From Squalus acanthias (lineage: Eukaryota), in NCBI GenBank assembly GCA_030390025.1, contig CM059453.1, positions 6,262,001 through 6,326,000 of the forward strand: a stretch of DNA of 64,000 nucleotides, read 5' to 3'. Position 1 is the first letter of the stretch. The number at the start of each line of letters is the position of its first letter. This document shows positions 1-64,000 of the stretch, one piece after another. A program made the position numbers and the translations under genes. The notes beneath the pieces are model-generated. The model was not told the DNA's origin. It worked only from the letters and a program-made list of their open reading frames with translations, and ran no database searches.

Positions 1-991
1 AGTAAAAGGTTTCGTAAGGCCCTTGTTGCCGCGAGGTGTACGATGGTCATTGAGGCAGTCGCTCTGGTTTCTTCTTGCGTGTCGGGCTGCTTGTGAAGTT
101 GTTGGCCTTCTTAGTTGAACTTCTTGCTGTAACTCTGCCTCTGTTTAAACTCTCTTCTTCCGAGCTGTGGAACTGCCTTCTTGCAGAAATGTGGAAACTG
201 CCTTCTGCCTGCTTGTCCTGAACTCTGTTACTGCAGCCCTGACTTCTTGCTGAAAACAGGCTTTTTGATTGAACTGCAGAACTGCCTTCTGTTGAACTTG
301 AACTGTAACTGTTTGATGGGCCTTCAGTTATACTAAATTGAAGTGGCCTTATTGTGTTTTTCGCGCCAAAACCGCTTTACTAAATCGGTATCGTGTTGAA
401 GTGATTCAGGTTTCGGTTGAGGCCTGTTCATTCTATTGTCTTAGGTTTTGGCGGGCTCGTTAAGTTTGATGATTTTAACTTTGTGTAAACTTGTCCTTTT
501 GGCTTCCGATTGTTTTCAGGCTTCTAGCATCCTGTTTGTGCCTGGGGATTTCAAAAGGGGTCTTGGATTATTCATTTTTGAATGTGTTTGTGAGGTTTTG
601 GATGAGGCTCATCCTCCTTGGTTGGATTGCAGTGCAAACATCTTCCAGACAGCTTGACTGTGGCCCAAAATCAAAAGCTGTCCACTACCTCAACACCCCC
701 TGCCCGCAGCCTGTATTGTTTCTGTGACTGCAAGGTTTCATTCAAAGTCATTTTTCCTCAGGGCTTTTCTTCCCTGATCCTTAAAAATGTCCAAAACTGA
801 GGTTTTGACCTCAAATTCCTTCACAGCCTTTTCTCCCTTTACAGGCCCAGACATGTTTTTAAAATGACAAAACTTGGTTTTTGGTCTTAAATTCCTTATG
901 TTAGGCCCAAATGCATTTTTATCACTCTGGGTTAGTTCCAAAGTCCTTTTTCCTTAGGCTTTGGGGATCTGCAAATGTTGGAAACCTTACA
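1..991 (-). repeat. 3' LTR (partial)
   Basis: Aligns with 4599-5590 at roughly 90-95% by eye. Begins TGTAAGG on the minus strand immediately after the purine tract. Confidence 0.92.
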
Positions 992-1003
992 GTCCCCCCA
1001 TCG
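992..1003 (-). promoter_or_regulatory. Polypurine tract
   Basis: Minus strand reads GATGGGGGGAC|TGTAAGG, abutting the 3' LTR. Confidence 0.75.
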
Positions 1004-1764
1004 ATACTTTGAGTTCACTACAGTATCGTCCTGGGTGGACAGAATTCCAGATCCCCGAAATCCAACCTTCCCATGTATTACCTATACTAAAATCCCAAAC
1101 ATACATTCCCCTTGAAATGTGGTGTTTCAGGTACATACAGGTCAGAATCAATAATACATACACATCCAATCACAGAGGAGGTCCAACACCCCTACACCAC
1201 TTGGAAAACTATAATACATACATAGTAAAATAATACACGATCACAAACTGTATTTATTTTAATAAAAACAAATTAAGGTTTGCCCTAAACCTGGCCATAG
1301 GCTTTATTGGAATGCTGGTCCCATGCTTTCTCATGTCGGGACCGGAGCATTCTGCCCTTTGACTGCCGATTTCTTTGCAGTAGGGACACACAAAACTGAC
1401 AGCCATGTCCCGAGAAGGTTCTTTGGCTGGACAGGTGATCGATTCTCGAGAAACTTTCAAAATTACTCACTAAAATCCTTAATTCTTAAAAATTATAAAA
1501 CTACCAAACTGTAAAACACTAAAATACATTAAAACTCTGTACATTCGCCGCCCGTCTCCCAGCGGCCAGACTAAACCCTGTTCGGGGTCTGCCTTTTGCT
1601 GCTTCTGAGCAGCCGGTAAGGTAGCCTGTCCCGCAGGATCCTGAGAGTCCTTCTACTACAGCACACTGCCTCCTTTGGTGTGGCTTCTTCTGAGACCCTG
1701 TCCTGTCCTGCGGGTTCCTCGCAGCCTGAGACCGCAGGCTGGGGACCCTTCTTGTGTTCTTGGC

Positions 1765-2424
1765 TCACAGCTGCCTCTGTGAGATCCTCTCTGCAGGAGG
1801 CTGTAGGCTGAGGAACCTTGTCCTCAGAATGATCCCTGACCTTGGGCGTTTATTTGCGGGTGACAACCCTTTTGGGTGGGACCCTTTAAACTGGTACACT
1901 GGAGACCAGGATGGTTTAGGCTTTGGTGTGCGGGGAGACCTTCTTAGGGCTCTGGCCACTGGGGGAGTGCCTGAGTCCCACATGATTGATGGCGTATACC
2001 CTTCTGTGCTACAAGTCTCTGTCCTCACCGCTGCAGTCTGTGAGTCTGCCACAGCTGCTGGCTGGGGATTTCTATCCTTTTTTAGTTTGGGCAACTCTGC
2101 TACCATGGCTTGCAACTGCGGGGTGGTGAATTCCCCCGGGGTTGTTAAGCAAACCATCCCTCTGGCTTTGGATAGGGCTTGCGTCAGAACTTTTATCCTT
2201 TCCTCACAGGGCCCATGGTTTAAATCCTCATACCCTCTGCTCCTGGCTACTCTGTAGGCTGCCTTTATGTCTCTAAGCTGCCCCTCCATCACGTCTACTT
2301 TACCCGTTAAGCGGGCGTTCTCCTCCCGCAAGGCCTGCTCATTAAACCTGGCCTCCTTACGGGAGGTCTCTTCCTGTGCGTGTCTTTCAAGGGGACACAG
2401 GTAGACAGGCTGCGCTGGTTCTAG
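1765..2424 (-). CDS. ORF in frame after the gag stop; contains a paralogous copy of the Gag N-terminal coiled-coil (HGPC...GMVCL) and a Pro/Arg-rich tail
   Basis: Open from TGA|CTA GAA CCA (LEPAQPVYLCPLER...) to the stop at 1765. EARFNEQALREEN...HGPCEERIKVLTQALSKARGMVCL aligns with gag EAKNNELSLREKN...HGPCQKQIERLNLALRMAKGMVCL. Confidence 0.7.
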   Translation of the reverse strand, partial: LEPAQPVYLCPLERHAQEETSRKEARFNEQALREENARLTGKVDVMEGQLRDIKAAYRVARSRGYEDLNHGPCEERIKVLTQALSKARGMVCLTTPGEFTTPQLQAMVAELPKLKKDRNPQPAAVADSQTAAVRTETCSTEGYTPSIMWDSGTPPVARALRRSPRTPKPKPSWSPVYQFKGSHPKGLSPANKRPRSGIILRTRFLSLQPPAERISQRQL

Positions 2425-4233
2425 TCATAGGTCTGGGTTGTATTGGGCAGATGGGGTCAGAGCACCGATGGTTGCTACTACTATCCCTGGGCCAGTCAAT
2501 AGTGTCCTCGTGGCGTCCAAAAATTACTCGACCGTGGCGGGAGGGATCCCTGTCTCTGCCTTTTGGGCTGGGGTTGAGGAATTCTTACCCTTGTTATCTT
2601 TCCAAGTATTCTTACACTTCTTCCTCCAGTGTCCATCCTTCCCACACCCGTAACAGTTAAGCCTTGTGCTGGAAGGGTAATTCCCTTCCTGGTGCCACTA
2701 CTTCCTACCCTGGCCGGGTTTCATTTCATGCACTTTCCCGTTTGGTGGGGCTCTTCAGCCCCTCTACCGTTCCGGTAGGCCAGGGTCAGCTGTCTGACCA
2801 ATGCATCTTCGGTGCCCGGGGGGTCACTCGGGTCAAAGCTCAGCCTTGGTTTTGATACGTGGCAAGCTGTTTGCCACTAGGCTTCGGAGCCAGTGTGCCA
2901 GCTCGTCCCGGTTTAGGTTCGCTCGGTCGAGATCCCCATTACAAGCACCCCTGTCCACAGGCCACAGCATGTCTGCGAAAGCCTGTGGTGTCTCCCCTTG
3001 GAGCTGCACTGTTTTCTCCACCCGGGAGAAAGGACTTCCCTCATTCATCCCCATGGCCTCTAAAACTTGCTCTCTGACGGCAGCAGACCCATTATGTACT
3101 CTCTTGCTCTCAGCAGAGAGGGTCGAGGTTAGCTTGCCGTCCAGTGAGAGCAGGAACATTTTTGCCATCTCGGCATCATCACAGTCATTGATGCCTGCTG
3201 CCTGTTCCACTTCCATGAAGTGGACTGAGGGGTGCCCCTGTTGGGTGAGTTTACTTACCAAAGCCCGAAGCTGTTGTGTACCGTGGGGAGCCAGGAACTG
3301 GTTTTGGAGGAGTCCCCCATCCCCATTGTCGGCGGGCGGGCCAAACCTTTGCTGCCGGGCCGGGCACATCGGCTCCGGTCCCAGCCTCTCTTGTGGGGGT
3401 TTTTCCACCTCAGCTTCTGCCCCTAACTCCACCCCCCTTCTTGCCAAACTTCGCTAAAGCTTGGCGCTATGGGTGGTGGTCGTGGGCCCTTCTGCTCATG
3501 AACCAGGTCATCCCTTGGCACTATCTGTGGTGTCTGAACCGTTCACCCCAGGTTCCCCACAAAGACTGCCTGGGCTGCACTCGGGCTTATGAGGCACACC
3601 ATGCCTTTTGCCATCCTTAGAGCAAGGTTCAGACGCTCTATCTGCTTCTGGCAGGGGCCATGGTCTGCATCCACAAACGCCTGTGCGCTCATTGCCTTAT
3701 AGGCTACCTGTAAGCCTTTTACTGTTTCCTCCTGCTCTCTTACTGGTTTTGCCAGGGGGGCATTCTTTTCCCGCAAACTCAGCTCATTATTCTTTGCCTC
3801 TGTGATGTGACACTGTAAATATTCCTGCCGGGTATTATGCTCCCCCACTAACTGCACCCTTTCCTGGTTCAGAGCCTGCAATGCTAACAGTAACTTATCC
3901 CCTGCTAGGGCCTCTGTTTGGACTTCCATGGCTGACTCCTGAATCTCGGCTGCCTGGGCTTCAACGAGTCTGTACAAAAATTGGATCTGTTTCTTGAAGC
4001 ACATCAGCAAGACTGCCTTTTCTGAGGCTTTTTTTATGATCCTTCCCTTCTGCCCATTTAGCTGCTGCATCTACCGGGCGCCCGGTCTTCAACGGATTAG
4101 TGACCCACTTCTTTTCTATAGTCACCTTGCTGAACTCATAATCAGAAATCCTCTCTTCCATTACAGTTCTCTCCTCAAAATCAGTGTCCACTGCTTCACA
4201 ACCCTTTTGCCAAGCTTCTGCCAAGGTCGCCAT
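2425..4233 (-). pseudogene. gag: Degenerate gag (coiled-coil N-terminus, capsid-like region, CCHC zinc knuckle)
   Basis: ORF pieces 4233-3961, 4070-3543 and 3447-2833 joined by frameshifts. MHR-like QLQGETPQAFADMLW. Knuckle CYGCGKDGHWRKKC at 2655-2614. Several in-frame stops; terminal TGA at 2427-2425. Confidence 0.88.
4215..4232 (-). promoter_or_regulatory. Primer binding site (tRNA-Arg-like, tentative)
   Basis: TGGCGACCTTGGCAGAAG begins 3 nt after the LTR-terminal CA. It resembles the complement of a vertebrate tRNA-Arg(TCG) 3' end (recalled, not searched). Confidence 0.65.
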
Positions 4234-4235
4234 TA

Positions 4236-5590
4236 TGTGGGGGGTGGTGTGGTAGTGGTCAGCCTCACCTCTGACTCAGTGAGCGGATCGAATCGCTCGC
4301 AGGCAGCTGGTTCTAGACCTTGGACTTATTTAGTGGTTGTGAACAAAGATGCAGTAGACAACAGGTTCTAAAGAAATAATTTTGACTTTATTAAAAGGAA
4401 AAGGTAACAAACTTAAAACACACTTAACACTTAAACACAGGTTGGGGAACACGCGATACAGGCGAGGGAAATAACATTAGAAGAATAATTAGCCCCTCCC
4501 AATCCCACTTCACTAGCGAGGTTGGCCTCTGGAGAACCAGGGATAATGCTCACCAAACGAATTCTTGACAGTTGAGAGTTAGGGTTTAGAGTCTTTTGAG
4601 TAAAACGTTTCGTAAGGCCCTTGTTGCCGCGAGGTGTCCAATGGTCACTGAGGCAATCGCTCTGGTTTCGTCTTGCGTTTCAGTCTGCTTGTGAAGTTGT
4701 TGGCCTTCTTTGTTGAAATTCTTGCTGTAACTCTGCCTCTGTTTAAACTGTCTTCTTCCGAGCTGTGGAACTGCCTTCTTGCAGAACTGTGCAAACTGCC
4801 TTCTGCCTGCTTGTCCTGAACTCTGTAACTCCAGCCCTGACTTCTTGCTGAAAACAGGCTTTTTGATTGAACTGCAGGACAGCCTTCTGTTGAACTTGAA
4901 CTGTAACTGTTTGATGGGCCTTCAATTATACTAAATTGAAGTGACCTTATTGTGTTTTTCGCGCCAAAACCGCTTTACTAAATCGGTTTCGTGTTGAAGT
5001 GATTTAGGTTTCAGTTGAGGCCTGTTCATTCTATTGTCTTAGGTTTTGGCCGGCTCGTTAAGTTTTATGATTTTAACTTGGTGTTAACTTGTCCTGATGG
5101 CTTCCTATTGTTTTCAGGTTTCTAGCATCCTGTTTGGGCCTGGTGATTTCAAAAGGGGTCTTTGATTATTCATTGTTGAATGTGATTGTGAGGTTTTGGT
5201 TGAGGCTCATCCTCCTTGGTTGGATTGCAGTGCAAACATCTTCCAGACAGCTTGATTGGGCCCCAATAACCAAAAGCTGTCACTGCCTCACCACCCCCTC
5301 CCCGCAGGCTTTATTGATTCTGTGACTGCAGGGTTTCATTCAAAGTCATTTTTCCTCAGGGCTTTTCTTCCCTGATCCTTAAAAAATGTCCAAAACTGAG
5401 GTTTTGACCACAAATTCCTTCACAGCCTTTTCTCTCTTTACAGGCCCAGACATGTTTTTAAAATGCCAAAACTTGGTTTTTGGTCTTCAATTAATTCTGT
5501 TAGGCCGACATGCATTTTTATCACTCTGGGGTTGGTCCAGAAGTCCTTTTTTTTCGATTTTGGGGATCTGCAAATTTTGGAAACCTTGCA
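4236..5590 (-). repeat. 5' LTR (1355 bp)
   Basis: TG...CA termini; AATAAA at 4392-4387 (minus); TATAA near 4930 (minus); matches 1-991. Confidence 0.9.
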
Positions 5591-5614
5591 CTTCACAGGT
5601 CATTTTCTCTTAAT

Positions 5615-5885
5615 GTGGTCTTTCCCTACTCCATCCCCCTCCCCTCGGCCCCACACTTTCCTTCTCCCCTCCTCTCCGCCTCTTTCCACCTTCCTTTCCC
5701 TTTCACCCAACCCCTCCACCCAATCTCCTCTCCTCCCCCTCCTCCCTATCCCCCAACTCCCCATCATCTTCTCCCCTCCCACTCCTCTCTTTCAAATCTG
5801 GTCCACACACTTCCCCACCTCCCTCACCTCCCGCCCATTCCTCCCCTTCCCCTTCTCCCCTCCCCAGTCCCGCCCTCCCCTTCCC
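5615..5885. repeat. Polypyrimidine (C/T-rich) low-complexity tract
   Basis: About 270 bp dominated by C and T on the plus strand. Confidence 0.9.
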
Positions 5886-6559
5886 ATGACTTACGCACAG
5901 ATATCAGCGAAATCTGGGTGGAATCGGAAGATAAATCTATCAGGAAAGATTGAACGGGCTAGTGCTCTTTTCTCTTTCGTTTTACACTATTTTCACTTCC
6001 GCCATTTATTTAGCTCCTGTTCTGCATCGGATCACTTTGTGGGTCACTTATTCTGTATGTGGTCTTCCCCCCACACCAACATCGCGATCCCCTCTCCCTT
6101 TCAACTTCTTCTCACACCTGCCCTTCTTCCACAACCATCGCCTCCTCCCCATTCGCCATTCGACAGAAGGAGACCAGCTGACAAAATTGGGCCTGTTTCA
6201 GCAGAGTGCATCCGTTTGGAGATGTTCATCAGATTGTGCCCAGAAACTTGGGCGTGCAGGCACCCGTGGTCACAGCAATCCAGCGTTATTGACTTGTATC
6301 TGCCAGGACCAGCAAACAATGAAGCTGGACACTGTTGTCTTTCTCCTGCTGGTGCTATTACGATACATTCCTTTTAAATGCATCTACATTCATTCACTTA
6401 GAAGAGAGCAGTGCCCACGAATGTGATTCCAAGTGACTGCCGGTCACAGGTCTTACGTACCAAGACGTACCAGCAGTCAATTGAAGCCAAGAGCATTAAA
6501 TCAGTTAGAAATTTGGCTCGTTTTCCTATTCGGCGGAGGAACAGGTACCCGGCGGAGAT

Positions 6560-7080
6560 CTCTCCACGTGGGAGATCTTCGCTGTTCCATCTGGGATCTG
6601 GCGTGGAGAGTAATGCACGGGGCAGTCAGCTGAACAGGTATCGAAACAAATTTGCGGTCACCCAGGTTGCCTGCATTCTCGCCGCATGGAAGAGTCCGTG
6701 TTTCCCATCAATCTGCAGTGTGAAAGGTTGCAGCCTTTCTGCTACTGTTTGAAAGAGCTGGTCGCCAATTTCCGGTTGCACTTGAGTCCCACGGTCCTGA
6801 TCTTTGTCCAGACGGTGAGTAGGTGGGCGGGCAGGTCGGTGCACCTCCCGTGGGTGTGATCCTGGGCCTGACCAAGATGGCCATTAACAGGTCCATTCAG
6901 CACGTGGTCGAGGCGATCATTCGATCCGAATGCCTGCCTTCGCAGCTATGTCCACAGCCAGGTGTCATTGAAGATGGAACACGTGGTGTCCGCAGGTACG
7001 GTTGAGGCATTCACCGACCAGTGGGTAATGGAGGGACTAGAGTGCATAGTCGACATGGTCAGTAATGTTATAATGTAAAA
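6560..7080 (+). mobile_element. Tx1/L1-clade non-LTR retrotransposon 3' fragment
   Basis: IWDLAWRVMHGAV (zf-RVT-like) and VGVILGLTKMAINRS; homologous to 58330-58620. Confidence 0.75.
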
Positions 7081-8379
7081 ATGTTTTTCCTGTCAATCAC
7101 TGACAATTTGAAGTTTATTGTTCGTGCGTCTTTAAAAAGAGATCACTTTTGGCCGTTTGAATTTGACTGGTGAGACGTCACCCTCATTGAACAATCAGAG
7201 AGGCTTATTTCCTCGGATAGCTGCGCCGTTTTCTGATGCTGTAGAAATGCCCCTGTTCCAGTCACAAATCGATTCTGATCAATTACGCTGCTCGCTGATT
7301 CATGGGGAAGTTTACGCCTGGGCATATGCTAATGAGTTCTCCTGAACTCTTGATCGTAACTTCACCTCGTCAAAGCCGATGCAGTGTCCAGCGCATTCTG
7401 GGCGCATTTTCCTGATTGCGCCCCTAGCGCAAACTCCATTCCATCGTTACAAAACTGAGAGATATACGGAGAGTGAGAGAGAGCGAATGGGGGAGGAAGA
7501 CAGCGTGTGACAGAGAGTAAACACAAGCCTCAGTGAACAGGAACATATAAGAAACAAATAGAGAACGTAATGGTAGAACGAATTGAACTTGCGAAAGGAA
7601 GGATGTCATTGGGGATAGATAAGCAGACGGTTTAGTTTTCACTGAGGAACCCAGTGAAGTAGGAATGAAGTTGAGACAACTCAAGCAGTTTGATTAGGAC
7701 AGACTATGGCTTTAAATATCTCTAGATTGTAAGAGGAAGGGAAGATTGGAGAGGGGCGTATGGAAGAGCTTCACTGTTTTGAGAACTTGTGTAAGAATAG
7801 GGTTAGAGTGTCTGGTGATGTGACGAACCCTGAATTCAGCACGATGAGGGTGCAGGGCGCAAGACATGCCCATTAATATTCAACATCCTACCCAAGCCAT
7901 CTTAACCGTCCTTTCCTGCAACATTGTGCAAATTATTCAGAAATACGCTGCCTTACTGGCATTAATGTATGCCTAGTCCAATGTGAAATGCAATGTGTGA
8001 CCTCATTGCCTAATGGGTTGCAGTAGAATTTAAGAGGTGGGCGGTGGAATATGTTGTGGGTGGGAGTGGGCCAGTTTTCAATACTTAGAATCTGATTAAA
8101 GAACCAGATATGCCTTTTGTCTCTGTTTGAAAACAAATTTAGGATCCCAGAAGAGGCAATAAATTCATTAAAAAATATATAAAATATTGAAAAACACCGC
8201 GGGTCGGCCAGCGCCTGAAAGTGAAGACAAAGTTTTTCATCTGTTTAATCAAATAAATTTGCAACTTTTATTAGTACTGGAGAGGGGTAATTATGGCATA
8301 AAGATGTTATCGATTTGTTAATAACATCTCAAGAAGCAACATCTAAGTGGAGAACGTGAAACATACAATGGAAGAAACA

Positions 8380-8765
8380 AGTTATATTTATTTTGAGCCT
8401 TTCATCACCTCAGGACGACCCAAAACGATTTACAGCCAATGAAGTACTTATGATGTATACTCACTTTTGTAATGTATGAAACGTGGCAAACAATTTGAGA
8501 ACAGCAAGCTCCCACAAACAACTATCTGATAATGGCCGGGTAATTTGTTATGGTGATGTTGGTTGAAGGATTAGTATTGGCCCAGGACACCGGCAAGATC
8601 TTTGCTGCTCTTCTTCGAAATAGTGGCAGGCTTTTATTTTTAGGGCGACCTAAGAGGACGGACCGGGCCATGCTTTATCGTTTCATCTTAAACACAGCAG
8701 CTCCGACAGTCCAGCACTGCACTGATGTGTCAGCCCAGAATGTGTGCTCAAGTCTCTGGACTTTC
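8380..8765 (-). mobile_element. DeuSINE-like (SacSINE1-type) SINE
   Basis: Shared core acagccaatgaagtact...acagcaagctcccacaaaca...gcccaggacacc, repeated near 12570, 26490, 27615 and 55060. Confidence 0.7.
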
Positions 8766-9324
8766 AGTCACAGCTGATTAATTAATAGCGAGATAATTAT
8801 CAGCAGGTATTATTTGTTATGTCGATATATTATTAATATGGATGCTGTGGGCTCTCACTTTACATTACAGCTTAAACATGCAGCTGCAAACATTATAGGT
8901 CATTTCACAATACAGCACAATGTATAACCGGATGCTGCCTGACCACAATTAACCTCATTCTTGTTCAATTGTTCAAAATTATTTACACCCTAAGACGTCA
9001 CAGATGGCCTGCAGTCACCACAACTATTTGGGCTCTAAATAGAAACGAGGTCTGCACGCATCTGCTCTGGAGCTGGTACACGCACGAGGCGTAAACAAAC
9101 CCACTGCGGAGCAGCACATCAAAAGAGAACAGTGGGTGAGAATCTGAAGATGCTTCATATGAACCGGCAGTATTAAACACAAACTGGGTCTCAGAACTAA
9201 ACACACATCCCAAAACTAGGCAAAAACTTAACTGTTACCTGGGTGAGAAAAAATGTCCCTAAACTAGTCATTAAAACCAAACTGGGGCATGAATCTGGAA
9301 CAAAATCCCTAATTTATTCAAAAA

Positions 9325-9565
9325 CAACAATAACAACAACTTGTATTGATATAGCGCCTTTAACGTCGTAAAACGAACCAAGGCGCTGCACAAGAGTATT
9401 GTAAGACAAAACAATTGACTCCGAGCCACATAAGGATAAATTAGAGCAGGTGACCAAAAGCTTGATCAAAGAGGTAGGTTTTAAGGAGCGTCTTAAAGGA
9501 GGAAAGTGAGGTAGCGAGGCGGAGAGGATTATGCAGGGAATTCCAGAGCTTAGGGCCTAGGCAAC
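9325..9565 (-). mobile_element. L2-clade LINE 3' end
   Basis: CLGPKLWNSLHNPLRLATSLSSFKTLLKTYLFDQAF, a typical L2 C-terminus. Confidence 0.7.
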
Positions 9566-9726
9566 ACGTTGCTGTTTGTGGGAACTTGCTGAGCGCTAAT
9601 TGGATGCCGCGTTTCGTACATTGCAAAATTGCTACAAATCAAAAGAACTTCACTGGCTGTAAAGCACATTGGGAAGTTCGGTGGTCGTGAAAAGCGCGAT
9701 ATAAATGCAATGTCTTTTTTTTTGGA

Positions 9727-10510
9727 ATCATAGAATCATAGCAAGTTACAGCACGGGAGGCGGCTATTTCGGCCCATCGTGTCCGCGCCGGCCAATAAAG
9801 AGCTATCCAGCCTAATCCCACTTCGCAGCTCTTGGACCGTAGCGCTGAAGGTTACAGCAGCCCAAGTACTTTTTAAAGGTGTTTAGTGTTCCTGCCTCTA
9901 CCACCCTTTCAGGCAGTGAGTTCGAGGTCCCCACAACCCTTCTGGTGAAGAAATTTTCCCTCAAATCCCTCTAAACCTTCCACCAATTACTTCAAATCTG
10001 TGTCCCCTGGTTTTTGACCCTTCTGCTAAGAGAAATAGGTCCTTTCTATCCACTTTATCTGTGCCACTCATAATTTTATACACCTCAGTAAGGTCTCCCG
10101 TCAGCCTCCTCTGTTACAAGGAAAACAGAGCCAGCCTATCCAGTCTTTCCTCATTGCTAAGATGCTCTACTCCTGGCAACATCCTTGTACATCTCCTCTG
10201 TAACCTCTCGAGTGCAATCACATCTTTCCTGTAATGTGGTGACCAGAACTGCACGCAGTACTCCAGCTGAGGCCGAACTAGTGTTTTGTACAGTTGAAGC
10301 ATTACCCCCCTGCTCTTGTGCTCTATGCCACGGCTAATAAAGACAAGCATTCAGTATGCCTTCTTAACCACCTTATCTACCTGGCCTGCTACCTTCAGGG
10401 ATCTGTGGACATGCACTCCAAGGTCCCTTTGTTCCTTTGCACTATTTAGTGTCCTACCATTTAATGTGCATTCACTTTCCTTGTTAGCCCTCCCCAAATG
10501 CATTACCTTT
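9727..10510 (-). mobile_element. CR1-clade LINE 3' fragment
   Basis: LYKTLVRPQLEYCVQFWSPHYRKD; short-repeat 3' tail near 9727. Confidence 0.88.
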
Positions 10511-10759
10511 TAGATACAATAGAGAAATTAACGCTAATAATAGATGAGCTTGTGAAATGGAATTATACAGTTGGGGTAGCTAAGCAGAAGTTTTAGTTTT
10601 CAGAGAGAAATCCGCTGCTGCAGGGAAAAGTAGGAATGAAGCTGAGACAACTCAATCAGTTAGCTTTGGGCAGATTAGAGCTTTACATTTCTCTAGAGTG
10701 CAAGAGGAAGTGAAGGAAAAAAGGAGGTGGGTGGCAGAATTGCACAAGGAGAATATAAC

Positions 10760-12135
10760 AGTAATGGAGAGAAAGGATATCCTGGAGGGGCCAACGACAG
10801 AATATATTTGATTAGAGTTGAGTAATAATAGAGGTGCCATTGCACTTCTAGGTGTATTCTATAGGCCACCAACTAGTGGGAAATATATAGTGGAGCAACT
10901 TTGCAGGGAAATTACAGAGAGGTGCCAGAAATATAGAGTATTGATAATGGGGGACTTCACCTTTCCTAATATAGTCTGGGATAGTAATAGTGTAAAGGCC
11001 AGAGAGTGGCAAGAATTTCTGTAGTCTATTCAGAAAAACGTTATTGATCCGTATGTTTCCGCTCCAATGAGGAAGGAGGCATGGCTGGATCTGGTTCTGC
11101 GGAATGAGGTGGGTCAAGTAGAGTAAGTGTCAGTAGGGGCACATTTAGGGAATAGTGATCACAGTCTCATAAGGTTTAGATTAGCAATGGAAAAGGATAG
11201 GGAGCAATCTCGAGTAAAAATACTTAATTGGAGGAAGGCCAATTTCACTGGGATGAGAATGGATCTGGCCCGGGTAAATTGGAATCAAATATTGGCAAGC
11301 AAAACTGTAATCGAAAAATGGAAAGCCTTTAAAGAGGAGGTGGTTCGGGTACAGTCGAGGTACTTTCCTACAAGGGGGCAAGGTGGACCGACCAAAGCCA
11401 GAGCTCCCTGGGTGACGAAAGAGGCAATGAGTAAGATGGAGCAGAAAAAGGACACGTATAACAGCTGTCAGGTTGAGAATACAAGTGAGAACCAGGTTGA
11501 ATGTTGAAAGTTCAGAGGGGAAGTGAAAAAGGAAATAAGAGGAGCGTAGTGAGAGTATGTGAATAGTTTGGCAGCTAACATAAAAGGTAATCCAAAAGTG
11601 TTGAATAGGCATATAAATAGTAAACGGGTATTAAGAGGAGGAGTGGGGCCGATTAGGTACCAAGATGGAAACCTACGCATGGAGGCAGAGGGCATGGCTG
11701 AGGAACTAAGTGAGTACTTTGCATCTGCCTTTAACAAGGAAGAAGATGCTGCCAAATTCATGATGAAAGAGGAAGTAGTGAGCTACTGGATGGGATGAAA
11801 ATTGACAAGAAGGATGTACAAGAAAGGCTGGCTGTTCTGAAAGTAGATAAGTCAAAACGACCGGATGGGAGGCATCATAAGATGCTGAGGGAAGGAAAAG
11901 TGGAAATTGCGGAGCTACTGTTCATAATCTTTCGATCCTCCTTGGATATGGGTGTGGTGCCAGAGTACTGGAGAATTGCAAATGTTACACCCTTGTTCAA
12001 AAATGGATGTAAGAATCAACCCAGCAACTACAGGCCAGTCAGTCTAACCTCAGTAGTGGGGAAGTTTTTAGAAACAATAATCTGGAACAAAATTAACAGT
12101 TACTGAGACAATTGTGGATTAATTAAGGAAAGCAA
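10760..12135 (+). mobile_element. CR1 LINE ORF2 fragment (endonuclease C-terminus to RT start)
   Basis: GVFYRPP, IMGDF, LGNSDH, WRIANVTPLFK, NYRPVSLTS; many stops. Confidence 0.88.
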
Positions 12136-12569
12136 TGCTTAGTGTCTGATAAAGGAAACAAAAATGGCTTTTGTCTCTGTTTGAAAGAAATATATTACAA
12201 TTCCAGCAGAGGCAATCCATTCATAAAAAAAGAGACAAAATGTTGAAATACACCGCGGGTCGGGCAGCAACTGAAAGTGAATTGGAAGCTTATGATCCGT
12301 TTATTTCAAAGAGATTTATACCATTTTGAAATACTGGAGTAGAGAAATTCGGGATAAAGACGTTAAAGGTGTGTCATTGCAGGAGTACCTTCACCACACG
12401 GACTGCAGCGGTTCAAGAAGGCTGCTCACCACCACCTTCGCAGGGGGCAATTAGGGATGTGCAATAAATGCTGGCTTTGCTAGCGACGACCACATCCCAT
12501 GAACGAATAAATTTTAAAAAATAACGCTACAAAGCAAGATCTTCGAGGAGACAGTAGAGAAATAATAGA

Positions 12570-12985
12570 ATTTCTATAGCGCCTTTCACGACCTCAAGTA
12601 CTCCTAAAGCGCTTTACAGCCAAGGAAGTACTTTTGATGTGTAGTCAGTGTTGTAATGTAGGAAACGCGGCGGCCAATTGAGCACAGCAAGCTCCCATAA
12701 ACAGCAACATGATATTATTTTATTGGCGAGGGAGATTGAGGGATAAATATTGGCCCAGGACAACAGGGAAATCTCTGTGACTTTTATTCTAAATAGAAGC
12801 AGCAGATTGGTTAGGTCCACCAGAGAGAGAAGACGGGGCCATGTTTTACCGTCTTAATTGAAAAAGGTGACCTTCGACACTGTAGCTCTCCCTCCGTTCT
12901 GCACTGGGAGTGCCAGCCTCGTTTATCTGCTCACGTCTCTGGAGTATGACCTTTGGATTCAGAGGCTAGAGTGCTACCAATTGAA
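12570..12985 (-). mobile_element. DeuSINE-like SINE
   Basis: Same core as 8380-8765. Confidence 0.7.
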
Positions 12986-13554
12986 CGACAGCGTAATAGC
13001 GTGATGATTATTCACCAGTATTATTTATTACGTGGATATATTATTAATATGGATAATCTGAACTCTCACTTTGCATTACAGTTTGAATATACAGCTGGAA
13101 ACACTAAGGATCTTTTCGCAATGCAGTAGAGTTTATAACCGGATGTTGCCTGACTAACCTTCAATTCTAAGTATCGTTCAATTGCCCAACATGATCTCCA
13201 CATAAGGACGTCATAGATGGCCTGCAGTCACCACAACTAATTGGGCTCCAAATAGAACCGAGCTGCTCACGCCTCTGCTCTGGAGCTGTACTGGCACTGT
13301 CGGTAAACAAAACCAACTCGGAGCAGGATCATCGAAAGAGAGCAGAGGGCGAGACACAGAAGATGCTTCATATGAACCGGCAGTGTTAAATCCAAACTGA
13401 GTCACAAATCTAAACACATATCCCTGAACTGGTCAATTGCCAGAATTGGGCTGTTTCAGTACCAAAATTCCTAATCTTTCAGTCTAAAACAAAGTGGAAC
13501 CTGGACCTGAACACACGTCAGTGAACTAGTCAGTAAAACCAAACTGGGCCCTCA

Positions 13555-13900
13555 ATAAGAACATAAGAACATAAAAAAATAAGAGCAGGAGTAAGACATA
13601 CGGCCCCTCGAGCCTGCTCCGCCATTCAATAAGATCATGGCTGAACTAAGACCTCAACTCCACTTCCCTGCCCGATCTCCATATACCTAGATTCGAAAAA
13701 TCCATCTCGCTAAGCCGTGAATAAACACAAAGACTCAGCAGTCACATGCCTCTGGGGCAGAGAATTCCAAAGATTCACATCCCTCTGAGGGAAGAAATTC
13801 CTCCCCATCTCAGTCCTAGATTGCCTACCCCTTATCCTGAGACTATGCCCCCTAGTTCTAGACACTCCAGCAAGGGGAAACAACCTCTCAGGATCTACCT
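13555..13900 (-). mobile_element. CR1 LINE 3' end
   Basis: RTRGHSLRIRG...NLWNSLPQ; aacataag tail repeat. Confidence 0.85.
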
Positions 13901-14534
13901 TACAAACATTCATTAGCTCGTCAATCCAAACCAACTGGGCCCTCAATCTGACCGCATTTCCCCAAACTAGGGGAAATAGGAAAACAAATCGGGCCCTGGT
14001 CTGAGTGCACAACCGTCTCCCCCATTTTTTCTCTCTCGCTGTCACAGACACGCTCTATTCTCTTTTCTCGAGATAAATGAAGACGAGGGCTCAGCTAACA
14101 GTTGGTGGAGCCTCAGGCTTTAGCCTTGTCCAGAAGTTATGAGGTTCTTGCTGCCTGAGTGGATGAGGGAAAAGCCTGCAGGATGGATGAGCAGGTTGAA
14201 CCAAGGCACCATTGTGCAGGAGGATAACAGAGGCCTTTAAAATTATGAAGGGGTTTGATAGGGTATATCTAGAGATGATGTTTACATTTGTGGGGGTTGG
14301 AAAATTAAGGGCCTTTAATATAAGAAAGTCAACAACAGTGAATACATGATAAAACGCTTTACCAAGAGAATGGTTCGAACGTGGAACTCACGTGTAATAG
14401 TTGAGGCGAATAGCATAGATGCATGTAATGGGAAGCTAGATAAGTACAAGAGGGAGAAAGGAATAGATGCTTATGCTGATGGGGTGAAATGAAAAGCTTA
14501 GGCAGGAAGCTTTGTGGAGCATAAAAACACTTTT

Positions 14535-15320
14535 CTAAGTTTCAATGAGATCCCCGCTCATTCTTCTAAACTCTAGCGAATACAAGCACAATCGACCCAA
14601 TCTCTCTTCATACGTCATTCCTGCCATCCCAGGTATCAGTCTGGTGAATCTTCGCTGCACTCCCTCCATGGCAAGAACATCCTTCCTCAGATAAGGCGAC
14701 CAAAACTGCACAAAATACTGAAGGTGTGGTCTCACCAAGGCCCTGTGCAACTGCAGGAAGACATCCTTGCTCTTGTACTCGAATCCTCTTGCTTTGAAGA
14801 CCAACATACCATATGCCTTCTTAACCGCCTGCTGCACCTGCATGCTTAACTTCAGCGACTGGTGCACAAAGACACCAAGGTCTCGTTGCACTTCCCCTTT
14901 TCCCAATCTATTGCCGTTCAGATACTAATCTGCCTTCCTGTTTTTGCCACCAATGTGGATAACCTCGCATTTATCCACATTATACTGCATCTGCCATGCA
15001 TCTGCCCAATCGCCCAACCTGTCCAAATCATACAGGAGATTCTCTGCATTCTCCTCACAGCGCACACGCCCGCCCTGCTTTGTTTCGTCTGCAAACTTGG
15101 AGATATTACATATAGTTCCCTCGTCCAGATCATTAATATATATTGTGAATAGCTGGAGTCCTAGCACCGATCCCTGCTGTACCCCACGAGTCACTGCCTG
15201 CCACTCGGAAAAGACCCGTTTATTCCAACTCGTTGCTTCCTGTCTGCCAACGAGTTCTCCATCCAAGTCAGTACCTGACCCCCAAGCCCATGTGCTTTAA
15301 CTTTGCACGCTAATTTCTTA
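14535..15320 (-). mobile_element. CR1 LINE RT fragment
   Basis: GVQQGSVLG, YINDLD, KFADETK, LVRPHLQYFVQFWSP. Confidence 0.9.
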
Positions 15321-16094
15321 TGAGGAGTTAATGAAGTGGGGTTACAAAGAGGATTTTAAATCTGTGTTAAAATGGGAGCTTTAAAATGAAGGAGAAGTTG
15401 GGCGAGAGGATCTGTTGGCTGACGGAAAGTGAGCTCAACACGCAGACGTCAGAGCCAACATGGCCGCTGCTGGTCTGCCCTCCCCTCCTCCGCCACCTTG
15501 CCAATACTCGGAATTGACCTCACCTCCATTTGCAACTTCCCTGCCTTGGTCGACTCCCTGGGTGTTCACGGGGTCAGGTGATTCGTCCTCCCAGAGTGCA
15601 GCGTGGTCCGATCTGGCCCTTTTTTTCGGCCGCATTGCATTGTGGGAATGCGGGGCTGCCATCGTCCCCTCCGTTCAAGCGGCACCTGGAATCGGGGGAT
15701 AGGCAGGGACGCGAGCTGGAGATTCAAACCGCTTGCCAACGGGGAACGCCTGCCTGCCGCTCCTCCTTCAACGCCTGAACCGGCAACCTGCCCCCAGCCC
15801 CACTTTCTCCCCACCTGCCCCATTTCTTCCTCCTGAATCCCTTCCATTCCCGTGAACGCCTTACTTCTGTCCGAACACACATCGCTAAATCAAACTGGAA
15901 TCTTAATCTGATCAGACATTCTTAATCTAGTCAGTACAACCAAACTGTGCCTTGATTTTGAAATAGTCAGTTAAACGGAACTGGGTCCCCTCCCTGTGCA
16001 AGAATCCTGAATCTAGTCAGTCTAAAAAAAACTGGTATCCCGAATCTGAGCACACAATCCTAAACTAGTCAGCCTAAACCGAACTGAGCGTTAT

Positions 16095-17345
16095 TTGAGA
16101 GCTAGCAAAAATCTATCGATCTCAGAATTAAGATTAATAATTTTGCTAGCAACTACTGCTTTTTGTGCGATCGAGTTCCACACTGCTACCACACATTCTG
16201 TGATGACGTGTTTTCTATCTTCTATCCTAAATGGTCTCTCTCTCTGGTTTTATAGTTATGTTCCCTTGTCCGAGACTCCCCCACTGGCGGAAAAAGTTCT
16301 CTCTCCATCGATCCCTGTCAATTCCTTTTAAATTGCGCTGTTCTCCTTCCAAGCACAATGTAACATTGCTAAGGTGTGCTGCCCAGTACTGTACCCAGTA
16401 TTCCAGATGTTGTCTATCTAGGGCAATTTGTTAGCTGCAGCAAAACTTCCGCCACTATATATTCTAACCATCTAGTTATTAAGGCTAAAATCAAATCAGC
16501 CTTTTAGATGAGATTTCGCAACAGACATTTTAGTAGTCTGTGTACATCGATCCCTAAATCTCATTGGATCTCCACTGTTCCTAGTTTTTCAACATTTAAC
16601 AAATACACGGATCGATCATTTTTGTTCCAAAATGGATGACCTTACATGTATCCTGTGTTGCAATCCATCTGCCACAGTTTTGCACAACCACTTAATATAC
16701 CAAATTCACGTTTTAATGTAATGCTCCCGTCTGCACACCCAACTATGTCACCAATCTTTATATCATCAGCAAACGTGGATATATGGCTCCCTATTATGTT
16801 ATCCAAGTCATTCCTAATATGGGGAGATGCCTGCGTTGGACTGGGGTGGACAAAAATGAGAAGTCGCACAACACCAGGTTATAGTCCAACAGATTATTTA
16901 CAAGCTTTCGGACGCTTGTAATTCCTAATTTGGTGAGGCCACAGCACAGATGCTTGTGGGATCCCACGAGTCACTTCCTTCCAATTCGAGTACATAACCA
17001 TTATCCCTACACTCTGTCTTATGAAGCCTAACCAGTCTCCGAAGCAGTCAACAATTTGCCTTCAATGCCATGAACTTTAATTTTAGCTAACATGCACTTA
17101 TGTGGAACGTTATTGATTGCCTTCTAAAAGTGCATATGGACGACTTCCACAAACATTCCCTTGTCTACTATTGCAGTTACTTCTTCAATGAAATCAATTT
17201 GCTTTTTTCGACATGAACTACACTTTACAAATCCTCGTTGGAGCTCTCTCATCAGCTCTAATATCTGTTGTGCTCAGTCACTCTGTCATTAACAATGGAT
17301 TCCTATAAATTTCCCACAATAGATGTTAGACTACCAGTTCTTTAG
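16095..17345 (-). mobile_element. Old CR1 LINE RT fragments, interrupted by a Penelope-type piece at ~16825-16915
   Basis: NDLDNIIGSHISTFADDIKIG; the insert matches one arm of the 26139-26345 element. Confidence 0.7.
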
Positions 17346-19974
17346 GGTGGAGATTACTGATTATTCCCAAGACACCAGCATCAATATTGTGGGCTGGGGG
17401 TGATTTTCTTTGAGACACCATGTATACCACTGATTTAGGGGAGTGATTCGCTGCGTGCAATAGGGTAATTACATAGAATTACATACAATGTAAGGCACAG
17501 AAACAGGCCATTTGGCCCAACATGTCTATTTGGGATTCCTCCCACCCTTCTTTTTCCAACCCTATCAGTTAAGATTACTATTCTTTTTTCCCTCATGTAT
17601 CTCACTAATATCCCCTTAAATGCATCTATGCTGTCCGCATCATCCATTCCATGTGACAGCAAGTTTGACATTCTAACTACTGTCAAGTTTCATAGAAACA
17701 TAGAAAAATAGGAGCAGGAGTAGGCCATTCGGCCCTTCGAGCCTGCTCCGCCATTCAATATGATCATGGCTGATCCTCTATCTCAATACCATATTCCCGC
17801 TCTCTCCCCATACCCCTTGATGCCTTTTGTTTCAGGAAATCTATCAATCTCCTTCTTAAATATATTTTCCTGAATGCCTTATTGTATTTATAAGTGAATA
17901 TATTATATTGAAGACCACTAGTGTAGGACTCTCTAACATTTTTAAACATATACTATTCGTCAAACAGATTATAACCCTTTATAATTTTAACGAACTCTAT
18001 AAGGTCACCTCTCTGCCAAAAATCTTCGACAGAAAAGAGCACAAGCGTGCTCAATCATCCTTCATAGTTATAACCCCTCAGTTCTGGCATCATCTTGCAA
18101 TTCTTCTTGTTCCTTCCCCAGTGCGTCTTTACGTTGTTAATAATATGGAGGCCAGGACTGTGCATTAAGGTAATTATTCATCTGCTGCTACAGAACGCTT
18201 TTTGTGACACATCCCACACACAAGGCCGTCCCATCCCTCCTGCAATTAGTGTCAACACCATTAGTAAGAATAAGAATATATTGATCGAGGAATGATTATT
18301 GGTCCCATGGTCGCCGCACCTTGACTCTGTGCAATTCACTCTCACTGACTCTCATCCACATTTAATATCCTTGAGTGTGTGGGATAATCATGGGGCACTC
18401 GCGAGAATGTAACACTCCCATTCCTGAATTCCGGAACCCATAGAAATTTCAGTGGAACTGCCACTCCGGACTGCATGTGCGTATGTATCTTGTAAAGTCA
18501 CATACAATCACATTCAAAGCACCACCTGGTGTGTTCCTCGAGGGAATTATCCATCCTCTGTACTATTTGCACATTATGAATATCTATTACTGCATTTCCA
18601 TTCACTCCCGAAGATATTTTATATCTTCTAATAGCCTTCTACTAAGCGGTTAGTAAGGGATTGATCATCATTCTCAAATGTCGGCCTCAGTTGTCCCGTC
18701 GAGACTTTTACTCACTTTAGTAAAAAGTTTGCTTATCAATGGTTTTCAATTCTGATGAACTATTTACCCAACATTTTTATTAATATAGATTCTCCACACT
18801 GATCACGACTGACCTGTTATGTCATTGCTGAATTATATGATTTTCCACAAGGCTTTGGGTGCCCGGCATTTCCAACGGTCTTGACTTAACTCGCGTGGCT
18901 GTCTTTCCCCTCTTCCTGTGCGTGTGGAGTTAACTCGGAAAATGAATTCTGTTCCCCCTGTTGAAAAGCCCAATAAGTATGAATGGAACATGGAAACGTG
19001 GAAACGCGCCAGAAATAAGGGATTTCCTCATGAAAGTGAAACGGATTTGAGGCTTAGAATTGTGAAATACACAACGGAAAAGTGAGTTCTGAAAACTGTA
19101 CGAGGCACATCCGTGGTGCTTTACTGAGATCCATAAGGTCAGGTAGATGTTTGATCACTTACCCAGTTTCCATGGCAGCAGTGAGGCGGTTCTCTTATCT
19201 GCCAACTAGTCTGAACTGATTCTGCTTCTTAATCTTGTGCTAAATGTGTACATTTTGAATGTGGTCAGTGTTTTACTGAGAGTCCGGATTGGATCCAGGA
19301 GTTGATCAATTGGTGGGGAGTTCATCCCGTAGATTAAAAAAAATCCATATTGATTCCTGTAGCATTGAAATTCGAATCTAATACCAGAAGACCACTTCAC
19401 ACGTCTCAGATCTAGTACTGAAATCAGAAAATCAGAAACGTGTCATTGTAGCAACGAGGTTATAAATGAGTTAATTTCAGCAGATTTCATATCGCTGGAG
19501 TGTCAATATAAAGAAGTGAAGTCAATTCTGAAGCTGGCAGTTTTCCCGTGAGAAAAAGTTTATTGACAGACTCTGTTGTAGCTTTGACATTTCAGATACG
19601 TGCTGTGCCCCGCACCACTGAAGGTCATCAGCCCACATGTCTGCAGACAGCGCCTACAGAACTAACCACAGCTGCGCATTTCAAACATAGTTCAATGGCC
19701 CATAAATAGCAAAGTATGTGGGAGGTGTGAGTCGAGATGTCTGCAGTTGGCGTAGAAAATTATTTTAGAGCTTGAATTCTAAAATGCCATCGACTGACCT
19801 CTAACTTTACAGATAATGTGGGCGGTTGGCTATACCCCTGCTAAGGCTTGCTTAGCAGTAACTGTTAGCCATACACTGATGTACATTGTCATATTCGAAC
19901 TGTTCCACAACGCTCACAGTTGTGGTCACTAACAATGGAGAAGTGTCGAACGCTGCCAGAGATAACCCGGTCAA

Positions 19975-22900
19975 TAGAATCAGAGAATGATACAGAAAAG
20001 AAGGAGGCCATTCGGCCCATCTTGCCCGTGCCGGCTCTTTATTGAATTAATACCATTTTCCTTCTCTTTGTAGTTTTTTTTTCTTTCAAGTATTTATCCA
20101 ATTCACTTTTGACTGTTATAATTGAATTTGCTTCCAGCACCTTTTCAGGCAGTGCATTCCAGATCACAGCAACTCTCTGTGTAACATTAATTCCTCATAT
20201 CATCGTTGGTTATTTTGCCAATCATTTTAAATCTGTGTATTCTTTTTACCGTCCCTTCTGCCGCTGGAAACAGTTGTAACTTATTTACACTATCAAAGCC
20301 CTTCCGGATTTTGAACAGCTTTATTAAACCCCCTCTTATACTTCTCAGCTCCAAGGAGAACAACCCCAGCTTCTCCAGTCTCTCCACATAAATGAAGTCC
20401 CTCATCACTGGAACCATTCCAATAAATCTCTTCGTCACCCTCTCCAAGGCATCCTTCCTAAAGTGTGGTGCCCAGAATTGAACACAATACTCCAGCTGGG
20501 GCCTAACCAGTTTTTCATAAAGGTTTAAAAAATCGTCCTTGCTTATGTACTCTATTCCTCTATTAATATAGGCAAGGATTGCATATGTTTTTTTAGCAGC
20601 CTTCTGAACTTTTCCTGCGACCTTCAAAGATTTGTGCACATACATCCTAGGTCTCTCCGTTCCGGAACTCCCTTTATAATTTTACCATTTAGTTCATGCT
20701 ACATCTGCTCATGCTTCCTTCCAGAATGCATCACATCACAATTCTCTGCGTTAAATATCATCTGCCTTGTTTCTGCTCATTTTACCAGCCTGTTTATTTC
20801 CTCCTGACGTTTGTTATTATCCTCCTCATTGTTTACTACATTTCTGAGTTAGTTACCCACTGCAAAAATATTAAAAAATGCCTCATATAATATCCAGGTC
20901 ATTAATATATATCAAAAATTGCAGTTGTCCTAAATCCGACCCCTGGGGTACACTACTGTAGACTTCCTCCCAGTCTGAATAACTACCGTTCACCACTGCT
21001 CCTTGCTTTCTGTCAGGTTAATCCATTTCGTATCCATGCAGCCACTGTCCCTTTAATCCCATGGAATTTAATTTTGTTGACAAGTTTATTATGCAGTACT
21101 TTGTCAAGTGCCTTGTGAAATTCCACATAAACAACATCCACCGCACTACCCTGATCAACCCTCTCCATTAATTCATCAAAGAAATCGATCTAGTTAATCA
21201 AACACGATTTGATTTAAGCCAATCCGTGCTGACGTTTAGTCCATACTTTTCCAAACGCCAATTAACGTTGTCCCAGATCATTGTCTCTACAAGTTTCCCG
21301 ATAACCGAAGTTAGGCTGACTGGCCTGTAGCTGTCGAGTTTATTTCTTTTCCTTTTTTAAACAGTGCTGTAAAATTTGCAATCCTCCATCCAGTCCTCTG
21401 GCACCACCGCCATTGCCAAGGACGTTTGGAAGATTGTGTCCACAGCTTCATGCATTTCCACCCTTACTTCTCTCGGTAGACTTAGAGTCATCTCCTATGA
21501 GGACTGACAACCTATTTATACCTCATCTTTATCAATTTGTATCCTCTCCAGAATCGCTACTGCCTCCTCCTTTATTGCTACATTGGCAGCATCCTCTTCC
21601 CTCGTGACACCAGATGCAAAATTCAGATTTTTTACCTCAGCCATGCCACCTGATTCGGCAAGATCCACTTTGTATTCGCTAATCGGGTCAATCTTTCCTT
21701 TGACTAAACTTTAAGTACTTAATGTTGGTAAATGACTTTTGGTTTCACTTTTATTGTCGCTGCTAATCTATTCTCATACTCTCTGTTTGCCCCTCTTATT
21801 CGCGTTGTTTATATCTTCTCTCTAATTTCCCTATTCAGCTTGGTTCCCTTCTGTATTATTAACCGTACATTTGTTATAAGCCTTCTTTTTCTGTCTCATT
21901 TTAACTCCTATATCTTCAGTCATCCAGGGAGCTCGAGCTTCGCGTGCTCTTCCTTTCCCCCTCGTGGTAGTGTCTATAAACTGCACCCGAGCCGTCTCCA
22001 CTTTGAAGGCCTCCCATTGTTCAATTACTGTTTTGTCGAACAATTTTTGATTCCAATCCAACTGAGCTGGATCACTTTCCATTTCAGTGAAGTTAGCCTG
22101 CTTCCAGTTAAGCCTTTTTTACGCTTGATTCCACCTTGTCCTTTTCCATAATCAATCCAAACCTATATATTATGATCACTGTTAGCCAAATGTTCTCCCA
22201 ATGAAAACACTCCACTCGCCCCACGTCATTCCCTAGACTGCTTCCTTCCTCGGCGGACTGGAAATACACTGATCAAGAAAGTTCTCGTAAACATTTCAGG
22301 AATTCCTCACCCTATTTTTTATCCAGTGTTACTAACCGAGTCTACATCAGGAGAAATTAGCACCATTATCTTTAATCTGTAGCTCTTGGATCTTTCTGCA
22401 ATTTGACTGCAAATTTGCTCCTCCATCTCCTCCCCACTGCTTGATGGCCTGTAGTATACATCCAGTCGCATATTTTCTCCTCTATTTTCCTTAATCCTAT
22501 ACTGATAGACTCTGCCTGTTCCCCTTAAACTACATCATCTTTCTCCAGAGCTTTCAGAGTTTATTTGATCAGTTCTGCCACCCATTCCTTTTGTTTCCTT
22601 TTTTTTATCTGTCCTGAATAACTTGCAGCCAGGAATGCTATATTCCCACTCCTCCCCATCATTTAGCCGGATCTCTCTTCATGCCACTATATCATCGTCC
22701 CACGTGGCGATTTGTGTCTGCCGCTCACCAACCTTATTTACCTAGCGCCGTCTATTTACGTGCATACACGCCAACTCATTTTAGTCAGTGTCGCATTTGT
22801 CTCCTGTCTGAGCCCTCATATTTCTCAACTGTCCTTTACGCTAGTGCTATTTGTCATTTCCAGTTCCCTGTGCACCTTGTTTCTCCTCTCTAATGTTTTA

Positions 22901-24620
22901 TCTTGGTTCCCTCCCCCTCGCAAAACTAGTTTAAAACCTCCCCGAGGTTATAAGTTAAATTTCCCTCGAGGACATTGGTCCCAGCTCTTTTGATGAGCAA
23001 CTCGCCAACCTTGAACAGGTCCTTCCTGACCCAGAACTGGTCTCAGTGGCCTAGGATTCTGCAGGGCACCCTCCTGCACCATGTCTCCAGCCACGTGCTA
23101 CCCTGTTGTATCCTACTATTGTAGGATAGATTAGAACTGTAGGATTTAGTAAATATTATTGAGATTCTATAACCATTTCTTTATAAATATAATATGTGAA
23201 ATTGTATGCTAAAAACCTAAAAAACCTGTACAAAATAGCGAATGGCTGAGACCAAATAAGGATGAGAAATTATGCCAACCTGACTAAAAACCTGTGTTTT
23301 AAATTACTGAAGTAATGGAATGTGGTGCTGAATAAACACGGACACTGTCGGAGACTTAGAATTGGTAATGTTATGGAAAAGATATAAGATCTAGAGAAGA
23401 TTGCTAGGTATTGGAGACATCGTTCATTTTAGAAACTGCAGAATGGACAAACTGTTCAGAAAACATCTGAAGGATGTTCTGTAAAGTGGCATTCTTAGAT
23501 AAGGGTATCTTTTGATGCACAGAACGAGACCTAGTGGGATTAAAGACGTCATTAAGATGATTGGCAAGGAGAGGAGGAACAATTACCAGGTGTCAGAGAG
23601 TTAGTTACTGCCACAAAGGCAAAATGGGAGAAAAAGGGTATAAAAATTCAGATATTGTACACCAAAAGCAGCGCGAAGCCAGAGGAGGAAGAAGAAGCTT
23701 CAGTCAACAGAACACAGCAAAAGAATAAAGAGACCGTGCCCCATTACTCGGAAGGAATACCGGGGTTCGATGAACAGACTGCGACTATCTTCTGGTTAAG
23801 TATTGCATCTTTGTACTGGATGTTTAATGCTTAATAAACCTGTTTTAATTATACACAATATACCTGTACACAGAGTGGTTTGTGTAGTCATGGGCAGATT
23901 ATTCTAAAGAGCTTATAAAAGCTACAGACTCTATCCAACACTATTCCGATGCTCACGGACACCTGGCACTGGGATGAATCAAGAGATTACTACCTTTGAA
24001 GTTCTGCTTTTAACTTGCTCCCTAGCTCCTGAAACTCTGACGGCAGAACCTCGTACTCTTTCCTTCCTATGTCATTGGTTCCCACATGGACCACGACTTC
24101 TGAGTGTTCCCTTCTTCCTCAAAATGTTCTGCACCTTCCAAGTGATATCCTTTCAACTGGCACCAGGAAGGCAACACACCATGCGGTACTGACGTTGGCA
24201 GTTGCAGAAACGGCTGTCTATATCCCTGACTATTGAACTATCACCGATGACTATTGCATTTCTACACTTTGCTGTGCCCCCAGTTCAGTCGTTTGGCCCA
24301 CAGTGCCGTGAACGTTACGTAGACTGCAGTCCACAAAGTATCATCACCCTCACTGGCATTCGGTGCTGAAAATCGGTTTCAGAGTGCCACACTCCTTGAG
24401 GATTCCTGCATTGCCTGCCTCTAACTACCCTGCCGGATGGCCACCCTCTTCCTATTCTCAGAAAATCTCTGCAGCTGCAGGGTGATCACCTCCTGGAACC
24501 TCGGTTGCAAGAAACTCTAAGCCTCCCGTATGCCCTGCAATGACTCCAGTCGCAGGTCAAGTTTAGAAAACCTGAGCTCGAGTTCGAGAAACTGGAGGCA
24601 GTGCCTGCACACATCTTTCT
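19975..24620 (-). mobile_element. Long degenerate CR1 LINE (ORF1 esterase remnant and ORF2), carrying a nested solo LTR
   Basis: LVRPQLEYCVQFWAPHFRK (20187-20645), EQWEAFK...APW (21831-22082), MVCCLPGA near 24170. Inserted in the upstream region of pseudogene D. Confidence 0.85.
23120..23940 (+). mobile_element. Solo LTR (821 bp)
   Basis: TGTAGGATAGA...TCTATCCAACA termini (10/11 inverted match); CTAT direct repeat at 23116-23119 and 23941-23944; TATAAAA near 23640; AATAAA at 23833-23838. Confidence 0.85.
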
Positions 24621-24827
24621 CGTGGATTGGTGGGTGCTGGAGAACTGAACACGCGAATTCTGCTTCGATTAGCACGGAAATCCAGTGTATTGCACGGGAG
24701 CAGAATCAGGAAACGTGATTCATCTGGAATCTGAGATAATCTGTTTTATAATTTTGACTCTGTGAAACGTCGCCAGCCAGGAAGAGTATTACATTTATTT
24801 CCATTCTGATATTTAGCAAAGTTGAAA

Positions 24828-25597
24828 TATTGGCCCAGAAATTAGACTTCGATGTTTGCCGCGGGGGTAAGGATCCGGCGCAATATCACCTACCGCACCT
24901 TTCTTTATGGTTCAGGCCCACACGAACTTCTGGTCCTGGGCCTCTCCCTGGTGCCGGCGCGCAGTGTGTGCGTGTCCCAGAGGCGCAGTTAGTTCGATGC
25001 GACCTCTGGGAACACGTGGGCCTGTTGGAGCCAATGGCAGCACACCATCTTTCATTCATAGTTTTGACAGGAGAACTTTCAAAACTATGAATACAACTTG
25101 CCCCCAAAAGAACAGCTAAACCTCAATTATTTTTGTTTTAAAAACCATCACATTAATAAAATAACTATAGTTAAATAAATTAACCACTTTAAACAAAAAT
25201 TAAAATTTTTCAAATAATTTAAATTCTTTTTAAAAGTTATAAAAATAAACTTACCTTTCTTTAAAATCTCTAAAAAAGATAAACCTGTTGAAAATGTTTT
25301 AAAATAATACTTAATTAACTACTTACCTTGTTAAAAGGTTGTCTTACACCTTTTTTCATGTGTAAAATCTTCCATACTTACCCACGCGTTCAAACCTGAA
25401 AGAAAAGCCAAGTGTGCTGCCTGCGCACAGCCTGTAGTGCGCACGCGGTTCACTTAGGAACCGCCCCCTTCGCAATATCGGAAGTGCCGGCATCCCGCGC
25501 ATGCGCAGTGCATGCAGGAAACCGTCACTTCGAGACCGAATACGGGTATGGACACAGTGCGTACTCTCCCGTATTCGGCCGAACTTCTGGGCCAATA
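24828..25597. mobile_element. MITE / non-autonomous DNA transposon
   Basis: Terminal inverted repeats TATTGGCCCAGAAATT / AACTTCTGGGCCAATA (15/16); GC-rich ends, AT-rich core, no credible ORF. Confidence 0.7.
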
Positions 25598-25961
25598 GTT
25601 TTAATAATTTCTGTCAGAAGCAATTTCCATCTTGTGGCAAATTCACAAGGTACTTTGTTATAGAAAGTGTAGACGGTTATTTATTCCTTTGCAAATTAGC
25701 AATGTGGTATTTAATGTTTATTTTATTCGGCAGTTATGAATTTTAAAGCTGTTTAGTTAAAATGTCACGATTTTTAATAGCTTTACTAAAGAATGTGTTG
25801 TTAGGTGTTTAAAGGTTAATGTAATCGCATTTAACGTCGCGGTCATGCAGTGTTTTAATTGTTATATTTTTGGAGATTCCAAAGTGTGTTTACTGTCTAT
25901 TTCTTCAACAGTTTTCTGTCGTTCACGGTGATCGCTTACAGGTCCCCATATAAGATCGAAA

Positions 25962-26490
25962 ATAAGAAAGAAAGAAGGAAAGAAAGAAAGAGAGAAAGAT
26001 TGAAGAAAGAAAGCAAGAGAGATAGAAATAAGGAAAGAAAGATCGAAACATAGAAACATAGAAGATAGGAGTAGGGCATTCGGCCCGTCGATCCTGCTCC
26101 GCCATTTAATGAGATCATGGCTGATCAAGAAAGAAGGACAAAAATGAGAAGTCGCGCAACACCAGGTTTAGTCCAACAGTTTTATTTGCAATTACGAGCT
26201 TTCGGAACTCAGCTCTTTCATCAGGTACCTGAAGAAGGAGTGGAGCTCCGAAAGCTCGTCATTTCAAATAAAACTGTTGGACTATAACCTGGTGTGGTGC
26301 GACTTCTCATTGTTGTCCACCCCAATCCAACACCGGCATCTCCGCATCAAGAAAGAAGGAGAGAAAGAAAGAATGTAAGATATAAAGAAGGAACGAAAGA
26401 AAGAAAGTAAGAAAGAAAGAACGAAAGTAAGAAGGAACTAAAGAAAGAAAGAAATAAAGAAAGAAGGAAAGAAAGAAAGGAAGAAAGAAT
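25962..26490 (+). repeat. (GAAA)n-type purine microsatellite interrupted by a CR1 tail and a Penelope-type insert
   Basis: aagaaagaaag runs at 25962-26045 and 26350-26490. Confidence 0.85.
26139..26345. mobile_element. Palindromic Penelope-like terminal-repeat fragment with two hammerhead ribozyme cores
   Basis: ~90-bp inverted arms (26136-26318) centred on GGTACC; CTGAAGA..GAAA (plus) and CTGATGA..GAAA (minus); flanked by the 15-bp direct repeat ATCAAGAAAGAAGGA. Confidence 0.72.
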
Positions 26491-26491
26491 G

Positions 26492-26778
26492 AAATTGCAT
26501 GTCTGTAGCGCCTTTCACAACCTCAGGACGTCCTCAAGCAATTCAAGAAAATTAAGTATTTTGAGGTGTAGTCACTGTTGTAATGTAGGAAGCACGGCGG
26601 CGAATTTGCGCTCAGCAAGCTCCCACAAACAGCGCTATGATAATGACCAGATCATCTGTTTTCGGTGATGTTAGGTGAGGGATGACTATTGGGTCGGACA
26701 CTAGGAGAACTTCCCTGCTCTACTTCGAATGCCATGAGATATTGTTCGACCACCTTAGAGGGTAGACAGGGCGTTTAA
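26492..26778 (-). mobile_element. DeuSINE-like SINE
   Basis: Same core as 8380-8765. Confidence 0.7.
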
Positions 26779-27614
26779 TTTATATTCCTCTTTCAGTTGA
26801 CCGTACTTCAGGATGGACTGTGAGGGTGTCATGGATTGTGTCGGCAGTGAGCGGTTCATGCGCAGAGGTCCCGTGTACATTTGACCATCCCCTCAGTTGC
26901 AGTAATCCACGGTTTAAGTTCTTAAAGGGTGTTCTGATTCAGATACCCGAAGGGTCATGTTTTTCTGGAATTCCAGGGATGCAATTTGACTATAAAGGGC
27001 GAATTGAATTCACCGGCGCATTCACAAAGAAACAATGTTCCTTCCGGATAATGGACATCAGGTAGAGCGAAGAAGGTGACAATTGCATCACACTGACGAT
27101 CACCACCGCCACGAATCCTGCAGAAGAAGACTCGCCCATGTCTGAGGTCACTCTTTCGATTTCAAGTAAGTTTATTTTTAACGTGTTTATTTTGTAATTT
27201 ATATTCCATCTCCTCAGTGCCAATGAAACTTAAGATGCAAATATATCATTTTACACTTGACCTACTTCACAGGCTACAGGTTAGGGCTGGAGCATTGAAA
27301 AATTTCCAATTGTCTGTTATGTTTCGCCATGTACATATATATCGCGCTGGCAATTTTTGTAAGTAACAGAAGCTCCCTCCATTTTTCAGTTTGTAAGTGC
27401 AACTGTAGATGTTGTATTGAACCGTGCAGACCGGTGGGTCAAAATTCAATCCTTAATTGAAGTAGAAAAATCGGTTAAAGTCCGTACTTTTGAAGAGACG
27501 GTAGACGGACATGGTCTAAGCATTGGAAGGGTTTCTTGGGTGAAATCGCCCACAGGTCCCCATATCAGAACGAAAGAAAGAAAGAAAGATAGAAAGAAGG
27601 AAAGAAAGAAAGTA

Positions 27615-27960
27615 CTCACATGCTTTTAGCGTCTCAAAGCGCGTCATACACAATAAAGTACTTTTTGAAATGTTGTCACTGCTTTAATGTAGGAAAAACG
27701 GAAGCCAATTTGCGCACAGCAAGATGTCACAAACAGCAATGAAATAATCACCAAATCACCTTTTTTTTAGCGATTTTGGTTGAGCAATAAGTATTGGCAC
27801 AGGACACCAGGACAACTCCCCTGCTCTTCTTTGACAAGGTGTCCGGGGGATTTTTACATTCACCTGAGCGGGCAGATATGGCCTCGGTTATCGGATAGCA
27901 AGCGAACTGATTCGAGTATGCAGCGAGGATATGTACAAGATCTTGACTTAACACTTGTAG
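27615..27960 (-). mobile_element. DeuSINE-like SINE
   Basis: Same core as 8380-8765. Confidence 0.65.
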
Positions 27961-27964
27961 TCTT

Positions 27965-28770
27965 TTAATGTGCATGGCCAGTGCCATAAAGGCGATTGCA
28001 AAGGGAATTTGAGTACTCGGTTATATAGCAAGGGTGGTCCAGCGTAAAATAAAAATATAGCTTTGGATCTTTGTGGAATACATTAGTTAGGCCTCATATG
28101 CAAGTTTGTGTCCAGTTTTGATCCCCTCAAATGGTGGTTGATGTAGAGGCTCTGGAAGGAGGTTCAGAGGAGGGCTATTAGAAAGATCCCAAGTTTAGCA
28201 GTCCATACTCTTAGGAGCTGACTCCTTTAATCCGAGAAAAGTGCAGACTTGTAGAAATTTAATCGAAGTTATTAAAATTACGAAGGAACTAGCCCGTGGT
28301 TGTGTAGACAAACTATTTGAATTAGATAGGTATGAAGAAAAGAACGGTCATGTTATATAAACACACAACTAGGTTAGATATCGGGAGGTTTTCTTTACCC
28401 AGAGAGTCATCAGCACTTGCAGTAACTTGGCAACTCGTGTGAAGTGTGAAAATTGGCTGCAACAGTTCAAACAGGACATGGAAGTGCTCCCTTCTGTGGC
28501 TATTATCAATCCATCCAAAGAGAAATTTGGGATGTTGGGAAATGTACCTCATGGATAATGTTATCTCCTGGCACTAGTTTTGTTCACTGATGGGTTCGGA
28601 AAGGAATTTTCCAGATTTTTTTTGCTAAATCTTTTGAGATCGCTCCCAGGAGATTTCATGGTGGTGCGAGGGGATGCTGCAGTCTAAAGCAATGATGATT
28701 CATGACTTTTTGCGACAGGCGGGATGGACCAGTTGGATTTTTCCTTATCATCTTTTCCTACGGTCGTGTA
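27965..28770 (+). mobile_element. Highly degenerate CR1 LINE 3' fragment
   Basis: ttagttaggcctcat...tgtccagttttga (LVRPH..VQF) and ttctttacccagagagtc motifs. Confidence 0.6.
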
Positions 28771-29747
28771 TTCCAAAGCTGAAAAATATTGTAAAGATAT
28801 CAGAGATTGGATGAAGATGATTATGCTGTTACAGAAAGTGCACTCCCAACCGGGCAGTAGCTCCATGTCTAACGCAATACATTTTGGTACAGAGCCGAGA
28901 CGAGTTTTAAGATATCGAATCATATGGGAAGGCTGTGACATGTCTGTAAGCTTTTCCTTAGACGCGATCATTCGGTTGGACACCCGGAGATGAAGCATCA
29001 GGAGCCCAGAGTGCACGGCGTGCCAATCCTTCCCATTCTCTCCTTCGCGTACGCTTCCACCTTAGGTGATAAATCAGCTTTAGGTTACACGGGGTGGTAG
29101 TGCTCTTCATTGCACTATCGCTCTCAGCTTCAAACAAATAAGTTAATCAACGAAGCTGAACAAAGTAATAGAGTCGGTCATTGATCAATCTTTGCCGAGG
29201 CAATCCAACTTGTCTCGGTTCGCCGGGTTAGGGAACGGAAAGACATCAATAGTTCCTATCCTTGTTCAGTGGCTCCTGCAAGTGTCCATTTGATCATCCA
29301 GAGAGGACAGGATCAGACTCGAGGCTAATTGGCCTTTCGCAAAATAGCAGATTGAGTGAGGGAGTGGAGGAACCTGACTCCAGTCAAGCGTTCAAGGTAG
29401 ACCAGGATAATATTGTGGCAAATTCTGCCAAGATGAGCTGCGAGCGTTTCCAATGATAGTAAAAACGCAGCTTTTTTCCTGGTTTTTTAAGATTTATTGC
29501 GTTTAGAACAAGAAACTGAAATTTTGGGATTCAGTAAATGCGACCTGTGCAAGTTCTGGTATTTTTCAGGTAAATTTCATATCTGCACATTCGCTCATTT
29601 CTTTGCAATGAACATATCAGTGCCCTTGAGAAAGAGTTGAAAAGTGCAGAGTGGCAGAATTAATGTCTTCGTTCTGCGTCGTCGAGTTGGATATCACTTC
29701 TCGAACGTCACTGTCGGGGTCATTCTCATAATGTTCCCTCTGCAACA

Positions 29748-30200
29748 GAAAAAACACGTGTTAAAGACACACAATTAACACGTGGTTCAGATACACAGAG
29801 AACACGTGGTACAGATACACAAAAATCACGTGGTACAGATACACAAAGAACACATAGTACAGATATAAAAAGAACACGTGGTACTAATGCACAAAGAACG
29901 CGTGGTACCGATACACAAAGAACACGTCGTACTGATACACAAAGAACACGTGACACTGATACAAAAATAACACGTGGTACTGATACACAAATAACACGTG
30001 GTACTGATACACAAAGAACACGTGGTACAGATACACACAGAATACGTGGTACTGATACACAAAGAACACGTGGTTCAGATACACACATAACACGTGGTGA
30101 ATGTACAAAAAGAACACGTGGTACAGATAAAAACAGAACATGAGGTACAGATACACAAAGAACACGTGTTCTAGATACACACAGAACAAGTGGTACAGCT
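29748..30200. repeat. 24-bp minisatellite (AACACGTGGTACAGATACACAAAG), ~19 copies
   Basis: Tandem units directly visible; they produce the 8-aa periodic ORFs in the ORF track. Confidence 0.95.
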
Positions 30201-30365
30201 ATAACAAGAATGATTTCAGCTTCGATTTAAACAGAATCATTGCTGGCAAACAATACGGGAGAGGGAGACTCACTTTGGTCTCCCGAGCCTTTTCAATCTG
30301 TGTGTTAGCGACATGTAAATGCAGTTACTAGGGCGTTTTCTGACGCAGGAGTAGTTTCTGGCTAC

Positions 30366-30381
30366 GGCCAGTAGGTGGCGC
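30366..30381 (+). promoter_or_regulatory. Candidate CTCF binding site
   Basis: GGCCAGTAGGTGGCGC matches the core consensus CCASYAGRKGGCRS exactly. Confidence 0.6.
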
Positions 30382-30849
30382 GGTGGATCTATTGATTTTA
30401 GTCCCGGGACACACTGTCAGAACACGGGATAAAATAGAGTGTTTTTATTTACCAGTAAACTGAATGTTCTTGTCCCATCTAAATGTAACCTTCCGTTTCA
30501 GAACACTTTGGAGTAGGATTTGTCTTTTATGGAAGAGCAAAATGGAACAGCCGCCTGTCATTGGTCCCTCTTAATATTTCAGTCGCTGCGATGCGATACC
30601 AACAGTTTTACGCTATTGCCCGCGATGAATTTCTAATCTGGCTAGCGCACGGTGATAGGGCTTTCAATTGTTCTCTGGGATCCAGTGGACATTGTTAACG
30701 TAAACTCACTGGTTGCCAGTGGGCTCCCTGCTCACAGTGTGCCATTCCTGGGCTTACGCAGCCAAGATACGGGCCCGGTGAACAGGTGGGAAGGGGTCAC
30801 TCGGCAGTGATCACGAATTGGAACAGTGGCTATTTCATTCCATTCCACT

Positions 30850-32460
30850 GGGCACTTCGATTAGATTCCAGCCTGTGTCTGTCTCCCGGGCATCTGTTAC
30901 TCTATACATAAACAACCTGCATCTCTTGATTAGATTCCATCCTGTAACTCAGTCCCAGTTATCTGTTATTCTATATATAAACGCCCGAACACCTCGAAAT
31001 ACATTCCAACCTGTAACTCACACCCTGCTATCTGTTATTCTATATATAAACCCCCCGAACCCTTCGATTAGATTCCAGCCTGTGCCTCACTCCGGGGAGT
31101 CTGTTATTCTACATATAAAACCCGCGTAAACCCTCGATTAGATTCCAGCCTGTAACTCACTCCCGAGTATCTCTAATTCTATATATAAACCACCCTAACC
31201 CCTCGATTAGATTCCAGTCTGTAACCTACTCCTGGGTTTCTGTTATTCTATATATTTAACAACACGAACCCCTCAATTGGATTCCAGCCTGTAACTCACT
31301 CCCGGGTAACTGTTATTCCATAAAAAAACAACCCACCCACTCCCCGCGAACCGCTGGATTTGATTCCAGCTTGTAACTCACAACCGGGTATCTGTTATTC
31401 TATATATAAACCTCCGATCCCCTCGATTAAACTCCAGCCTGTAACTCAATCGCGGGTTTCCGTTCTTCTATATATTAACATCACGAAGCTCTCGATTAGA
31501 TTCCAGTCTGCAACTCACTCCGGGTATCTGGTAAGCTATATATAAACCCTCGAACCACTCGATTAGATTCCAGTCTGCAACTAACTCCCGGGTATCTGTA
31601 AAACTATATATAATCCCCCCGAACCACAAGATTAGATTCCAGCCTGTAATTCACTCCCAGTTATCTGTTATTCTATATATACTCACCCCGAACAACTCGA
31701 TTAGAATCGATTCTGCAACTCACTCCCGGATATCAGTTATTCTACATATAAACCCCACGAACTCCTCGATTAGACTCCAGCCTGTTACTCTCCCCCGGGT
31801 ATCTGTTATTCTATATGTAAACCAACCGAACCCCTCGATTAGACTCCAGCCTGTAACTCACTCCCAGGTATATTTTATTCTACATAAAACCCCCGAACCC
31901 CTCGATTAGAATCCAGCCTTTAATTCACTCCTGGGTATCTGTTAATCTATATATAAACCACCCGAACCCCTCAATTAGAGTCCAGCTGTAACTCACTCCC
32001 AGGTATCTTTTATTCTACATATAAACCCTCGAACCGTTCGATTAGATTCCAGCCTGTAATTCACTCCTGGGTACCTGTTATTCTATATATAAACCACCCC
32101 GAACCCCTCGATTAGATTCCAGCCTGTAACTCACTCCCGGGTATCTGTTATTCTATATATAAACCCCCTAACACCTCGATTCGATTCCAGCCTGTGACTC
32201 ATTATCGGGTATCTGTTATTCTATATATAAGCCCCCGAACACCTCGATTCGATTCCAGCCTGTAACTTATTCTCGGGTATCTGTTATTCTAAATATAAAC
32301 CCCGAAACCCTCGATTAGATTCCAGCCTGTAACTCACTTCCGGGTATCCGTGATTCTACATAAAAATCACCCAAAACAATAGATCAGAATCCAATCGCGA
32401 AGTCATTGTTGGGTATCTGTTAATTTAGACATGAGACATTCGAACCTCTTCGTTATATTT
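30850..32460. repeat. ~68-bp tandem satellite, ~23 copies
   Basis: Unit CCCCTCGATTAGATTCCAGCCTGTAACTCACTCCCGGGTATCTGTTATTCTATATATAAACCACCCGAA; degenerate at both ends. Confidence 0.95.
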
Positions 32461-33504
32461 CAGTCCATGACCTACACTTCGCTGTCCTTTTGCCTTTCTA
32501 TAAACAATGCATTTGTTAGATTGGATCCATTAGCGAATGGTTTTGGCTGGTATATGGACTAAAGTTCAACTCTATTCGATTACACTGGGAATACAAGTTG
32601 GAGATAATCTTCAGGAATCATTACTGGTGCCAATGCACACAACACCCAGTGCATCTCAGACCGAGTTCCTCTTTTAGTTCCCCGTTTTATAAGTGCATAA
32701 TATGAAATGGAAAATTACCAGCACTGAAATGATATTGTATTGTATGATAATAATGTACAAATACAGGACTGATTCTGAAATGGCACTGTGGTGATAGTTG
32801 TGCAGTAATAATATACAAGGTTCCATTAACACTGTTAGGATAATAATAACCTGCGAGTGCTAAACTAGCCTTGAAATGATATTTTGTGTCATTCGAATAC
32901 ACATACACAACTTGAAATGACACTCTGATAATCAGTACGAAAGACAAACTAGTTTTCAAATGTCACTGTGTTCAAATAAAGAGTAGGAATTCTAAACAGC
33001 ACGTTTAAAAGGCTTCGTTGTAGATTTTCAACTTGAGCTCGGGGTGAAATTTGGTGTTTCCGGTTGCCCAGGCGATTTAAAATCACATATTTGGACGTCC
33101 ATTAATATTAAACAAATTCCAGCAGAATACAGAGAATCGGAAGGGGGCGAAATGGAAGTGAAAGATAGTTAATCGGGGAATAGCAAAAAGAGCAGAGAAC
33201 GAGTGAACGAGAGAGGGAGAGCAAAGCGGAAGAGGAGATAGAGCGAGCAAATTGCCAACCAGAAGTCCGCAGAGAGAGGTAAGAGAGACCACACTCTCTG
33301 ACCTGCCATGAGAGGTGTGACTGGGGAGATCGAGCATTAAAATATTTGAAGCATGTACCTGATGCAATTCCATCGTAAGTTCCTGTGCCCTCATTTCTAA
33401 AGGGACCTGTCTGTCTGAACTGATCAAACTGTAATTACACCCTCCCGGAAGTTCAAGCAATGCAGCTCCACCAATCTCAGCAGGGAGAAATTACGGTGAA
33501 TCAC

Positions 33505-36500
33505 CTTTGCATATGGTACATAGGCACCAACGATATAGGTAAAAAAGGGGATGAGGTCCTAAAAGCAGAATATAGGGAGTTAGGAGGTAAATTAAAAAAT
33601 AGGACCTCAAAGGTAGAAATCTCAGGATTGCTACCAGTGCCACGTGCTAGTCAGAGTAGAAATAGGAGGATATTTCAAATGAATACGTGGCTAGAGGAAA
33701 GGTGCAAGGGGGAGGGATTCAATTTCCTGGGACATTGGAACCGGTTCTGGCGGAGGTGGGACCAGTACAAACCGGACGGTCTGCACCTGGGCAGGGCCGG
33801 GACCGCTGTCCTAGGGGGAGTGTTTGCTTGCGCTGTTGGGGAGGATTTAAACTAATGTGGCAGGGGTTTGGGAACCTGAGCAGGGAGACAGAGGAAAGCA
33901 TGTCAGGAAGGGACAGAAGGTATGGAGTAAAAGGTAAAGTGTTAAATAAGGAAAAAGCAGGAAGTAAGTGTCGCAAAACACATTTGAAAGTTCTTTATCT
34001 GAATGCACGTAGCATTCGTAACAAAATTGATGAGTTAACGGCACAAATAACTATATATGGGTATGATCTTGTGGCCATTACAGAAACATGGCTGCAGGGT
34101 AACAACGTCTGGGAATTAAATATGCCAAGGTATTTAACAATCAGGAAGTACAGGCAGGAAGGAAGGGGAGGGGGGGGGGTGGCTATGTTATTAAAGGAAG
34201 GAATCACTGTAATACAGAGAAATGATATTGGGTCAAAAGATCAGGATAATGCAACAGTTTGGGTAGAGATTAGGAATAATAAGGGGAAAAAAACACTGGT
34301 GGGCGTAGTATATAGGCCTCCTAATAGTTGCAACTCTGTTGGAAGAAGTATTAATCAGGAAATAGTTGGGGGATGTAATAAGGGAACAGCTATAATTATG
34401 GGGGATTTTAACTATCATATTAACTGGACAAATCAAATTGGGCAGGGCAGCCTTGAGGAAGAGTTTATTGAGTGTCTTAGGGATGGATTTCTTGAGCAGT
34501 ATGTAACTGATCCTACAAGGGGGCAAGCAACCTTGTAACTGGTACTGTGTAATGAGTCTGGATTAATTAATAATGTCCTAGTTAAGAATCCCCTTGGAAT
34601 GAGTTAACATAACATGGTTGAATTCCATATCCAATTAGAGGGTAAGAAGGTTGGTTCTCAAACAAGCATACTGAGCTTGAATAAAGGAGACTATGATGGT
34701 ATGAGAGCAGAATTGATTAAAGTGGACAGGAAAAAATAGATTAAAGGGTAAGACGGTACAGGAGCAGTGGTGTTCATTCAAGGAGTTATTTTACAACCTT
34801 CAAAATAAATATATTCCACTGAGGATAAAAGGGTGTAAAAGAAATGAAAGCCATCCATGGCTAAGTAAAGAAATTAAAGAAAATATCCAACTAAAAACAA
34901 GGACATATAAGGTAGCCAAAGTTAGTGGGAGGATAGAAGATTGGGAAGTCTTCAAATGACAACAAAAAGTAACTAAAGGATTGATTAAGAAAGGGAAAAT
35001 AGACTATGAAAATAAATTAGCAAAAAATATAAAAACAGATAGCAAGAGTTTCTATATTTATATAAAAAGAAAAAGGGTGGTTAAGGCAAACGTAGGTCCC
35101 TTAGAGGATGAGACCGGGAAATTAATGGTGGGAAACATGGAGATGGCAAAAATGCTGAACAAATATTTTGTTTCAGTCTTTATGGTAGAGGACACTAAGA
35201 ATATCCCAACACTGGACAAACAGGGGGCTCTAGTGGGGGAGGAGCTAAATGCGATTAAAATTACTAAGGAATTGATACTCAGTAAAATAATGGGACTCAA
35301 GGCGGATAAATCCCCTGGACCTGATGGCTTGCATCCTCGGGTCTTGAGGGAAGTGGCAGTAGCAATTGTGGATGCTTTGGTAATAATTTTCCAAAACTCC
35401 CTGAACTCAGCAAAGGTCCCGGCAGATTGGTTAACTGCTAATGTAACACCCTTATTTAAAAAGAGTTGTAGGCAGAAGGCTGGAAATTATAGACCAGTTA
35501 GCCTAACATCTGCGGTGGAAAATTTTTTGGAGTCTATTATTAAGGAGATAGTAACGGAACATTTAGATAAACATAATTTAATAGGACAAAGTCAGCATGG
35601 CTTTATGAAGGGGAAGTCATGTCTGACAAATTTGCTCGAGTTCTTTGAGGACATAACGTACAGGGTTGATAAAGGGGAAACAGTGGATGTAGTGTATTTA
35701 GACTTCAAGAAGGCATTCGACAAGGTGCCACATAAAAGATTATAACTCTAGATAAAAAATCACTGGATTGGGGGTAATATTCTGGCATGGGTGGAGGATT
35801 GGTTATCTAAGAGGAAGCAGAGAGTTGGGATAAATGGTTCATTCTCGGAAGGGCAACAGTAGCCAGTTGTGTTCCGCAGGGGTCGGTGCTGGGTCCCCAA
35901 CTCTTTACAATCTATATTAACGATTTGGAGGAGGGGACCGAGTGTAACATATCAAAGTTTGCAGAGGATACAAAGATGGGAGGGAAAGTAGAGAGTGAGG
36001 AGGACATAAAAAACCTACAAGGGGATATAGACAGGCTGGGTGAGTGGGCAGAGATTTGGCAGATGCAATACAATATTGGAAAATGTGAGGTTATGCACTT
36101 TGGTAGGAAAAATCAGAGAGCAAGTTATTATCTTAATGTCGAGAAACTGGAAAGTACTGCAGTACAAAGGGATCAGGGGGTCTCTGTGCAAGAAAATCAA
36201 AAAGTTAGTATGCAGGTGCAGCACGAGATCAAGAAAGCCAATGGAATGTTGGCTTTTATTGCTAGGGGGATAGAATATAAAAACAGGGAGGAATTGCGGC
36301 AGTTGTATAGGGTATTGGTGAGACCGCACCTGGAGTACTTCATACAGTTTTGGTGTCCATACTTAAGAAAAGACATACTTTCTCTCGAGGCAGTACAAAG
36401 AAGGTTCACTCGATTAATTCCGGGGATGAGGGGGTGGACATACGAGGAGAGGTTGAGTAGATTGGGACTCTACTCATTGGAGTTCAGAAGAATGAGAGGC

Positions 36501-36995
36501 GATCTTATTGAAACATATAAGATTGTGAAGGGGCTTGATCGGGTGGACGCGGTGAGGATGTTCCCAATGATGGGTGAAACTAGAACTAGGGGACATAATC
36601 TTAGAATAAGGGGCTCCTCTTTCAAAACTGAGATGAGGAGAAACTTTTTCACTCAGAGGCAAGTGGGTCCGTGGAATTTGCTACCCCAGGCAGCTGTGGA
36701 AGCTACTTCATTAAATAAATTTAAAACAGAAATAGACCGTTTCCTAGAAGTAAAGGGAATCAGGTGTTAAGGGGAGCGGGCTGGAAATTGGACATGAGTT
36801 TGAGTTCGGATCTGTCAAGGCCCTGTGGGTGGCGGAGCGGGCCCAGGAGCCGAGTGGCCTGGTCCTGCTCCTGCTTCTTGTGTTCTTTAGAGTTGAGGTT
36901 GGATCAGATCAGCCATGATCTCATTGAATGGCGGAGCAGGCTCGAGGGGCCGATTGGTCTGCTCCTGCTCCTATTTCTTACGTTCTTATGTACTT
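33505..36995 (+). mobile_element. Near full-length CR1 (HER1-like) LINE: ORF1 SGNH-esterase portion plus ORF2 endonuclease/RT, inactivated
   Basis: IGTNDIG...DGLHL (esterase); LNARSI, ITETWL, YRPP, GDFN (endonuclease); QHGF, YLDFKKAFDKVPH, FAEDTK (RT); several stops and frameshifts; ttcttatg tail. Confidence 0.95.
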
Positions 36996-38170
36996 CCTGT
37001 ATATAGGTGGAGATGTGCATTTCCCATTGACATATTAAAATACCAAACCTAACTAGGGCAATTTCAAGCGTATTCGATCGCAATTTCCAGATTACTCCCA
37101 ATAGGGGAAACATTGCGCTTGAAATTGCACTGGCTAGGTTAGGCTTCAGTTATCCGCTAAAATTCGTTTGCAGATCAGAAACATAAGATCGTGCATGAAC
37201 CAATATAATCGGGCATCGTAACAGAACGGAATTGTTTAGTTTTTACCATTAAAATGTATTCATTCTAAGAATGTATCCTGGTGCAGTCTTAATCATACAG
37301 CTTAAAATGGATTATTCAGCAAAACAACATATTTCTTCAGGCTGACCAGTCCTCCACCTGTGAGTAAACTGATTTAAAATAACAGAAAATGACGAAAAGT
37401 ATGATACTGAAACTTTTAATAGTTTAGTTGGTGTACAGCAGTCAGTGGCTTAGAAATTCACTTTGTTTTGTTATGAGGAAACTATTAAAATATGCCTACA
37501 CCTGCCTTTGCGCCTAAGAAAATGAGCGCAATTGTATGAGCCTTTCAGAATCAGCGCAATCTCGCAATTACGACTTGGGTGCAAGGCCAGCTTTGCCGGC
37601 GGAACCTGATTGGGTAAAATTAAAACTTGAAACTGTTAAAAGATGAAGGAAAAAATTGAGCGTAAGTGGTCGTCGACCAAGCGCACTAACATTTAAAATT
37701 CCACGCTCTTTAGCTCTGATTCGACCAATTTGCCTGAATTGTGCTGGTATAACTAGGGGAACAAGGAGAAACTCGAGCGTTGTACAGGGTGAGCGGAAAA
37801 CTGACTGAAATGCCCTGGGAATAATTGTCAAATGTTCACAATCGGGGCACAAATCAAATACGCCCAGATGAATGAGTATTGACAATTGTCTGGAAATCTC
37901 GCCAGAACTCGTCTACGCCCATACACATGGTTCTCTTGAAATTCGCGCCTGATTTTCAGGCGCAGTAGCAAATAAAGTGTATTTTCTGGTTTTTCATTGT
38001 AATTTTTTTGGCACCTGCTACACGGTTTTGAGGGTTCATACTGTGGGCCAATGCATTTCAGCAGATTAACAGACAAAGACGATGTAAGAAATGGTTTGTA
38101 AAATTGTTAATTTCATAGAATAGAGAAAAATGTTGAACAGTTACATTCACAAAAAATTCACACTCCCTAC

Positions 38171-38176
38171 TTTATT
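38171..38176 (-). terminator. Candidate polyadenylation signal of gene A
   Basis: AATAAA on the minus strand ~170 nt after the inferred ancestral stop (38347-38345). Confidence 0.5.
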
Positions 38177-38354
38177 TCAGGTACAACGAGATTGTTAATA
38201 TAAATCAAAAAAATCCACTAATATTCTGAAAATTCTCCATTCTCATAGTCCTCATTGTATTGTAATGGTGTCTGTTTTACTTCATTACATCAGGTTTGTT
38301 CAGGCATTGTCAGTTTCAAGACCATCAGCGCTAACAGTTAACTTTCACTTACGT

Positions 38355-38920
38355 ACTGGAGTACTGCGTACAGTTTTGGTCTCCTTATTTCAGGAGGGAT
38401 ATACTTGCATTGGAGGCAGTTCAGAGATGATTCACTAGGTTGATTCCTGGGATGAAGGGGTTGTCTTATGAGGAAAGGTTGAGCAGGTTGGACCTATACT
38501 CATTGGAGTTTAGAAGAATGAGAGGTGATCTTATTGAAACATATCAGATTCTGAGGGGGCTTGACAGTGTAGATGCATAGTTGATGTTTCCACTCGGCGG
38601 GGAATCTAGAACTAGGGGGCATAGTTTCAGAATAAGGGCTCGCCCGTTTAAAACGGAAATGAGGAGGAATTACTTCTCTCAGAGAGCCATGAATCTTTGA
38701 ATTCTCTACCCCAGAGAGCTGTGGAGGCGGAGTCATTGAATATATTCAAGGAGGAGATAGACAGATATTTGAGCTACAGGGGAGTGAAAGGTTATGGGGA
38801 GAGAGCGGGAAAGTGCAGTTGAGGCCAAGATCAGATCAGCCATGATCTTATTGAATGGCGGAGCAGGCTCCAGGGACCGAATGGCCTTCTCCTGCTCCTA
38901 TTTCTTCTGTTCTTATGTTT
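38355..38920 (+). mobile_element. CR1 LINE 3' fragment inserted at the ancestral stop codon of gene A
   Basis: ctggagtactgcgtacagttttggtctcc...ttcttatgtt tail; antisense to gene A. Confidence 0.9.
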
Positions 38921-39011
38921 AATTGGAGCATAATCGCTGTTCTTCTCATTTGGGCTATATGGTTCATTATTGCGGATGTGTGAGACATTGACAGTCACGT
39001 ACACAATCTCT

Positions 39012-39059
39012 TCATTCTGAGCAGTTTGCATCATTTGCGGGGCTCACGTGATCGTCCCT
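39012..39059 (-). CDS. Gene A last coding exon as spliced (RDDHVSPANDANCSE*); ITIM/ITSM-like motifs lie out of frame downstream
   Basis: Acceptor ttacag|; phase 0 from the previous exon gives TGA at 39014-39012. IVYVTV (39007-38990) and SDYAPI (38938-38921) are in another frame. Confidence 0.7.
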   Translation of the reverse strand, partial: RDDHVSPANDANCSE

Positions 39060-39349
39060 CTGTAACGAAAGACATTCGTGTTAGATGTGGCGCTATTGCA
39101 GATATAGAGCTGAACAAGTTGGGAGTGCGCTGTCTGCACCAGAGCAAAGCTAACTATTTAATCTCTGGTAATTTTCTAATATGCGTCTTGAGGTCTTGAT
39201 TCAAGAAATAAATAACTTCCAATTTTTTATCAGAGGAAGTTGCTGAGGCTGTTAAAAAGCTTACGGGATTCATAGATTTATAATAAATCCACCGAGTACA
39301 AAACACACAAAACATCCTACAATTGTCACTCCAGCTTGGCTTCACTTAC

Positions 39350-39428
39350 CTCTCCGTTTAGAACCTCAGTGTACACCATCGCACCACTATCGGTTTTCGG
39401 CACACATGCAGTCTCACTGCTCTTCTTC
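39350..39428 (-). CDS. Gene A cytoplasmic exon 1 (RKKSSETACVPKTDSGAMVYTEVLNGE)
   Basis: ttttttag| and |gtaagt; phase 2 to 0, consistent with the TM exon. Confidence 0.8.
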
Positions 39429-39759
39429 CTAAAAAAATAACAAATAAAAATGATGCACATTTCATAGATAACTGGAAAGTTTACTTAATGTATACTGTGA
39501 AGGACGTTCGTAGGTCAGGTCGGACCTATGTCTTTTACGTTTTCTGATCAGCACAGACCACGTCCGCTCTCCAATTCTTTTCAATTTCCATCTGCCTACA
39601 TTTCAAAAGGGAACTGTTGTCTTTATCATTGAAGCTGGTTAATGGCGCGGTGTTGCTTGCTCATGGTGAAAGCTGATTGTGCTGATTGGACATAGGAGGA
39701 TCATTGTATATGTTAACACCTTATTAATTAGCAGATGGAAGAGTTTCAACGTGCAAACA

Positions 39760-40575
39760 CATTACAATCTATGATTACTAGATCCATAACGCTTTCAGTT
39801 AGTGCATTTCAAATGCTAACCACTTTTTGCTTAAAAAAAGTTTGTCCTCATGTCGCCTCTGGTTCATTTGCCAATCGCCTTAAACCTCTGCCTCTGGTTA
39901 ACGACCTTTCAGGCATTGTAATCAATTTATCATTATTTACTTTATCTAAACCCTTCATGATTTTGAACAAATCTATCATATCTCCTCTTAGCCTTCGCTG
40001 CTCTAAGGAGAACAGCCCCTGCTTCTCCAGCCTATCCACATAACTGTAATCCCTCATCCCTGGAACAATTCTAGTAAATCTCATCTGCACCCTCTCCAAA
40101 GCCTTCACCTCCTTCCGATAGTGTGGTGCCCAGAATTGGACAGAATACTCCAGCTGGGGCCGAACCAATGTTTTCTATAGGTTCAGCACAACTTCCTGGC
40201 TTTTGTACTCTGTGCAACTATTTATAAAGTCCGGGCTTCCATAATCTTTATTGACTGCTTTTTTAACCTATCCTGCCAATTACAAAGTGCCGTGCACTAG
40301 CAGCCCCACGTCTGTCTGTTCCCGCACCCCCTTTAAAATTGTACCATTTAGCATGTGTTGTCTCTCCTCATTCTTCCTACCCAAATCTAACACCTGACAA
40401 TTTTCTGTGTTGACTTTCATCTGCCATGTGTCCACCCATTCCACCAGTCTGTCTGTCACTTTGAACTCTATTACTATCTTCCTCACTGCTCAGTACACTT
40501 CCACGTTCGGTGTTATCTGCAAAGTTCGAATTTGTGCCCTGTACCCCCAAGGCCAAGTCATTAATATATATCAAA
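39760..40575 (-). mobile_element. CR1 LINE 3' fragment (intronic)
   Basis: IYINDLALG, FADNTE, VRPQLEYSVQFWAPHYRK. Confidence 0.88.
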
Positions 40576-41699
40576 ATTTGAGTGTGAAATGGGGAATAAA
40601 TCAATTTCCCTCAATAACCACTTTGAGATCCTTCCTCAGTATCTCTGAATAAGCTTTTATATATTAGTTAGCATGGAATTGGCATATTTAATATTGTCAT
40701 GGTATATGAAGGGTTATAATCGAGCACCACTCACAAGAGTGCTCTAACTCATCTTGTTATGTTTCTGGCCGAACCATTGGCTGTTGTGGAGGGCGCCTAC
40801 CTGAGGAGCCCGTCACTGATTTCAATTGTAAACATCGTTTGTGATTTGTTGAAGAGTAATTTTGGTTTGCAGCACATTGTAATCCGAATAGATATAATTG
40901 GAATTCACTTGGAGCCATTCACCTCCTTGAAGCTAATTATCAGCCTATCCAATAAAAGCGGGATTCTGTCGAGAGCTTTCAGTGAGAGCTAGTCAGGCCA
41001 AATAGATTAAGTCACTGGTAAGAATAAGATAACGAGCCCAACATAAATAATCGTTTATATCATACTTTAGCACATCAGTCACACCCAATTTTGAAATATA
41101 ATATTCTACTCCTGGAGCCAAACAAACAGACCCACTACTGTAAACATATGTGTCACGTTAATTTTACTATTTTTTTGTTGTTTTACTGTTTGCTGGACGT
41201 GTTTGATTATTAGAACTTAATATCATTCTGGTTAAGTGTTATGCTGGGAGCCTGACATGGCAAGGAGGCTTGTGTGAGGGTGCCCCTTAAAACCAGCAGC
41301 AGAAACTAACTGAACGGGTTTCTCTGTCCATTCTTTGATAATACTGCGAATTTTATCTAGATTACACGATAGGTGAATACAATCCCTGGCACATAGCGCG
41401 CCAGCGATCAGAAGTCCAAAAATGTCAGTTTAAACATAAGGAAACAAAGCGCAATAATATAACAAGAAGAATGCACAGATAGCCTCATTCAAGCAGCCAC
41501 TAATATTACTCTACAGCTGATGCTGGGAGATGCGAGCTACTGGTCAGGTGACGATTGACCCTCCTCCTTTCCGCTTCGATTCAGGCAGGTGCTCACTCTA
41601 CTCACGGGAGATTAATTTCAACGAGCTTTTTTTACACGGAATTTCTGATGCAGGATCCCCTTTAAAACTCCATTCTATGTAATTAGGAATCACTCCTAC

Positions 41700-41793
41700 C
41701 TTTGTATCTTCAGCAGGAGCACGACTGCAATTAGTAACACAATCCCAGTGGCTCCTCCTCTTATGATGAGAAGAATTGTCCTGGAGAATATTC
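41700..41793 (-). CDS. Gene A transmembrane exon (GIFSRTILLIIRGGATGIVLLIAVVLLLKIQ)
   Basis: ttttttag| and |gtagga; hydrophobic run followed by basic residues; phase 1 to 2. Confidence 0.85.
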
Positions 41794-42596
41794 CTAAAAA
41801 ATGGAAAGAAACATTGCTGTACCTTAGGGAAGTGGATTTAAACAACAATTTTCGAAGCACATTTATGAGTGTGAGGTATCAAGTTTCCTTTTTGTTCGGA
41901 TCAGAAAGCTAATGGAAAGTGAGGCACTCCGCTTGTCTCAACCTTGCGAAAAAGCATTTTATTCATGTGTTGCGGCCTGGCATAAATTTGAAATAAATAA
42001 TTTAAAATTCGCTGGTGTAAAAATCATAATTGAAAAATGAAGTTCACGCGAAAACCCACCCTCGGAAAAACAGTGGGGATAAACCAATCAGAATACCGGC
42101 CTGGCAAGATCACCAGTTACAGCGGTACGATTTATAATCTATAGAGATAATTCAGATTCACATAGGTTATTAAATATCGGCTTTACATACTTAAATGAGT
42201 CTGAACAAGATAGAAATGAGCATGTACACACAATAGGGCAGATTGCAGTTTGCAATCATGTATTAAGTGTAATTTGGATTATCTAAAGGGTTTATCTTAA
42301 TTCAGAAGAATTTGTTTTCCAAGATCACAGGCTACTTCTGGTGTTCAGATAATTTCATCATATCTAAAAATATAAACCGAAACAGTTTCAGAAGACTGAA
42401 AGTTTAAAAGGATAATGCCGACCGCAACTTTAAGTTGGTGATTGAAAATAGGTCCTTACACTAATTCGAGATCGATTCCGAAGTACCTGCTGACTGGAGC
42501 TGGTATTTGCTGACACTAACACCGTTCAGTTAGTGACTGACCAGTCATGGACTAACTCCATTATAGTATTACATTACAAATAGATTAAACATGTAC

Positions 42597-42884
42597 CCTT
42601 AGCGTGGAGCTGGTATTTACTGACAGAATCACCGTGCTCGTTTGCTGCAACACAAGAGATCAGGTTTCCGGTTCCGGTTGGGTGAGTCAATCTCAGGGAG
42701 CTCTCCATGAGGTGACTATTCACCGCCCAGGAGATGATTTCCACATCTGACCTGTCCCCAGTGTGGATTCTCCCATTGAGGCCCCACGTGATGTTTCCCG
42801 GGGGATTGGCTCTGATCCGGCAGCTACAATTCGTCCAATTCGCAGAGCTGGTGCATGTCGGGCCTGATAAAATTGTCGGTTTAT
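42597..42884 (-). CDS. Gene A membrane-proximal Ig domain exon
   Basis: DKPTILSGPTC...NCSCRIRANPPGNITW...ISCVAANEHG; 288 nt, phase 1-1. Confidence 0.88.
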
Positions 42885-43808
42885 CTAAAAAAAAAGGAAA
42901 CTTCAATAGGAAATGATCATGTAAACAGCTGTAGTTTCGAAATACAATTAAGTAATGAGTTGAACTAACCATCATAGTTCTGGTTGTTATATTTTAAGAT
43001 GAATCAGTCTATGTTGCACTAGTTCATGGCATATTATATCTTCACTTATAACATGTGAGCTCGTTAGGAAGACTTCCATATTAAATCCAATGAGTGTTCG
43101 TTCCATCAATACCTCTCCTGACAGATGTCGCGAGGGACCCTCAGACGGAGCTAGCTCAGAGATTTGATTATGTATAATATACCCACAAACGTGTCTCACA
43201 CGTCACTGTTTTAAAAGGTCAATTCATGTCAATGTTTTCACTAGGTGTACTGTGTTCAAGATCTTTATTTGTGGTGGAATGACGTGATTCTTCAATAAAC
43301 GTACGGCTAGCAAGGCAACACTTCAAAGAACCAAGTCTCGGAATATTACACTAATAACTCAAAATTAATACAAGGAACAGGAGTTGGCTTAACACAATTT
43401 ATCACACTTTTTTAGAGAGAATTTGTGCTCATCACATTGCTACAAGTCAGATCTAAGGATTGGAAAATTGTCTATTTCAGACGACAAGTATAATTTATGA
43501 ACAATTAGTTGTAGAGTAAAGGTCCCAGTAAATGTGCTTGTGTCGCAACCTCATAAATGTAAGACCTGCTGCATTTATGAGACATTGTGCCATATTCCAC
43601 TACTGTCATATTGAGCGAGAGGCCAGGTTAGTTTCCATTATTGGAGCCACCGAAGTAGTTTGCCGCTATTTTCGCGGAAGGGGTGAAACTATCCCAAAAG
43701 CATGCACATGGGCGCCTTCCCGCAAGCAGGCAAGAGAAAACTGTAATTTAATCCAGAGTTCGTGAAATGAAAGGCTACTATCTAATTGATAAATTAATAC
43801 ATACTTAC

Positions 43809-44066
43809 ATTGTACTGAAATCTGTGTGGAGCGATTTGTGGTGCCCAGGGCATTTTCAGCTATGCACCAATATTCACCGTCGTCCTCAGAACGAATGTTG
43901 CGGAATATCTGCTTTAGTTCACCAATGGATGATCTGCTGGTATCTTCACCATTTTTCACCCATCTTAAGCTGACCAGGGGTTTCCCATCGGCCGTGCAGT
44001 ATAATAATAACGAACTTCCTTCCACAGCTACTATAGAGGAGTTGACGGTTGGGATGTTCGGTCCAT
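43809..44066 (-). CDS. Gene A C2-set exon 2
   Basis: EGSSLLLYCTADGKP...W...EDDGEYWCIAENALG; 258 nt, phase 1-1. Confidence 0.92.
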
Positions 44067-44651
44067 CTGAAACAGGCGTTAATGCAAAACGTGATTGTCG
44101 AGTAAGCATTATTGAGCTCCTAATTAATTCATTATATTGGGTATGGGGATCGGGCGGGAAATTGAAGTTGAGTTCCATGATCAGCCATGATTGCCGGAGT
44201 GGCAGAGCAGGCTCGAAGGGCCGTATGGCCTACTCCTGTTCCTAATTCTTAAATTCTTATTAAGCCCAAACAGAGCTGAGATCTGATGTCATAATAACAG
44301 ATCCTAACTCGGCATGGCCTTTGTTGCTTCCATTTATGACTGACTAAACTCATAACCTGACTGGAAATTCACAGAATAAAGATTAACAATCACTTAAAAA
44401 AATATGTTGGAGGCACCATCATTGATACATGGATATGAATGATTCTAATGTAATATCACTGGTGAGAATTAGATGAGAGCCATTGCGAACCGTTGATTAT
44501 CGAAATGAGCTCTCCTGGTAAAGAGGCTGCGCTTTTCATGATGCATCCGTTGATGCAGTTCTAATCCCGAATAAATTACTTGTGTAAAAGTGCAAATTTT
44601 GAGCCCGTTGGCCGACAGGATAAGTCTGTTTACTTTAGACCGGACACTTAC

Positions 44652-44963
44652 ATTTAATCTCCAAAATAAGATTTTGTGCTGAAGGAGAAGGAATTCCATT
44701 AATTAGAATTGTGCATCCCAGAATGTTCCCGTCATGAGCAGATGATGGAGTGAAGGTCAGCACGGATGAAACTTTCCGAGATTCTGAATGTTCTTTGATC
44801 ATTCCTTCTCCTTCTTGTGTATCCCACGGAAGAGGAAGGGACACATTGTACTTAATCCACCTCAGTTGCAGGGTGCCATTCCAGCAGTTGTGTGTGATGG
44901 AACAGGTGAATCGTGCAGTTTTTCCAGCGATCAGTTCGCCATAGCTTGAAATACGTGGCGTTT
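44652..44963 (-). CDS. Gene A C2-set exon 1
   Basis: FTCSITHNC...W...SSVLTFTPSSAHDGNILGC (Siglec domain-2 signature with extra Cys); 312 nt. Confidence 0.92.
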
Positions 44964-47138
44964 CTATTAAAACGGGAGAAAACCAGCGTGTTAGGTACAT
45001 TTCAACGTTAGAACGGGCGAGTGTTGGCTTCCAGCTAAATGTGAGAAGGACGTGAAATGAAAATTACATTTAGTTCCTTTTTGTCTGCTGCGTGTTGCAA
45101 GTGTGTTCAGCACTCTGAATTACTCCTCGCAGTTGTAATGTAGTTTTATGCCTCATCGGGTAACATATGTTCCGACTTTATGTTAAACTTTAGTCGTTTT
45201 TTCTCCTAACTTATCTATATCATGGATATGATAGCTGTAGACCAGTGAACCAACGTTAACTCCTCAAATGTCACGAATATTTCATCCTCTCGTATACCTC
45301 GTTCTGCACCGGCAATTGACTATGTGATGGTGATTAATGCAGACCCAGAGAGATCTCGATTCTGTTTTCAAGAAACGTCAATATAGAACGACAATGCTCA
45401 AGACATGGAGAGACCAGACAAAGGATTGATAACACCACCGCGTGTGGGAGAAGCAGAGCAGGTTCCTCGGGTGGAAATCTGCAGAAGGCTTCTGCAGAAA
45501 TAGTATTTGTAGCCGTGGGATTTGAATGAACAAATAAATTATAACTTGAACTGATTTTCACGTTACTCAAATTTCTAATTTTTAATTAAGATCTAATTAA
45601 AAGCGGGGTAAATGAGCGCTGGATAGGGAAAGGCACGAACAAAGACTGAATTAATTCACCGCTTTTTAAGTACTCGCGACGTCAAAAGACGCTTCACCAA
45701 AAAGTTACTTGAAATATAATCAGGCAGACATTGCCGACGGTAAAACAGGAGATTATTGGAAAAGTTATTAAGATGTTTGGAATTAAGGATAAGGTAGAAA
45801 TTGTAATACAAACTGTTTAGAAGGGACGAAGCAGCGAGTCGCTGTTAAGCGCAGTTGCTCAGAATAGTTGGATCCCAGTACGGTGTCCCACAGGGCTGTC
45901 CTGTGGTTTTGCTTCTACTCACTGTGTGCATCAATAATTTGGAGAAAGGGCTAAAGAGAATGATGTCAAAATTTCCCGCAGGAATTAATTGGATTCCATC
46001 AAAATGAAAATTGGGCGGGTTGTACAATGAGAGGCGCATCCAATATCGCCAGTTTTACACCCATGCCAACCTTGCAAGTGCAACTCCCAGGAGATAACTA
46101 GAGAATTAAGCGAGTTACAAACGGATACTGGAGATATAGTAGAATGGGGATATTAGAGGCAGATATAATTTAAGGTCAGAAAATATGTGGTGGTAGATGT
46201 TAATTTGAACCGTAGACAGCTGGGAGATGTGGAAGAGCAGAGGCATTTGGAGTCAGCTTCATAAGACAGTAAAAGTAGCACCTCCAGTGGGAAAGTGTAG
46301 GAAGATGTTTCTGGAGCTCGCGGTTTAACGGCAAGAGATCAATAATATAAATTCGAGAATAGTGGAGATTCTAACGAGAACAGTAGTTAGTTCACAGTTG
46401 GAGTAAGAATGCGGGTTTTGGGCTCCAGACTACAGGAAGAATTTACTGCGGATTCGCGTAGTTTCTGGCTGGTATGATGATGTATGAATACCAAGCAAGT
46501 ATTTAATAATTGGGGCAGATCTTATTGGGCTAAAACAGACTTTGGGATGATTTGACAGAAGTTCTTAAACTTATTAAGCAACAGGACAGAGGAGATAGAG
46601 CAGACTGAAGTAGAATTTGAAATGGCCGCCCTGGTCAACACTCTCATTCCAGATAAGTCACTCATTCTAGCAACCGCCCAATTTCATTACCATTCATTTC
46701 ATTGGAAATAATAAGCTGCTGGTTTATGTGTTGTAAGTACGACCAACAACGTCAGTTTTAGGTTCAGTCAACACGTATTAATCTATCCTCATGTGGACAT
46801 TTTCAGAATCGGCTCGACAGGTGTTTGAAGGGAATTGCAATAAAGCGATATGGGAACTGAGCAGGCACATGCGATTCGGAGTGTTGCTCATGTGAAGGAC
46901 AAACAGCAACACGGACTGGCTGGGCGGAAGGGCCTGTTTTACTTTTGTAATTTCTATATACTTCTGTGTTTAGGATATCAGACATCTGCGTACCTCATCA
47001 GTATCCCTGCACCCTTTGTTTCAACTGCCCTTTGAGATCGGTCAGGGATATTATAATATTTTCCCACTTTGCACATAGGTTGATTCATACTGAAGCACTG
47101 GAGTGAAAATGTACAAAAGGAACAAAGGGAAAACTCAC

Positions 47139-47512
47139 CTAATACAGAAAGAAATGTGTGAGCACGCAGAGTGCGAAGTCCCTTAATATGCCTGGACGAA
47201 GCGTTCGCGATGAAGAGTTGGTATATACCCTCATCACTCTTCCTGATATCCTTTAGTAGGAGGTAACATTGTTTCTTTAAACACTTGAACTCAGCTCTTC
47301 CAAGATAGTTATAATGCTGCCTGAATGGTAGTTTAGAATCAAAGATAATGGGGAAACCTAGTTTACCAGGAACATGTCCCTCTTTAACCACGTCACATCA
47401 CCGATTCTCTGATAGACTGGATAATTAAACGTACACCGGATCTTTGCACATGAACCGGCCACCGCCGTCACAACTTTTGGTATCATCACAGAGAATTCAG
47501 CACTAAAAACAA
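47139..47512 (-). CDS. Gene A V-set exon (1-bp deletion at 47378-47380)
   Basis: GSCAKIRCTFNYP...TWLKR/GHVPG...GRAEF...QCYLLLKDIRKSDEGIY; aligns with 60151-60531. Confidence 0.88.
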
Positions 47513-48139
47513 CTGAGAAGAATAAATTAGACACCCTTTAATTAGCCATTCAAAATGCATTTCAGCATCTTTATCATCCATTAAAGTATTTGTTAATTGA
47601 CAAATAATCGCCATTCACAATAGCAATTAAAATATCAGTGAAGGTCTTTTCAAAATCAAGAAAAAATACGAAACAAAATCCAATCACAACACCTATTGAA
47701 ATGATCATAGGAATAACTATTTAATGGGAGATTTATGAACCGATAATATACATATTTAATACTCATCTAAAAACCGAATACATATCAACTAACATGTAAG
47801 GGAATGCCCATTAAAAATTCTCATTAAATATAGCTTAAAATATTGATCAAAATAAATATTAAACATCTATTGAATCTCCTTTGAATTACTCAATCAATAT
47901 GAAGTAAATGTTATTAAATGTGCATTACAATAAAATAATTTGAAAATCCATGTATTTAAACATTATTTGAATAGGCTGTATCCGCTATAATACAACAACA
48001 ACGCACGCGTTAAACAATCATGAAATTCCTATTTCACAAGTTCTGAAATCAATAACAAAAAAATCATTCATATTCGTTATTTTGCTGTTCCTTTTCCACA
48101 ATCACTTGCAGAAATTGTAAAAAAGCATCACAAATGTAC

Positions 48140-48182
48140 CTTCTGTCAACATTATGAGAGGCAGCAGCACGCAACTCCTCAT
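48140..48182 (-). CDS. Gene A leader exon (MRSCVLLPLIMLTE)
   Basis: gccATG, 43 nt, |gtacat donor; near-identical to 59470-59512. Confidence 0.88.
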
Positions 48183-48858
48183 GGCTCTAAACTGCTGCCG
48201 ATTTCACTCGCTAAATGAAGACCCCAATTCACAATTTACACCATTCAGATTTCAGCTTTCTTCTTTCCAGTCACTTCTTGGATTTCTTTGCTAATCAGCA
48301 TCAGACTATCGGGGAAGTTTGATTCGGTTGCTGCCAATGTGTAGGAACAGTGCTCACTCAATCAGCTCCGTTGGTGAGGTAGGCAGCTAGCACATCTTGT
48401 ACATGGGCTGCGTGTGACCGCCTGTTAAAAATATGATGTTATGGTATTTTTAACCGTTTCAAAAAATACTTAATTTCGAAACAACATCTCTCTCTCTCTC
48501 GAACAAACTCACACAAACACCAAATGTACTGTTATTTATGATATTGATATATTGGCGTCTGTGTCAGATTGGCACCGCCCACGCTTGCAGACGCCTCTGA
48601 CACACATTTCACACATATTTCGCTTTCTGGCAGCTAATACGAGATGAATGTTGGAGAGTGGTTAACTACAGTCAGTTAGGTTGCTGCAGTCTGTGAACGT
48701 GTGGTTTCGTCACCTTCTTTAAGGAGCGCTGCAATATGCATCTGTGACGTTTTAGATAGGAGCTGTTTGACAGTAAACCGTTTGACGCTGTGGTAAACAG
48801 CCTTTCTTCTAAATATTTAACTCTTTGCATTCACACTCAAGCTCAGTAATTTTGCAGA

Positions 48859-50442
48859 TTGATTGAGGTGTACAAAACTATGATGGGCATAGATATAACG
48901 GACCTTTTCCCCTCAGTAGAGGGGTCAATAACCAGTGGTCATATTTTCAACGTAAGGGGCAGGAGGTTTAGAGGGGATTTGAGGAAAAACCTTTTCACCC
49001 AGAGGGTGGTTGGAATCTTGAACTCACTGCCTGAAGGGGTGGTGGAGGCAGGAACCCTCACTATATTCAAGAAGCATTTAGATGAGCACTTGATACGCCA
49101 TAGCATACAAGGCTACGGACCAAGTGCTGGGAAATGGGATTAGAATAGACAGGGCTTGATGACCCCTGCGGACACGATGGGCCGAAGGGCCTCTTTATGT
49201 GCTGAATAAATCTATGACTTAATGACTAATAGAGAGGTTTGATGAAGGTAGTGCAGCAGCTGTTGTATATATGGACGTTAAAAAGGATTGGATGAAGTAC
49301 CTCATAACAGATCTATTCGGAAAGTCGAAGCACATTTTATTTAAGGGACGGTGGCAACTTGAGTATGAAATTGGCTAAGGGATAGGAGGCAGAGTGAAGT
49401 GGTGAACGGCTGTTTTTCTGACAGGAGTGAAGCATGCTGTGGTATCCCCCAGGGGGTCGATCTTAGGACCATTGCTATTCTTGTTCTATATAAATGACCT
49501 GGATATCGGTATTGGGAGTAACGTTTCGGAGTTTGCGGGTGATACAAAACTTGGCAACATATTAAATAGTGAGCATGATTGTAGCAGACTTCAGGAGTAC
49601 ATCGACAGACTGGTAAAATGGGCAGATGCAATTTGCTGCGGATAAGTGTGAAGTAATGCACTTTGGGTGAAATGTATGGAGAGGCAATATAATCTAAATA
49701 GTCCCATTTTGAGGGAGGCTGCAAGAACAGAGGGACATGGGATACTTATTCACAAATCTTTGAAGATGGCAGTGTAAATTGACAAGGTGTTTAAAAAGAA
49801 AGCTTATAGGATAATTCGGTTCTTTTCACATAGGGACATTGAATACAAAAACAGGGAAATCATGTTCAAGGTTTACAAATCTCTGGTTTGGCCTCAGCTG
49901 GAGTTTTGTGTACAGTTCTCGGCACTACACTTGAGGAAGCAGTTCCAGGCCCTGGAGGAGGTACAGAAGAAGTTTGCCAGGATAATACCAGGGATGAAGG
50001 CGTTAAGATATGTGGAGAGACTGGAGAAGCTGATATTGTACTCCCTGTAGCAGATAAGGATAACGGGAGACCTAATAGTGCTATTCCAAAGTGAGGTGTT
50101 TTGATAGAATTATTAAGGAGAAACCATACCCTCTGGCACGTGGGTTGGTAATCAAAGGTCTCAGATGTAAACCAATTTGCATAAGAACACGTGGGGAAAT
50201 GAGGAGATATGTCTTCACCCAGAGAGTTGATAAGATTCAGAATGCACCACCTGAAAGGATGGTGGAATCCGATTAAATGGGAAATTTGAAAAAGCATTTG
50301 GAGCTGTCCTAAAACAAGACTGATTTACAGGGTTCTGTGGAAAAAGGAAGGGAGTGAGACTAAATTTTATAGCTCTTTCAAAGAGCCGGCACAGGCGTGG
50401 TGGGCCGAATGCCCTCCTTCTGTGCTGTAAGATTTTATGATT
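48859..50442 (+). mobile_element. Two adjacent CR1 LINE fragments (48859-49225 3' end; 49230-50442 RT to 3' end)
   Basis: FTQRVVGILNSLPE; GSILGPLLFLFYINDLD, FAGDTKLG; LVWPQLEFCVQF. Confidence 0.88.
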
Positions 50443-50606
50443 CTATTCTGCAACACACTCATGGATATTATGCAGTGTACCAGCCCTGCCGCTGTAGCCT
50501 GTGACTTGGGCCGAGAGTAACATGAAATCTTTACATTTTATGCTCAAGTTAATTGGCACTGAGGAGATGGAAGATAATCTATAAAGGAACAATTCAAAAA
50601 ACTTAC

Positions 50607-51397
50607 ATAAAATAGGAAGTGTGACCTTAGACCCGGAAGAAAATCCTTCTGTTGTATTCTGGGCGGTGATGATCTTCAATATGAAATAACAGTCACCTTG
50701 ATCGCACTTGCTGATGTCCTTCAACCGTAAGGAACATTGTTTCTTTACAAATTCGGCGGTGAACTGAGCTCGCCCTCCATATTTCAAGGGCACGTTATCT
50801 GAATCCCGGGAATCATAGATAATCGAGACCCCTGAGGTTCCAGGTCAGGAACCTCCTTTAACCACATACCCTGTGGACTAAGGCCAGAGGCGGGATAATC
50901 AAATGTACACGGGATCTCTGCACATGACCCGTTCACCGCCGGCACCTTCACAGACCATCGGGAACTATGGACAACTGGTGAAAAAACAGAAATTAAACAC
51001 CCATTAAACACCCATTGAAATTCGCAATATTATAGCAATTTAAACATACCCTGACCGTCAAGTTAAATACTATTAATTTAACCTTTAAACACCCACTAAC
51101 ATATTCATTAGTACATCTAATGAAATTCGTGCAATTTTCTCCAAAACTCTTTAAATTCTATTAAATATTCCATTTCAAACTAATAAATCATAGCGTAATT
51201 ATCAAATCAATCCTATATAATACATAATAAAGTTCCAAATAAAACATACATTAAATACGAACTGTGTGAATGCACAAATGATTGACTAACCGTATGTTTT
51301 GTCTAAAATATTATTATTTTGTCTGAGAAAAATTATTAAAAATGAATATTTTACCTTCGCTAAATATCCGAATGGAAATACATCTAATAATCTTCAT
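50607..51397 (-). pseudogene. Siglec-like pseudogene C (leader 51397-51355; frameshifted V-set exon 50974-50607)
   Basis: Leader MKIIRCISIRIFSE, 43 nt, with GT donor. V exon GSCAEIPCTFDYP...W / GRAQF...KKQCSLRLKDISKCDQGDCYF is 368 nt (out of frame). No C2 exons before the gene A upstream region. Confidence 0.85.
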
Positions 51398-54334
51398 GAC
51401 TGGAGGCGGTTGACGATGTAAAAATGACATAAATAGTTTTTATCTCAGATATTATTGATGTAGTTTCTGTGTTCGGTTCGCCGGTACTGAATCGAATCAC
51501 AATAATATGAGGTCAGCTGTTCTCCACCCACCAATCATTGGGAACCGTGGTAGCTCACACAGCTTTCGCCACTCCTCAAATGTCGGTGGTCTAAACTGCT
51601 GGAAATCTGGGACTCCTCAAATATAACAGTTTACATCAATGTGTGGCCCGCTGTTGCAGGATATATGAGGCTCACCAACTGCAAAATAACCCTGAGCAGA
51701 GATACATCCAGCCCCCTCAACAGCTGCAAAGATACAGGACAGGCAGGGGCACTTTAGATTGCAATATCTAAAATAGACTTCTACATCAACTTTAGACGCC
51801 TCGACTCTCAACACCCACACACATAGATATTTATCCGCCCTTGAACTGCGAGTGTTTGAAGTGTGAAGCTGTGGTTAGTCCTGTAGCCGTTGTCTGCAGA
51901 CGTGTGGGTTGATCACCTTCAGTAGTTCGGGGCACAACACGTATCTGAAATGTCAAATGTTTAATGTTTCTCAGAAAACAGTTTCAAGAGCGTAAAGTGC
52001 AATTCTTAGAAGTGACTTCAGTTCTTTATATTAGCAGTCCAGCGAGATGAAATCTGCTGAAATTAACTCATTGAAATCCCAATTGCTACAATGACGGGTT
52101 TATGAAGATTCTGACTTTAATGCTAAAACTGTGAGGTGTGACGTGAGCTTTCAGATTGGAGTGTCAATGTTGCTGGAAATAACGCGGATATTTTTATCTA
52201 ACGGAACAAATCCCTGCGAACTGCTCAGTGGGATCAAATCCTGGATACAATCGGGAACCTCATTCGCACACTGTCCAGCTTCAAGCTGGGCGCATTTGGA
52301 ATCAGATTATGGAGCAGAATTAGTTCAGATTATTTGGAAGGTGAGAGAACCGGATCACTGCTACCATTCAAAGGTTAGTAATCAATCACTACCTTAACTT
52401 ATAGATCTCAGTAAAGCACCTCGGATGAGACGCGTGCAGTTTACACAACTCACTCTGTCCCATTTTCACAATTCTAAATCTGAAATCCGTTACACTTTCC
52501 TGAGCAAATTGTTTATTTTTCTGGCGCTCACCCATTACAATATTTTGCACGTTCTATTCATACTAATTGAACTTCTCAACACAGCAAAGATATTTAATTC
52601 TCCAGGTTCTTCTGACGCACACAAGGAGTTGGTCACAGCAGCCTCATTACTCAGGACTCTTGAACATCCCGGGCACACACCCATTGAAGAACAGCAGGAA
52701 CTGTTGACAAGGCATAACAGGTCAGTCGCTGTCTTTGGGGTGAAGATGTCAGTGGACATTTTGGGTATGTAATTAATCAGAATTGAAAATGGAAGATAAT
52801 CAAATTGTTTAGTAAGGCGAGAAAGAAGAAGTCTTGACGAGACAACAGAGGCCGATATTACAGGATTAGGATCACTCGCTTACAAACCTGTTGGTACAAG
52901 TCTAGTAGAACATATAAACTATCATCAGGCTATGAGTGGAAATACATTATAAGACCTGAGGAATGTGTAAATAATGCAGAGGATGATAATTGTCCGAGAG
53001 GGAAACTGCGTGTGGAGCTCTGAATGTGACTATTTAAGCCTTATATTATGCATACGCACTAAATTGAACATTCAGTCCATTGCGATAACAGTTTCCCTGA
53101 AATATCGCTGGGTTCCGGAATTCGGGAAAGGGAACGTTGCCTTCTCGGGAGTGCCCCGTGATTAATCCACTCCCTCAAGGATAAAAATAAGTGAATGAGA
53201 ATCAATGAGGGTGAATTTCACACAGGCAAGATGCAGCGTCCTTGGGATCAATGGCCATTCCTCTTTTAATATACTCATCTTCTTATTATTCACTAGAATA
53301 GGATTTCAAAATCACTGATGAAATGATGACATATCCAATGAGAGCCCATTCGCTGTTGGCTGTCATGTCTGCGATTGATGTCACTTCCGGTGAGACCACA
53401 GATTCCCCCAGCCTTCCCTCTTTCTAATTACACTTCTTTAAACCCCCCTTTTAACTGCTACTGTCAACCCCTTAATAAAACCAATATTTATCCACATTGC
53501 TACAGCTCCTGTTCACCCCCTTCATGATCCGCCTTAGATCTCCATTTTAAACCCCAATTAGATCACTTTTAATCCCCCTGTGTATACCCGTTTGAAATCG
53601 CAGTTGCTCACCTTTTTTTATCCCCTTTTAATTCCCTTATTTGAGAGAGAGAGGGAGGAAGTGAGAGAGAGAGAGAGAGAAAGCCAGAGGGTGAATTACA
53701 TTTACATAATTAAATAGAAACAAAAGCCAGTATGTTTATGCTCCTGATGAGCCTTCTTCCACCTTACCTCTTCTAACCCTTCTATGTATTTCTCCCACAT
53801 GTACCTGTCTACCTTCCCCTTAAATGTACCTGTGTTATTCGCCTCAACCACTCCCTGCGGTAGCAAGTTTCACATTTTCACCACGCTGGGTAATGAAGCT
53901 TCTACTGAATCTCGACTGGATTTATTGATGACCTGAATAGATTTATGACACCGAGATTTGGAATCCCCACAAATAGGGATACCTTCTTTACATCTACCCT
54001 CAAAAACCCTATCGTAATTTTCAAGGCCTCTATAAGGCCACAGCTCAGCCTTCTCGTTTTCTAGAGAAAGAAGAGAGAAGAGAAGTCAAAATGTGTGAGA
54101 GACAGTCTGACAGAGAAAGTCTGAGCAAGCAAGATGGAATATGTGGTAAGATCTAGGGTCCAGTCTGGTTTTACCGAGCACTTCAGGGATGTGACTGCGT
54201 ATACAGGGCCCAGTTTTTGTATATTAAACAAATAAGAGGTGAAAATCATCATTGGGACAACCATTTTTTTGGCGGTTTGAGGGGGGTTGAGATCCAGGGC
54301 CTAGTTTGTTTTGTTCTTCTGTTCAGATTGTGGA

Positions 54335-54545
54335 CCCAGTTTGGGATTACTGACTAGTTTAGGGATGTGTGTTCAGAGCCAGGTCTCAGTTGGGTTTTAC
54401 TGACTAGTTTAGGAATGTGTGTTCAGACCCAGGTCTCAGTTGGGCTTTACTGACAAGTTTAAGGGTGTGTGTTCAGACAAAGACTCAGCCTGGCTTTACT
54501 GACTAGTTTAGGGATGTGTGTTCAGACCCAGGTCTCAGATTGCTT
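54335..54545. repeat. ~49-bp tandem repeat (TTACTGACTAGTTTAGGGATGTGTGTTCAGACCCAGGTCTCAGTTGGG), 4-5 copies
   Basis: Directly visible; degenerate reverse-complement relatives at 9170-9310, 13390-13555 and 15890-16090. Confidence 0.85.
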
Positions 54546-55059
54546 TAACAATAAAATAAGCCATAATGTCTGGTCAATCCCAGAGTGGCGGTTGGTGCAA
54601 TGCACCCTGCTCAATGAAACTCCACACAAGGCCCAGTTTGCTTTGAGGCCGAACGTTGAAATGATGTGTGTTCAAATTCGGGGCTCAGTTTGGGTTTAAC
54701 GCAGACAGTTCATATGGAGCAGGCTCAGTTTCTCACTCGTTGCGGCTGCACCGAGTTGGGATTGTTTACACGGTGTGCCAGTATAGCAACAGAGGGGAGG
54801 TGTGAAGTGCTGGGTTCTATTCAGCGCCTCTGTAGTTGTGGTTACTGCAGCACACAGCACACTGCTATCTATGACGTTCTTCGGTGTGAATTATTCTGTA
54901 CAATTGAACCAGAATGAGTTTATTTGCGGTCAGGCTACATCCGCTTAGAGAGAAAGCTGAATTTTTAAAGTACCTGTTTTGTTTTCAGCTCCACGTTTAA
55001 ACTGTAATTCAAATTGAAATCTCAGAACATCCATCTTCACAATATGTGGCATCTGAATC

Positions 55060-55460
55060 AAGATGTCGTGGGTTCCAAGTCCCACTCCAGAGCCTTGAGC
55101 GCAAAATCCAGGTTGACATTCCCAGTGCACTACTGAGGGAGTGTTGCACTTGCGCAGAAGCTGCCTTGCAAATTAGACAGTAAACTGATGCCTCTTTGGT
55201 GCCTGAAAAGATACCAAGCCACTCCTTCTGAAAATTGGAGTGTAGTTCTCCCCGGTGTCCTGGGTCAGTATTTATCCCTCGATCAACCACAATTTACAGA
55301 TTATCTGGTCGATATCACATTGATGATTTTGGGGGACCTTGTTGTACGCTAAAATGGCTGCTGCGATTCCAACGTTACAATACTTCAAAAGTACTTCATT
55401 GGCTGTAATGCGCAATTGGATGTACTGTGTTTGTGAATGGCGATATGTAAATACAACGGC
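55060..55460 (+). mobile_element. DeuSINE-like SINE
   Basis: B-box-like gtgggttccaagtccc, then the same core as 8380-8765 in the opposite orientation. Confidence 0.7.
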
Positions 55461-55544
55461 CTCGAGTATCCGCTCGAATGGGGTACTTTTCGACGCAATT
55501 ACCCTGAGATCGGCGTAGTTTAAAAAAAAAATCGCGCTAGAACT

Positions 55545-55950
55545 TGGCAGTTGGGGGTATTTAAATTCAGTGCATTAAATAAATCTGGAATTAAAAAGCT
55601 AGCATCAGTAATGGTGAACATTCCACTATCAGATTGTTGTAAAATCACATCTGTTTCACTGATGTCCTTTAGGAAAGGAAATCTGCCGTCCTCACCTGAT
55701 CTGGCCTATATGTGACTCCAGACCGACAGCGATGTGATTGACTCTTTCCTGCCCTCTGAAAAGGCCTAGCAAGCCACTCAGTTCTACCAAACCACTGCGA
55801 AAATGTCAGCACTGTGGGAGTACCTTCATCAAACGGACTGCAGCGGTTCAAGAAGGTGTGTCACCACCACCTTCTCAAGGGCAATTTGGGGTGGGCAATA
55901 AATACCGGCCTTGCCAGCCACGCCCACATCCCAGGAAAGAATAAATAATT
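55545..55950 (+). mobile_element. Second SINE family (MetaSINE-like core, tentative) with a LINE-derived tail
   Basis: Core ttcactgatgtcctttaggaaaggaaatctgccgtcct...gtgactccag; the tail ggactgcagcggttcaagaagg also occurs at 12400-12510. Confidence 0.55.
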
Positions 55951-57239
55951 AAAAAAAAGAAGCAGGCCCATCCAGACTACTGGATGAGTTAATCTCCTTT
56001 TAATTAAGCTGGATTTTCTTAGGAACTAATATGTACATTTTGAAAGATATTGATGAAAAAAAATAATCCTAAGGAATTGACTACTGTATCCCATTCTAAC
56101 CAGAACATAGTTTTTACTATATTTTTTAAAGTAATTTTCAGTCAATTATAATTGGTTACTCATAGTTGGTGGATTGACACCGTGATTCAAAATGATTCTT
56201 TTTTGTGAAAATCACATTTTCAGCTGTATTAATCAAACTTTAACAATTTAACACTCTTAAAAATATCCAGGTATATTTTAAGGAAACATTTTTTTAAAAA
56301 GCATTATGGTAGAATGTGGAACTCGATAACGCAAGGAGTAATTGTGGCGAATAGCATAGGTACATTCAAGGAGAAGCCAGAACAACATATGAGGGAGACA
56401 GGAATAGAAGGTTATGCTGATTGAGTAGATGAATTAGGGAGGGAGATTTTGTTTGTGGTGCATAAACACCGACATATACAAGTGGGCCCAATGGCCTGCT
56501 TCTGTGCTGCCCATTCTATGCAATTCTATGTAACATTAAAACGTCACCAACACACAGAGATGCTAGATGGAATCTCCCTACTATAGCAACACCATCACGA
56601 ACGCAGAAATCCCGTATCTAGTGTGAATGGAAATGTTTCCCAAGTTGGCTGACGTTACAAAGCTAGGACGGACAGAAAACTGATAGGAGGACACGAAGAC
56701 TCTGCAAACTGACACTGAATTTCAGCCATGGTTTTGTCCCCTTTGTAAATTGGAAATAACTGTACTAAGACTGCTTTCCTATATGTTAAGTTCATCAGAA
56801 ACCAAAATAAGGAAATGTAAATATACAATCCCCTGTACACAGCTCAGCACCTGTAGCACATGTTGAATCACTTAATGCAACTGAGATGTGTTGCGAAACA
56901 ACGGCTCCTCTTCATATGATAGAGTGTTTAAATTACCAGGGAACAATCCATATTGAAAGCAGGCGATGAATGGCCTGACTTGATATATGTTTACAGGTAT
57001 AATTCCGAGAGCATACACTTCACATTCGGATCTGTCCGCTTTTGTCTGATATTTCAATTCAGCCTAAATCTGCTCTTTCAATTACCCCAAGTATTCTGGC
57101 TCAATTTTCAGGATTACTTCGTGTTATCTTCTCAGAATATCTCCTTGACCACCATCCCAGGAGCAACCTGAAATAGATGTAAAATGTGTTTTTTTTAGCT
57201 TGTTTAGCAGGTTGAGCAAATGCTCAAAAGTAAAAAGTT

Positions 57240-57660
57240 CATAAGGTCATAGGTAATAGGAGCAGGAGTAGGCCATAAGGGCCCTCGAGCCTGCTCCACC
57301 ATTCAATAACATCGTGGCTGATCTTCGACTTCAACTTCACTTTCACTCCCAATCTCTATACCCGTTGAGTCCCTTGATATCCAAAAATCTAGATCAGCCT
57401 TGAATATACGCAACAATTCGGCATCCACAGCGCTTTGGGATAGAGAATTCCAAAGATTCATAACCCTCTGAGTTAAGAAATTCCTCGTCTTCTCAGCCTT
57501 AAATGGCCGGCACCTTATCCTGAGACTATGCCCCCTAGTTCTAGACTCTGCTGCCCGGGTAAACAACCTCTCAGCATCTACCCTGTCAATCCCCTTCAGA
57601 ATCTTATATGTTTCAATGAGATCACCTCTCATTCTTCTAAACTCCAGTGATTATAGTCCC
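57240..57660 (-). mobile_element. CR1 LINE 3' end
   Basis: MRGDLIETYKILKGIDRVDAERLF...RTRGHSLRIR. Confidence 0.9.
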
Positions 57661-58329
57661 AATCCACTCTACTTCCTCTCCCATCTATCCTTCCTCTTGC
57701 ACTGTGCCGATATTTAAAGCCATATTTTGTCCTAATCAAACTGCTTGAGTTCTCTCATTCATTCTTCCATTTCCCTTCTTCTCTGCTTCAAGGCCACTAT
57801 AGACATGCATGTTTTTCAAAAGTTCATTTCTTATTACCGTTACTTTCTCAATGTTTATCTTATCCCTTCCTGTTCACATATCTTTACAGTCTCCCTCTCG
57901 CTCTCTTCCTCTCCCATTCTCTTCTTGCCTAGTTCTACCAGGCGTAGTAAAGGTGTCAGGGATTTTCCAATGGTGGCTTAATTGCAAACTGCACCCAGAA
58001 TACGCTGGAAATTGCGCCACTTTTGACAAAATGAAGTTACGTTCAAGTTTCCCCTCACACTCATTAGCATAATCCCCCAATGTAAACTCTCCAATGAATC
58101 ATCGTAATTTGAGCGGAATCGATGCCTGACTGGAACAAGGGGCGTTTCTGCAGCATCACAAAGCGGGGTGGGACTCCTGTGAAATTAGCTTTTGTTACAC
58201 TTCTCTGATTGGCCAGTGAGGATGACGTGACACTAATTTAATAAAAATTAACGCATTTGCCCCATTTTTACGCCCACTCAAAAAGGTCCAAGTTGTCATT
58301 AAATATAAGGAGAAACTTTGTGAAGTTAA

Positions 58330-58620
58330 ACCATTGTTGGACGTGTTGACAATGCACTCTGGTCCCTCCGGTGTCCACCGGTCGCGGAAGGCCTCAAGCA
58401 TACCGGCATTCAAGGCATGCTCCAACTTCATTGACACCCGAATGTGGATATAGCCGCGGATGGGAGGCAGGCAGTCGGACCAAATGGTCGCCTGGACCAG
58501 GTGCTGCCTGGACCTGTGAATGGCCACCTTGGCCAGGCCCAGGAGCAGACCCACGAGGAGGTCCTCCGACTTCCCGTCCGCAACGGGTGGCCAATGAGAA
58601 TTAATGCATCTCCCGACATT
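58330..58620 (-). mobile_element. Tx1/L1-clade retrotransposon 3' fragment
   Basis: SEDLLVGLLLGLAKVAIHRSRQ...EAFRDRW. Confidence 0.75.
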
Positions 58621-59469
58621 GACCACACTGATCTGTTTGTGCGGAGCTATTGCTTCAATCAATTTTATCTGTGTCTGTTACAGCAATATTTGTATTTACG
58701 ACAGGAACCTTCAGTCCATTTCACACGTCCCAGACCTCATAACTAAATTTCAATGAAAGCACTGCAACAAAGAGGGTGGCATTTTTGTTAAGTTCTGTCA
58801 AATTACGGAGCTTGAGTGTGAATGTACAGAGTTAAATTATTAGAAGAAAGGCTGCTTACCACAGCGTCAAACGGTTTACTGTCAAACAGCCCTATCTAAG
58901 ACGTCACAGATGCATATTGGAGTGCTCATTAACGAAGGGGACGAAACCACACGTCTGCAGACTGCAGCAAGCTAACTAACTGCAGTGACACCTCTCCAAC
59001 ATTCAGCTCGTATTAGCTGCCAGGAGGCGGAATATGTGTGAAATGTGATTCAGAGGCGTCTGCAAGCGTGGGCGGTGCCATTCTGACACAGACGCCAATA
59101 TATCAATATCATAAATAACAGTACATTTGGTGTTTGTGTGAGTTTGTTCGAGAGAGAGAGAGATGTTGTTTCTGTATTAAGTATTCTTTTGCAACGGTTA
59201 AAAATACCATAACATCATATTGTGTAACAGGCGGTCACACGCAGCTCATGTACAAGATGTGTTAGCTGCCTACCTCATCAACGGAGCTGATTGAGTGAGC
59301 ACTGTTCCTGCAGATAGGTAGGAACCGAATCGGACTTCCCCGATAGTCTGATCCTGATTAGCAAAGAAATCCAAGATGTGACTGGAAAGAAGAATGCTGA
59401 AATCTGAATGGTGTTTATTGTGAACTGGGTTCTTCATTTTGCGAGTGAAATCGGCAGCAGTTTCCAGCC

Positions 59470-59512
59470 ATGAGGAGTTCCGTGCTGCTGCCTCTCATAA
59501 TGTTGACAGAAG
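59470..59512 (+). CDS. Siglec-like gene B leader exon (MRSSVLLPLIMLTE)
   Basis: gccATG, 43 nt, |gtacat donor. Confidence 0.9.
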
Positions 59513-60150
59513 GTACATTTCTGCTTTTTTTTTTACAATTTCAGCAAGTGATTTCTATCTTGTGGGAAAGGAACAGGAAAATAACGATTATGAATGATTT
59601 TTTTGTTATTGATTTCAGAACTTGTGAAATAGGAATTTCATGATTGTTTAACTTGTGCGTTATTGTTGTTTTATAGCGTTTGTAGCCTACTCAAATAATA
59701 TTTAAATACTGTGATTTTCAAGTTATTTTTATTATAATGCACATTTAATATCATTTACTTCATATTGATTGAGTGATTCCAAGGAGATTCAATAGATGTT
59801 TAATATTTATTTCGATCAATATTTTAATGTATATTTGATGATAATTTTTATTGGGCGTTCGCTTACTTGTTAGTGGATATGTATTCGTTTTTTAGATGAG
59901 TATTAAATATGTATATTACCGATTCATAAATCTCCTATCAAATAGGTATTCCTATGGCCATTTCAATAGGTGTTGTGATTGGAAATTTTTCAGTATTTTT
60001 TTCTTGATTTTGAAAAGACCTTCACTGATATTTTAATTGCTATTGTGATGGGCGATAATTTGTCAATTAGCAAATACTTTAATGGATGATAAAGATGCTG
60101 AAATGCATTTTGAATGGCTAATTAAAAAGTGTCTAATTTATTTTTCTCAG

Positions 60151-60531
60151 TTGTTTTTAGTGCTGAATTCGCTCTGCTGATGCCAAAAGTTGTGTCGGCG
60201 GTGGCCGGTACATGTGCAGAGATCCGGTGTACGTTTGATTGTCCAGACTTTCGGGGAATCGCGGGTGTGACGTGGTCAAAGAGGGGACCTGGTTCTGGTA
60301 ACCCCGGCTTCTCCATTATCTATGATTCTAAATATCCATACGGGCAGCATTATAACTATAGTGGAAGAGCTGAGTTCACGGGCAAAATTGCAAAGAAACA
60401 ATGTTCCCTCCTGCTAAAGGATATCAGGAAGAGTGATGAGGGTACATACCAACTCAGCATCGAGATCGCTTCGGACAGGTCTACTAATAGACGTCGCACT
60501 CTGCGTACTGACGTATTTCTTTCTGTTTTAG
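60151..60531 (+). CDS. Gene B V-set exon (intact)
   Basis: 381 nt, phase 1-1; GTCAEIRCTF...W...GRAEFTG...QCSLLLKDIRKSDEGTY Siglec V-set cysteine pattern. Confidence 0.93.
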
Positions 60532-62722
60532 GTGAGTTTTCCATTTGTTCCTTTTGTACATTTTCACTCCAGTGCTTCAGTATGATTCAACCTATGTGCA
60601 AAGTGGCAAGTATTAAAATGTCCCTGACCGATCTCAAAGGGTAGTTGAAACATAGGGTGCAGGGATACTGATAAGGGACGCAGATGTCTGATATCCTAAA
60701 CACAGAAGTATATTGAAATTACAAGAGTAAAACAGGCCCTTCGGCCAGCCAGTCCGTGTTGCTGTTTGTCCTTCACATGTGCAACACTCCGAATCGCATG
60801 TGAATGCTCAGTTCCCATATCCCTTTATTGCAATTCCCTTCAAACACCTGTCGAGCCTATTCTGAAAACGTCCAAATGAGGATAGATTAGTACTTGTTGA
60901 CTGAACCTAAAACTGACGTTGTAGGTCGTACTTACAATACATAAACCAGCAGCTCATTATTTCCAATGAAATGAAAGGTAATTAAACTAGGGCGGTTGCT
61001 AGAATGGGTGATCTATCTGGAGTGAGAGATTTGACCAGGGCGGCCAGTTCATATTCTACTTAAGTCTGCTTCTATCTCCTCTGTCCCGTTGCTTAATAAG
61101 TTTAAGCACTTCTGTTCAATCATCACAAAATCAGTTTTAAACTAATTAGATCTGCCCCAATTTTTATATATTTTCTTGTCATTTAAACTTCCTCATACCA
61201 GCCAGAAACTACGCGAATCCGCCCTAAATCCTTTCTATAAACTGGAGCCCAATACCCGCACTCTTACTCCAACTGTGAGCTAACTACTGCTCTCGTTCGA
61301 ATCTCCACTATTCTCGAATTTATATTATTGATCTCTTGCCATTAAACCCAGAGCTCCAGAAACATCATCCTACGCTTTCCCACATGAGCTGCTGCTTTTA
61401 CTGTCTCATGAACCTGACCCCAAATTCCTCTGCACTTCCACATCTCCCAGCTTCCTACGGTTCAAATGTAAATCTATTGCCTCATATTTTCTGACCTTCA
61501 ATTATATCTGCCTCTTATCTCCCCATTCTACTATTTCTCCAGTATCCGTTTGTAACTCGCTTTAGTTCTCTAGTTCTCTAGCCTGGGAGTTGTACTTGCA
61601 AGGTTGGCATGGGTGTCAAACTGGCGATATTGGACGCGCCTCTCATTATACACCTCGCCCATTTTTCATTTTGTTGGAATCCAATTAATTCCTGCCGGGA
61701 AATTTTTACATAATTCTCTTTAGCGCATAATCCAAATTATTGATGCACCCAGTGAATAGAAGCAATCCCACAGGACAACACTGTGGGACACCGTACTGGG
61801 ATCCAACTATTCTTAGCAACTGCGGTGAACAGCGATTCGCTGCATCGTCACTTCTAAGCAGTTTATATTGCAATTTCTACCTAATCCTTAATTCCAAAAC
61901 TCTTAATATCTTCTCCAATAATCTGCTGTATTTACCGTCGGCAATGGCTGCTTGATTACATTTCAAGTTACTTTTTGGTGAAGCGTCTTTTGACGTCGCG
62001 AGTACTTAAAAAGCGTTGAATTAATGCAGTCTTTGTTCGTGCCTTTCCCTATCCAGCGCTCATTTACCCGCTTTTAATTAGATCTTAATTAAAAATTAGA
62101 TATTTCAATAACGTGAAAATCAGTTCAAGTTATGATTTCTTTGATCATTCCAATCCCACGGCTACAAATGCTATTTCTGCTGAAGCCTTCTTCAGATTGA
62201 CACTTGAGGAACCTGCTCTGCTTCTCCCACAGAAGGTGGTTTTAACCGTCCTTTCTCTGGTCTGTCCATGTCTTGAGCATTGTCGTTCGATATTGACGTT
62301 TCTTGACAACAGAATCGAGATCTCTCTGGTTCTGCATTAATCTCCATCACATAGGCAATTGCTGGTGCCGAACGAGGTATACGAGAGGATGAAATACTCG
62401 TGACATTTGAGGAGTTAACGTTAATTCTAAGTCCAGCGTGCAAAATTTGTTCACTGGACAATATCCATGATACAAATCATTTGGAGATATAACGACTAAT
62501 GTTTAAATAAGTGTTGCCATATTTTACCCGATGAGGCATAAAACTGCATTACAACTGCGAGGAGTAATTCAGAATGGTGACACACTTGCAACACGTGGCA
62601 GAGAAAAATTAACAAAATTTGATTTTCTTGTTATTTCTTTCACAGATTTAATTGTAAGCCATCGATCACCCGTTTTAACCCTGAAATGTACCTAACAAGC
62701 TGGTTTTCTCCCGTTTTTATAG

Positions 62723-63034
62723 AAAAGCCAGAGATTTCAGGTTCTGGGGAATTGATCGCTGGACAAACTGCACGATTGACCTGTTCCGTCACGCACAACT
62801 GCCCGGATGGCAACCTGAAACTGAAGTGGATTAATTACAATGTGTCCCTTCCTCCCCCAATGGATACTCAAAATGGAGCAGAAATTAAAAATGAAAGTTC
62901 AGGTTCTCGGAAAGTTTCATCCGTCATCATCTTCACACCATCATCTGCTCATGACGGGAAAATTCTGGGATGCTCAATTCTAATTGATGGTATCCCAACT
63001 CCTTCAGCACAAAATCTTACCTTGGAGATTGAAG
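62723..63034 (+). CDS. Gene B C2-set exon 1
   Basis: 312 nt; LTCSVTHNCP...SSVIIFTPSSAHDGKILGC. Confidence 0.93.
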
Positions 63035-63621
63035 GTAAGTGTCCTGTCTAAAGTAAACAGATTTATCCTATCGGACAACCGGCTCCAAATTTTCACTTTT
63101 ACCACAAGTAATTTATCAGGGGTTAGAACTGCATCAACGGATGCATCATGAAAAGCTCAGCCTCTGTACCAGGAGAGCTCACTTCGATAATCAATGGTTC
63201 GGAATGGCTCTCATCTAATTCTCATCAGTCAGATTACATTAGAAACATTCATATCCATGAATCAATGATGCTGCCTCCAACAGATATTTTAATGTGATTG
63301 TTAATCTTTATTCTATGAACTTCCAGTCAGGTTCTGAGTTTAGTCAGTCATAAATGGAAGAAACAAAGGCCATGCCGAGTTACGATCTGAAGCTCGGACA
63401 CCAGATCTCAGCTCTGGTTGGGCTTAATAAAAACTTAAGATTTAGGAAAATGACTTCGCCATACGGCCCATTCGAGCCTGCACCGCCACTCCGGCAAACT
63501 TGTCTGATCATCGAACTCAACACCAATTTCCCGTCCGATCCCCATACCCAATACAATGAATTAATGAAGAACTCAATTATGCTTATTCGACAATCACGTT
63601 TTGCATTAACGCCTGTTTCAG

Positions 63622-63879
63622 ATGGACTGGAAATCCCAACCGTCAACTCCTCTATAGTAGCTGTGGAAGGAAGTTCATTATTATTATACTGCACGGCCTG
63701 TGGGAAACCCCTGGTCAGTTTAAGATTTGTGAAAAATGGTGAAGAGATGAGCAAATCATCCACCGGTGAACTAAAGCAGTTATTCCCCAGCATTCGTTCT
63801 GAAGACGACGGTGAATATTGGTGCATAGCTGAAAATGCTGTGGGCACCAAAAACCGCTCCACACAGATTTCTGTACAAT
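63622..63879 (+). CDS. Gene B C2-set exon 2 (gene continues beyond the window)
   Basis: 258 nt; EGSSLLLYC...EDDGEYWCIAENAVG; |gtaagt donor. Confidence 0.93.
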
Positions 63880-64000
63880 GTAAGTATGCATGAATCTTCA
63901 ATTAGATAGTAGCCTTTCATTTCAAGAATTCTGCATTAAATTCCAATTTTCTCTTGCCTGCTTGCTGGAAGGCCCCCGTGTGCATGAGTTCTGGATAGTT

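What the first reader, a model, noticed from the sequence alone, without database searches (positions are those of the whole stretch)
38921..41793. Gene A shows the signature of an inhibitory-to-activating switch: a candidate paired Siglec-like receptor system
Seen: the TM segment TILLIIRGGATGIVLLIAVVLLL has an Arg (AGA, 41761-41759) near its outer end. With canonical splicing the tail stops at 39012 (..ANCSE*). Removing one A from the AAA at 39027-39025 restores ..NDATAQNEEIVYVTV..SDYAPIKHK, an ITIM plus an ITSM-like motif, the standard inhibitory Siglec tail. Known: activating partners in paired families (Siglec-14/16, LILRA, KIR-S) have a TM basic residue for DAP12 or FcR-gamma and lack ITIMs; an outer-leaflet Arg is typical of FcR-gamma partners. 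Inference: independent origin of an activating member in a cartilaginous-fish cluster, with B as the possible inhibitory mate. Caveats: MVYTEV remains in frame, and the changes could be pseudogene decay.
Basis: partly seen in the sequence, partly recalled or inferred. Interest (0 to 1): 0.85.

Follow-up and report, generated by a model that had tools for sequence, protein, structure and literature searches.

The report
Broken shark Siglec-like receptor gene
Gene A is a copy of a shark inhibitory Siglec-like immune receptor whose tail has lost its inhibitory motifs by a frameshift, but its ligand-binding exon is frameshifted too, so it is most likely a young pseudogene and not a working activating receptor.

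Summary
The TM exon (41793-41700, minus strand) encodes TILLIIRGGATGIVLLIAVVLLL with Arg codon AGA at 41761-41759. With canonical splicing the tail stops at 39014-39012. The +1 frame encodes IVYVTV and SDYAPI.

The shifted frame is the ancestral one. It matches the C-terminal tails of 13 of 171 fetched shark Siglec/MAG-like proteins at E<1e-3 (best 3e-9); the frame-0 peptide matches none. The Arg is derived: Gly stands opposite it in 11 of 12 aligned family TM segments.

It has GGG (47380-47378) where paralog B has GGGG, giving a stop at 47360-47358. A LINE-derived repeat also replaces the last two codons and the stop of the ancestral tail.

Relatives with intact ITIM tails carry R or K in the same outer TM region (P0002, P0156), so the Arg does not discriminate.

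Best reading: a recently inactivated copy (0.7). First-stage notes report similar paired-Siglec claims elsewhere in this genome.

The parts
48140..48182 (-). Gene A leader exon: ATG at 48182, MRSCVLLPLIMLTE, ends in phase 1, GT donor at 48139-48138
   Evidence: A/B alignment; coordinates
47139..47512 (-). Gene A V-set exon, 374 nt (not a multiple of 3; B's is 381 nt). One base is missing relative to B at the G-run 47380-47378, and 6 nt are deleted in frame near 47282. In the frame set by the leader the stop is TAG at 47360-47358
   Evidence: In tblastn, all 3 relatives tested split the exon into frame -3 (47522-47382) and frame -2 (47388-47140)
44652..44963 (-). Gene A Ig2 exon, 312 nt, open, phase 1-1
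43809..44066 (-). Gene A Ig3 exon (I-set/Ig_3), 258 nt, open
   Evidence: Pfam Ig_3 7e-12 and I-set 2.9e-11
42597..42884 (-). Gene A Ig4 exon, 288 nt, open; 73-74% identical to P0159 and P0003
41700..41793 (-). Gene A transmembrane exon, 94 nt. Arg codon AGA at 41761-41759, opposite a conserved Gly in relatives
   Evidence: X3 contig 41664-41826 shows no difference at the Arg codon
39350..39428 (-). Gene A cytoplasmic exon 1 (..ETACVPKTDSGAMVYTEVLNGE). MVYTEV stands where relatives have the first ITIM (VIYSTV, VTYAAV). Ends in phase 0
39012..39059 (-). Gene A cytoplasmic exon 2 as read after canonical splicing: RDDHVSPANDANCSE, stop TGA at 39014-39012. The AAA run is at 39027-39025
   Evidence: The exon start E|RDDHV resembles ..TE RNDQY (P0159) and ..TE SDEQY (P0003) at the matching place in the relatives' tails
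38918..39022 (-). Remnant of the ancestral tail in the +1 frame: AQNEEIVYVTVNVSHIRNNEPYSPNEKNSDYAPIK, with motifs IVYVTV and SDYAPI
   Evidence: blastp against 171 fetched proteins, best 3e-9; tblastn frame -1 at 39022-38915
38490..38917 (+). Repeat related to the 3' end of the LINE at 33.4-37.0 kb. Its end abuts the coding sequence and replaces the last two codons and the stop of the ancestral frame
   Evidence: Copies at 57240-57659, 36465-36991, 13553-13862, 17702-17866 and 26052-26126; heads compared; loose ends at 38918-38921
60151..60531 (+). Gene B V-set exon, 381 nt, a single open frame. Ser stands where sialoadhesin has its sialic-acid-binding Arg
   Evidence: Pfam V-set 9.8e-14 and Ig_CD22 5.3e-6; PDB sialoadhesin 8e-10 and MAG 4e-8
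62723..63034 (+). Gene B Ig2 exon
63622..63879 (+). Gene B Ig3 exon. The rest of B lies beyond the window
50446..51029 (-). Lone V-set exon relic, also split between two frames

Best explanation
Gene A is a recently inactivated copy (a pseudogene, or at least a null allele in this haplotype) of a 4-Ig, ITIM-bearing Siglec-like receptor gene. This family is expanded in sharks. A arose with B by an inverted duplication.

Shown:
- A one-base loss in the V-set exon ends translation 51 codons into that exon.
- The last exon is out of frame with the family's two C-terminal tyrosine motifs.
- A LINE-derived repeat has replaced the end of the ancestral reading frame.

Inferred:
- The TM Gly-to-Arg change (GGA to AGA), the V-to-M change in the first ITIM and the 6-nt deletion in the V exon are further changes of a copy no longer under full constraint.
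- Any transcript would carry an early stop and would probably be degraded.
For: 1. V exon. It is 374 nt against 381 nt in B, with GGG against GGGG. Three shark relatives each align to it in two different frames, but to B's V exon in one frame. The stop is at 47360-47358.
2. Tail. The shifted frame matches 13 of 171 fetched proteins at E<1e-3, and frame 0 matches none. The exon start E|RDDHV resembles the matching stretch of relatives' tails (..TE RNDQY..TE SDEQY), so the break lies inside the exon.
3. The repeat boundary at about 38917-38920 removes the ancestral 'xx-stop' that follows ..YAPIK.
4. The Arg is one transition away from a conserved Gly. 8.1% (16 of 198) of single-base changes in the TM core would create K or R, 6 of them at the GGA Gly codons.
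5. Basic TM residues coexist with intact ITIM tails in P0002 (R) and P0156 (K).
6. Pseudogenes are common here: of the 4 V exons in the window, only B's is intact.
7. At family-conserved columns A alone differs at 4 of 67 and B alone at 1 of 67.
Against: - Six of the eight exons are open, with correct phases and splice sites.
- Exons have fewer indel events than non-coding DNA: 2 in 1016 columns against 25 in 4202. A keeps most conserved residues. Inactivation must therefore be recent, or the breaks could be allelic or errors.
- Both breaks lie next to short homopolymers (GGG, AAA). No read evidence was obtained for the V-exon site, because it lay outside the single read-laying run.
- The Arg sits 16 residues above the cytoplasmic boundary, as does the Arg of the ITIM-less family member P0079. 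A real switch would predict this.
Confidence: 0.7

Rival explanations
1. Gene A is, or recently was, a true activating derivative. An inhibitory ancestor gained a TM Arg for an FcR-gamma-type adaptor and lost its ITIMs by a tail frameshift. This is the route described for activating KIR and Ly49. On this reading the V-exon frameshift is a later or polymorphic null mutation (as in human SIGLEC16P), or an assembly error.
For: - The polarity of both changes is as the model predicts.
- The Arg lies in the N-terminal part of the TM, 16 residues from the inner boundary, as in the ITIM-less family member P0079. FcR-gamma partners carry an Arg there (PMC1440944, passages).
- Activating receptors arise from inhibitory ones and are short-lived (PMC2213150, abstract). 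SIGLEC16P is a frameshifted null allele of an activating Siglec (PMC5701461, passages).
- The A/B V exons show dN/dS 2.96.
- Gene A is otherwise well preserved.
Against: - The V exon is broken in the sequence given.
- MVYTEV stays in frame, and the canonical tail is still 42 residues long.
- R or K in the outer TM occurs in relatives with intact ITIMs (P0002, P0156).
- The family's ITIM-less members use a different TM/tail type (..FPIRV.., MNSHR..).
- No RNA contig lay on any exon.
- The gene was picked out after the fact from a family with 87 first-stage notes in this genome.
Confidence: 0.17
2. Gene A is an intact inhibitory receptor. On this reading the two frame breaks are assembly errors in short homopolymers, or the tail is rescued by the downstream acceptor ..ctgctcag|AATGAAGAG (exon start 39016), which puts IVYVTV in frame after phase 0.
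For: - Both breaks sit at GGG or AAA runs.
- The alternative AG gives an in-frame join.
- The canonical acceptor is only moderately pyrimidine-rich: 11 of 20, against 9 of 20 for the alternative.
Against: - Three-base runs are rarely miscalled.
- No indel was listed at 39025-39027 in 4 runs (coverage not proven).
- The canonical acceptor gives a peptide start resembling the matching stretch of relatives' tails, and several AGs precede the alternative one.
- The repeat insertion at the 3' end is a structural change that no base-calling error explains.
- An alternative acceptor does not mend the V exon.
Confidence: 0.06
3. Gene A makes a V-less isoform. Skipping the broken V exon keeps the frame, because the leader ends in phase 1 and Ig2 starts in phase 1. 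The product would be a 3-Ig molecule with a TM Arg.
For: - All Ig exons are phase 1-1.
- Relatives' gene models lacking one Ig domain exist (P0002 lacks Ig3, P0003 lacks Ig2).
Against: - There is no transcript evidence.
- No relative among the 34 family proteins lacks the V domain while keeping an N-terminal leader (not counted formally).
- Such a product would lack the ligand-binding domain.
Confidence: 0.03

Closest known systems
Shark 'sialic acid-binding Ig-like lectin 8/12/13/14' and 'myelin-associated glycoprotein-like' gene models. Examples: P0159 Pristiophorus japonicus UPI00398EA648; P0008/P0156 Heptranchias perlo XP_067831324/XP_067831356; P0002/P0003 Heterodontus francisci XP_067883557/XP_067874525
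   Same: - Same exon and domain order: leader, V-set with the GxCxxIxCTF and KKQCSLLLKDIRKSDEG motifs, Ig2, Ig3, Ig4, a GGG-type TM, and a tail with VIYxxV, (I/V)(V/L)Yxx(V/I) and xEYAxIK motifs.
- 44-74% identity per exon.
   Different: - Gene A's V exon and last exon are frameshifted.
- Its TM has Arg for Gly.
- Its tail end is replaced by a repeat.
- No protein of the window's own species was among those fetched (best exon identity 74%).
Human SIGLEC16 / SIGLEC16P with SIGLEC11 (PMC5701461; abstract and passages read)
   Same: A Siglec-type gene next to a very similar paralog, disabled by a small frameshifting deletion in exon 2 that gives a very short product.
   Different: - SIGLEC16 has a proven functional allele and proven activating signalling.
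- Here no intact allele, no adaptor and no expression are shown.
- A and B are 11% diverged, not homogenised by conversion.
Activating KIR and Ly49 derived from inhibitory homologues (PMC2213150; abstract read)
   Same: The direction of change is the same: an inhibitory ancestor, a new basic TM residue, loss of ITIMs, and a short evolutionary life ending in loss.
   Different: - A different receptor family and lineage.
- In gene A the functional intermediate stage is only conjectured.
Mustelus asterias pair P0079 (XP_078093181) and P0016 (XP_078093182), with Cetorhinus maximus P0044
   Same: Same family. P0079 has a TM Arg 16 residues above the inner boundary and a 10-residue tail without a tyrosine motif. 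P0016, with the neighbouring accession number, has near-identical Ig domains and ITIMs.
   Different: - Their TM/tail is a distinct, conserved type (..F(P)IRV.., MNSHR..), not the GGG type with a point change.
- They are gene models with open frames.
- That the two genes are neighbours is inferred only from their accession numbers and shared contig length.

Membership tests
Siglec (I-type sialic-acid-binding lectin) | N-terminal V-set domain of Siglec type, followed by C2-type Ig domains | tested here: met
   B's V exon: Pfam V-set 9.8e-14 and Ig_CD22 5.3e-6; nearest solved chains are JAML 5.5e-10, sialoadhesin 8e-10 and MAG 4e-8. A's V exon shows the same motifs, but in two frames.
Siglec (I-type sialic-acid-binding lectin) | Essential arginine in strand F that binds the sialic acid carboxylate | tested here: not met
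   In the alignment to sialoadhesin, B has Ser opposite the Arg of ..YNFRFE... In the family alignment, A has Phe at that column (YQLFIA). 'Siglec-like' is therefore a statement about fold and family, not about sialic acid binding.
Siglec (I-type sialic-acid-binding lectin) | Binding of sialylated glycans | not testable with these tools
   Needs a binding assay.
Shark 4-Ig ITIM-bearing Siglec/MAG-like family | Homology across the V, Ig2, Ig3, Ig4, TM and tail exons | tested here: met
   tblastn of P0159, P0008 and P0003 on the window; exon-wise blastp; 34 of 171 fetched proteins have the Ig4-type domain.
Activating paired receptor (associates with DAP12 or FcR-gamma) | Basic residue inside the TM helix | tested here: met
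   Arg is residue 7 of the 23-residue hydrophobic stretch. The 16 residues after it are too few to span a membrane on their own (the membrane argument is inference).
Activating paired receptor (associates with DAP12 or FcR-gamma) | No ITIM in the cytoplasmic tail | tested here: inconclusive
   The two distal motifs are out of frame. MVYTEV stays in frame; Met at position -2 is outside the usual S/I/V/L set (consensus recalled).
Activating paired receptor (associates with DAP12 or FcR-gamma) | Open reading frame through the ligand-binding ectodomain | tested here: not met
   V exon of 374 nt, with a stop at 47360-47358.
Activating paired receptor (associates with DAP12 or FcR-gamma) | Physical association with an ITAM adaptor, and expression | not testable with these tools
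The one possible RNA run (X10) laid only on repeats.
Pseudogene | Disruption of a frame that is open in functional relatives | tested here: met
   Two frame breaks plus loss of the ancestral stop. Not confirmed by reads at the V-exon site.

The most novel reading that the evidence does not exclude
Gene A may record one turn of a birth-and-death cycle of activating receptors in a cartilaginous fish. An inhibitory Siglec-like gene would have been converted by a single Gly-to-Arg change in the outer TM plus a tail frameshift. It would then have been silenced, perhaps only in some haplotypes, by a V-exon frameshift, as with human SIGLEC16P. That would place the recurrent formation and loss of activating receptors from inhibitory ones, known from primate KIR and rodent Ly49, in sharks as well. 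It would stand beside an older, conserved activating TM type in the same family (P0079, P0044).
Probability: 0.2. Interest if true: 0.6.

Novelty: new member of a known kind. Interest (0 to 1): 0.3.

Why it matters
As it stands, this is an ordinary outcome for a fast-evolving immune receptor cluster: one more dead copy.

The context is what makes it useful.
- Sharks carry a large family of Siglec-like receptors that lack the sialic-acid-binding Arg.
- Their V domains diverge faster than the introns.
- By NCBI gene models, the family already contains ITIM-less members with a TM Arg next to ITIM-bearing twins.
- My three full-text searches found no paper describing this family in cartilaginous fish.

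A survey of the whole family would say far more about the age of paired receptors than this one gene can. The survey would need to record which members are intact, which TM type they have, and which adaptors they use.

Tried and rejected
- **Read check of the A-run.** Only Logan contigs were available. They are short, many come from paralogs (most laid pieces are 95-99% alike), and the bin holding the site is swamped by the repeat. The result is 'no indel listed, coverage unproven'.
- **Search for ORF fragments of A's V exon in the 5.8-billion-protein collection.** The aim was to see whether another sample reads through the frameshift. There were 3 candidates and none was significant, so no information.
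- **Closer relatives (full-length queries P0008 and P0159).** The aim was proteins of the window's own species. The searches gave 21 and 11 proteins, none closer than 74% per exon, so the indel could not be placed at the DNA level. The linker before AQNEE is 6-9 codons shorter than in relatives. The break may therefore come from a deletion whose length is not a multiple of three, and not from a slip in the A-run.
- **Alternative acceptor at 39016.** Considered and judged unlikely (reasons are given under the rivals).
- **Relaxed-constraint test.** A-only changes at conserved columns were 4 of 67, against 1 of 67 for B. The numbers are too small to decide.
- **dN/dS.** V 2.96, Ig2 0.81, Ig3 0.64. 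This shows diversifying change in the pair but cannot say which copy changed, or whether A is alive.
- **Literature.** Three searches found nothing on shark Siglec paired receptors. Supplementary files were not opened, and none bears on a claim here.
- **Notes of the scan.** Used as leads only.
- **B's TM and tail.** They lie outside the window and are unreachable.
Full report
**What is in the sequence**

Gene A lies on the minus strand and has eight exons:

| Exon | Coordinates |
|---|---|
| Leader | 48182-48140 |
| V-set | 47512-47139 |
| Ig2 | 44963-44652 |
| Ig3 | 44066-43809 |
| Ig4 | 42884-42597 |
| TM | 41793-41700 |
| Cytoplasmic exon 1 | 39428-39350 |
| Cytoplasmic exon 2 | from 39059 |

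- The TM exon encodes IFSRTILLIIRGGATGIVLLIAVVLLLKIQ, with Arg codon AGA at 41761-41759.
- After canonical splicing the tail reads ..AMVYTEVLNGE|RDDHVSPANDANCSE and stops at TGA 39014-39012.
- From the AAA run at 39027-39025 the +1 frame reads TAQNEEIVYVTVNVSHIRNNEPYSPNEKNSDYAPI.

**What family it is**

- B's intact V exon matches Pfam V-set (9.8e-14) and the CD22 first-Ig model (5.3e-6).
- Among solved structures it is nearest to JAML, sialoadhesin and MAG.
- A search of 1.84 billion representative proteins gave 309 hits at E<=0.001.
- The near ones are NCBI gene models named Siglec-8/-12/-13/-14 or MAG-like. They come from Heterodontus, Heptranchias, Pristiophorus, Carcharodon, Cetorhinus, Mustelus, Scyliorhinus, Stegostoma and Chiloscyllium.
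- None is from the window's own species; the best exon identity is 74%.
- B has Ser and A has Phe where sialoadhesin has its essential Arg. The family is therefore Siglec-like in fold, but is not shown to bind sialic acid.

**The tail**

- The shifted-frame piece of A matches the C-terminal tails of 13 of the 171 fetched proteins at E<1e-3 (17 at E<0.02; best P0159, 56% identity, 3e-9). Each match ends about three residues before the relative's C-terminus.
- The frame-0 peptide matches nothing (best E 0.78).
- The ITIM-bearing frame is therefore ancestral.
- The exon start E|RDDHV resembles the matching stretch of relatives' tails (..TE RNDQY in P0159..TE SDEQY in P0003). This suggests the canonical acceptor is the old one and the break lies inside the exon.
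- The stretch before AQNEE is 6-9 codons shorter than in relatives. The event may therefore have been a deletion whose length is not a multiple of three, and not an extra A. Removing one A is only one way to restore the arithmetic.
- A downstream AG (exon start 39016) would also put the ITIM in frame. It is preceded by several other AGs and a poorer pyrimidine tract.
- The end of the ancestral frame is gone as well. A repeat related to the 3' end of the LINE at 33.4-37.0 kb begins at about 38917-38920, right after ..YAPIK. It replaces the last two codons and the stop. Contig loose ends at 38918-38921 agree.
- MVYTEV stands where relatives have the first ITIM (VIYSTV, VTYAAV), with Met for Val at position -2.

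**The TM arginine**

- Twelve family TM segments align over their full length. They comprise six distinct sequences from five species. Gly stands opposite A's Arg in 11 of them and Leu in 1.
- The codon is AGA beside two GGA codons, so one transition made the change.
- 16 of the 198 possible single-base changes in the TM core (8.1%) would create K or R, and six of those are at Gly codons.
- The Arg is residue 7 of the 23-residue hydrophobic stretch. Only 16 residues follow it, so it must lie inside the helix, in the outer part. This last step is inference.

Two facts pull in opposite directions.
- For the switch: the ITIM-less family members P0079 (Mustelus) and P0044 (Cetorhinus) have an Arg at the same distance (16 residues) from the inner boundary. 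FcR-gamma partners carry an Arg in the N-terminal part of the TM (PMC1440944, passages).
- Against it: P0002 (R) and P0156 (K) have a basic residue two positions further out in the same GGG-type TM, and they keep intact ITIM tails. In this subfamily a basic outer-TM residue therefore does not mark an activating receptor.

- A's V exon is 374 nt; B's is 381 nt.
- A lacks one G of B's GGGG (A has GGG at 47380-47378) and has a separate in-frame 6-nt deletion.
- In the frame set by the leader, translation stops at TAG 47360-47358.
- The conserved second half of the domain (..IIFDSK..KKQCYLLLKDIRKSDEGIYQ..) is in another frame.
- P0159, P0008 and P0003 each align to A's V exon in two frames and to B's in one.
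- As assembled, A therefore cannot make a receptor of any kind.
- Two further V exons in the window are broken too: 50446-51029 (minus strand) and 26814-27170 (plus strand).

**How old is the damage?**

- A and B form an inverted duplication, 43687-48858 against 64000-58794, at 88.6% identity.
- Introns differ by 8-11%. The V and Ig2 exons differ by 15-17%.
- dN/dS is 2.96 for V, 0.81 for Ig2 and 0.64 for Ig3. The pair has therefore undergone diversifying change.
- Exons carry 2 indel events in 1016 columns, against 25 in 4202 non-coding columns.
- A alone departs from family-conserved residues at 4 of 67 columns, B at 1.
- Six of eight exons are open with correct phases. A was therefore constrained for most of its history, and inactivation is recent.

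**Reads**

- Four runs were laid on 38850-44800. All are Logan contigs: X1 and X3 from one sample, X5 from another, and X10 guessed to be RNA.
- No indel is listed at 39025-39027. Twelve are listed elsewhere and one row is hidden.
- Contigs cover 38927-38959 and 39163, but coverage of the site itself is not shown.
- An X3 contig (41664-41826) differs at four bases and one intronic T. It shows no difference at the Arg codon, so the Arg exists in a second individual or in a close paralog.
- The possible RNA run laid only on repeats, so there is no evidence for or against expression.
- The V-exon site was outside the stretch.

**Verdict**

- Most likely (0.7): gene A is a young pseudogene, or a null allele, of an inhibitory Siglec-like receptor.
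- Second (about 0.17; 0.2 in the wider form given as the novel case): it passed through, or in other haplotypes still is, an activating derivative. That would fit the model that activating receptors arise from inhibitory ones and are short-lived (PMC2213150, abstract) and the case of human SIGLEC16P (PMC5701461, passages).
- Unlikely (about 0.06): an intact inhibitory gene with assembly errors.

First-stage notes of this scan list many similar 'paired Siglec' claims elsewhere in this genome. They are unchecked and were not counted as support.

Noticed in passing
43687-48858 (minus strand) against 58794-64000 (plus strand): Genes A and B are the two arms of an inverted, head-to-head duplication, 88.6% identical over 5.2 kb including introns and the 5' flank. 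The V and Ig2 exons (15-17% diverged) are more diverged than the introns (8-11%), and V-exon dN/dS is 2.96.
   Followed up: yes
50446-51029 (minus strand) and 26814-27170 (plus strand): Two lone V-set exon relics of the same family. The first is split between two frames. The second has an in-frame stop and a deletion. No further family exons were found next to them.
   Followed up: partly
Proteins P0079 (XP_078093181) and P0016 (XP_078093182) of Mustelus asterias; P0044 of Cetorhinus maximus; P0169 of Stegostoma tigrinum: By NCBI gene models, the shark family already contains ITIM-less members with a TM Arg or Lys and short tails. P0079 has near-identical Ig domains to the ITIM-bearing P0016, which has the neighbouring accession number. 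This looks like a real activating/inhibitory pair, with a conserved TM/tail type (..PIRV.., MNSHR..) shared between Carcharhiniformes and Lamniformes.
   Followed up: partly
41664-41826 and about 97 listed sites in 38850-44800: Contigs of both DNA samples differ from the window at about 2% of unique positions, often in all contigs. One TM-exon variant has Val-to-Phe and Leu-to-Phe changes. This could mean a very polymorphic locus, a different haplotype, or close paralogs laid on A.
   Followed up: no
33424-36991 (plus strand): A LINE with endonuclease (Exo_endo_phos 7.8e-9) and reverse transcriptase (RVT_1 5.4e-10 and 9.4e-8) in three frame-shifted pieces. Its 3' end is the repeat found at 38490-38917, 57240-57659, 13553-13862 and other places. 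A reverse-transcriptase tail fragment also lies in A's intron, at 39851-40610 (minus strand).
   Followed up: partly
29745-30198 and 30857-32372: Two tandem arrays: a 24-nt unit in 18.9 copies and a 69-nt unit in 21.9 copies.
   Followed up: no
50-376 and 4648-4974 (minus strand), with ORFs at 1768-4070 between them: Two nearly identical 109-codon open stretches lie 4.6 kb apart. They flank three long open frames without Pfam matches. This may be the terminal repeats and interior of a retroelement.
   Followed up: no

Follow-up and report, generated by a model that had tools for sequence, protein, structure and literature searches.

Likely diversifying selection on the outer V domain of facing, mosaic Siglec-like receptor genes in Squalus acanthias

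Two receptor genes, copies A and B, face each other within a window of 64,000 nucleotides (the whole stretch of DNA analyzed) from Squalus acanthias. On balance, sequence comparison makes it fairly probable that both are members of a large mosaic Siglec-like family whose outer V domain is likely subject to diversifying selection for changing partners and whose exon blocks, together with two types of tail, are likely shuffled by gene conversion. The outer V domain would diversify under selection for changing binding partners, conversion would move exon blocks between copies and so re-pair tips with either tail, and activating-type copies would signal via an FcR-gamma-like chain.

Organization of the two genes and relation to Siglecs

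Copy A lies on the minus strand and copy B on the plus strand, with start codons 11.3 kb apart. Both have the same chain of exons (signal peptide, V, three C2, transmembrane, tail), the layout of a type I membrane protein. The family sample comprises 40 copies read out of 127 V matches in this one genome. The features, in window coordinates, are as follows.

59470..59512, plus strand: copy B signal-peptide exon, coding part, with ATG start and GT donor; conserved in 40/40 copies
60151..60531, plus strand: copy B V-set exon, intact, with Ser at the Siglec essential-Arg position; likely under diversifying selection
60240..60257, plus strand: BC loop in the copy B V exon, residues 30-35, family piN 0.22
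60285..60308, plus strand: CC' loop in the copy B V exon, residues 45-52, family piN 0.23
60468..60494, plus strand: FG loop in the copy B V exon, residues 106-114, family piN 0.27, the most variable element
60532..62722, plus strand: intron 2 of copy B, with 89.6% identity to A; the divergent C2-1 block takes in its final ~200-350 nt
62723..63034, plus strand: copy B C2-1 exon, common lineage; silent and replacement sites both differ from A
63622..63879, plus strand: copy B C2-2 exon, resembling A at intron level; broken in 16 of 38 tailed family copies
50600..50975, minus strand: relic V exon, frameshifted, between the facing genes
48140..48182, minus strand: copy A signal-peptide exon
47139..47512, minus strand: copy A V-set exon, 374 nt, carrying two deletions: 1 nt near 47376, which shifts the frame and brings an early stop, and 6 nt near 47280, which keeps the frame
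44652..44963, minus strand: copy A C2-1 exon, second lineage, 3.2% from family copy L041 and 17.3% from B
43809..44066, minus strand: copy A C2-2 exon, intact
42597..42884, minus strand: copy A C2-3 exon, intact
41700..41793, minus strand: transmembrane exon of copy A; an Arg lies toward its outer end (IIRGGATG)
39350..39428, minus strand: copy A first cytoplasmic exon, with one Tyr (MVYTEV)
38905..39059, minus strand: copy A last exon; a net 17-nt deletion puts two distal Tyr motifs out of frame, and a repeat is inserted at the old stop

The V domain matches Pfam V-set (1e-13) and reaches Ig_CD22 at its cut-off, and its top structural matches in the PDB are sialoadhesin and MAG. Siglec-type V domains carry cysteines on strands B and E and an extra N-terminal cysteine, with none on strand F. 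Cysteines C21, C26 and C84 are invariant in 21 sequences, and C26 and C84 fall on strands B and E of the model, which gives the Siglec-type pattern. The F-strand arginine of sialoadhesin is the essential sialic-acid residue; at the aligned position B has Ser and A has Phe, and Arg is found in 3 of 40 copies. Since this residue is missing in the other 37, sialic acid bound in the usual mode is probably not the ligand. The ligand may come from microbes or be a polymorphic host molecule, and a ligand or pathogen would drive the change in V.

Divergence of the pair and selection on the V exon

Amino-acid counts from an earlier note on this DNA were reproduced closely: 43 of 122 aligned V codons differ (64.8% identity, 4 codons at indels set aside), as do 31 of 103 in C2-1 (69.9%) and 13 of 85 in C2-2 (84.7%). 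These protein identities had been set against intron DNA identity, a comparison in mixed units; neutral drift at 10% nucleotide divergence alone would give about 21% amino-acid difference. At the nucleotide level, four intron stretches differ at 357 of 3500 sites (10.2%; 89.8% identity). Exons proved more diverged than introns in V (57/374, 15.2%; 84.8% identity; Fisher p 0.005) and C2-1 (54/312, 17.3%; 82.7% identity; p 0.0003), but not in C2-2 (24/258, 9.3%; 90.7% identity; p 0.75). The proposed membrane-distal gradient is absent from the DNA of the pair, where the order C2-1 > V > C2-2 is not monotonic, but it is present in the graded family piN/piS (1.65, 0.98, 0.62, 0.60).

The per-exon check of dN/dS against intron divergence separates the domains. 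In the V exon of the pair, dN is 0.21 and dS 0.065 (dN/dS 3.1-3.6; Fisher p 0.002-0.007); this ratio of about 3 lies in the top 8% among 414 family pairs (median 1.68). Although dN exceeds intron divergence in C2-1 as well as in V, the C2-1 ratio is 0.82-0.95, with dS (0.20-0.23) at twice the intron level, and that of C2-2 is 0.62 family-wide. Diversifying selection on C2-1, as claimed earlier, is not supported, as dS is raised too and the A exon lies in a block common to other paralogues. Nor are A and B the two products of one duplication: a sister relation is rejected in V (p-AU 0.002), C2-1 (2e-14) and intron 5.

Copy A as assembled stops after ...TWLKRDMFLVN. The responsible 1-nt deletion, overlooked previously, leaves HVPGKL and SRHIKGL out of frame in A. 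The view that both copies were functional after a duplication is thus only partly borne out: the two are not sisters and A is frameshifted as assembled, but the private V changes of A (19.5 non-synonymous, 1.5 synonymous) suggest that it diverged while functional.

Across 28 close paralogues, V piN/piS is 1.65 (1.20-2.31), compared with 0.85-1.24 for 12 intron control windows read as codons, and 0-fold diversity is 0.129 vs 0.076 at 4-fold sites (P 0.013). None of 400 neutral simulations reached the V ratio, and 3 of 1500 did so in a second set that included mosaic trees, rate variation and doublets. The ratio is 1.59 in 18 pruned copies and 1.45 in 11 mostly intact ones; it falls to 1.07 when six copies of an older V clade (0.80 alone) are added. 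Arg-type copies, described below, show a similar excess (0.120 vs 0.071). The V exons read, in copies that were chosen by V match, contain no in-frame stops vs 17.5 expected if neutral, and C2-1 contains 1 vs 10.6. Diversifying selection on the V exon is therefore likely, in the pair and in the young 28-copy group, and is not supported for C2-1 or C2-2. C2-2 is not fully neutral, given its family ratio, although it tolerates stops. A low transition bias is not peculiar to these genes, as an unrelated repeat pair gives 0.40.

Site models (M1a/M2a, own code with fixed relative branch lengths) yielded an LRT of 22.5 for V, yet 6 of 12 intron controls were also significant, three of them more strongly. 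Because the test fires on intron controls too, this result was dropped as evidence. No site signal was found in C2-1 by these models, and the M0 omega of V (1.23) falls inside the intron control range of 0.62-1.27.

The three patches quoted earlier as variable (YPVYQRIGD/CPDFRGIAG, HVPGKL/PGSGNP and SRHIKGL/DRSTNRR) are present. The changes cluster in the BC, CC' and FG loops (17/23 vs 30/103 positions elsewhere, gaps counted, p 1e-4), not in loops generally, as had been supposed: 25 of 64 non-strand positions vary vs 22 of 62 strand positions (p 0.72). Family piN in the three loops is 0.241, about twice the intron level, a value as high in 1 of 20000 random intron triplets; the rest of V, at 0.105, is at intron level only. 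Silent diversity is also up in these loops (0.136 vs 0.064), which sit on the face that Siglecs use for ligands.

The V pattern could have arisen with no positive selection, through relaxed constraint, framework silent sites held low by homogenisation or a splicing constraint, and conversion tracts from distant paralogues that raise loop diversity. This is unlikely, in our estimation, even though V silent diversity (0.078) is below that of introns (0.10-0.11), framework piN equals that of introns, loop silent diversity is raised, the ratio over 34 intact copies is 1.07, the site test fails its own control, and for primate SIGLEC11/16 the converted exons are reported to be under relaxed constraint (PMC5701461). 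Conversion tracts bring silent and replacement sites together, and the mosaic simulations rarely match the ratio; other exons, with piS of 0.10-0.14, are not low; and neither the doubled loop piN nor the missing stops fit, the latter with the same proviso on how copies were chosen. Far less credible is a single duplication with both copies functional, positive selection on V and C2-1 and a gradient from the tip, as the earlier note had it. The pair dN values and graded family ratios would agree with it, and a C2-1 ratio near 1 with so few stops may hide a mixture of purifying and positive selection, but it is opposed by the rejected sister relation, the rise of C2-1 dS together with the adjoining intron, the missing C2-1 site signal and the frameshift in A.

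Exon blocks and signalling tails

From ~210 nt upstream of C2-1 through the exon, A and B are about 19% apart, while A is only 3-8% from family copies L041 and L042 over the block. C2-1 comes in old lineages swapped as blocks, and the difference between A and B is likely an older version copied in. Family trees conflict from one region to the next: intron 5 alone unites the activating-type copies in a single clade (support 100), and V and C2-1 reject such a clade. Copies L052 (Arg type) and L049 (ITIM type) are 0.5% apart in V; near-identical ectodomains across tail types occur in this pair and others, but not in A and B (V 15%). In five facing cassettes, V differs by 10-15% between partners, and the matching is with other cluster copies. 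Four copy pairs have about 0.9% intron divergence, two of them sharing a ~780-kb offset. Gene conversion likely moves exon blocks from copy to copy and from one signalling tail to the other.

Among 38 tailed copies, 27 have an ITIM tail, some shortened or broken, and 11 have an Arg in the membrane segment and a tail that lacks ITIMs and arose once. The membrane Arg is present in 11/11 ITIM-less vs 3/27 ITIM-type copies, kin that are not independent. Distal Tyr motifs are out of frame in 10 of the 11, and the eleventh has a larger loss. All four Ig exons are intact in a single Arg-type copy (L062). Copy B, with the motifs IAYATV and TCEYAAI (an ITIM and a distal ITIM-like motif), would be an inhibitory receptor, and copy A appears to be a recently broken activating-type copy. 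The genome contains FcR-gamma-like and zeta-like membrane exons. The Arg-type copies have the Arg but not the NxxR motif, position -3 being Leu, not Asn.

The Arg-type copies, including A, might instead form a lineage in decay or of decoys, its tail destroyed in a single event and its V and C2 sequence now drawn on as a donor pool, a reading that we find doubtful but deserving of some weight. In ten of the 11, at least one Ig exon is broken, C2-2 is broken in 8/11 vs 8/27 ITIM-type copies (p 0.03), the tail exons of five also show early stops, frameshifts or lost donors, and the Arg codon, one substitution from Gly, also occurs in the three ITIM-type copies. However, the membrane exon is intact with its Arg in 11/11 (0-fold diversity 0.022), their V exons show the same excess, C2-2, a symmetrical exon, can be skipped without loss of frame and is missing from the annotation of 3/5 shark homologues read, and null alleles of human activating Siglecs are common (PMC6288428). 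No C2-2-skipping joint occurs among 15 of 40 joints listed, which carries no weight either way. Assembly artefacts in parts of this picture, with the frameshift in A a read error and some near-identical copies a second haplotype placed in tandem, are improbable. The missing base belongs to an AA pair, the unrelated copy L068 also lacks it, an A-like contig from a related run stays in frame, and the four close pairs would suit this explanation. On the other hand, further frameshifts are common to sister copies (L056/58/59; L064/65), as real mutations would be, noise of at most 0.9% is small beside 10-15% divergence, and random errors would drive piN/piS toward 1, whereas it stays high after close copies are pruned. 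DNA contigs of runs X1-X4 are neutral on the frameshift in A, none spanning it among the pieces listed.

Comparison with known receptors and significance

In primate CD33-related Siglecs, the first Ig domain outpaces the second in its evolution, and microbes have been proposed as the driving force (PMC6288428). The shark cluster resembles them in its clustered V and C2 receptors, ITIM and ITIM-like tails and fast first domain, but differs in its at least 40 close copies, most without the essential Arg, and in having sialoadhesin and MAG as best solved matches; the likeness is one of layout and motifs. SIGLEC11 and SIGLEC16 lie head-to-head about 9 kb apart, are inhibitory and activating, undergo gene conversion and include a null allele of the activating form, caused by a small exon 2 deletion (PMC5701461). 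The facing arrangement and the activating-type copy with a 1-nt V-exon deletion are similar here; unlike that pair, the shark partners are not homogenised with each other, and the same paper reports relaxed constraint, not dN > dS, for SIGLEC11/16. Activating primate Siglecs use DAP12 (PMC6288428), whereas an FcR-gamma-like chain is proposed for the shark Arg type. Receptors coupled to FcR-gamma (LILRA, PIR-A, GPVI, OSCAR, NKp46, Xenopus XFL), for which PMC2413239 describes the NxxR motif, share the Arg toward the outer side of the membrane helix, a short tail, ITIM kin and family expansion; they differ in lacking a Siglec-like V-set ectodomain and in the Asn of NxxR, and adaptor pairing in the shark is putative.

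Annotated shark Siglec-like proteins (Heterodontus, Pristiophorus, Heptranchias, Scyliorhinus; P0002-P0007), known by database names only, share this arrangement of V, C2, membrane and tail; C2-2 is absent from P0002, P0003 and P0006, and C2-1 from P0007. The V domain of P0002 is 50% identical to that of copy B, and the F-strand Arg is absent from all five homologues read. No literature on shark Siglec clusters or selection on them was found by title or abstract start, in a search whose scope left out most subscription journals.

More tentatively, an Arg-less Siglec-like lineage of sharks may have become a recognition system in the style of KIR/LILR, 40 to 100 genes strong, with antibody-like V loops selected to bind ligands other than sialic acid that are probably microbial or polymorphic-self, conversion re-pairing tips with ITIM or single-origin FcR-gamma-type tails, stalk length switched by C2-2 loss, and one activating branch that regained the sialic-acid Arg.

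Fast V-set evolution is already known from primate Siglecs, and the shark receptors are likely an additional case. Intron controls are needed in this Siglec-like cluster because standard site tests give false positives here. If the preferred reading of a converting family with a selected V domain is true, cartilaginous fish would show the arms race known from primate Siglecs, with its fast V domain, conversion, on/off pairs and broken activating copies. This arms race would run on receptors without the sialic-acid residue and so be separable from sialic-acid mimicry, and the three loops and L062, an intact activating-type copy, would be targets for a ligand search.

Layout of the facing genes and the family

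The two Siglec-like genes of the window, A and B, fall in a single long inverted match of its self-comparison (43687-48858 versus 58794-64000, 88.4% identity), each arm of which carries signal-peptide, V-set and C2-set exons with AG/GT borders throughout. The genes lie head to head, with 11.3 kb between their start codons. Copy A, on the minus strand, lies entirely inside the window; the 3' part of copy B, on the plus strand, runs past the window end and lies at L031 and L032. The Ig-domain exons are named V, C2-1, C2-2 and C2-3 in order from the signal peptide.

Outlying exons of copy B and other features of the window
L031:6153-6440, C2-3 exon of copy B
L031:7252-7345, membrane exon of copy B
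L032:1618-1705 and 3450-3617, tail exons of copy B
1-5590, probable retroelement relic, a ~1-kb direct repeat (93%) whose two units enclose degenerate ORFs on the minus strand
26780-27190, plus strand, lone broken V exon of an older Siglec-like type
29745-30198, tandem array, 24 nt x 19 copies
30857-32372, tandem array, 69 nt x 22 copies
33666-36770, plus strand, long ORF pieces, which we take to resemble a LINE endonuclease/reverse transcriptase
50600-50975, minus strand, lone broken V exon of an older Siglec-like type

The V exon of copy B matches Pfam V-set and Ig_CD22; its top sequence matches of known structure include sialoadhesin and MAG, both of which also head the fold search (model pLDDT 80.9; other four models 30-60). 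All six long homologues found are annotated shark proteins, which suggests a shark as the source. Copy B is intact except for its C2-3 acceptor (L031:6151-6152), a CG unique among 32 copies examined, with in-frame AGs 18 and 21 nt 3' of it. A genome search with the V exon of B gives 127 matches (from 150 of 242 candidates scored), 95 of them, by our count, on the contig of the window and most within a 2-Mb stretch. The set examined comprises 40 copies, namely A, B and the 38 loci with the best V matches, leaving aside the stop-bearing locus L029 and more distant V matches. The CD22-like V matches of two loci on contig G000:C3542, L109 and L110, lie in open reading frames 1558 and 1083 codons in length, well beyond the size of one Ig exon; both are possibly intron-less multi-Ig genes.

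Divergence of A and B and mosaic structure

An earlier note had proposed that the exons of A and B are more diverged than their introns, with a membrane-distal gradient, reflecting diversifying selection on copies that were both functional after duplication. Its amino-acid counts are right (43/122 codons differ in V, 31/103 in C2-1 and 13/85 in C2-2). It had compared protein identity with intron DNA identity; at the DNA level, where introns differ at 357/3500 sites (10.2%), the excess holds for V (15.2%, p 0.005) and C2-1 (17.3%, p 0.0003) but not for C2-2 (9.3%). The per-exon dN/dS values (Nei-Gojobori, kappa 1 to 2) favor selection in V, with 50.2 replacement versus 5.8 silent differences (dN 0.21, dS 0.065, ratio 3.1-3.6, Fisher p 0.002-0.007). 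C2-1 has a ratio of 0.82-0.95 (dN 0.19, dS 0.20-0.23) and a dS above that of introns (p 0.01-0.045), the case that the note itself had set against selection; C2-2 has dN 0.09 and dS 0.13.

The C2-1 excess is likely due to conversion. This exon of A is 3.2% from locus L041 and 6.4% from L042, compared to 17.3% from B, and introns 1-3 of A are mostly 6-14% from close copies. From some 200 nt 5' of C2-1 to the exon end, the A/B distance is ~19% and those of A to L041 and L042 are 3-8%, a block such as conversion would leave. Tree topology varies by region (35 copies), and the family copies are mosaics. The two-copy story of A and B is too simple: V (p-AU 0.002), C2-1 (2e-14) and intron 5 each reject a sister relationship. 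Three pairs of loci (L051/L053, L049/L052 and L058/L059), 0.9-1.3% apart at offsets of ~780-810 kb, represent either recent segmental duplication or uncollapsed haplotypes.

A 1-nt deletion near 47376, overlooked in the earlier note, gives the V exon of A an early stop as assembled. The same base is missing in the unrelated copy L068. The private V changes of A (19.5 replacement versus 1.5 silent, binomial p 0.02-0.07) are unlike long neutral decay. A single contig from sequencing run X11 (presumed RNA, different organism label, depth ~2) aligns across 47191-47413, where it shows 9 differences and a single gap; as deduced from the depth columns, it has the 6-nt deletion of A plus a frame-keeping extra base, hinting that the break is recent, allele-specific or an assembly error. 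Joints fitting three of the introns, not assignable to A, occur in runs X10 and X11, so kin of A and B appear to be spliced there.

Likely selection on the V exon across the family

In the M1a/M2a site test, V reached a likelihood ratio statistic of 22.5, with no signal in C2-1 or C2-3. The test was dropped as evidence because, of the 12 intron windows translated as if coding (two of which overlap), 6 were significant too, 3 of them more strongly than V. Counting (piN/piS) is robust to mosaicism, since a tract brings in silent and replacement sites jointly. Across the 28 close copies whose V is intact, V has a piN/piS of 1.65 (bootstrap 1.20-2.31), compared to 0.98 for C2-1, 0.62 for C2-2 and 0.60 for C2-3, with 0.85-1.24 in the 12 intron controls. 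V diversity is 0.129 at zero-fold versus 0.076 at four-fold sites (P 0.013). The observed ratio was reached in 0/400 neutral simulations on the composition of V, and in 3/1500 when the simulations (27 copies) allowed for mosaic trees, variable rates and doublet changes; it is 1.59 in 18 pruned and 1.45 in 11 mostly intact copies. Of 414 pairs (median ratio 1.68), A/B ranks in the top 8% and therefore overstates the family signal.

The three variable patches of the earlier note coincide with the BC, CC' and FG loops of the predicted model, where piN peaks (0.22, 0.23 and 0.27); their variability is matched by 1 in 20000 random triplets drawn from introns, the loops having been named after the data were seen. 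Silent diversity of V (0.078) is below that of introns (0.10-0.11). Outside the loops, piN (0.105) is at the intron level and piS is 0.064; inside, piS rises to 0.136. Part of the V ratio may thus come from a homogenized framework and from tracts imported into the loops. When six copies of an older V clade are included, the ratio drops to 1.07 (0.80 for that clade alone); the signal is a property of the young radiation. We consider real diversifying selection on V likely.

Transition bias is almost nil in eight family intron pairs (ts/tv 0.42-0.78) and in an unrelated repeat pair (window 1-991 versus 4599-5590, 0.40), A-T changes being the commonest class. Such near absence is unusual for a vertebrate.

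Tail types, C2-2 breaks and the putative ligand site

Among 38 tailed copies, 27 are of the B type, whose tail has an ITIM (IAYATV) together with a proximal Tyr motif and a distal ITIM-like motif and whose membrane helix is, in most of these copies, uncharged; 11, including A, are Arg-type. The helix has an Arg close to its outer end in 11/11 Arg-type versus 3/27 B-type copies, and a common net 17-nt deletion puts both motifs of the Arg-type last exon out of frame (10/11 readable). Arg-type copies form one clade in intron 5 (9/9 in the tree, support 100) and are interspersed with ITIM-type copies in the V and C2-1 trees; L052 and L049 are 0.5% apart in V with opposite tails. Related ectodomains on two tail types resemble the layout of paired receptors. 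There are five instances of the head-to-head cassette, in which a relic V exon lies between an Arg-type and an ITIM-type gene; besides that of the window, they are at G000:C30 187041/197293, 6847201/6862044, 7303133/7315777 and 7659253/7674087. Facing partners are not homogenized (V 10-15% apart).

The membrane exons of L049 and L057 encode a helix 6 nt shorter with Glu and Arg, followed by a tail of the ITIM type; L050, L068 and L033, the last with a premature stop, also combine Arg with such a tail. These five are possibly dual-signal forms. FcR-gamma-like and zeta-like membrane exons are present in the genome, presumably assigned correctly as to which is which. By analogy with the systems in PMC2413239, Arg-type copies would couple to the FcR-gamma-like chain; unlike the NxxR-type partners described there, they lack the Asn.

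Stops, splice-site changes, a frameshift or an insertion break C2-2 in 16/38 tailed copies, compared to 1 for C2-1 and 3 for C2-3, and L065 lacks C2-2 altogether. Distinct stops in C2-2 number 6 versus ~12 expected under neutrality, compared to 1 versus 10.6 in C2-1 and 1 versus 7.6 in C2-3. The exon is symmetrical, and 3/5 shark homologues are annotated without it (gene predictions). We infer C2-2 skipping, through which a stalk-length switch is possible.

Title and abstract listings turned up no work on a shark Siglec-like cluster or on selection in one. The terms tried found no shark passages in PMC13358205, and Siglecs are named once in PMC8455134. In primate Siglecs, the first Ig domain is described as evolving faster than the second and null alleles of activating members as common (PMC6288428), and conversion between paired members is reported (PMC5701461).

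At the site aligned with the F-strand Arg of sialoadhesin, B has Ser and A has Phe, and Arg is absent there in 5/5 homologues of other sharks. Arg occurs in 3/40 copies, the sister Arg-type loci L056, L058 and L059 (V codon 102), where it is likely a regain, its codon being a single substitution away from the usual Ser codon; these also have a 2-residue BC-loop insertion. As the F-strand Arg is missing in A, B and most other copies, the V surface on which selection likely acts is unlikely to bind sialic acid in the canonical manner.

Follow-up and report, generated by a model that had tools for sequence, protein, structure and literature searches.

An essential arginine on the F strand of the V-set domain is the mark of a canonical Siglec lectin. 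MAG (Siglec-4), a conserved receptor present as a single copy, is Arg-dependent. In several primate Siglecs, namely human Siglec-XII, ape Siglec-5/14, and Siglec-17P, this residue has been replaced (PMC6288428, PMC7379906; accessible sections). Several papers (10.64898/2026.08.25.746757, PMC8455134, PMC9316650, PMC13358205, PMC10122656) document recent losses of the Arg in primates, sites that work without it, and ligands other than sialic acid. Siglec-5/14 bind non-sialylated microbial proteins, as the accessible text of PMC13358205 states. Arg-less Siglecs have been known chiefly from recent accidental losses in primates. For the teleosts studied, fish genomes without CD33-related Siglecs are described in the accessible portion of PMC7226832. 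A shark group of Arg-less Siglecs was undescribed in the literature searched, which included few subscription papers and no supplements. Cao 2009 and Bornhofft 2018, reportedly comparative surveys of Siglec evolution, may mention it. Here, we describe a window, that is, the whole stretch of 64,000 nucleotides of Squalus acanthias DNA that was analyzed, in which gene B and its broken twin A would represent a branch with a single ancient loss of this arginine that was then retained.

Gene content of the window

The window is mostly 40–46% GC and contains many LINE remnants as well as exons of Ig-superfamily genes. Five paralogue traces, including one inverted duplicate, were recognized in the 64 kb (Table 1), a pattern of clustered, rapidly duplicating genes with pseudogenes like that of CD33-related Siglecs. 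Only one of the four V exons, that of B, is intact; those of A, C, and D are broken. No flanking marker gene for CD33r synteny was found in the 64-kb window. A tree holding A, B, C, and D together was rejected (p-AU 1.3e-5), so at most two independent lineages are present. Four independent functional Arg losses are ruled out by this value and by the lesions in A, C, and D.

Table 1. Siglec-like features of the window (P numbers denote database proteins)
Feature	Position	Strand	Remarks
Pseudogene D V exon, orphan	26797..27166	+	1-nt and 11-nt deletions, TAG
Orphan decayed last exon, fifth paralogue (P0161-like)	29527..29740	-	Both tail tyrosines lost, two stops
Gene A last exon	38900..39059	-	IVYVTV (ITIM) and DYAPI
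Gene A first cytoplasmic exon	39350..39428	-	Tyr motif MVYTEV
Gene A transmembrane (TM) exon	41700..41793	-	
Gene A membrane-proximal Ig exon	42597..42884	-	MAG domain-5 type
A/B inverted duplicate	43687..48858	-	Versus 58794-64000, 88.4% over 5218 nt
Gene A domain-3 Ig exon	43809..44066	-	Open
Gene A C2-set exon	44652..44963	-	Open
Gene A V-set exon	47139..47512	-	Frameshifted, 1-nt deletion in G run near 47385; Phe at Arg site
Gene A signal-peptide exon	48140..48182	-	
Pseudogene C V exon	50607..50974	-	1-nt deletion, in-frame TGA, 12-nt deletion
Pseudogene C signal-peptide exon	51355..51397	-	
Gene B signal-peptide exon	59470..59512	+	ATG to GT donor; start of P0001 matches
Gene B V-set exon	60151..60531	+	Intact, AG/GT splice sites, Siglec-type Cys 21/26/84
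Ser codon AGC at sialic-acid-binding Arg position of B	60456..60458	+	
F–G loop and G strand of B, five Arg	60477..60506	+	Fastest-changing part, A vs B
Gene B C2-set exon (domain 2)	62723..63034	+	Cys aligns with inter-domain Cys of MAG
Gene B domain-3 Ig exon	63622..63879	+	Core Trp to Phe, extra Cys

In gene B, all four exons that precede the window end are open and have canonical splice sites; the rest of the gene, with its putative TM and tail exons, lies beyond 64000. The V exon matches the V-set (1e-13) and Ig_CD22 domains. An additional cysteine, Cys30 (60240–60242, plus strand), is found in the V domain, and B carries two extra cysteines overall.

The exon set of gene A is complete and includes signal peptide, V, three further Ig, TM, and two tail exons. 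A 6-nt deletion in its V exon takes out a Gly that is invariant in 13/13 relatives; overall, a Gly and a Ser, both invariant in all 13, are missing from this exon. In the last exon, a stop precedes the ITIM in all three frames from the apparent acceptor. A, C, and D have each lost one base from the purine run that follows the Trp-Leu-Lys codons (near 47385, 50855, and 26928), although A is not kin to C or D, and a slippage hotspot, conversion, or recurrent assembly error are candidate causes. The frameshift of gene A may itself be an assembly error, for which the shared missing base and the 13 one-base indels in 3380 nt of A/B introns speak, but the gene bears further damage. An Arg is located at the outer edge of the gene A TM helix (41700–41793, minus strand), alongside the ITIMs. 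An activating receptor acting via a TM basic residue was considered and rejected; A, P0001, and P0003 have an Arg or Lys at this edge, which P0008, P0013, and P0006 lack.

For C and D, no C2 exon was found in the window. In both, the Tyr of DxGxY is gone as well, and the absence of Arg thus accompanies general decay. The C V exon is 61% identical to the Arg-bearing Heptranchias P0162 and P0155, and P0162 reads YYFR. C and D fall among family domains outside the A/B branch, where 10/16 database V domains retain Arg. Their codons at the Arg site, ATA in C and ACA in D, are each one change from AGA, and we infer that they derive from it by that change. C and D appear to be debris of Arg-bearing paralogues outside the A/B subfamily, in which Arg was lost by decay. 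The orphan tail exon, which abuts a 24-bp tandem array, shares 54% identity with Heterodontus P0161 across 70 aa.

Direct repeats at 1–991 and 4599–5590 (92.9% identical) flank minus-strand ORFs of 175–219 aa without a Pfam match and, with these ORFs, form an LTR-like element. A LINE at 33424–36887 (plus strand), presumably of the CR1-like class, has a GDSL/esterase ORF1, an endonuclease, and a broken reverse transcriptase. Tandem arrays occupy 30857–32372 (69-bp units), 29745–30198 (24 bp), and 54337–54547 (50 bp). Within the intron preceding D, a 183-bp stretch that is 88% self-complementary (26136–26318) is possibly a MITE. A 1.6-kb inverted similarity of 71% between 18262–19859 and 51678–53288, the second copy of which ends about 280 bp upstream of C exon 1, may be a duplicated promoter region.

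Siglec fold and the F-strand position

The sequence-only reading placed the F-strand motif at DEGTYQLS in B (60435–60458, plus), DEGIYQLF in A (47235–47212, minus), DQGDCYFI in C (50703–50680, minus), and EEGDNCIT in D (27069–27092, plus), and all four positions were confirmed. A gap-free phmmer alignment of DEGTYQLSIEI in B with DSGTYNFRFEI in mouse sialoadhesin (E 8.5e-10, 28% identity) places the Ser of B at sialoadhesin Arg97; the corresponding codon in A is TTC. The reading had counted four V-set domains without the arginine. Its absence from all four copies stands, but four working domains do not, as B alone is intact.

The Siglec-type cysteine pattern was also found as described, with Cys 21, 26, and 84 (B numbering) retained in 4/4 copies and the F-strand Cys absent from 4/4. 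In B, Cys26 and Cys84 form the B–E intra-sheet pair, and Leu101 takes the place of the F-strand Cys, which is the structural signature of a Siglec. Cys21 and a domain-2 Cys aligned with that of MAG would provide the inter-domain disulphide. In P0006 and P0008, domain 2 is missing from the annotation and Asp replaces Cys21, a matched loss of this disulphide. The AlphaFold2 model of the B V domain (pLDDT 85.8) is structurally closest to sialoadhesin (Z 17.5, rmsd 1.9, 111 residues aligned) and next closest to MAG. C2-set domains follow the V domain in a type I membrane protein, as seen from the A exons and full-length relatives. PILR, which has a single V domain, no inter-domain Cys, and a conserved Arg, was rejected as an identity because several Ig domains and Cys21 are present and Arg is absent, and because its Z of 15.3 is below those of sialoadhesin and MAG. 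Both its fold and its ancestry make B a Siglec, but it lacks the mark of a canonical lectin, having Ser in place of the essential Arg.

A family profile gave MAG as the best match (E 6e-77, over domains 1–3 and the membrane-proximal domain), and the next matches among Siglecs were Siglec-8 (E 9e-44), CD22, and Siglec-5 (E 3e-32). At least one ITIM pattern occurs in 9/13 branch proteins, two of the 13 being without a TM and two having short tails. The CD33-related combination of an ITIM with a distal ITIM-like motif was likewise found, and such motifs are also present in the gene A tail exons. The receptors thus pair a MAG-like ectodomain with a tail, and with behaviour as a gene cluster, of CD33-related-like type.

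Relatives and age of the Arg loss

Homologue searches returned 1, 6, and 28 proteins (25 of the 28 from sharks or rays), and a wider search returned 323, the 150 best-scoring of which were examined. All named close relatives of the window genes come from sharks and rays, and an atlas search with P0001 returned Siglec/MAG-like clusters only. A tree of 62 V domains contained a 33-row family of elasmobranch type. The trees omit P0004, which has Ile at the Arg position but a garbled N-terminus, as well as P0136, P0153, any V domain that scored lower than the top 28 outgroup rows, and those family members that lack a V domain (P0158, P0159, P0163, and P0165).

A and B group with 12 database V domains (support 99/93) from Heptranchias (3), Heterodontus (2), Pristiophorus, Scyliorhinus canicula, Mobula birostris, and 4 further proteins. 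Surveyed across these relatives, the arginine is absent from all 14 branch members. The 12 database domains have Ile (7), Ser (2), Thr (2), or Leu (1) instead, which with A and B gives Ile 7, Ser 3, Thr 2, Leu 1, and Phe 1. The sister of the branch, P0017, keeps Arg. A Siglec-fold subfamily without Arg, as the sequence-only reading proposed, therefore holds for A and B, whose database relatives (12/12) are also without it, but C and D are not members. Outside the 33-row family, 23/29 rows retain Arg, so Arg loss is not rare among the Siglec-like domains of the 62-row set.

The branch was recovered when residues 100–120 were removed (92/81, or 99/99 with P0017 added), and the other group then ceased to be resolved as a clade. 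In a C2-domain tree, from which P0017 is absent for want of a C2, all 11 branch members having this domain, ray included, fall on one side (93/95). A placement of the ray-containing sub-branch outside on V alone was not rejected (p-AU 0.128). From these trees, the A/B branch appears to have lost the F-strand Arg once, and since the C2 tree groups all 11 members, the loss predates the squalomorph/galeomorph shark split and probably the shark–ray split as well. Sharks and rays separated about 250–300 million years ago.

A single origin of all 22 Arg-less rows in a 38-row set was rejected (p-AU 1.2e-4), and the 38-row tree forces at least 4 separate Arg losses. Further separate losses are seen in open-frame members of the Arg-bearing group, P0156, P0157, P0051, P0018, P0026, and P0161 (Thr, Ala, Lys), including a three-member Scyliorhinus set.

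The F–G hairpin and selection between A and B

The introns of A and B differ at 10.6% of 3380 sites. For the V exon, dN is 0.211 and dS is 0.079, giving an omega of 2.67 (95% CI of dN-dS 0.045–0.221; Fisher p 0.019). The F–G hairpin (residues 100–120) has 14 replacement and 0 silent differences (Fisher p 0.013), and its replacement rate also departs from the intron rate (p 2.5e-4). CpG was ruled out as the source of the replacement excess. V has 47 A/B differences, of which 17 arose in A, 7 arose in B, and 23 are unpolarised. Most of the selection signal (17/24 polarised changes) therefore falls on A, which is broken. In the C2 exon, omega is 0.82 with silent and replacement rates both raised, which may reflect gene conversion. 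In domain 3, omega is 0.67 and the replacement rate is not below the intron rate (p 0.48). Purifying selection between A and B was not evident from C2 or domain 3, and constraint in domain 3 was not significant. Coming from one gene pair, this selection evidence is thin.

The basic stretches RSTNRRRTLR (60477–60506, plus) in B and RHIKGLRTLR (47193–47164, minus) in A are located where the sequence-only reading had put them, and of the four copies only A and B have them. Within residues 100–120, Lys and Arg number 5 in B, 4 in A, and 4 in P0001, while three branch members have none and Arg-bearing relatives have 1–5. The net charge of this segment ranges from -3 to +4 and is above +1 in 3/14 branch members only (A +4, B +2, P0001 +2).

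Proposed function and alternatives

The window belongs to a birth-and-death cluster of elasmobranch MAG/CD33-related-Siglec-like receptors. The likeliest reading, with a probability of about one half, is that these are inhibitory Siglec-fold proteins that use the F–G face for non-sialic, probably protein, ligands and signal through ITIMs. Such type I receptors would consist of a signal peptide, a V-set domain, one to three more Ig domains, a TM helix, and a tail with up to three Tyr motifs. The canonical salt bridge to sialic acid should be unable to form without the Arg, and the F–G face would bind a non-sialic ligand, most likely a protein, such as a marker of self or a surface protein by which a microbe takes advantage of the receptor. 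Engagement would then allow the ITIMs to recruit SH2-domain phosphatases, and leukocyte activation would be damped. The redirection of the subfamily to other ligands, already put forward in the sequence-only reading, may reasonably be inferred and is helped by the F–G replacement excess.

It is unlikely, though far from negligible, that binding of sialic acid or of sulphated sialosides persists in the branch via a moved or second site, either at G-strand Arg114/115/118 or at the V/C2 interface. B has Arg at 113, 114, 115, and 118, and among the 14 branch members position 115 is Arg or Lys in 8 and position 116 is Thr in 9. Counted back from the aligned C-terminal ends, residues 114–116 of B would correspond to sialoadhesin 105–107, which we take to be the sugar-binding G-strand edge. 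The modeled strands (F 97–106, G 114–125) are compatible with more than one register; at the candidate positions for the glycerol-packing aromatic of the G strand, B has Arg114 and Arg115, and five relatives have Tyr114. Precedents are a G-strand contact of R127 with the carboxylate in Siglec-10 (10.1101/2025.06.10.658867, accessible part) and, in Siglec-6, binding of sialylated glycolipids without the canonical Arg through an Arg122-independent site around Arg92 (PMC10122656, accessible part), the counterpart of which, Arg72, is present in 13/14 branch members. However, the column table of the 14 members contains no invariant substitute Arg, no basic residue of the G strand is invariant, and 6/14 have none at 115. 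Siglec-10 R119A is without binding despite R127, and Arg72 is an ordinary V-set structural Arg that, in the available text on Siglec-6, is conserved in all Siglecs and used in this way by Siglec-6 only.

Another, improbable view is that Arg was dropped to escape pathogen sialic-acid mimicry, with tonic or clustering signalling and no dedicated new ligand. This is the published reading for Siglec-XII (PMC13358205, accessible part), neither dimerisation of Siglec-10 nor inhibition by it depends on its Arg (10.1101/2025.06.10.658867, accessible part), and the repeated Arg losses in the 38-row tree also suit it. Against it, a contact surface is suggested by the concentration of replacements in the F–G hairpin and by the length of time for which a folded V domain has been kept.

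Equally improbable is that all four copies, even B, are inactive or on the way to inactivation, with the missing Arg a matter of plain decay. Three of four V exons are broken, a fifth remnant lies nearby, purifying selection is not evident between A and B, and B carries odd substitutions; for C and D, with codons one step from AGA, decay is a suitable account. For B, decay is opposed by its four open exons with canonical splice sites, by an omega of 2.7 where a value near 1 is expected, and by the annotated or predicted open-frame relatives of A and B, 12/12 of which are also without Arg and mostly have Ile, from a codon of which AGC and TTC are each one change away. Very improbable is the idea, also raised in the sequence-only reading, that a basic F–G patch makes the subfamily a binder of polyanions (heparan sulphate, nucleic acid, LPS), since despite the Lys/Arg counts of B, A, and P0001 a conserved patch is contradicted by the charges above and by Arg-bearing relatives that are equally basic, so that such binding could hold for B alone, not for the whole branch.

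Inhibitory receptors with an F–G face turned to protein ligands, the reading that we prefer, could be part of a larger and more tentative picture. An elasmobranch CD33-related-like inhibitory cluster may possibly have divided, before sharks and rays diverged, into one arm that binds sialic acid and another that is permanently without Arg. The F–G face of the latter would be a variable protein-recognition site under selection driven by pathogens, and this arm a Siglec-derived counterpart of KIR/LILR/SIRP-type self sensors.

Retention of the fold and ITIMs, but not of Arg, in a branch that spans several orders of sharks and probably also rays would indicate a lasting sugar-independent role of the Siglec scaffold. 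The branch also offers matched natural pairs, Arg-bearing P0162 or P0022 versus Arg-less P0002, P0003, and B, for work on Siglec V-domain ligands. The findings suggest that Siglec-like clusters of expanded inhibitory type arose before the tetrapods did, and that it is unsafe to name these shark genes 'sialic acid-binding lectin' automatically.

Comparison with known systems

The direct relatives of the window genes are the NCBI shark proteins P0001, P0002, P0003, P0005, P0008, and P0013, whose V domains are 41–51% identical and have also lost Arg; their names, 'Siglec-8/12/13-like' and 'MAG-like', are automatic. Likeness to MAG (Siglec-4) includes the best full-length profile match, the V-set fold (Z 16.5), and the inter-domain Cys pair. 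In contrast to MAG, the shark branch is multi-copy, fast-changing, and Arg-less, with 2–4 Ig domains and ITIM tails. A MAG orthologue, with five Ig domains, Arg118, strong conservation, and a single copy, was rejected, as A has four Ig exons and no Arg and is multi-copy. Sialoadhesin (Siglec-1) domain 1 is the closest solved Siglec V domain to B by sequence and structure (Z 17.5), but B has Ser for Arg97 and no long C2 stalk, and the shark receptors have a signalling tail.

The CD33-related Siglecs (Siglec-5, -8, -10, and CD33) share with the locus a cluster with inverted duplicates and pseudogenes, a variable Ig number, an ITIM with a terminal EYAxI-type motif, and a fast V domain. Unlike them, the shark branch is Arg-less, and no mid-membrane Lys/Arg activating partner was seen in it; the likeness described here is one of features. 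The Arg-less primate Siglecs (human Siglec-XII, ape Siglec-5/14, and Siglec-17P) resemble the branch in having a Siglec fold with the essential Arg replaced. Whereas the primate losses are recent, single-gene or polymorphic, and often on the way to a pseudogene, the shark branch has one loss common to five shark and ray genera, with open frames.
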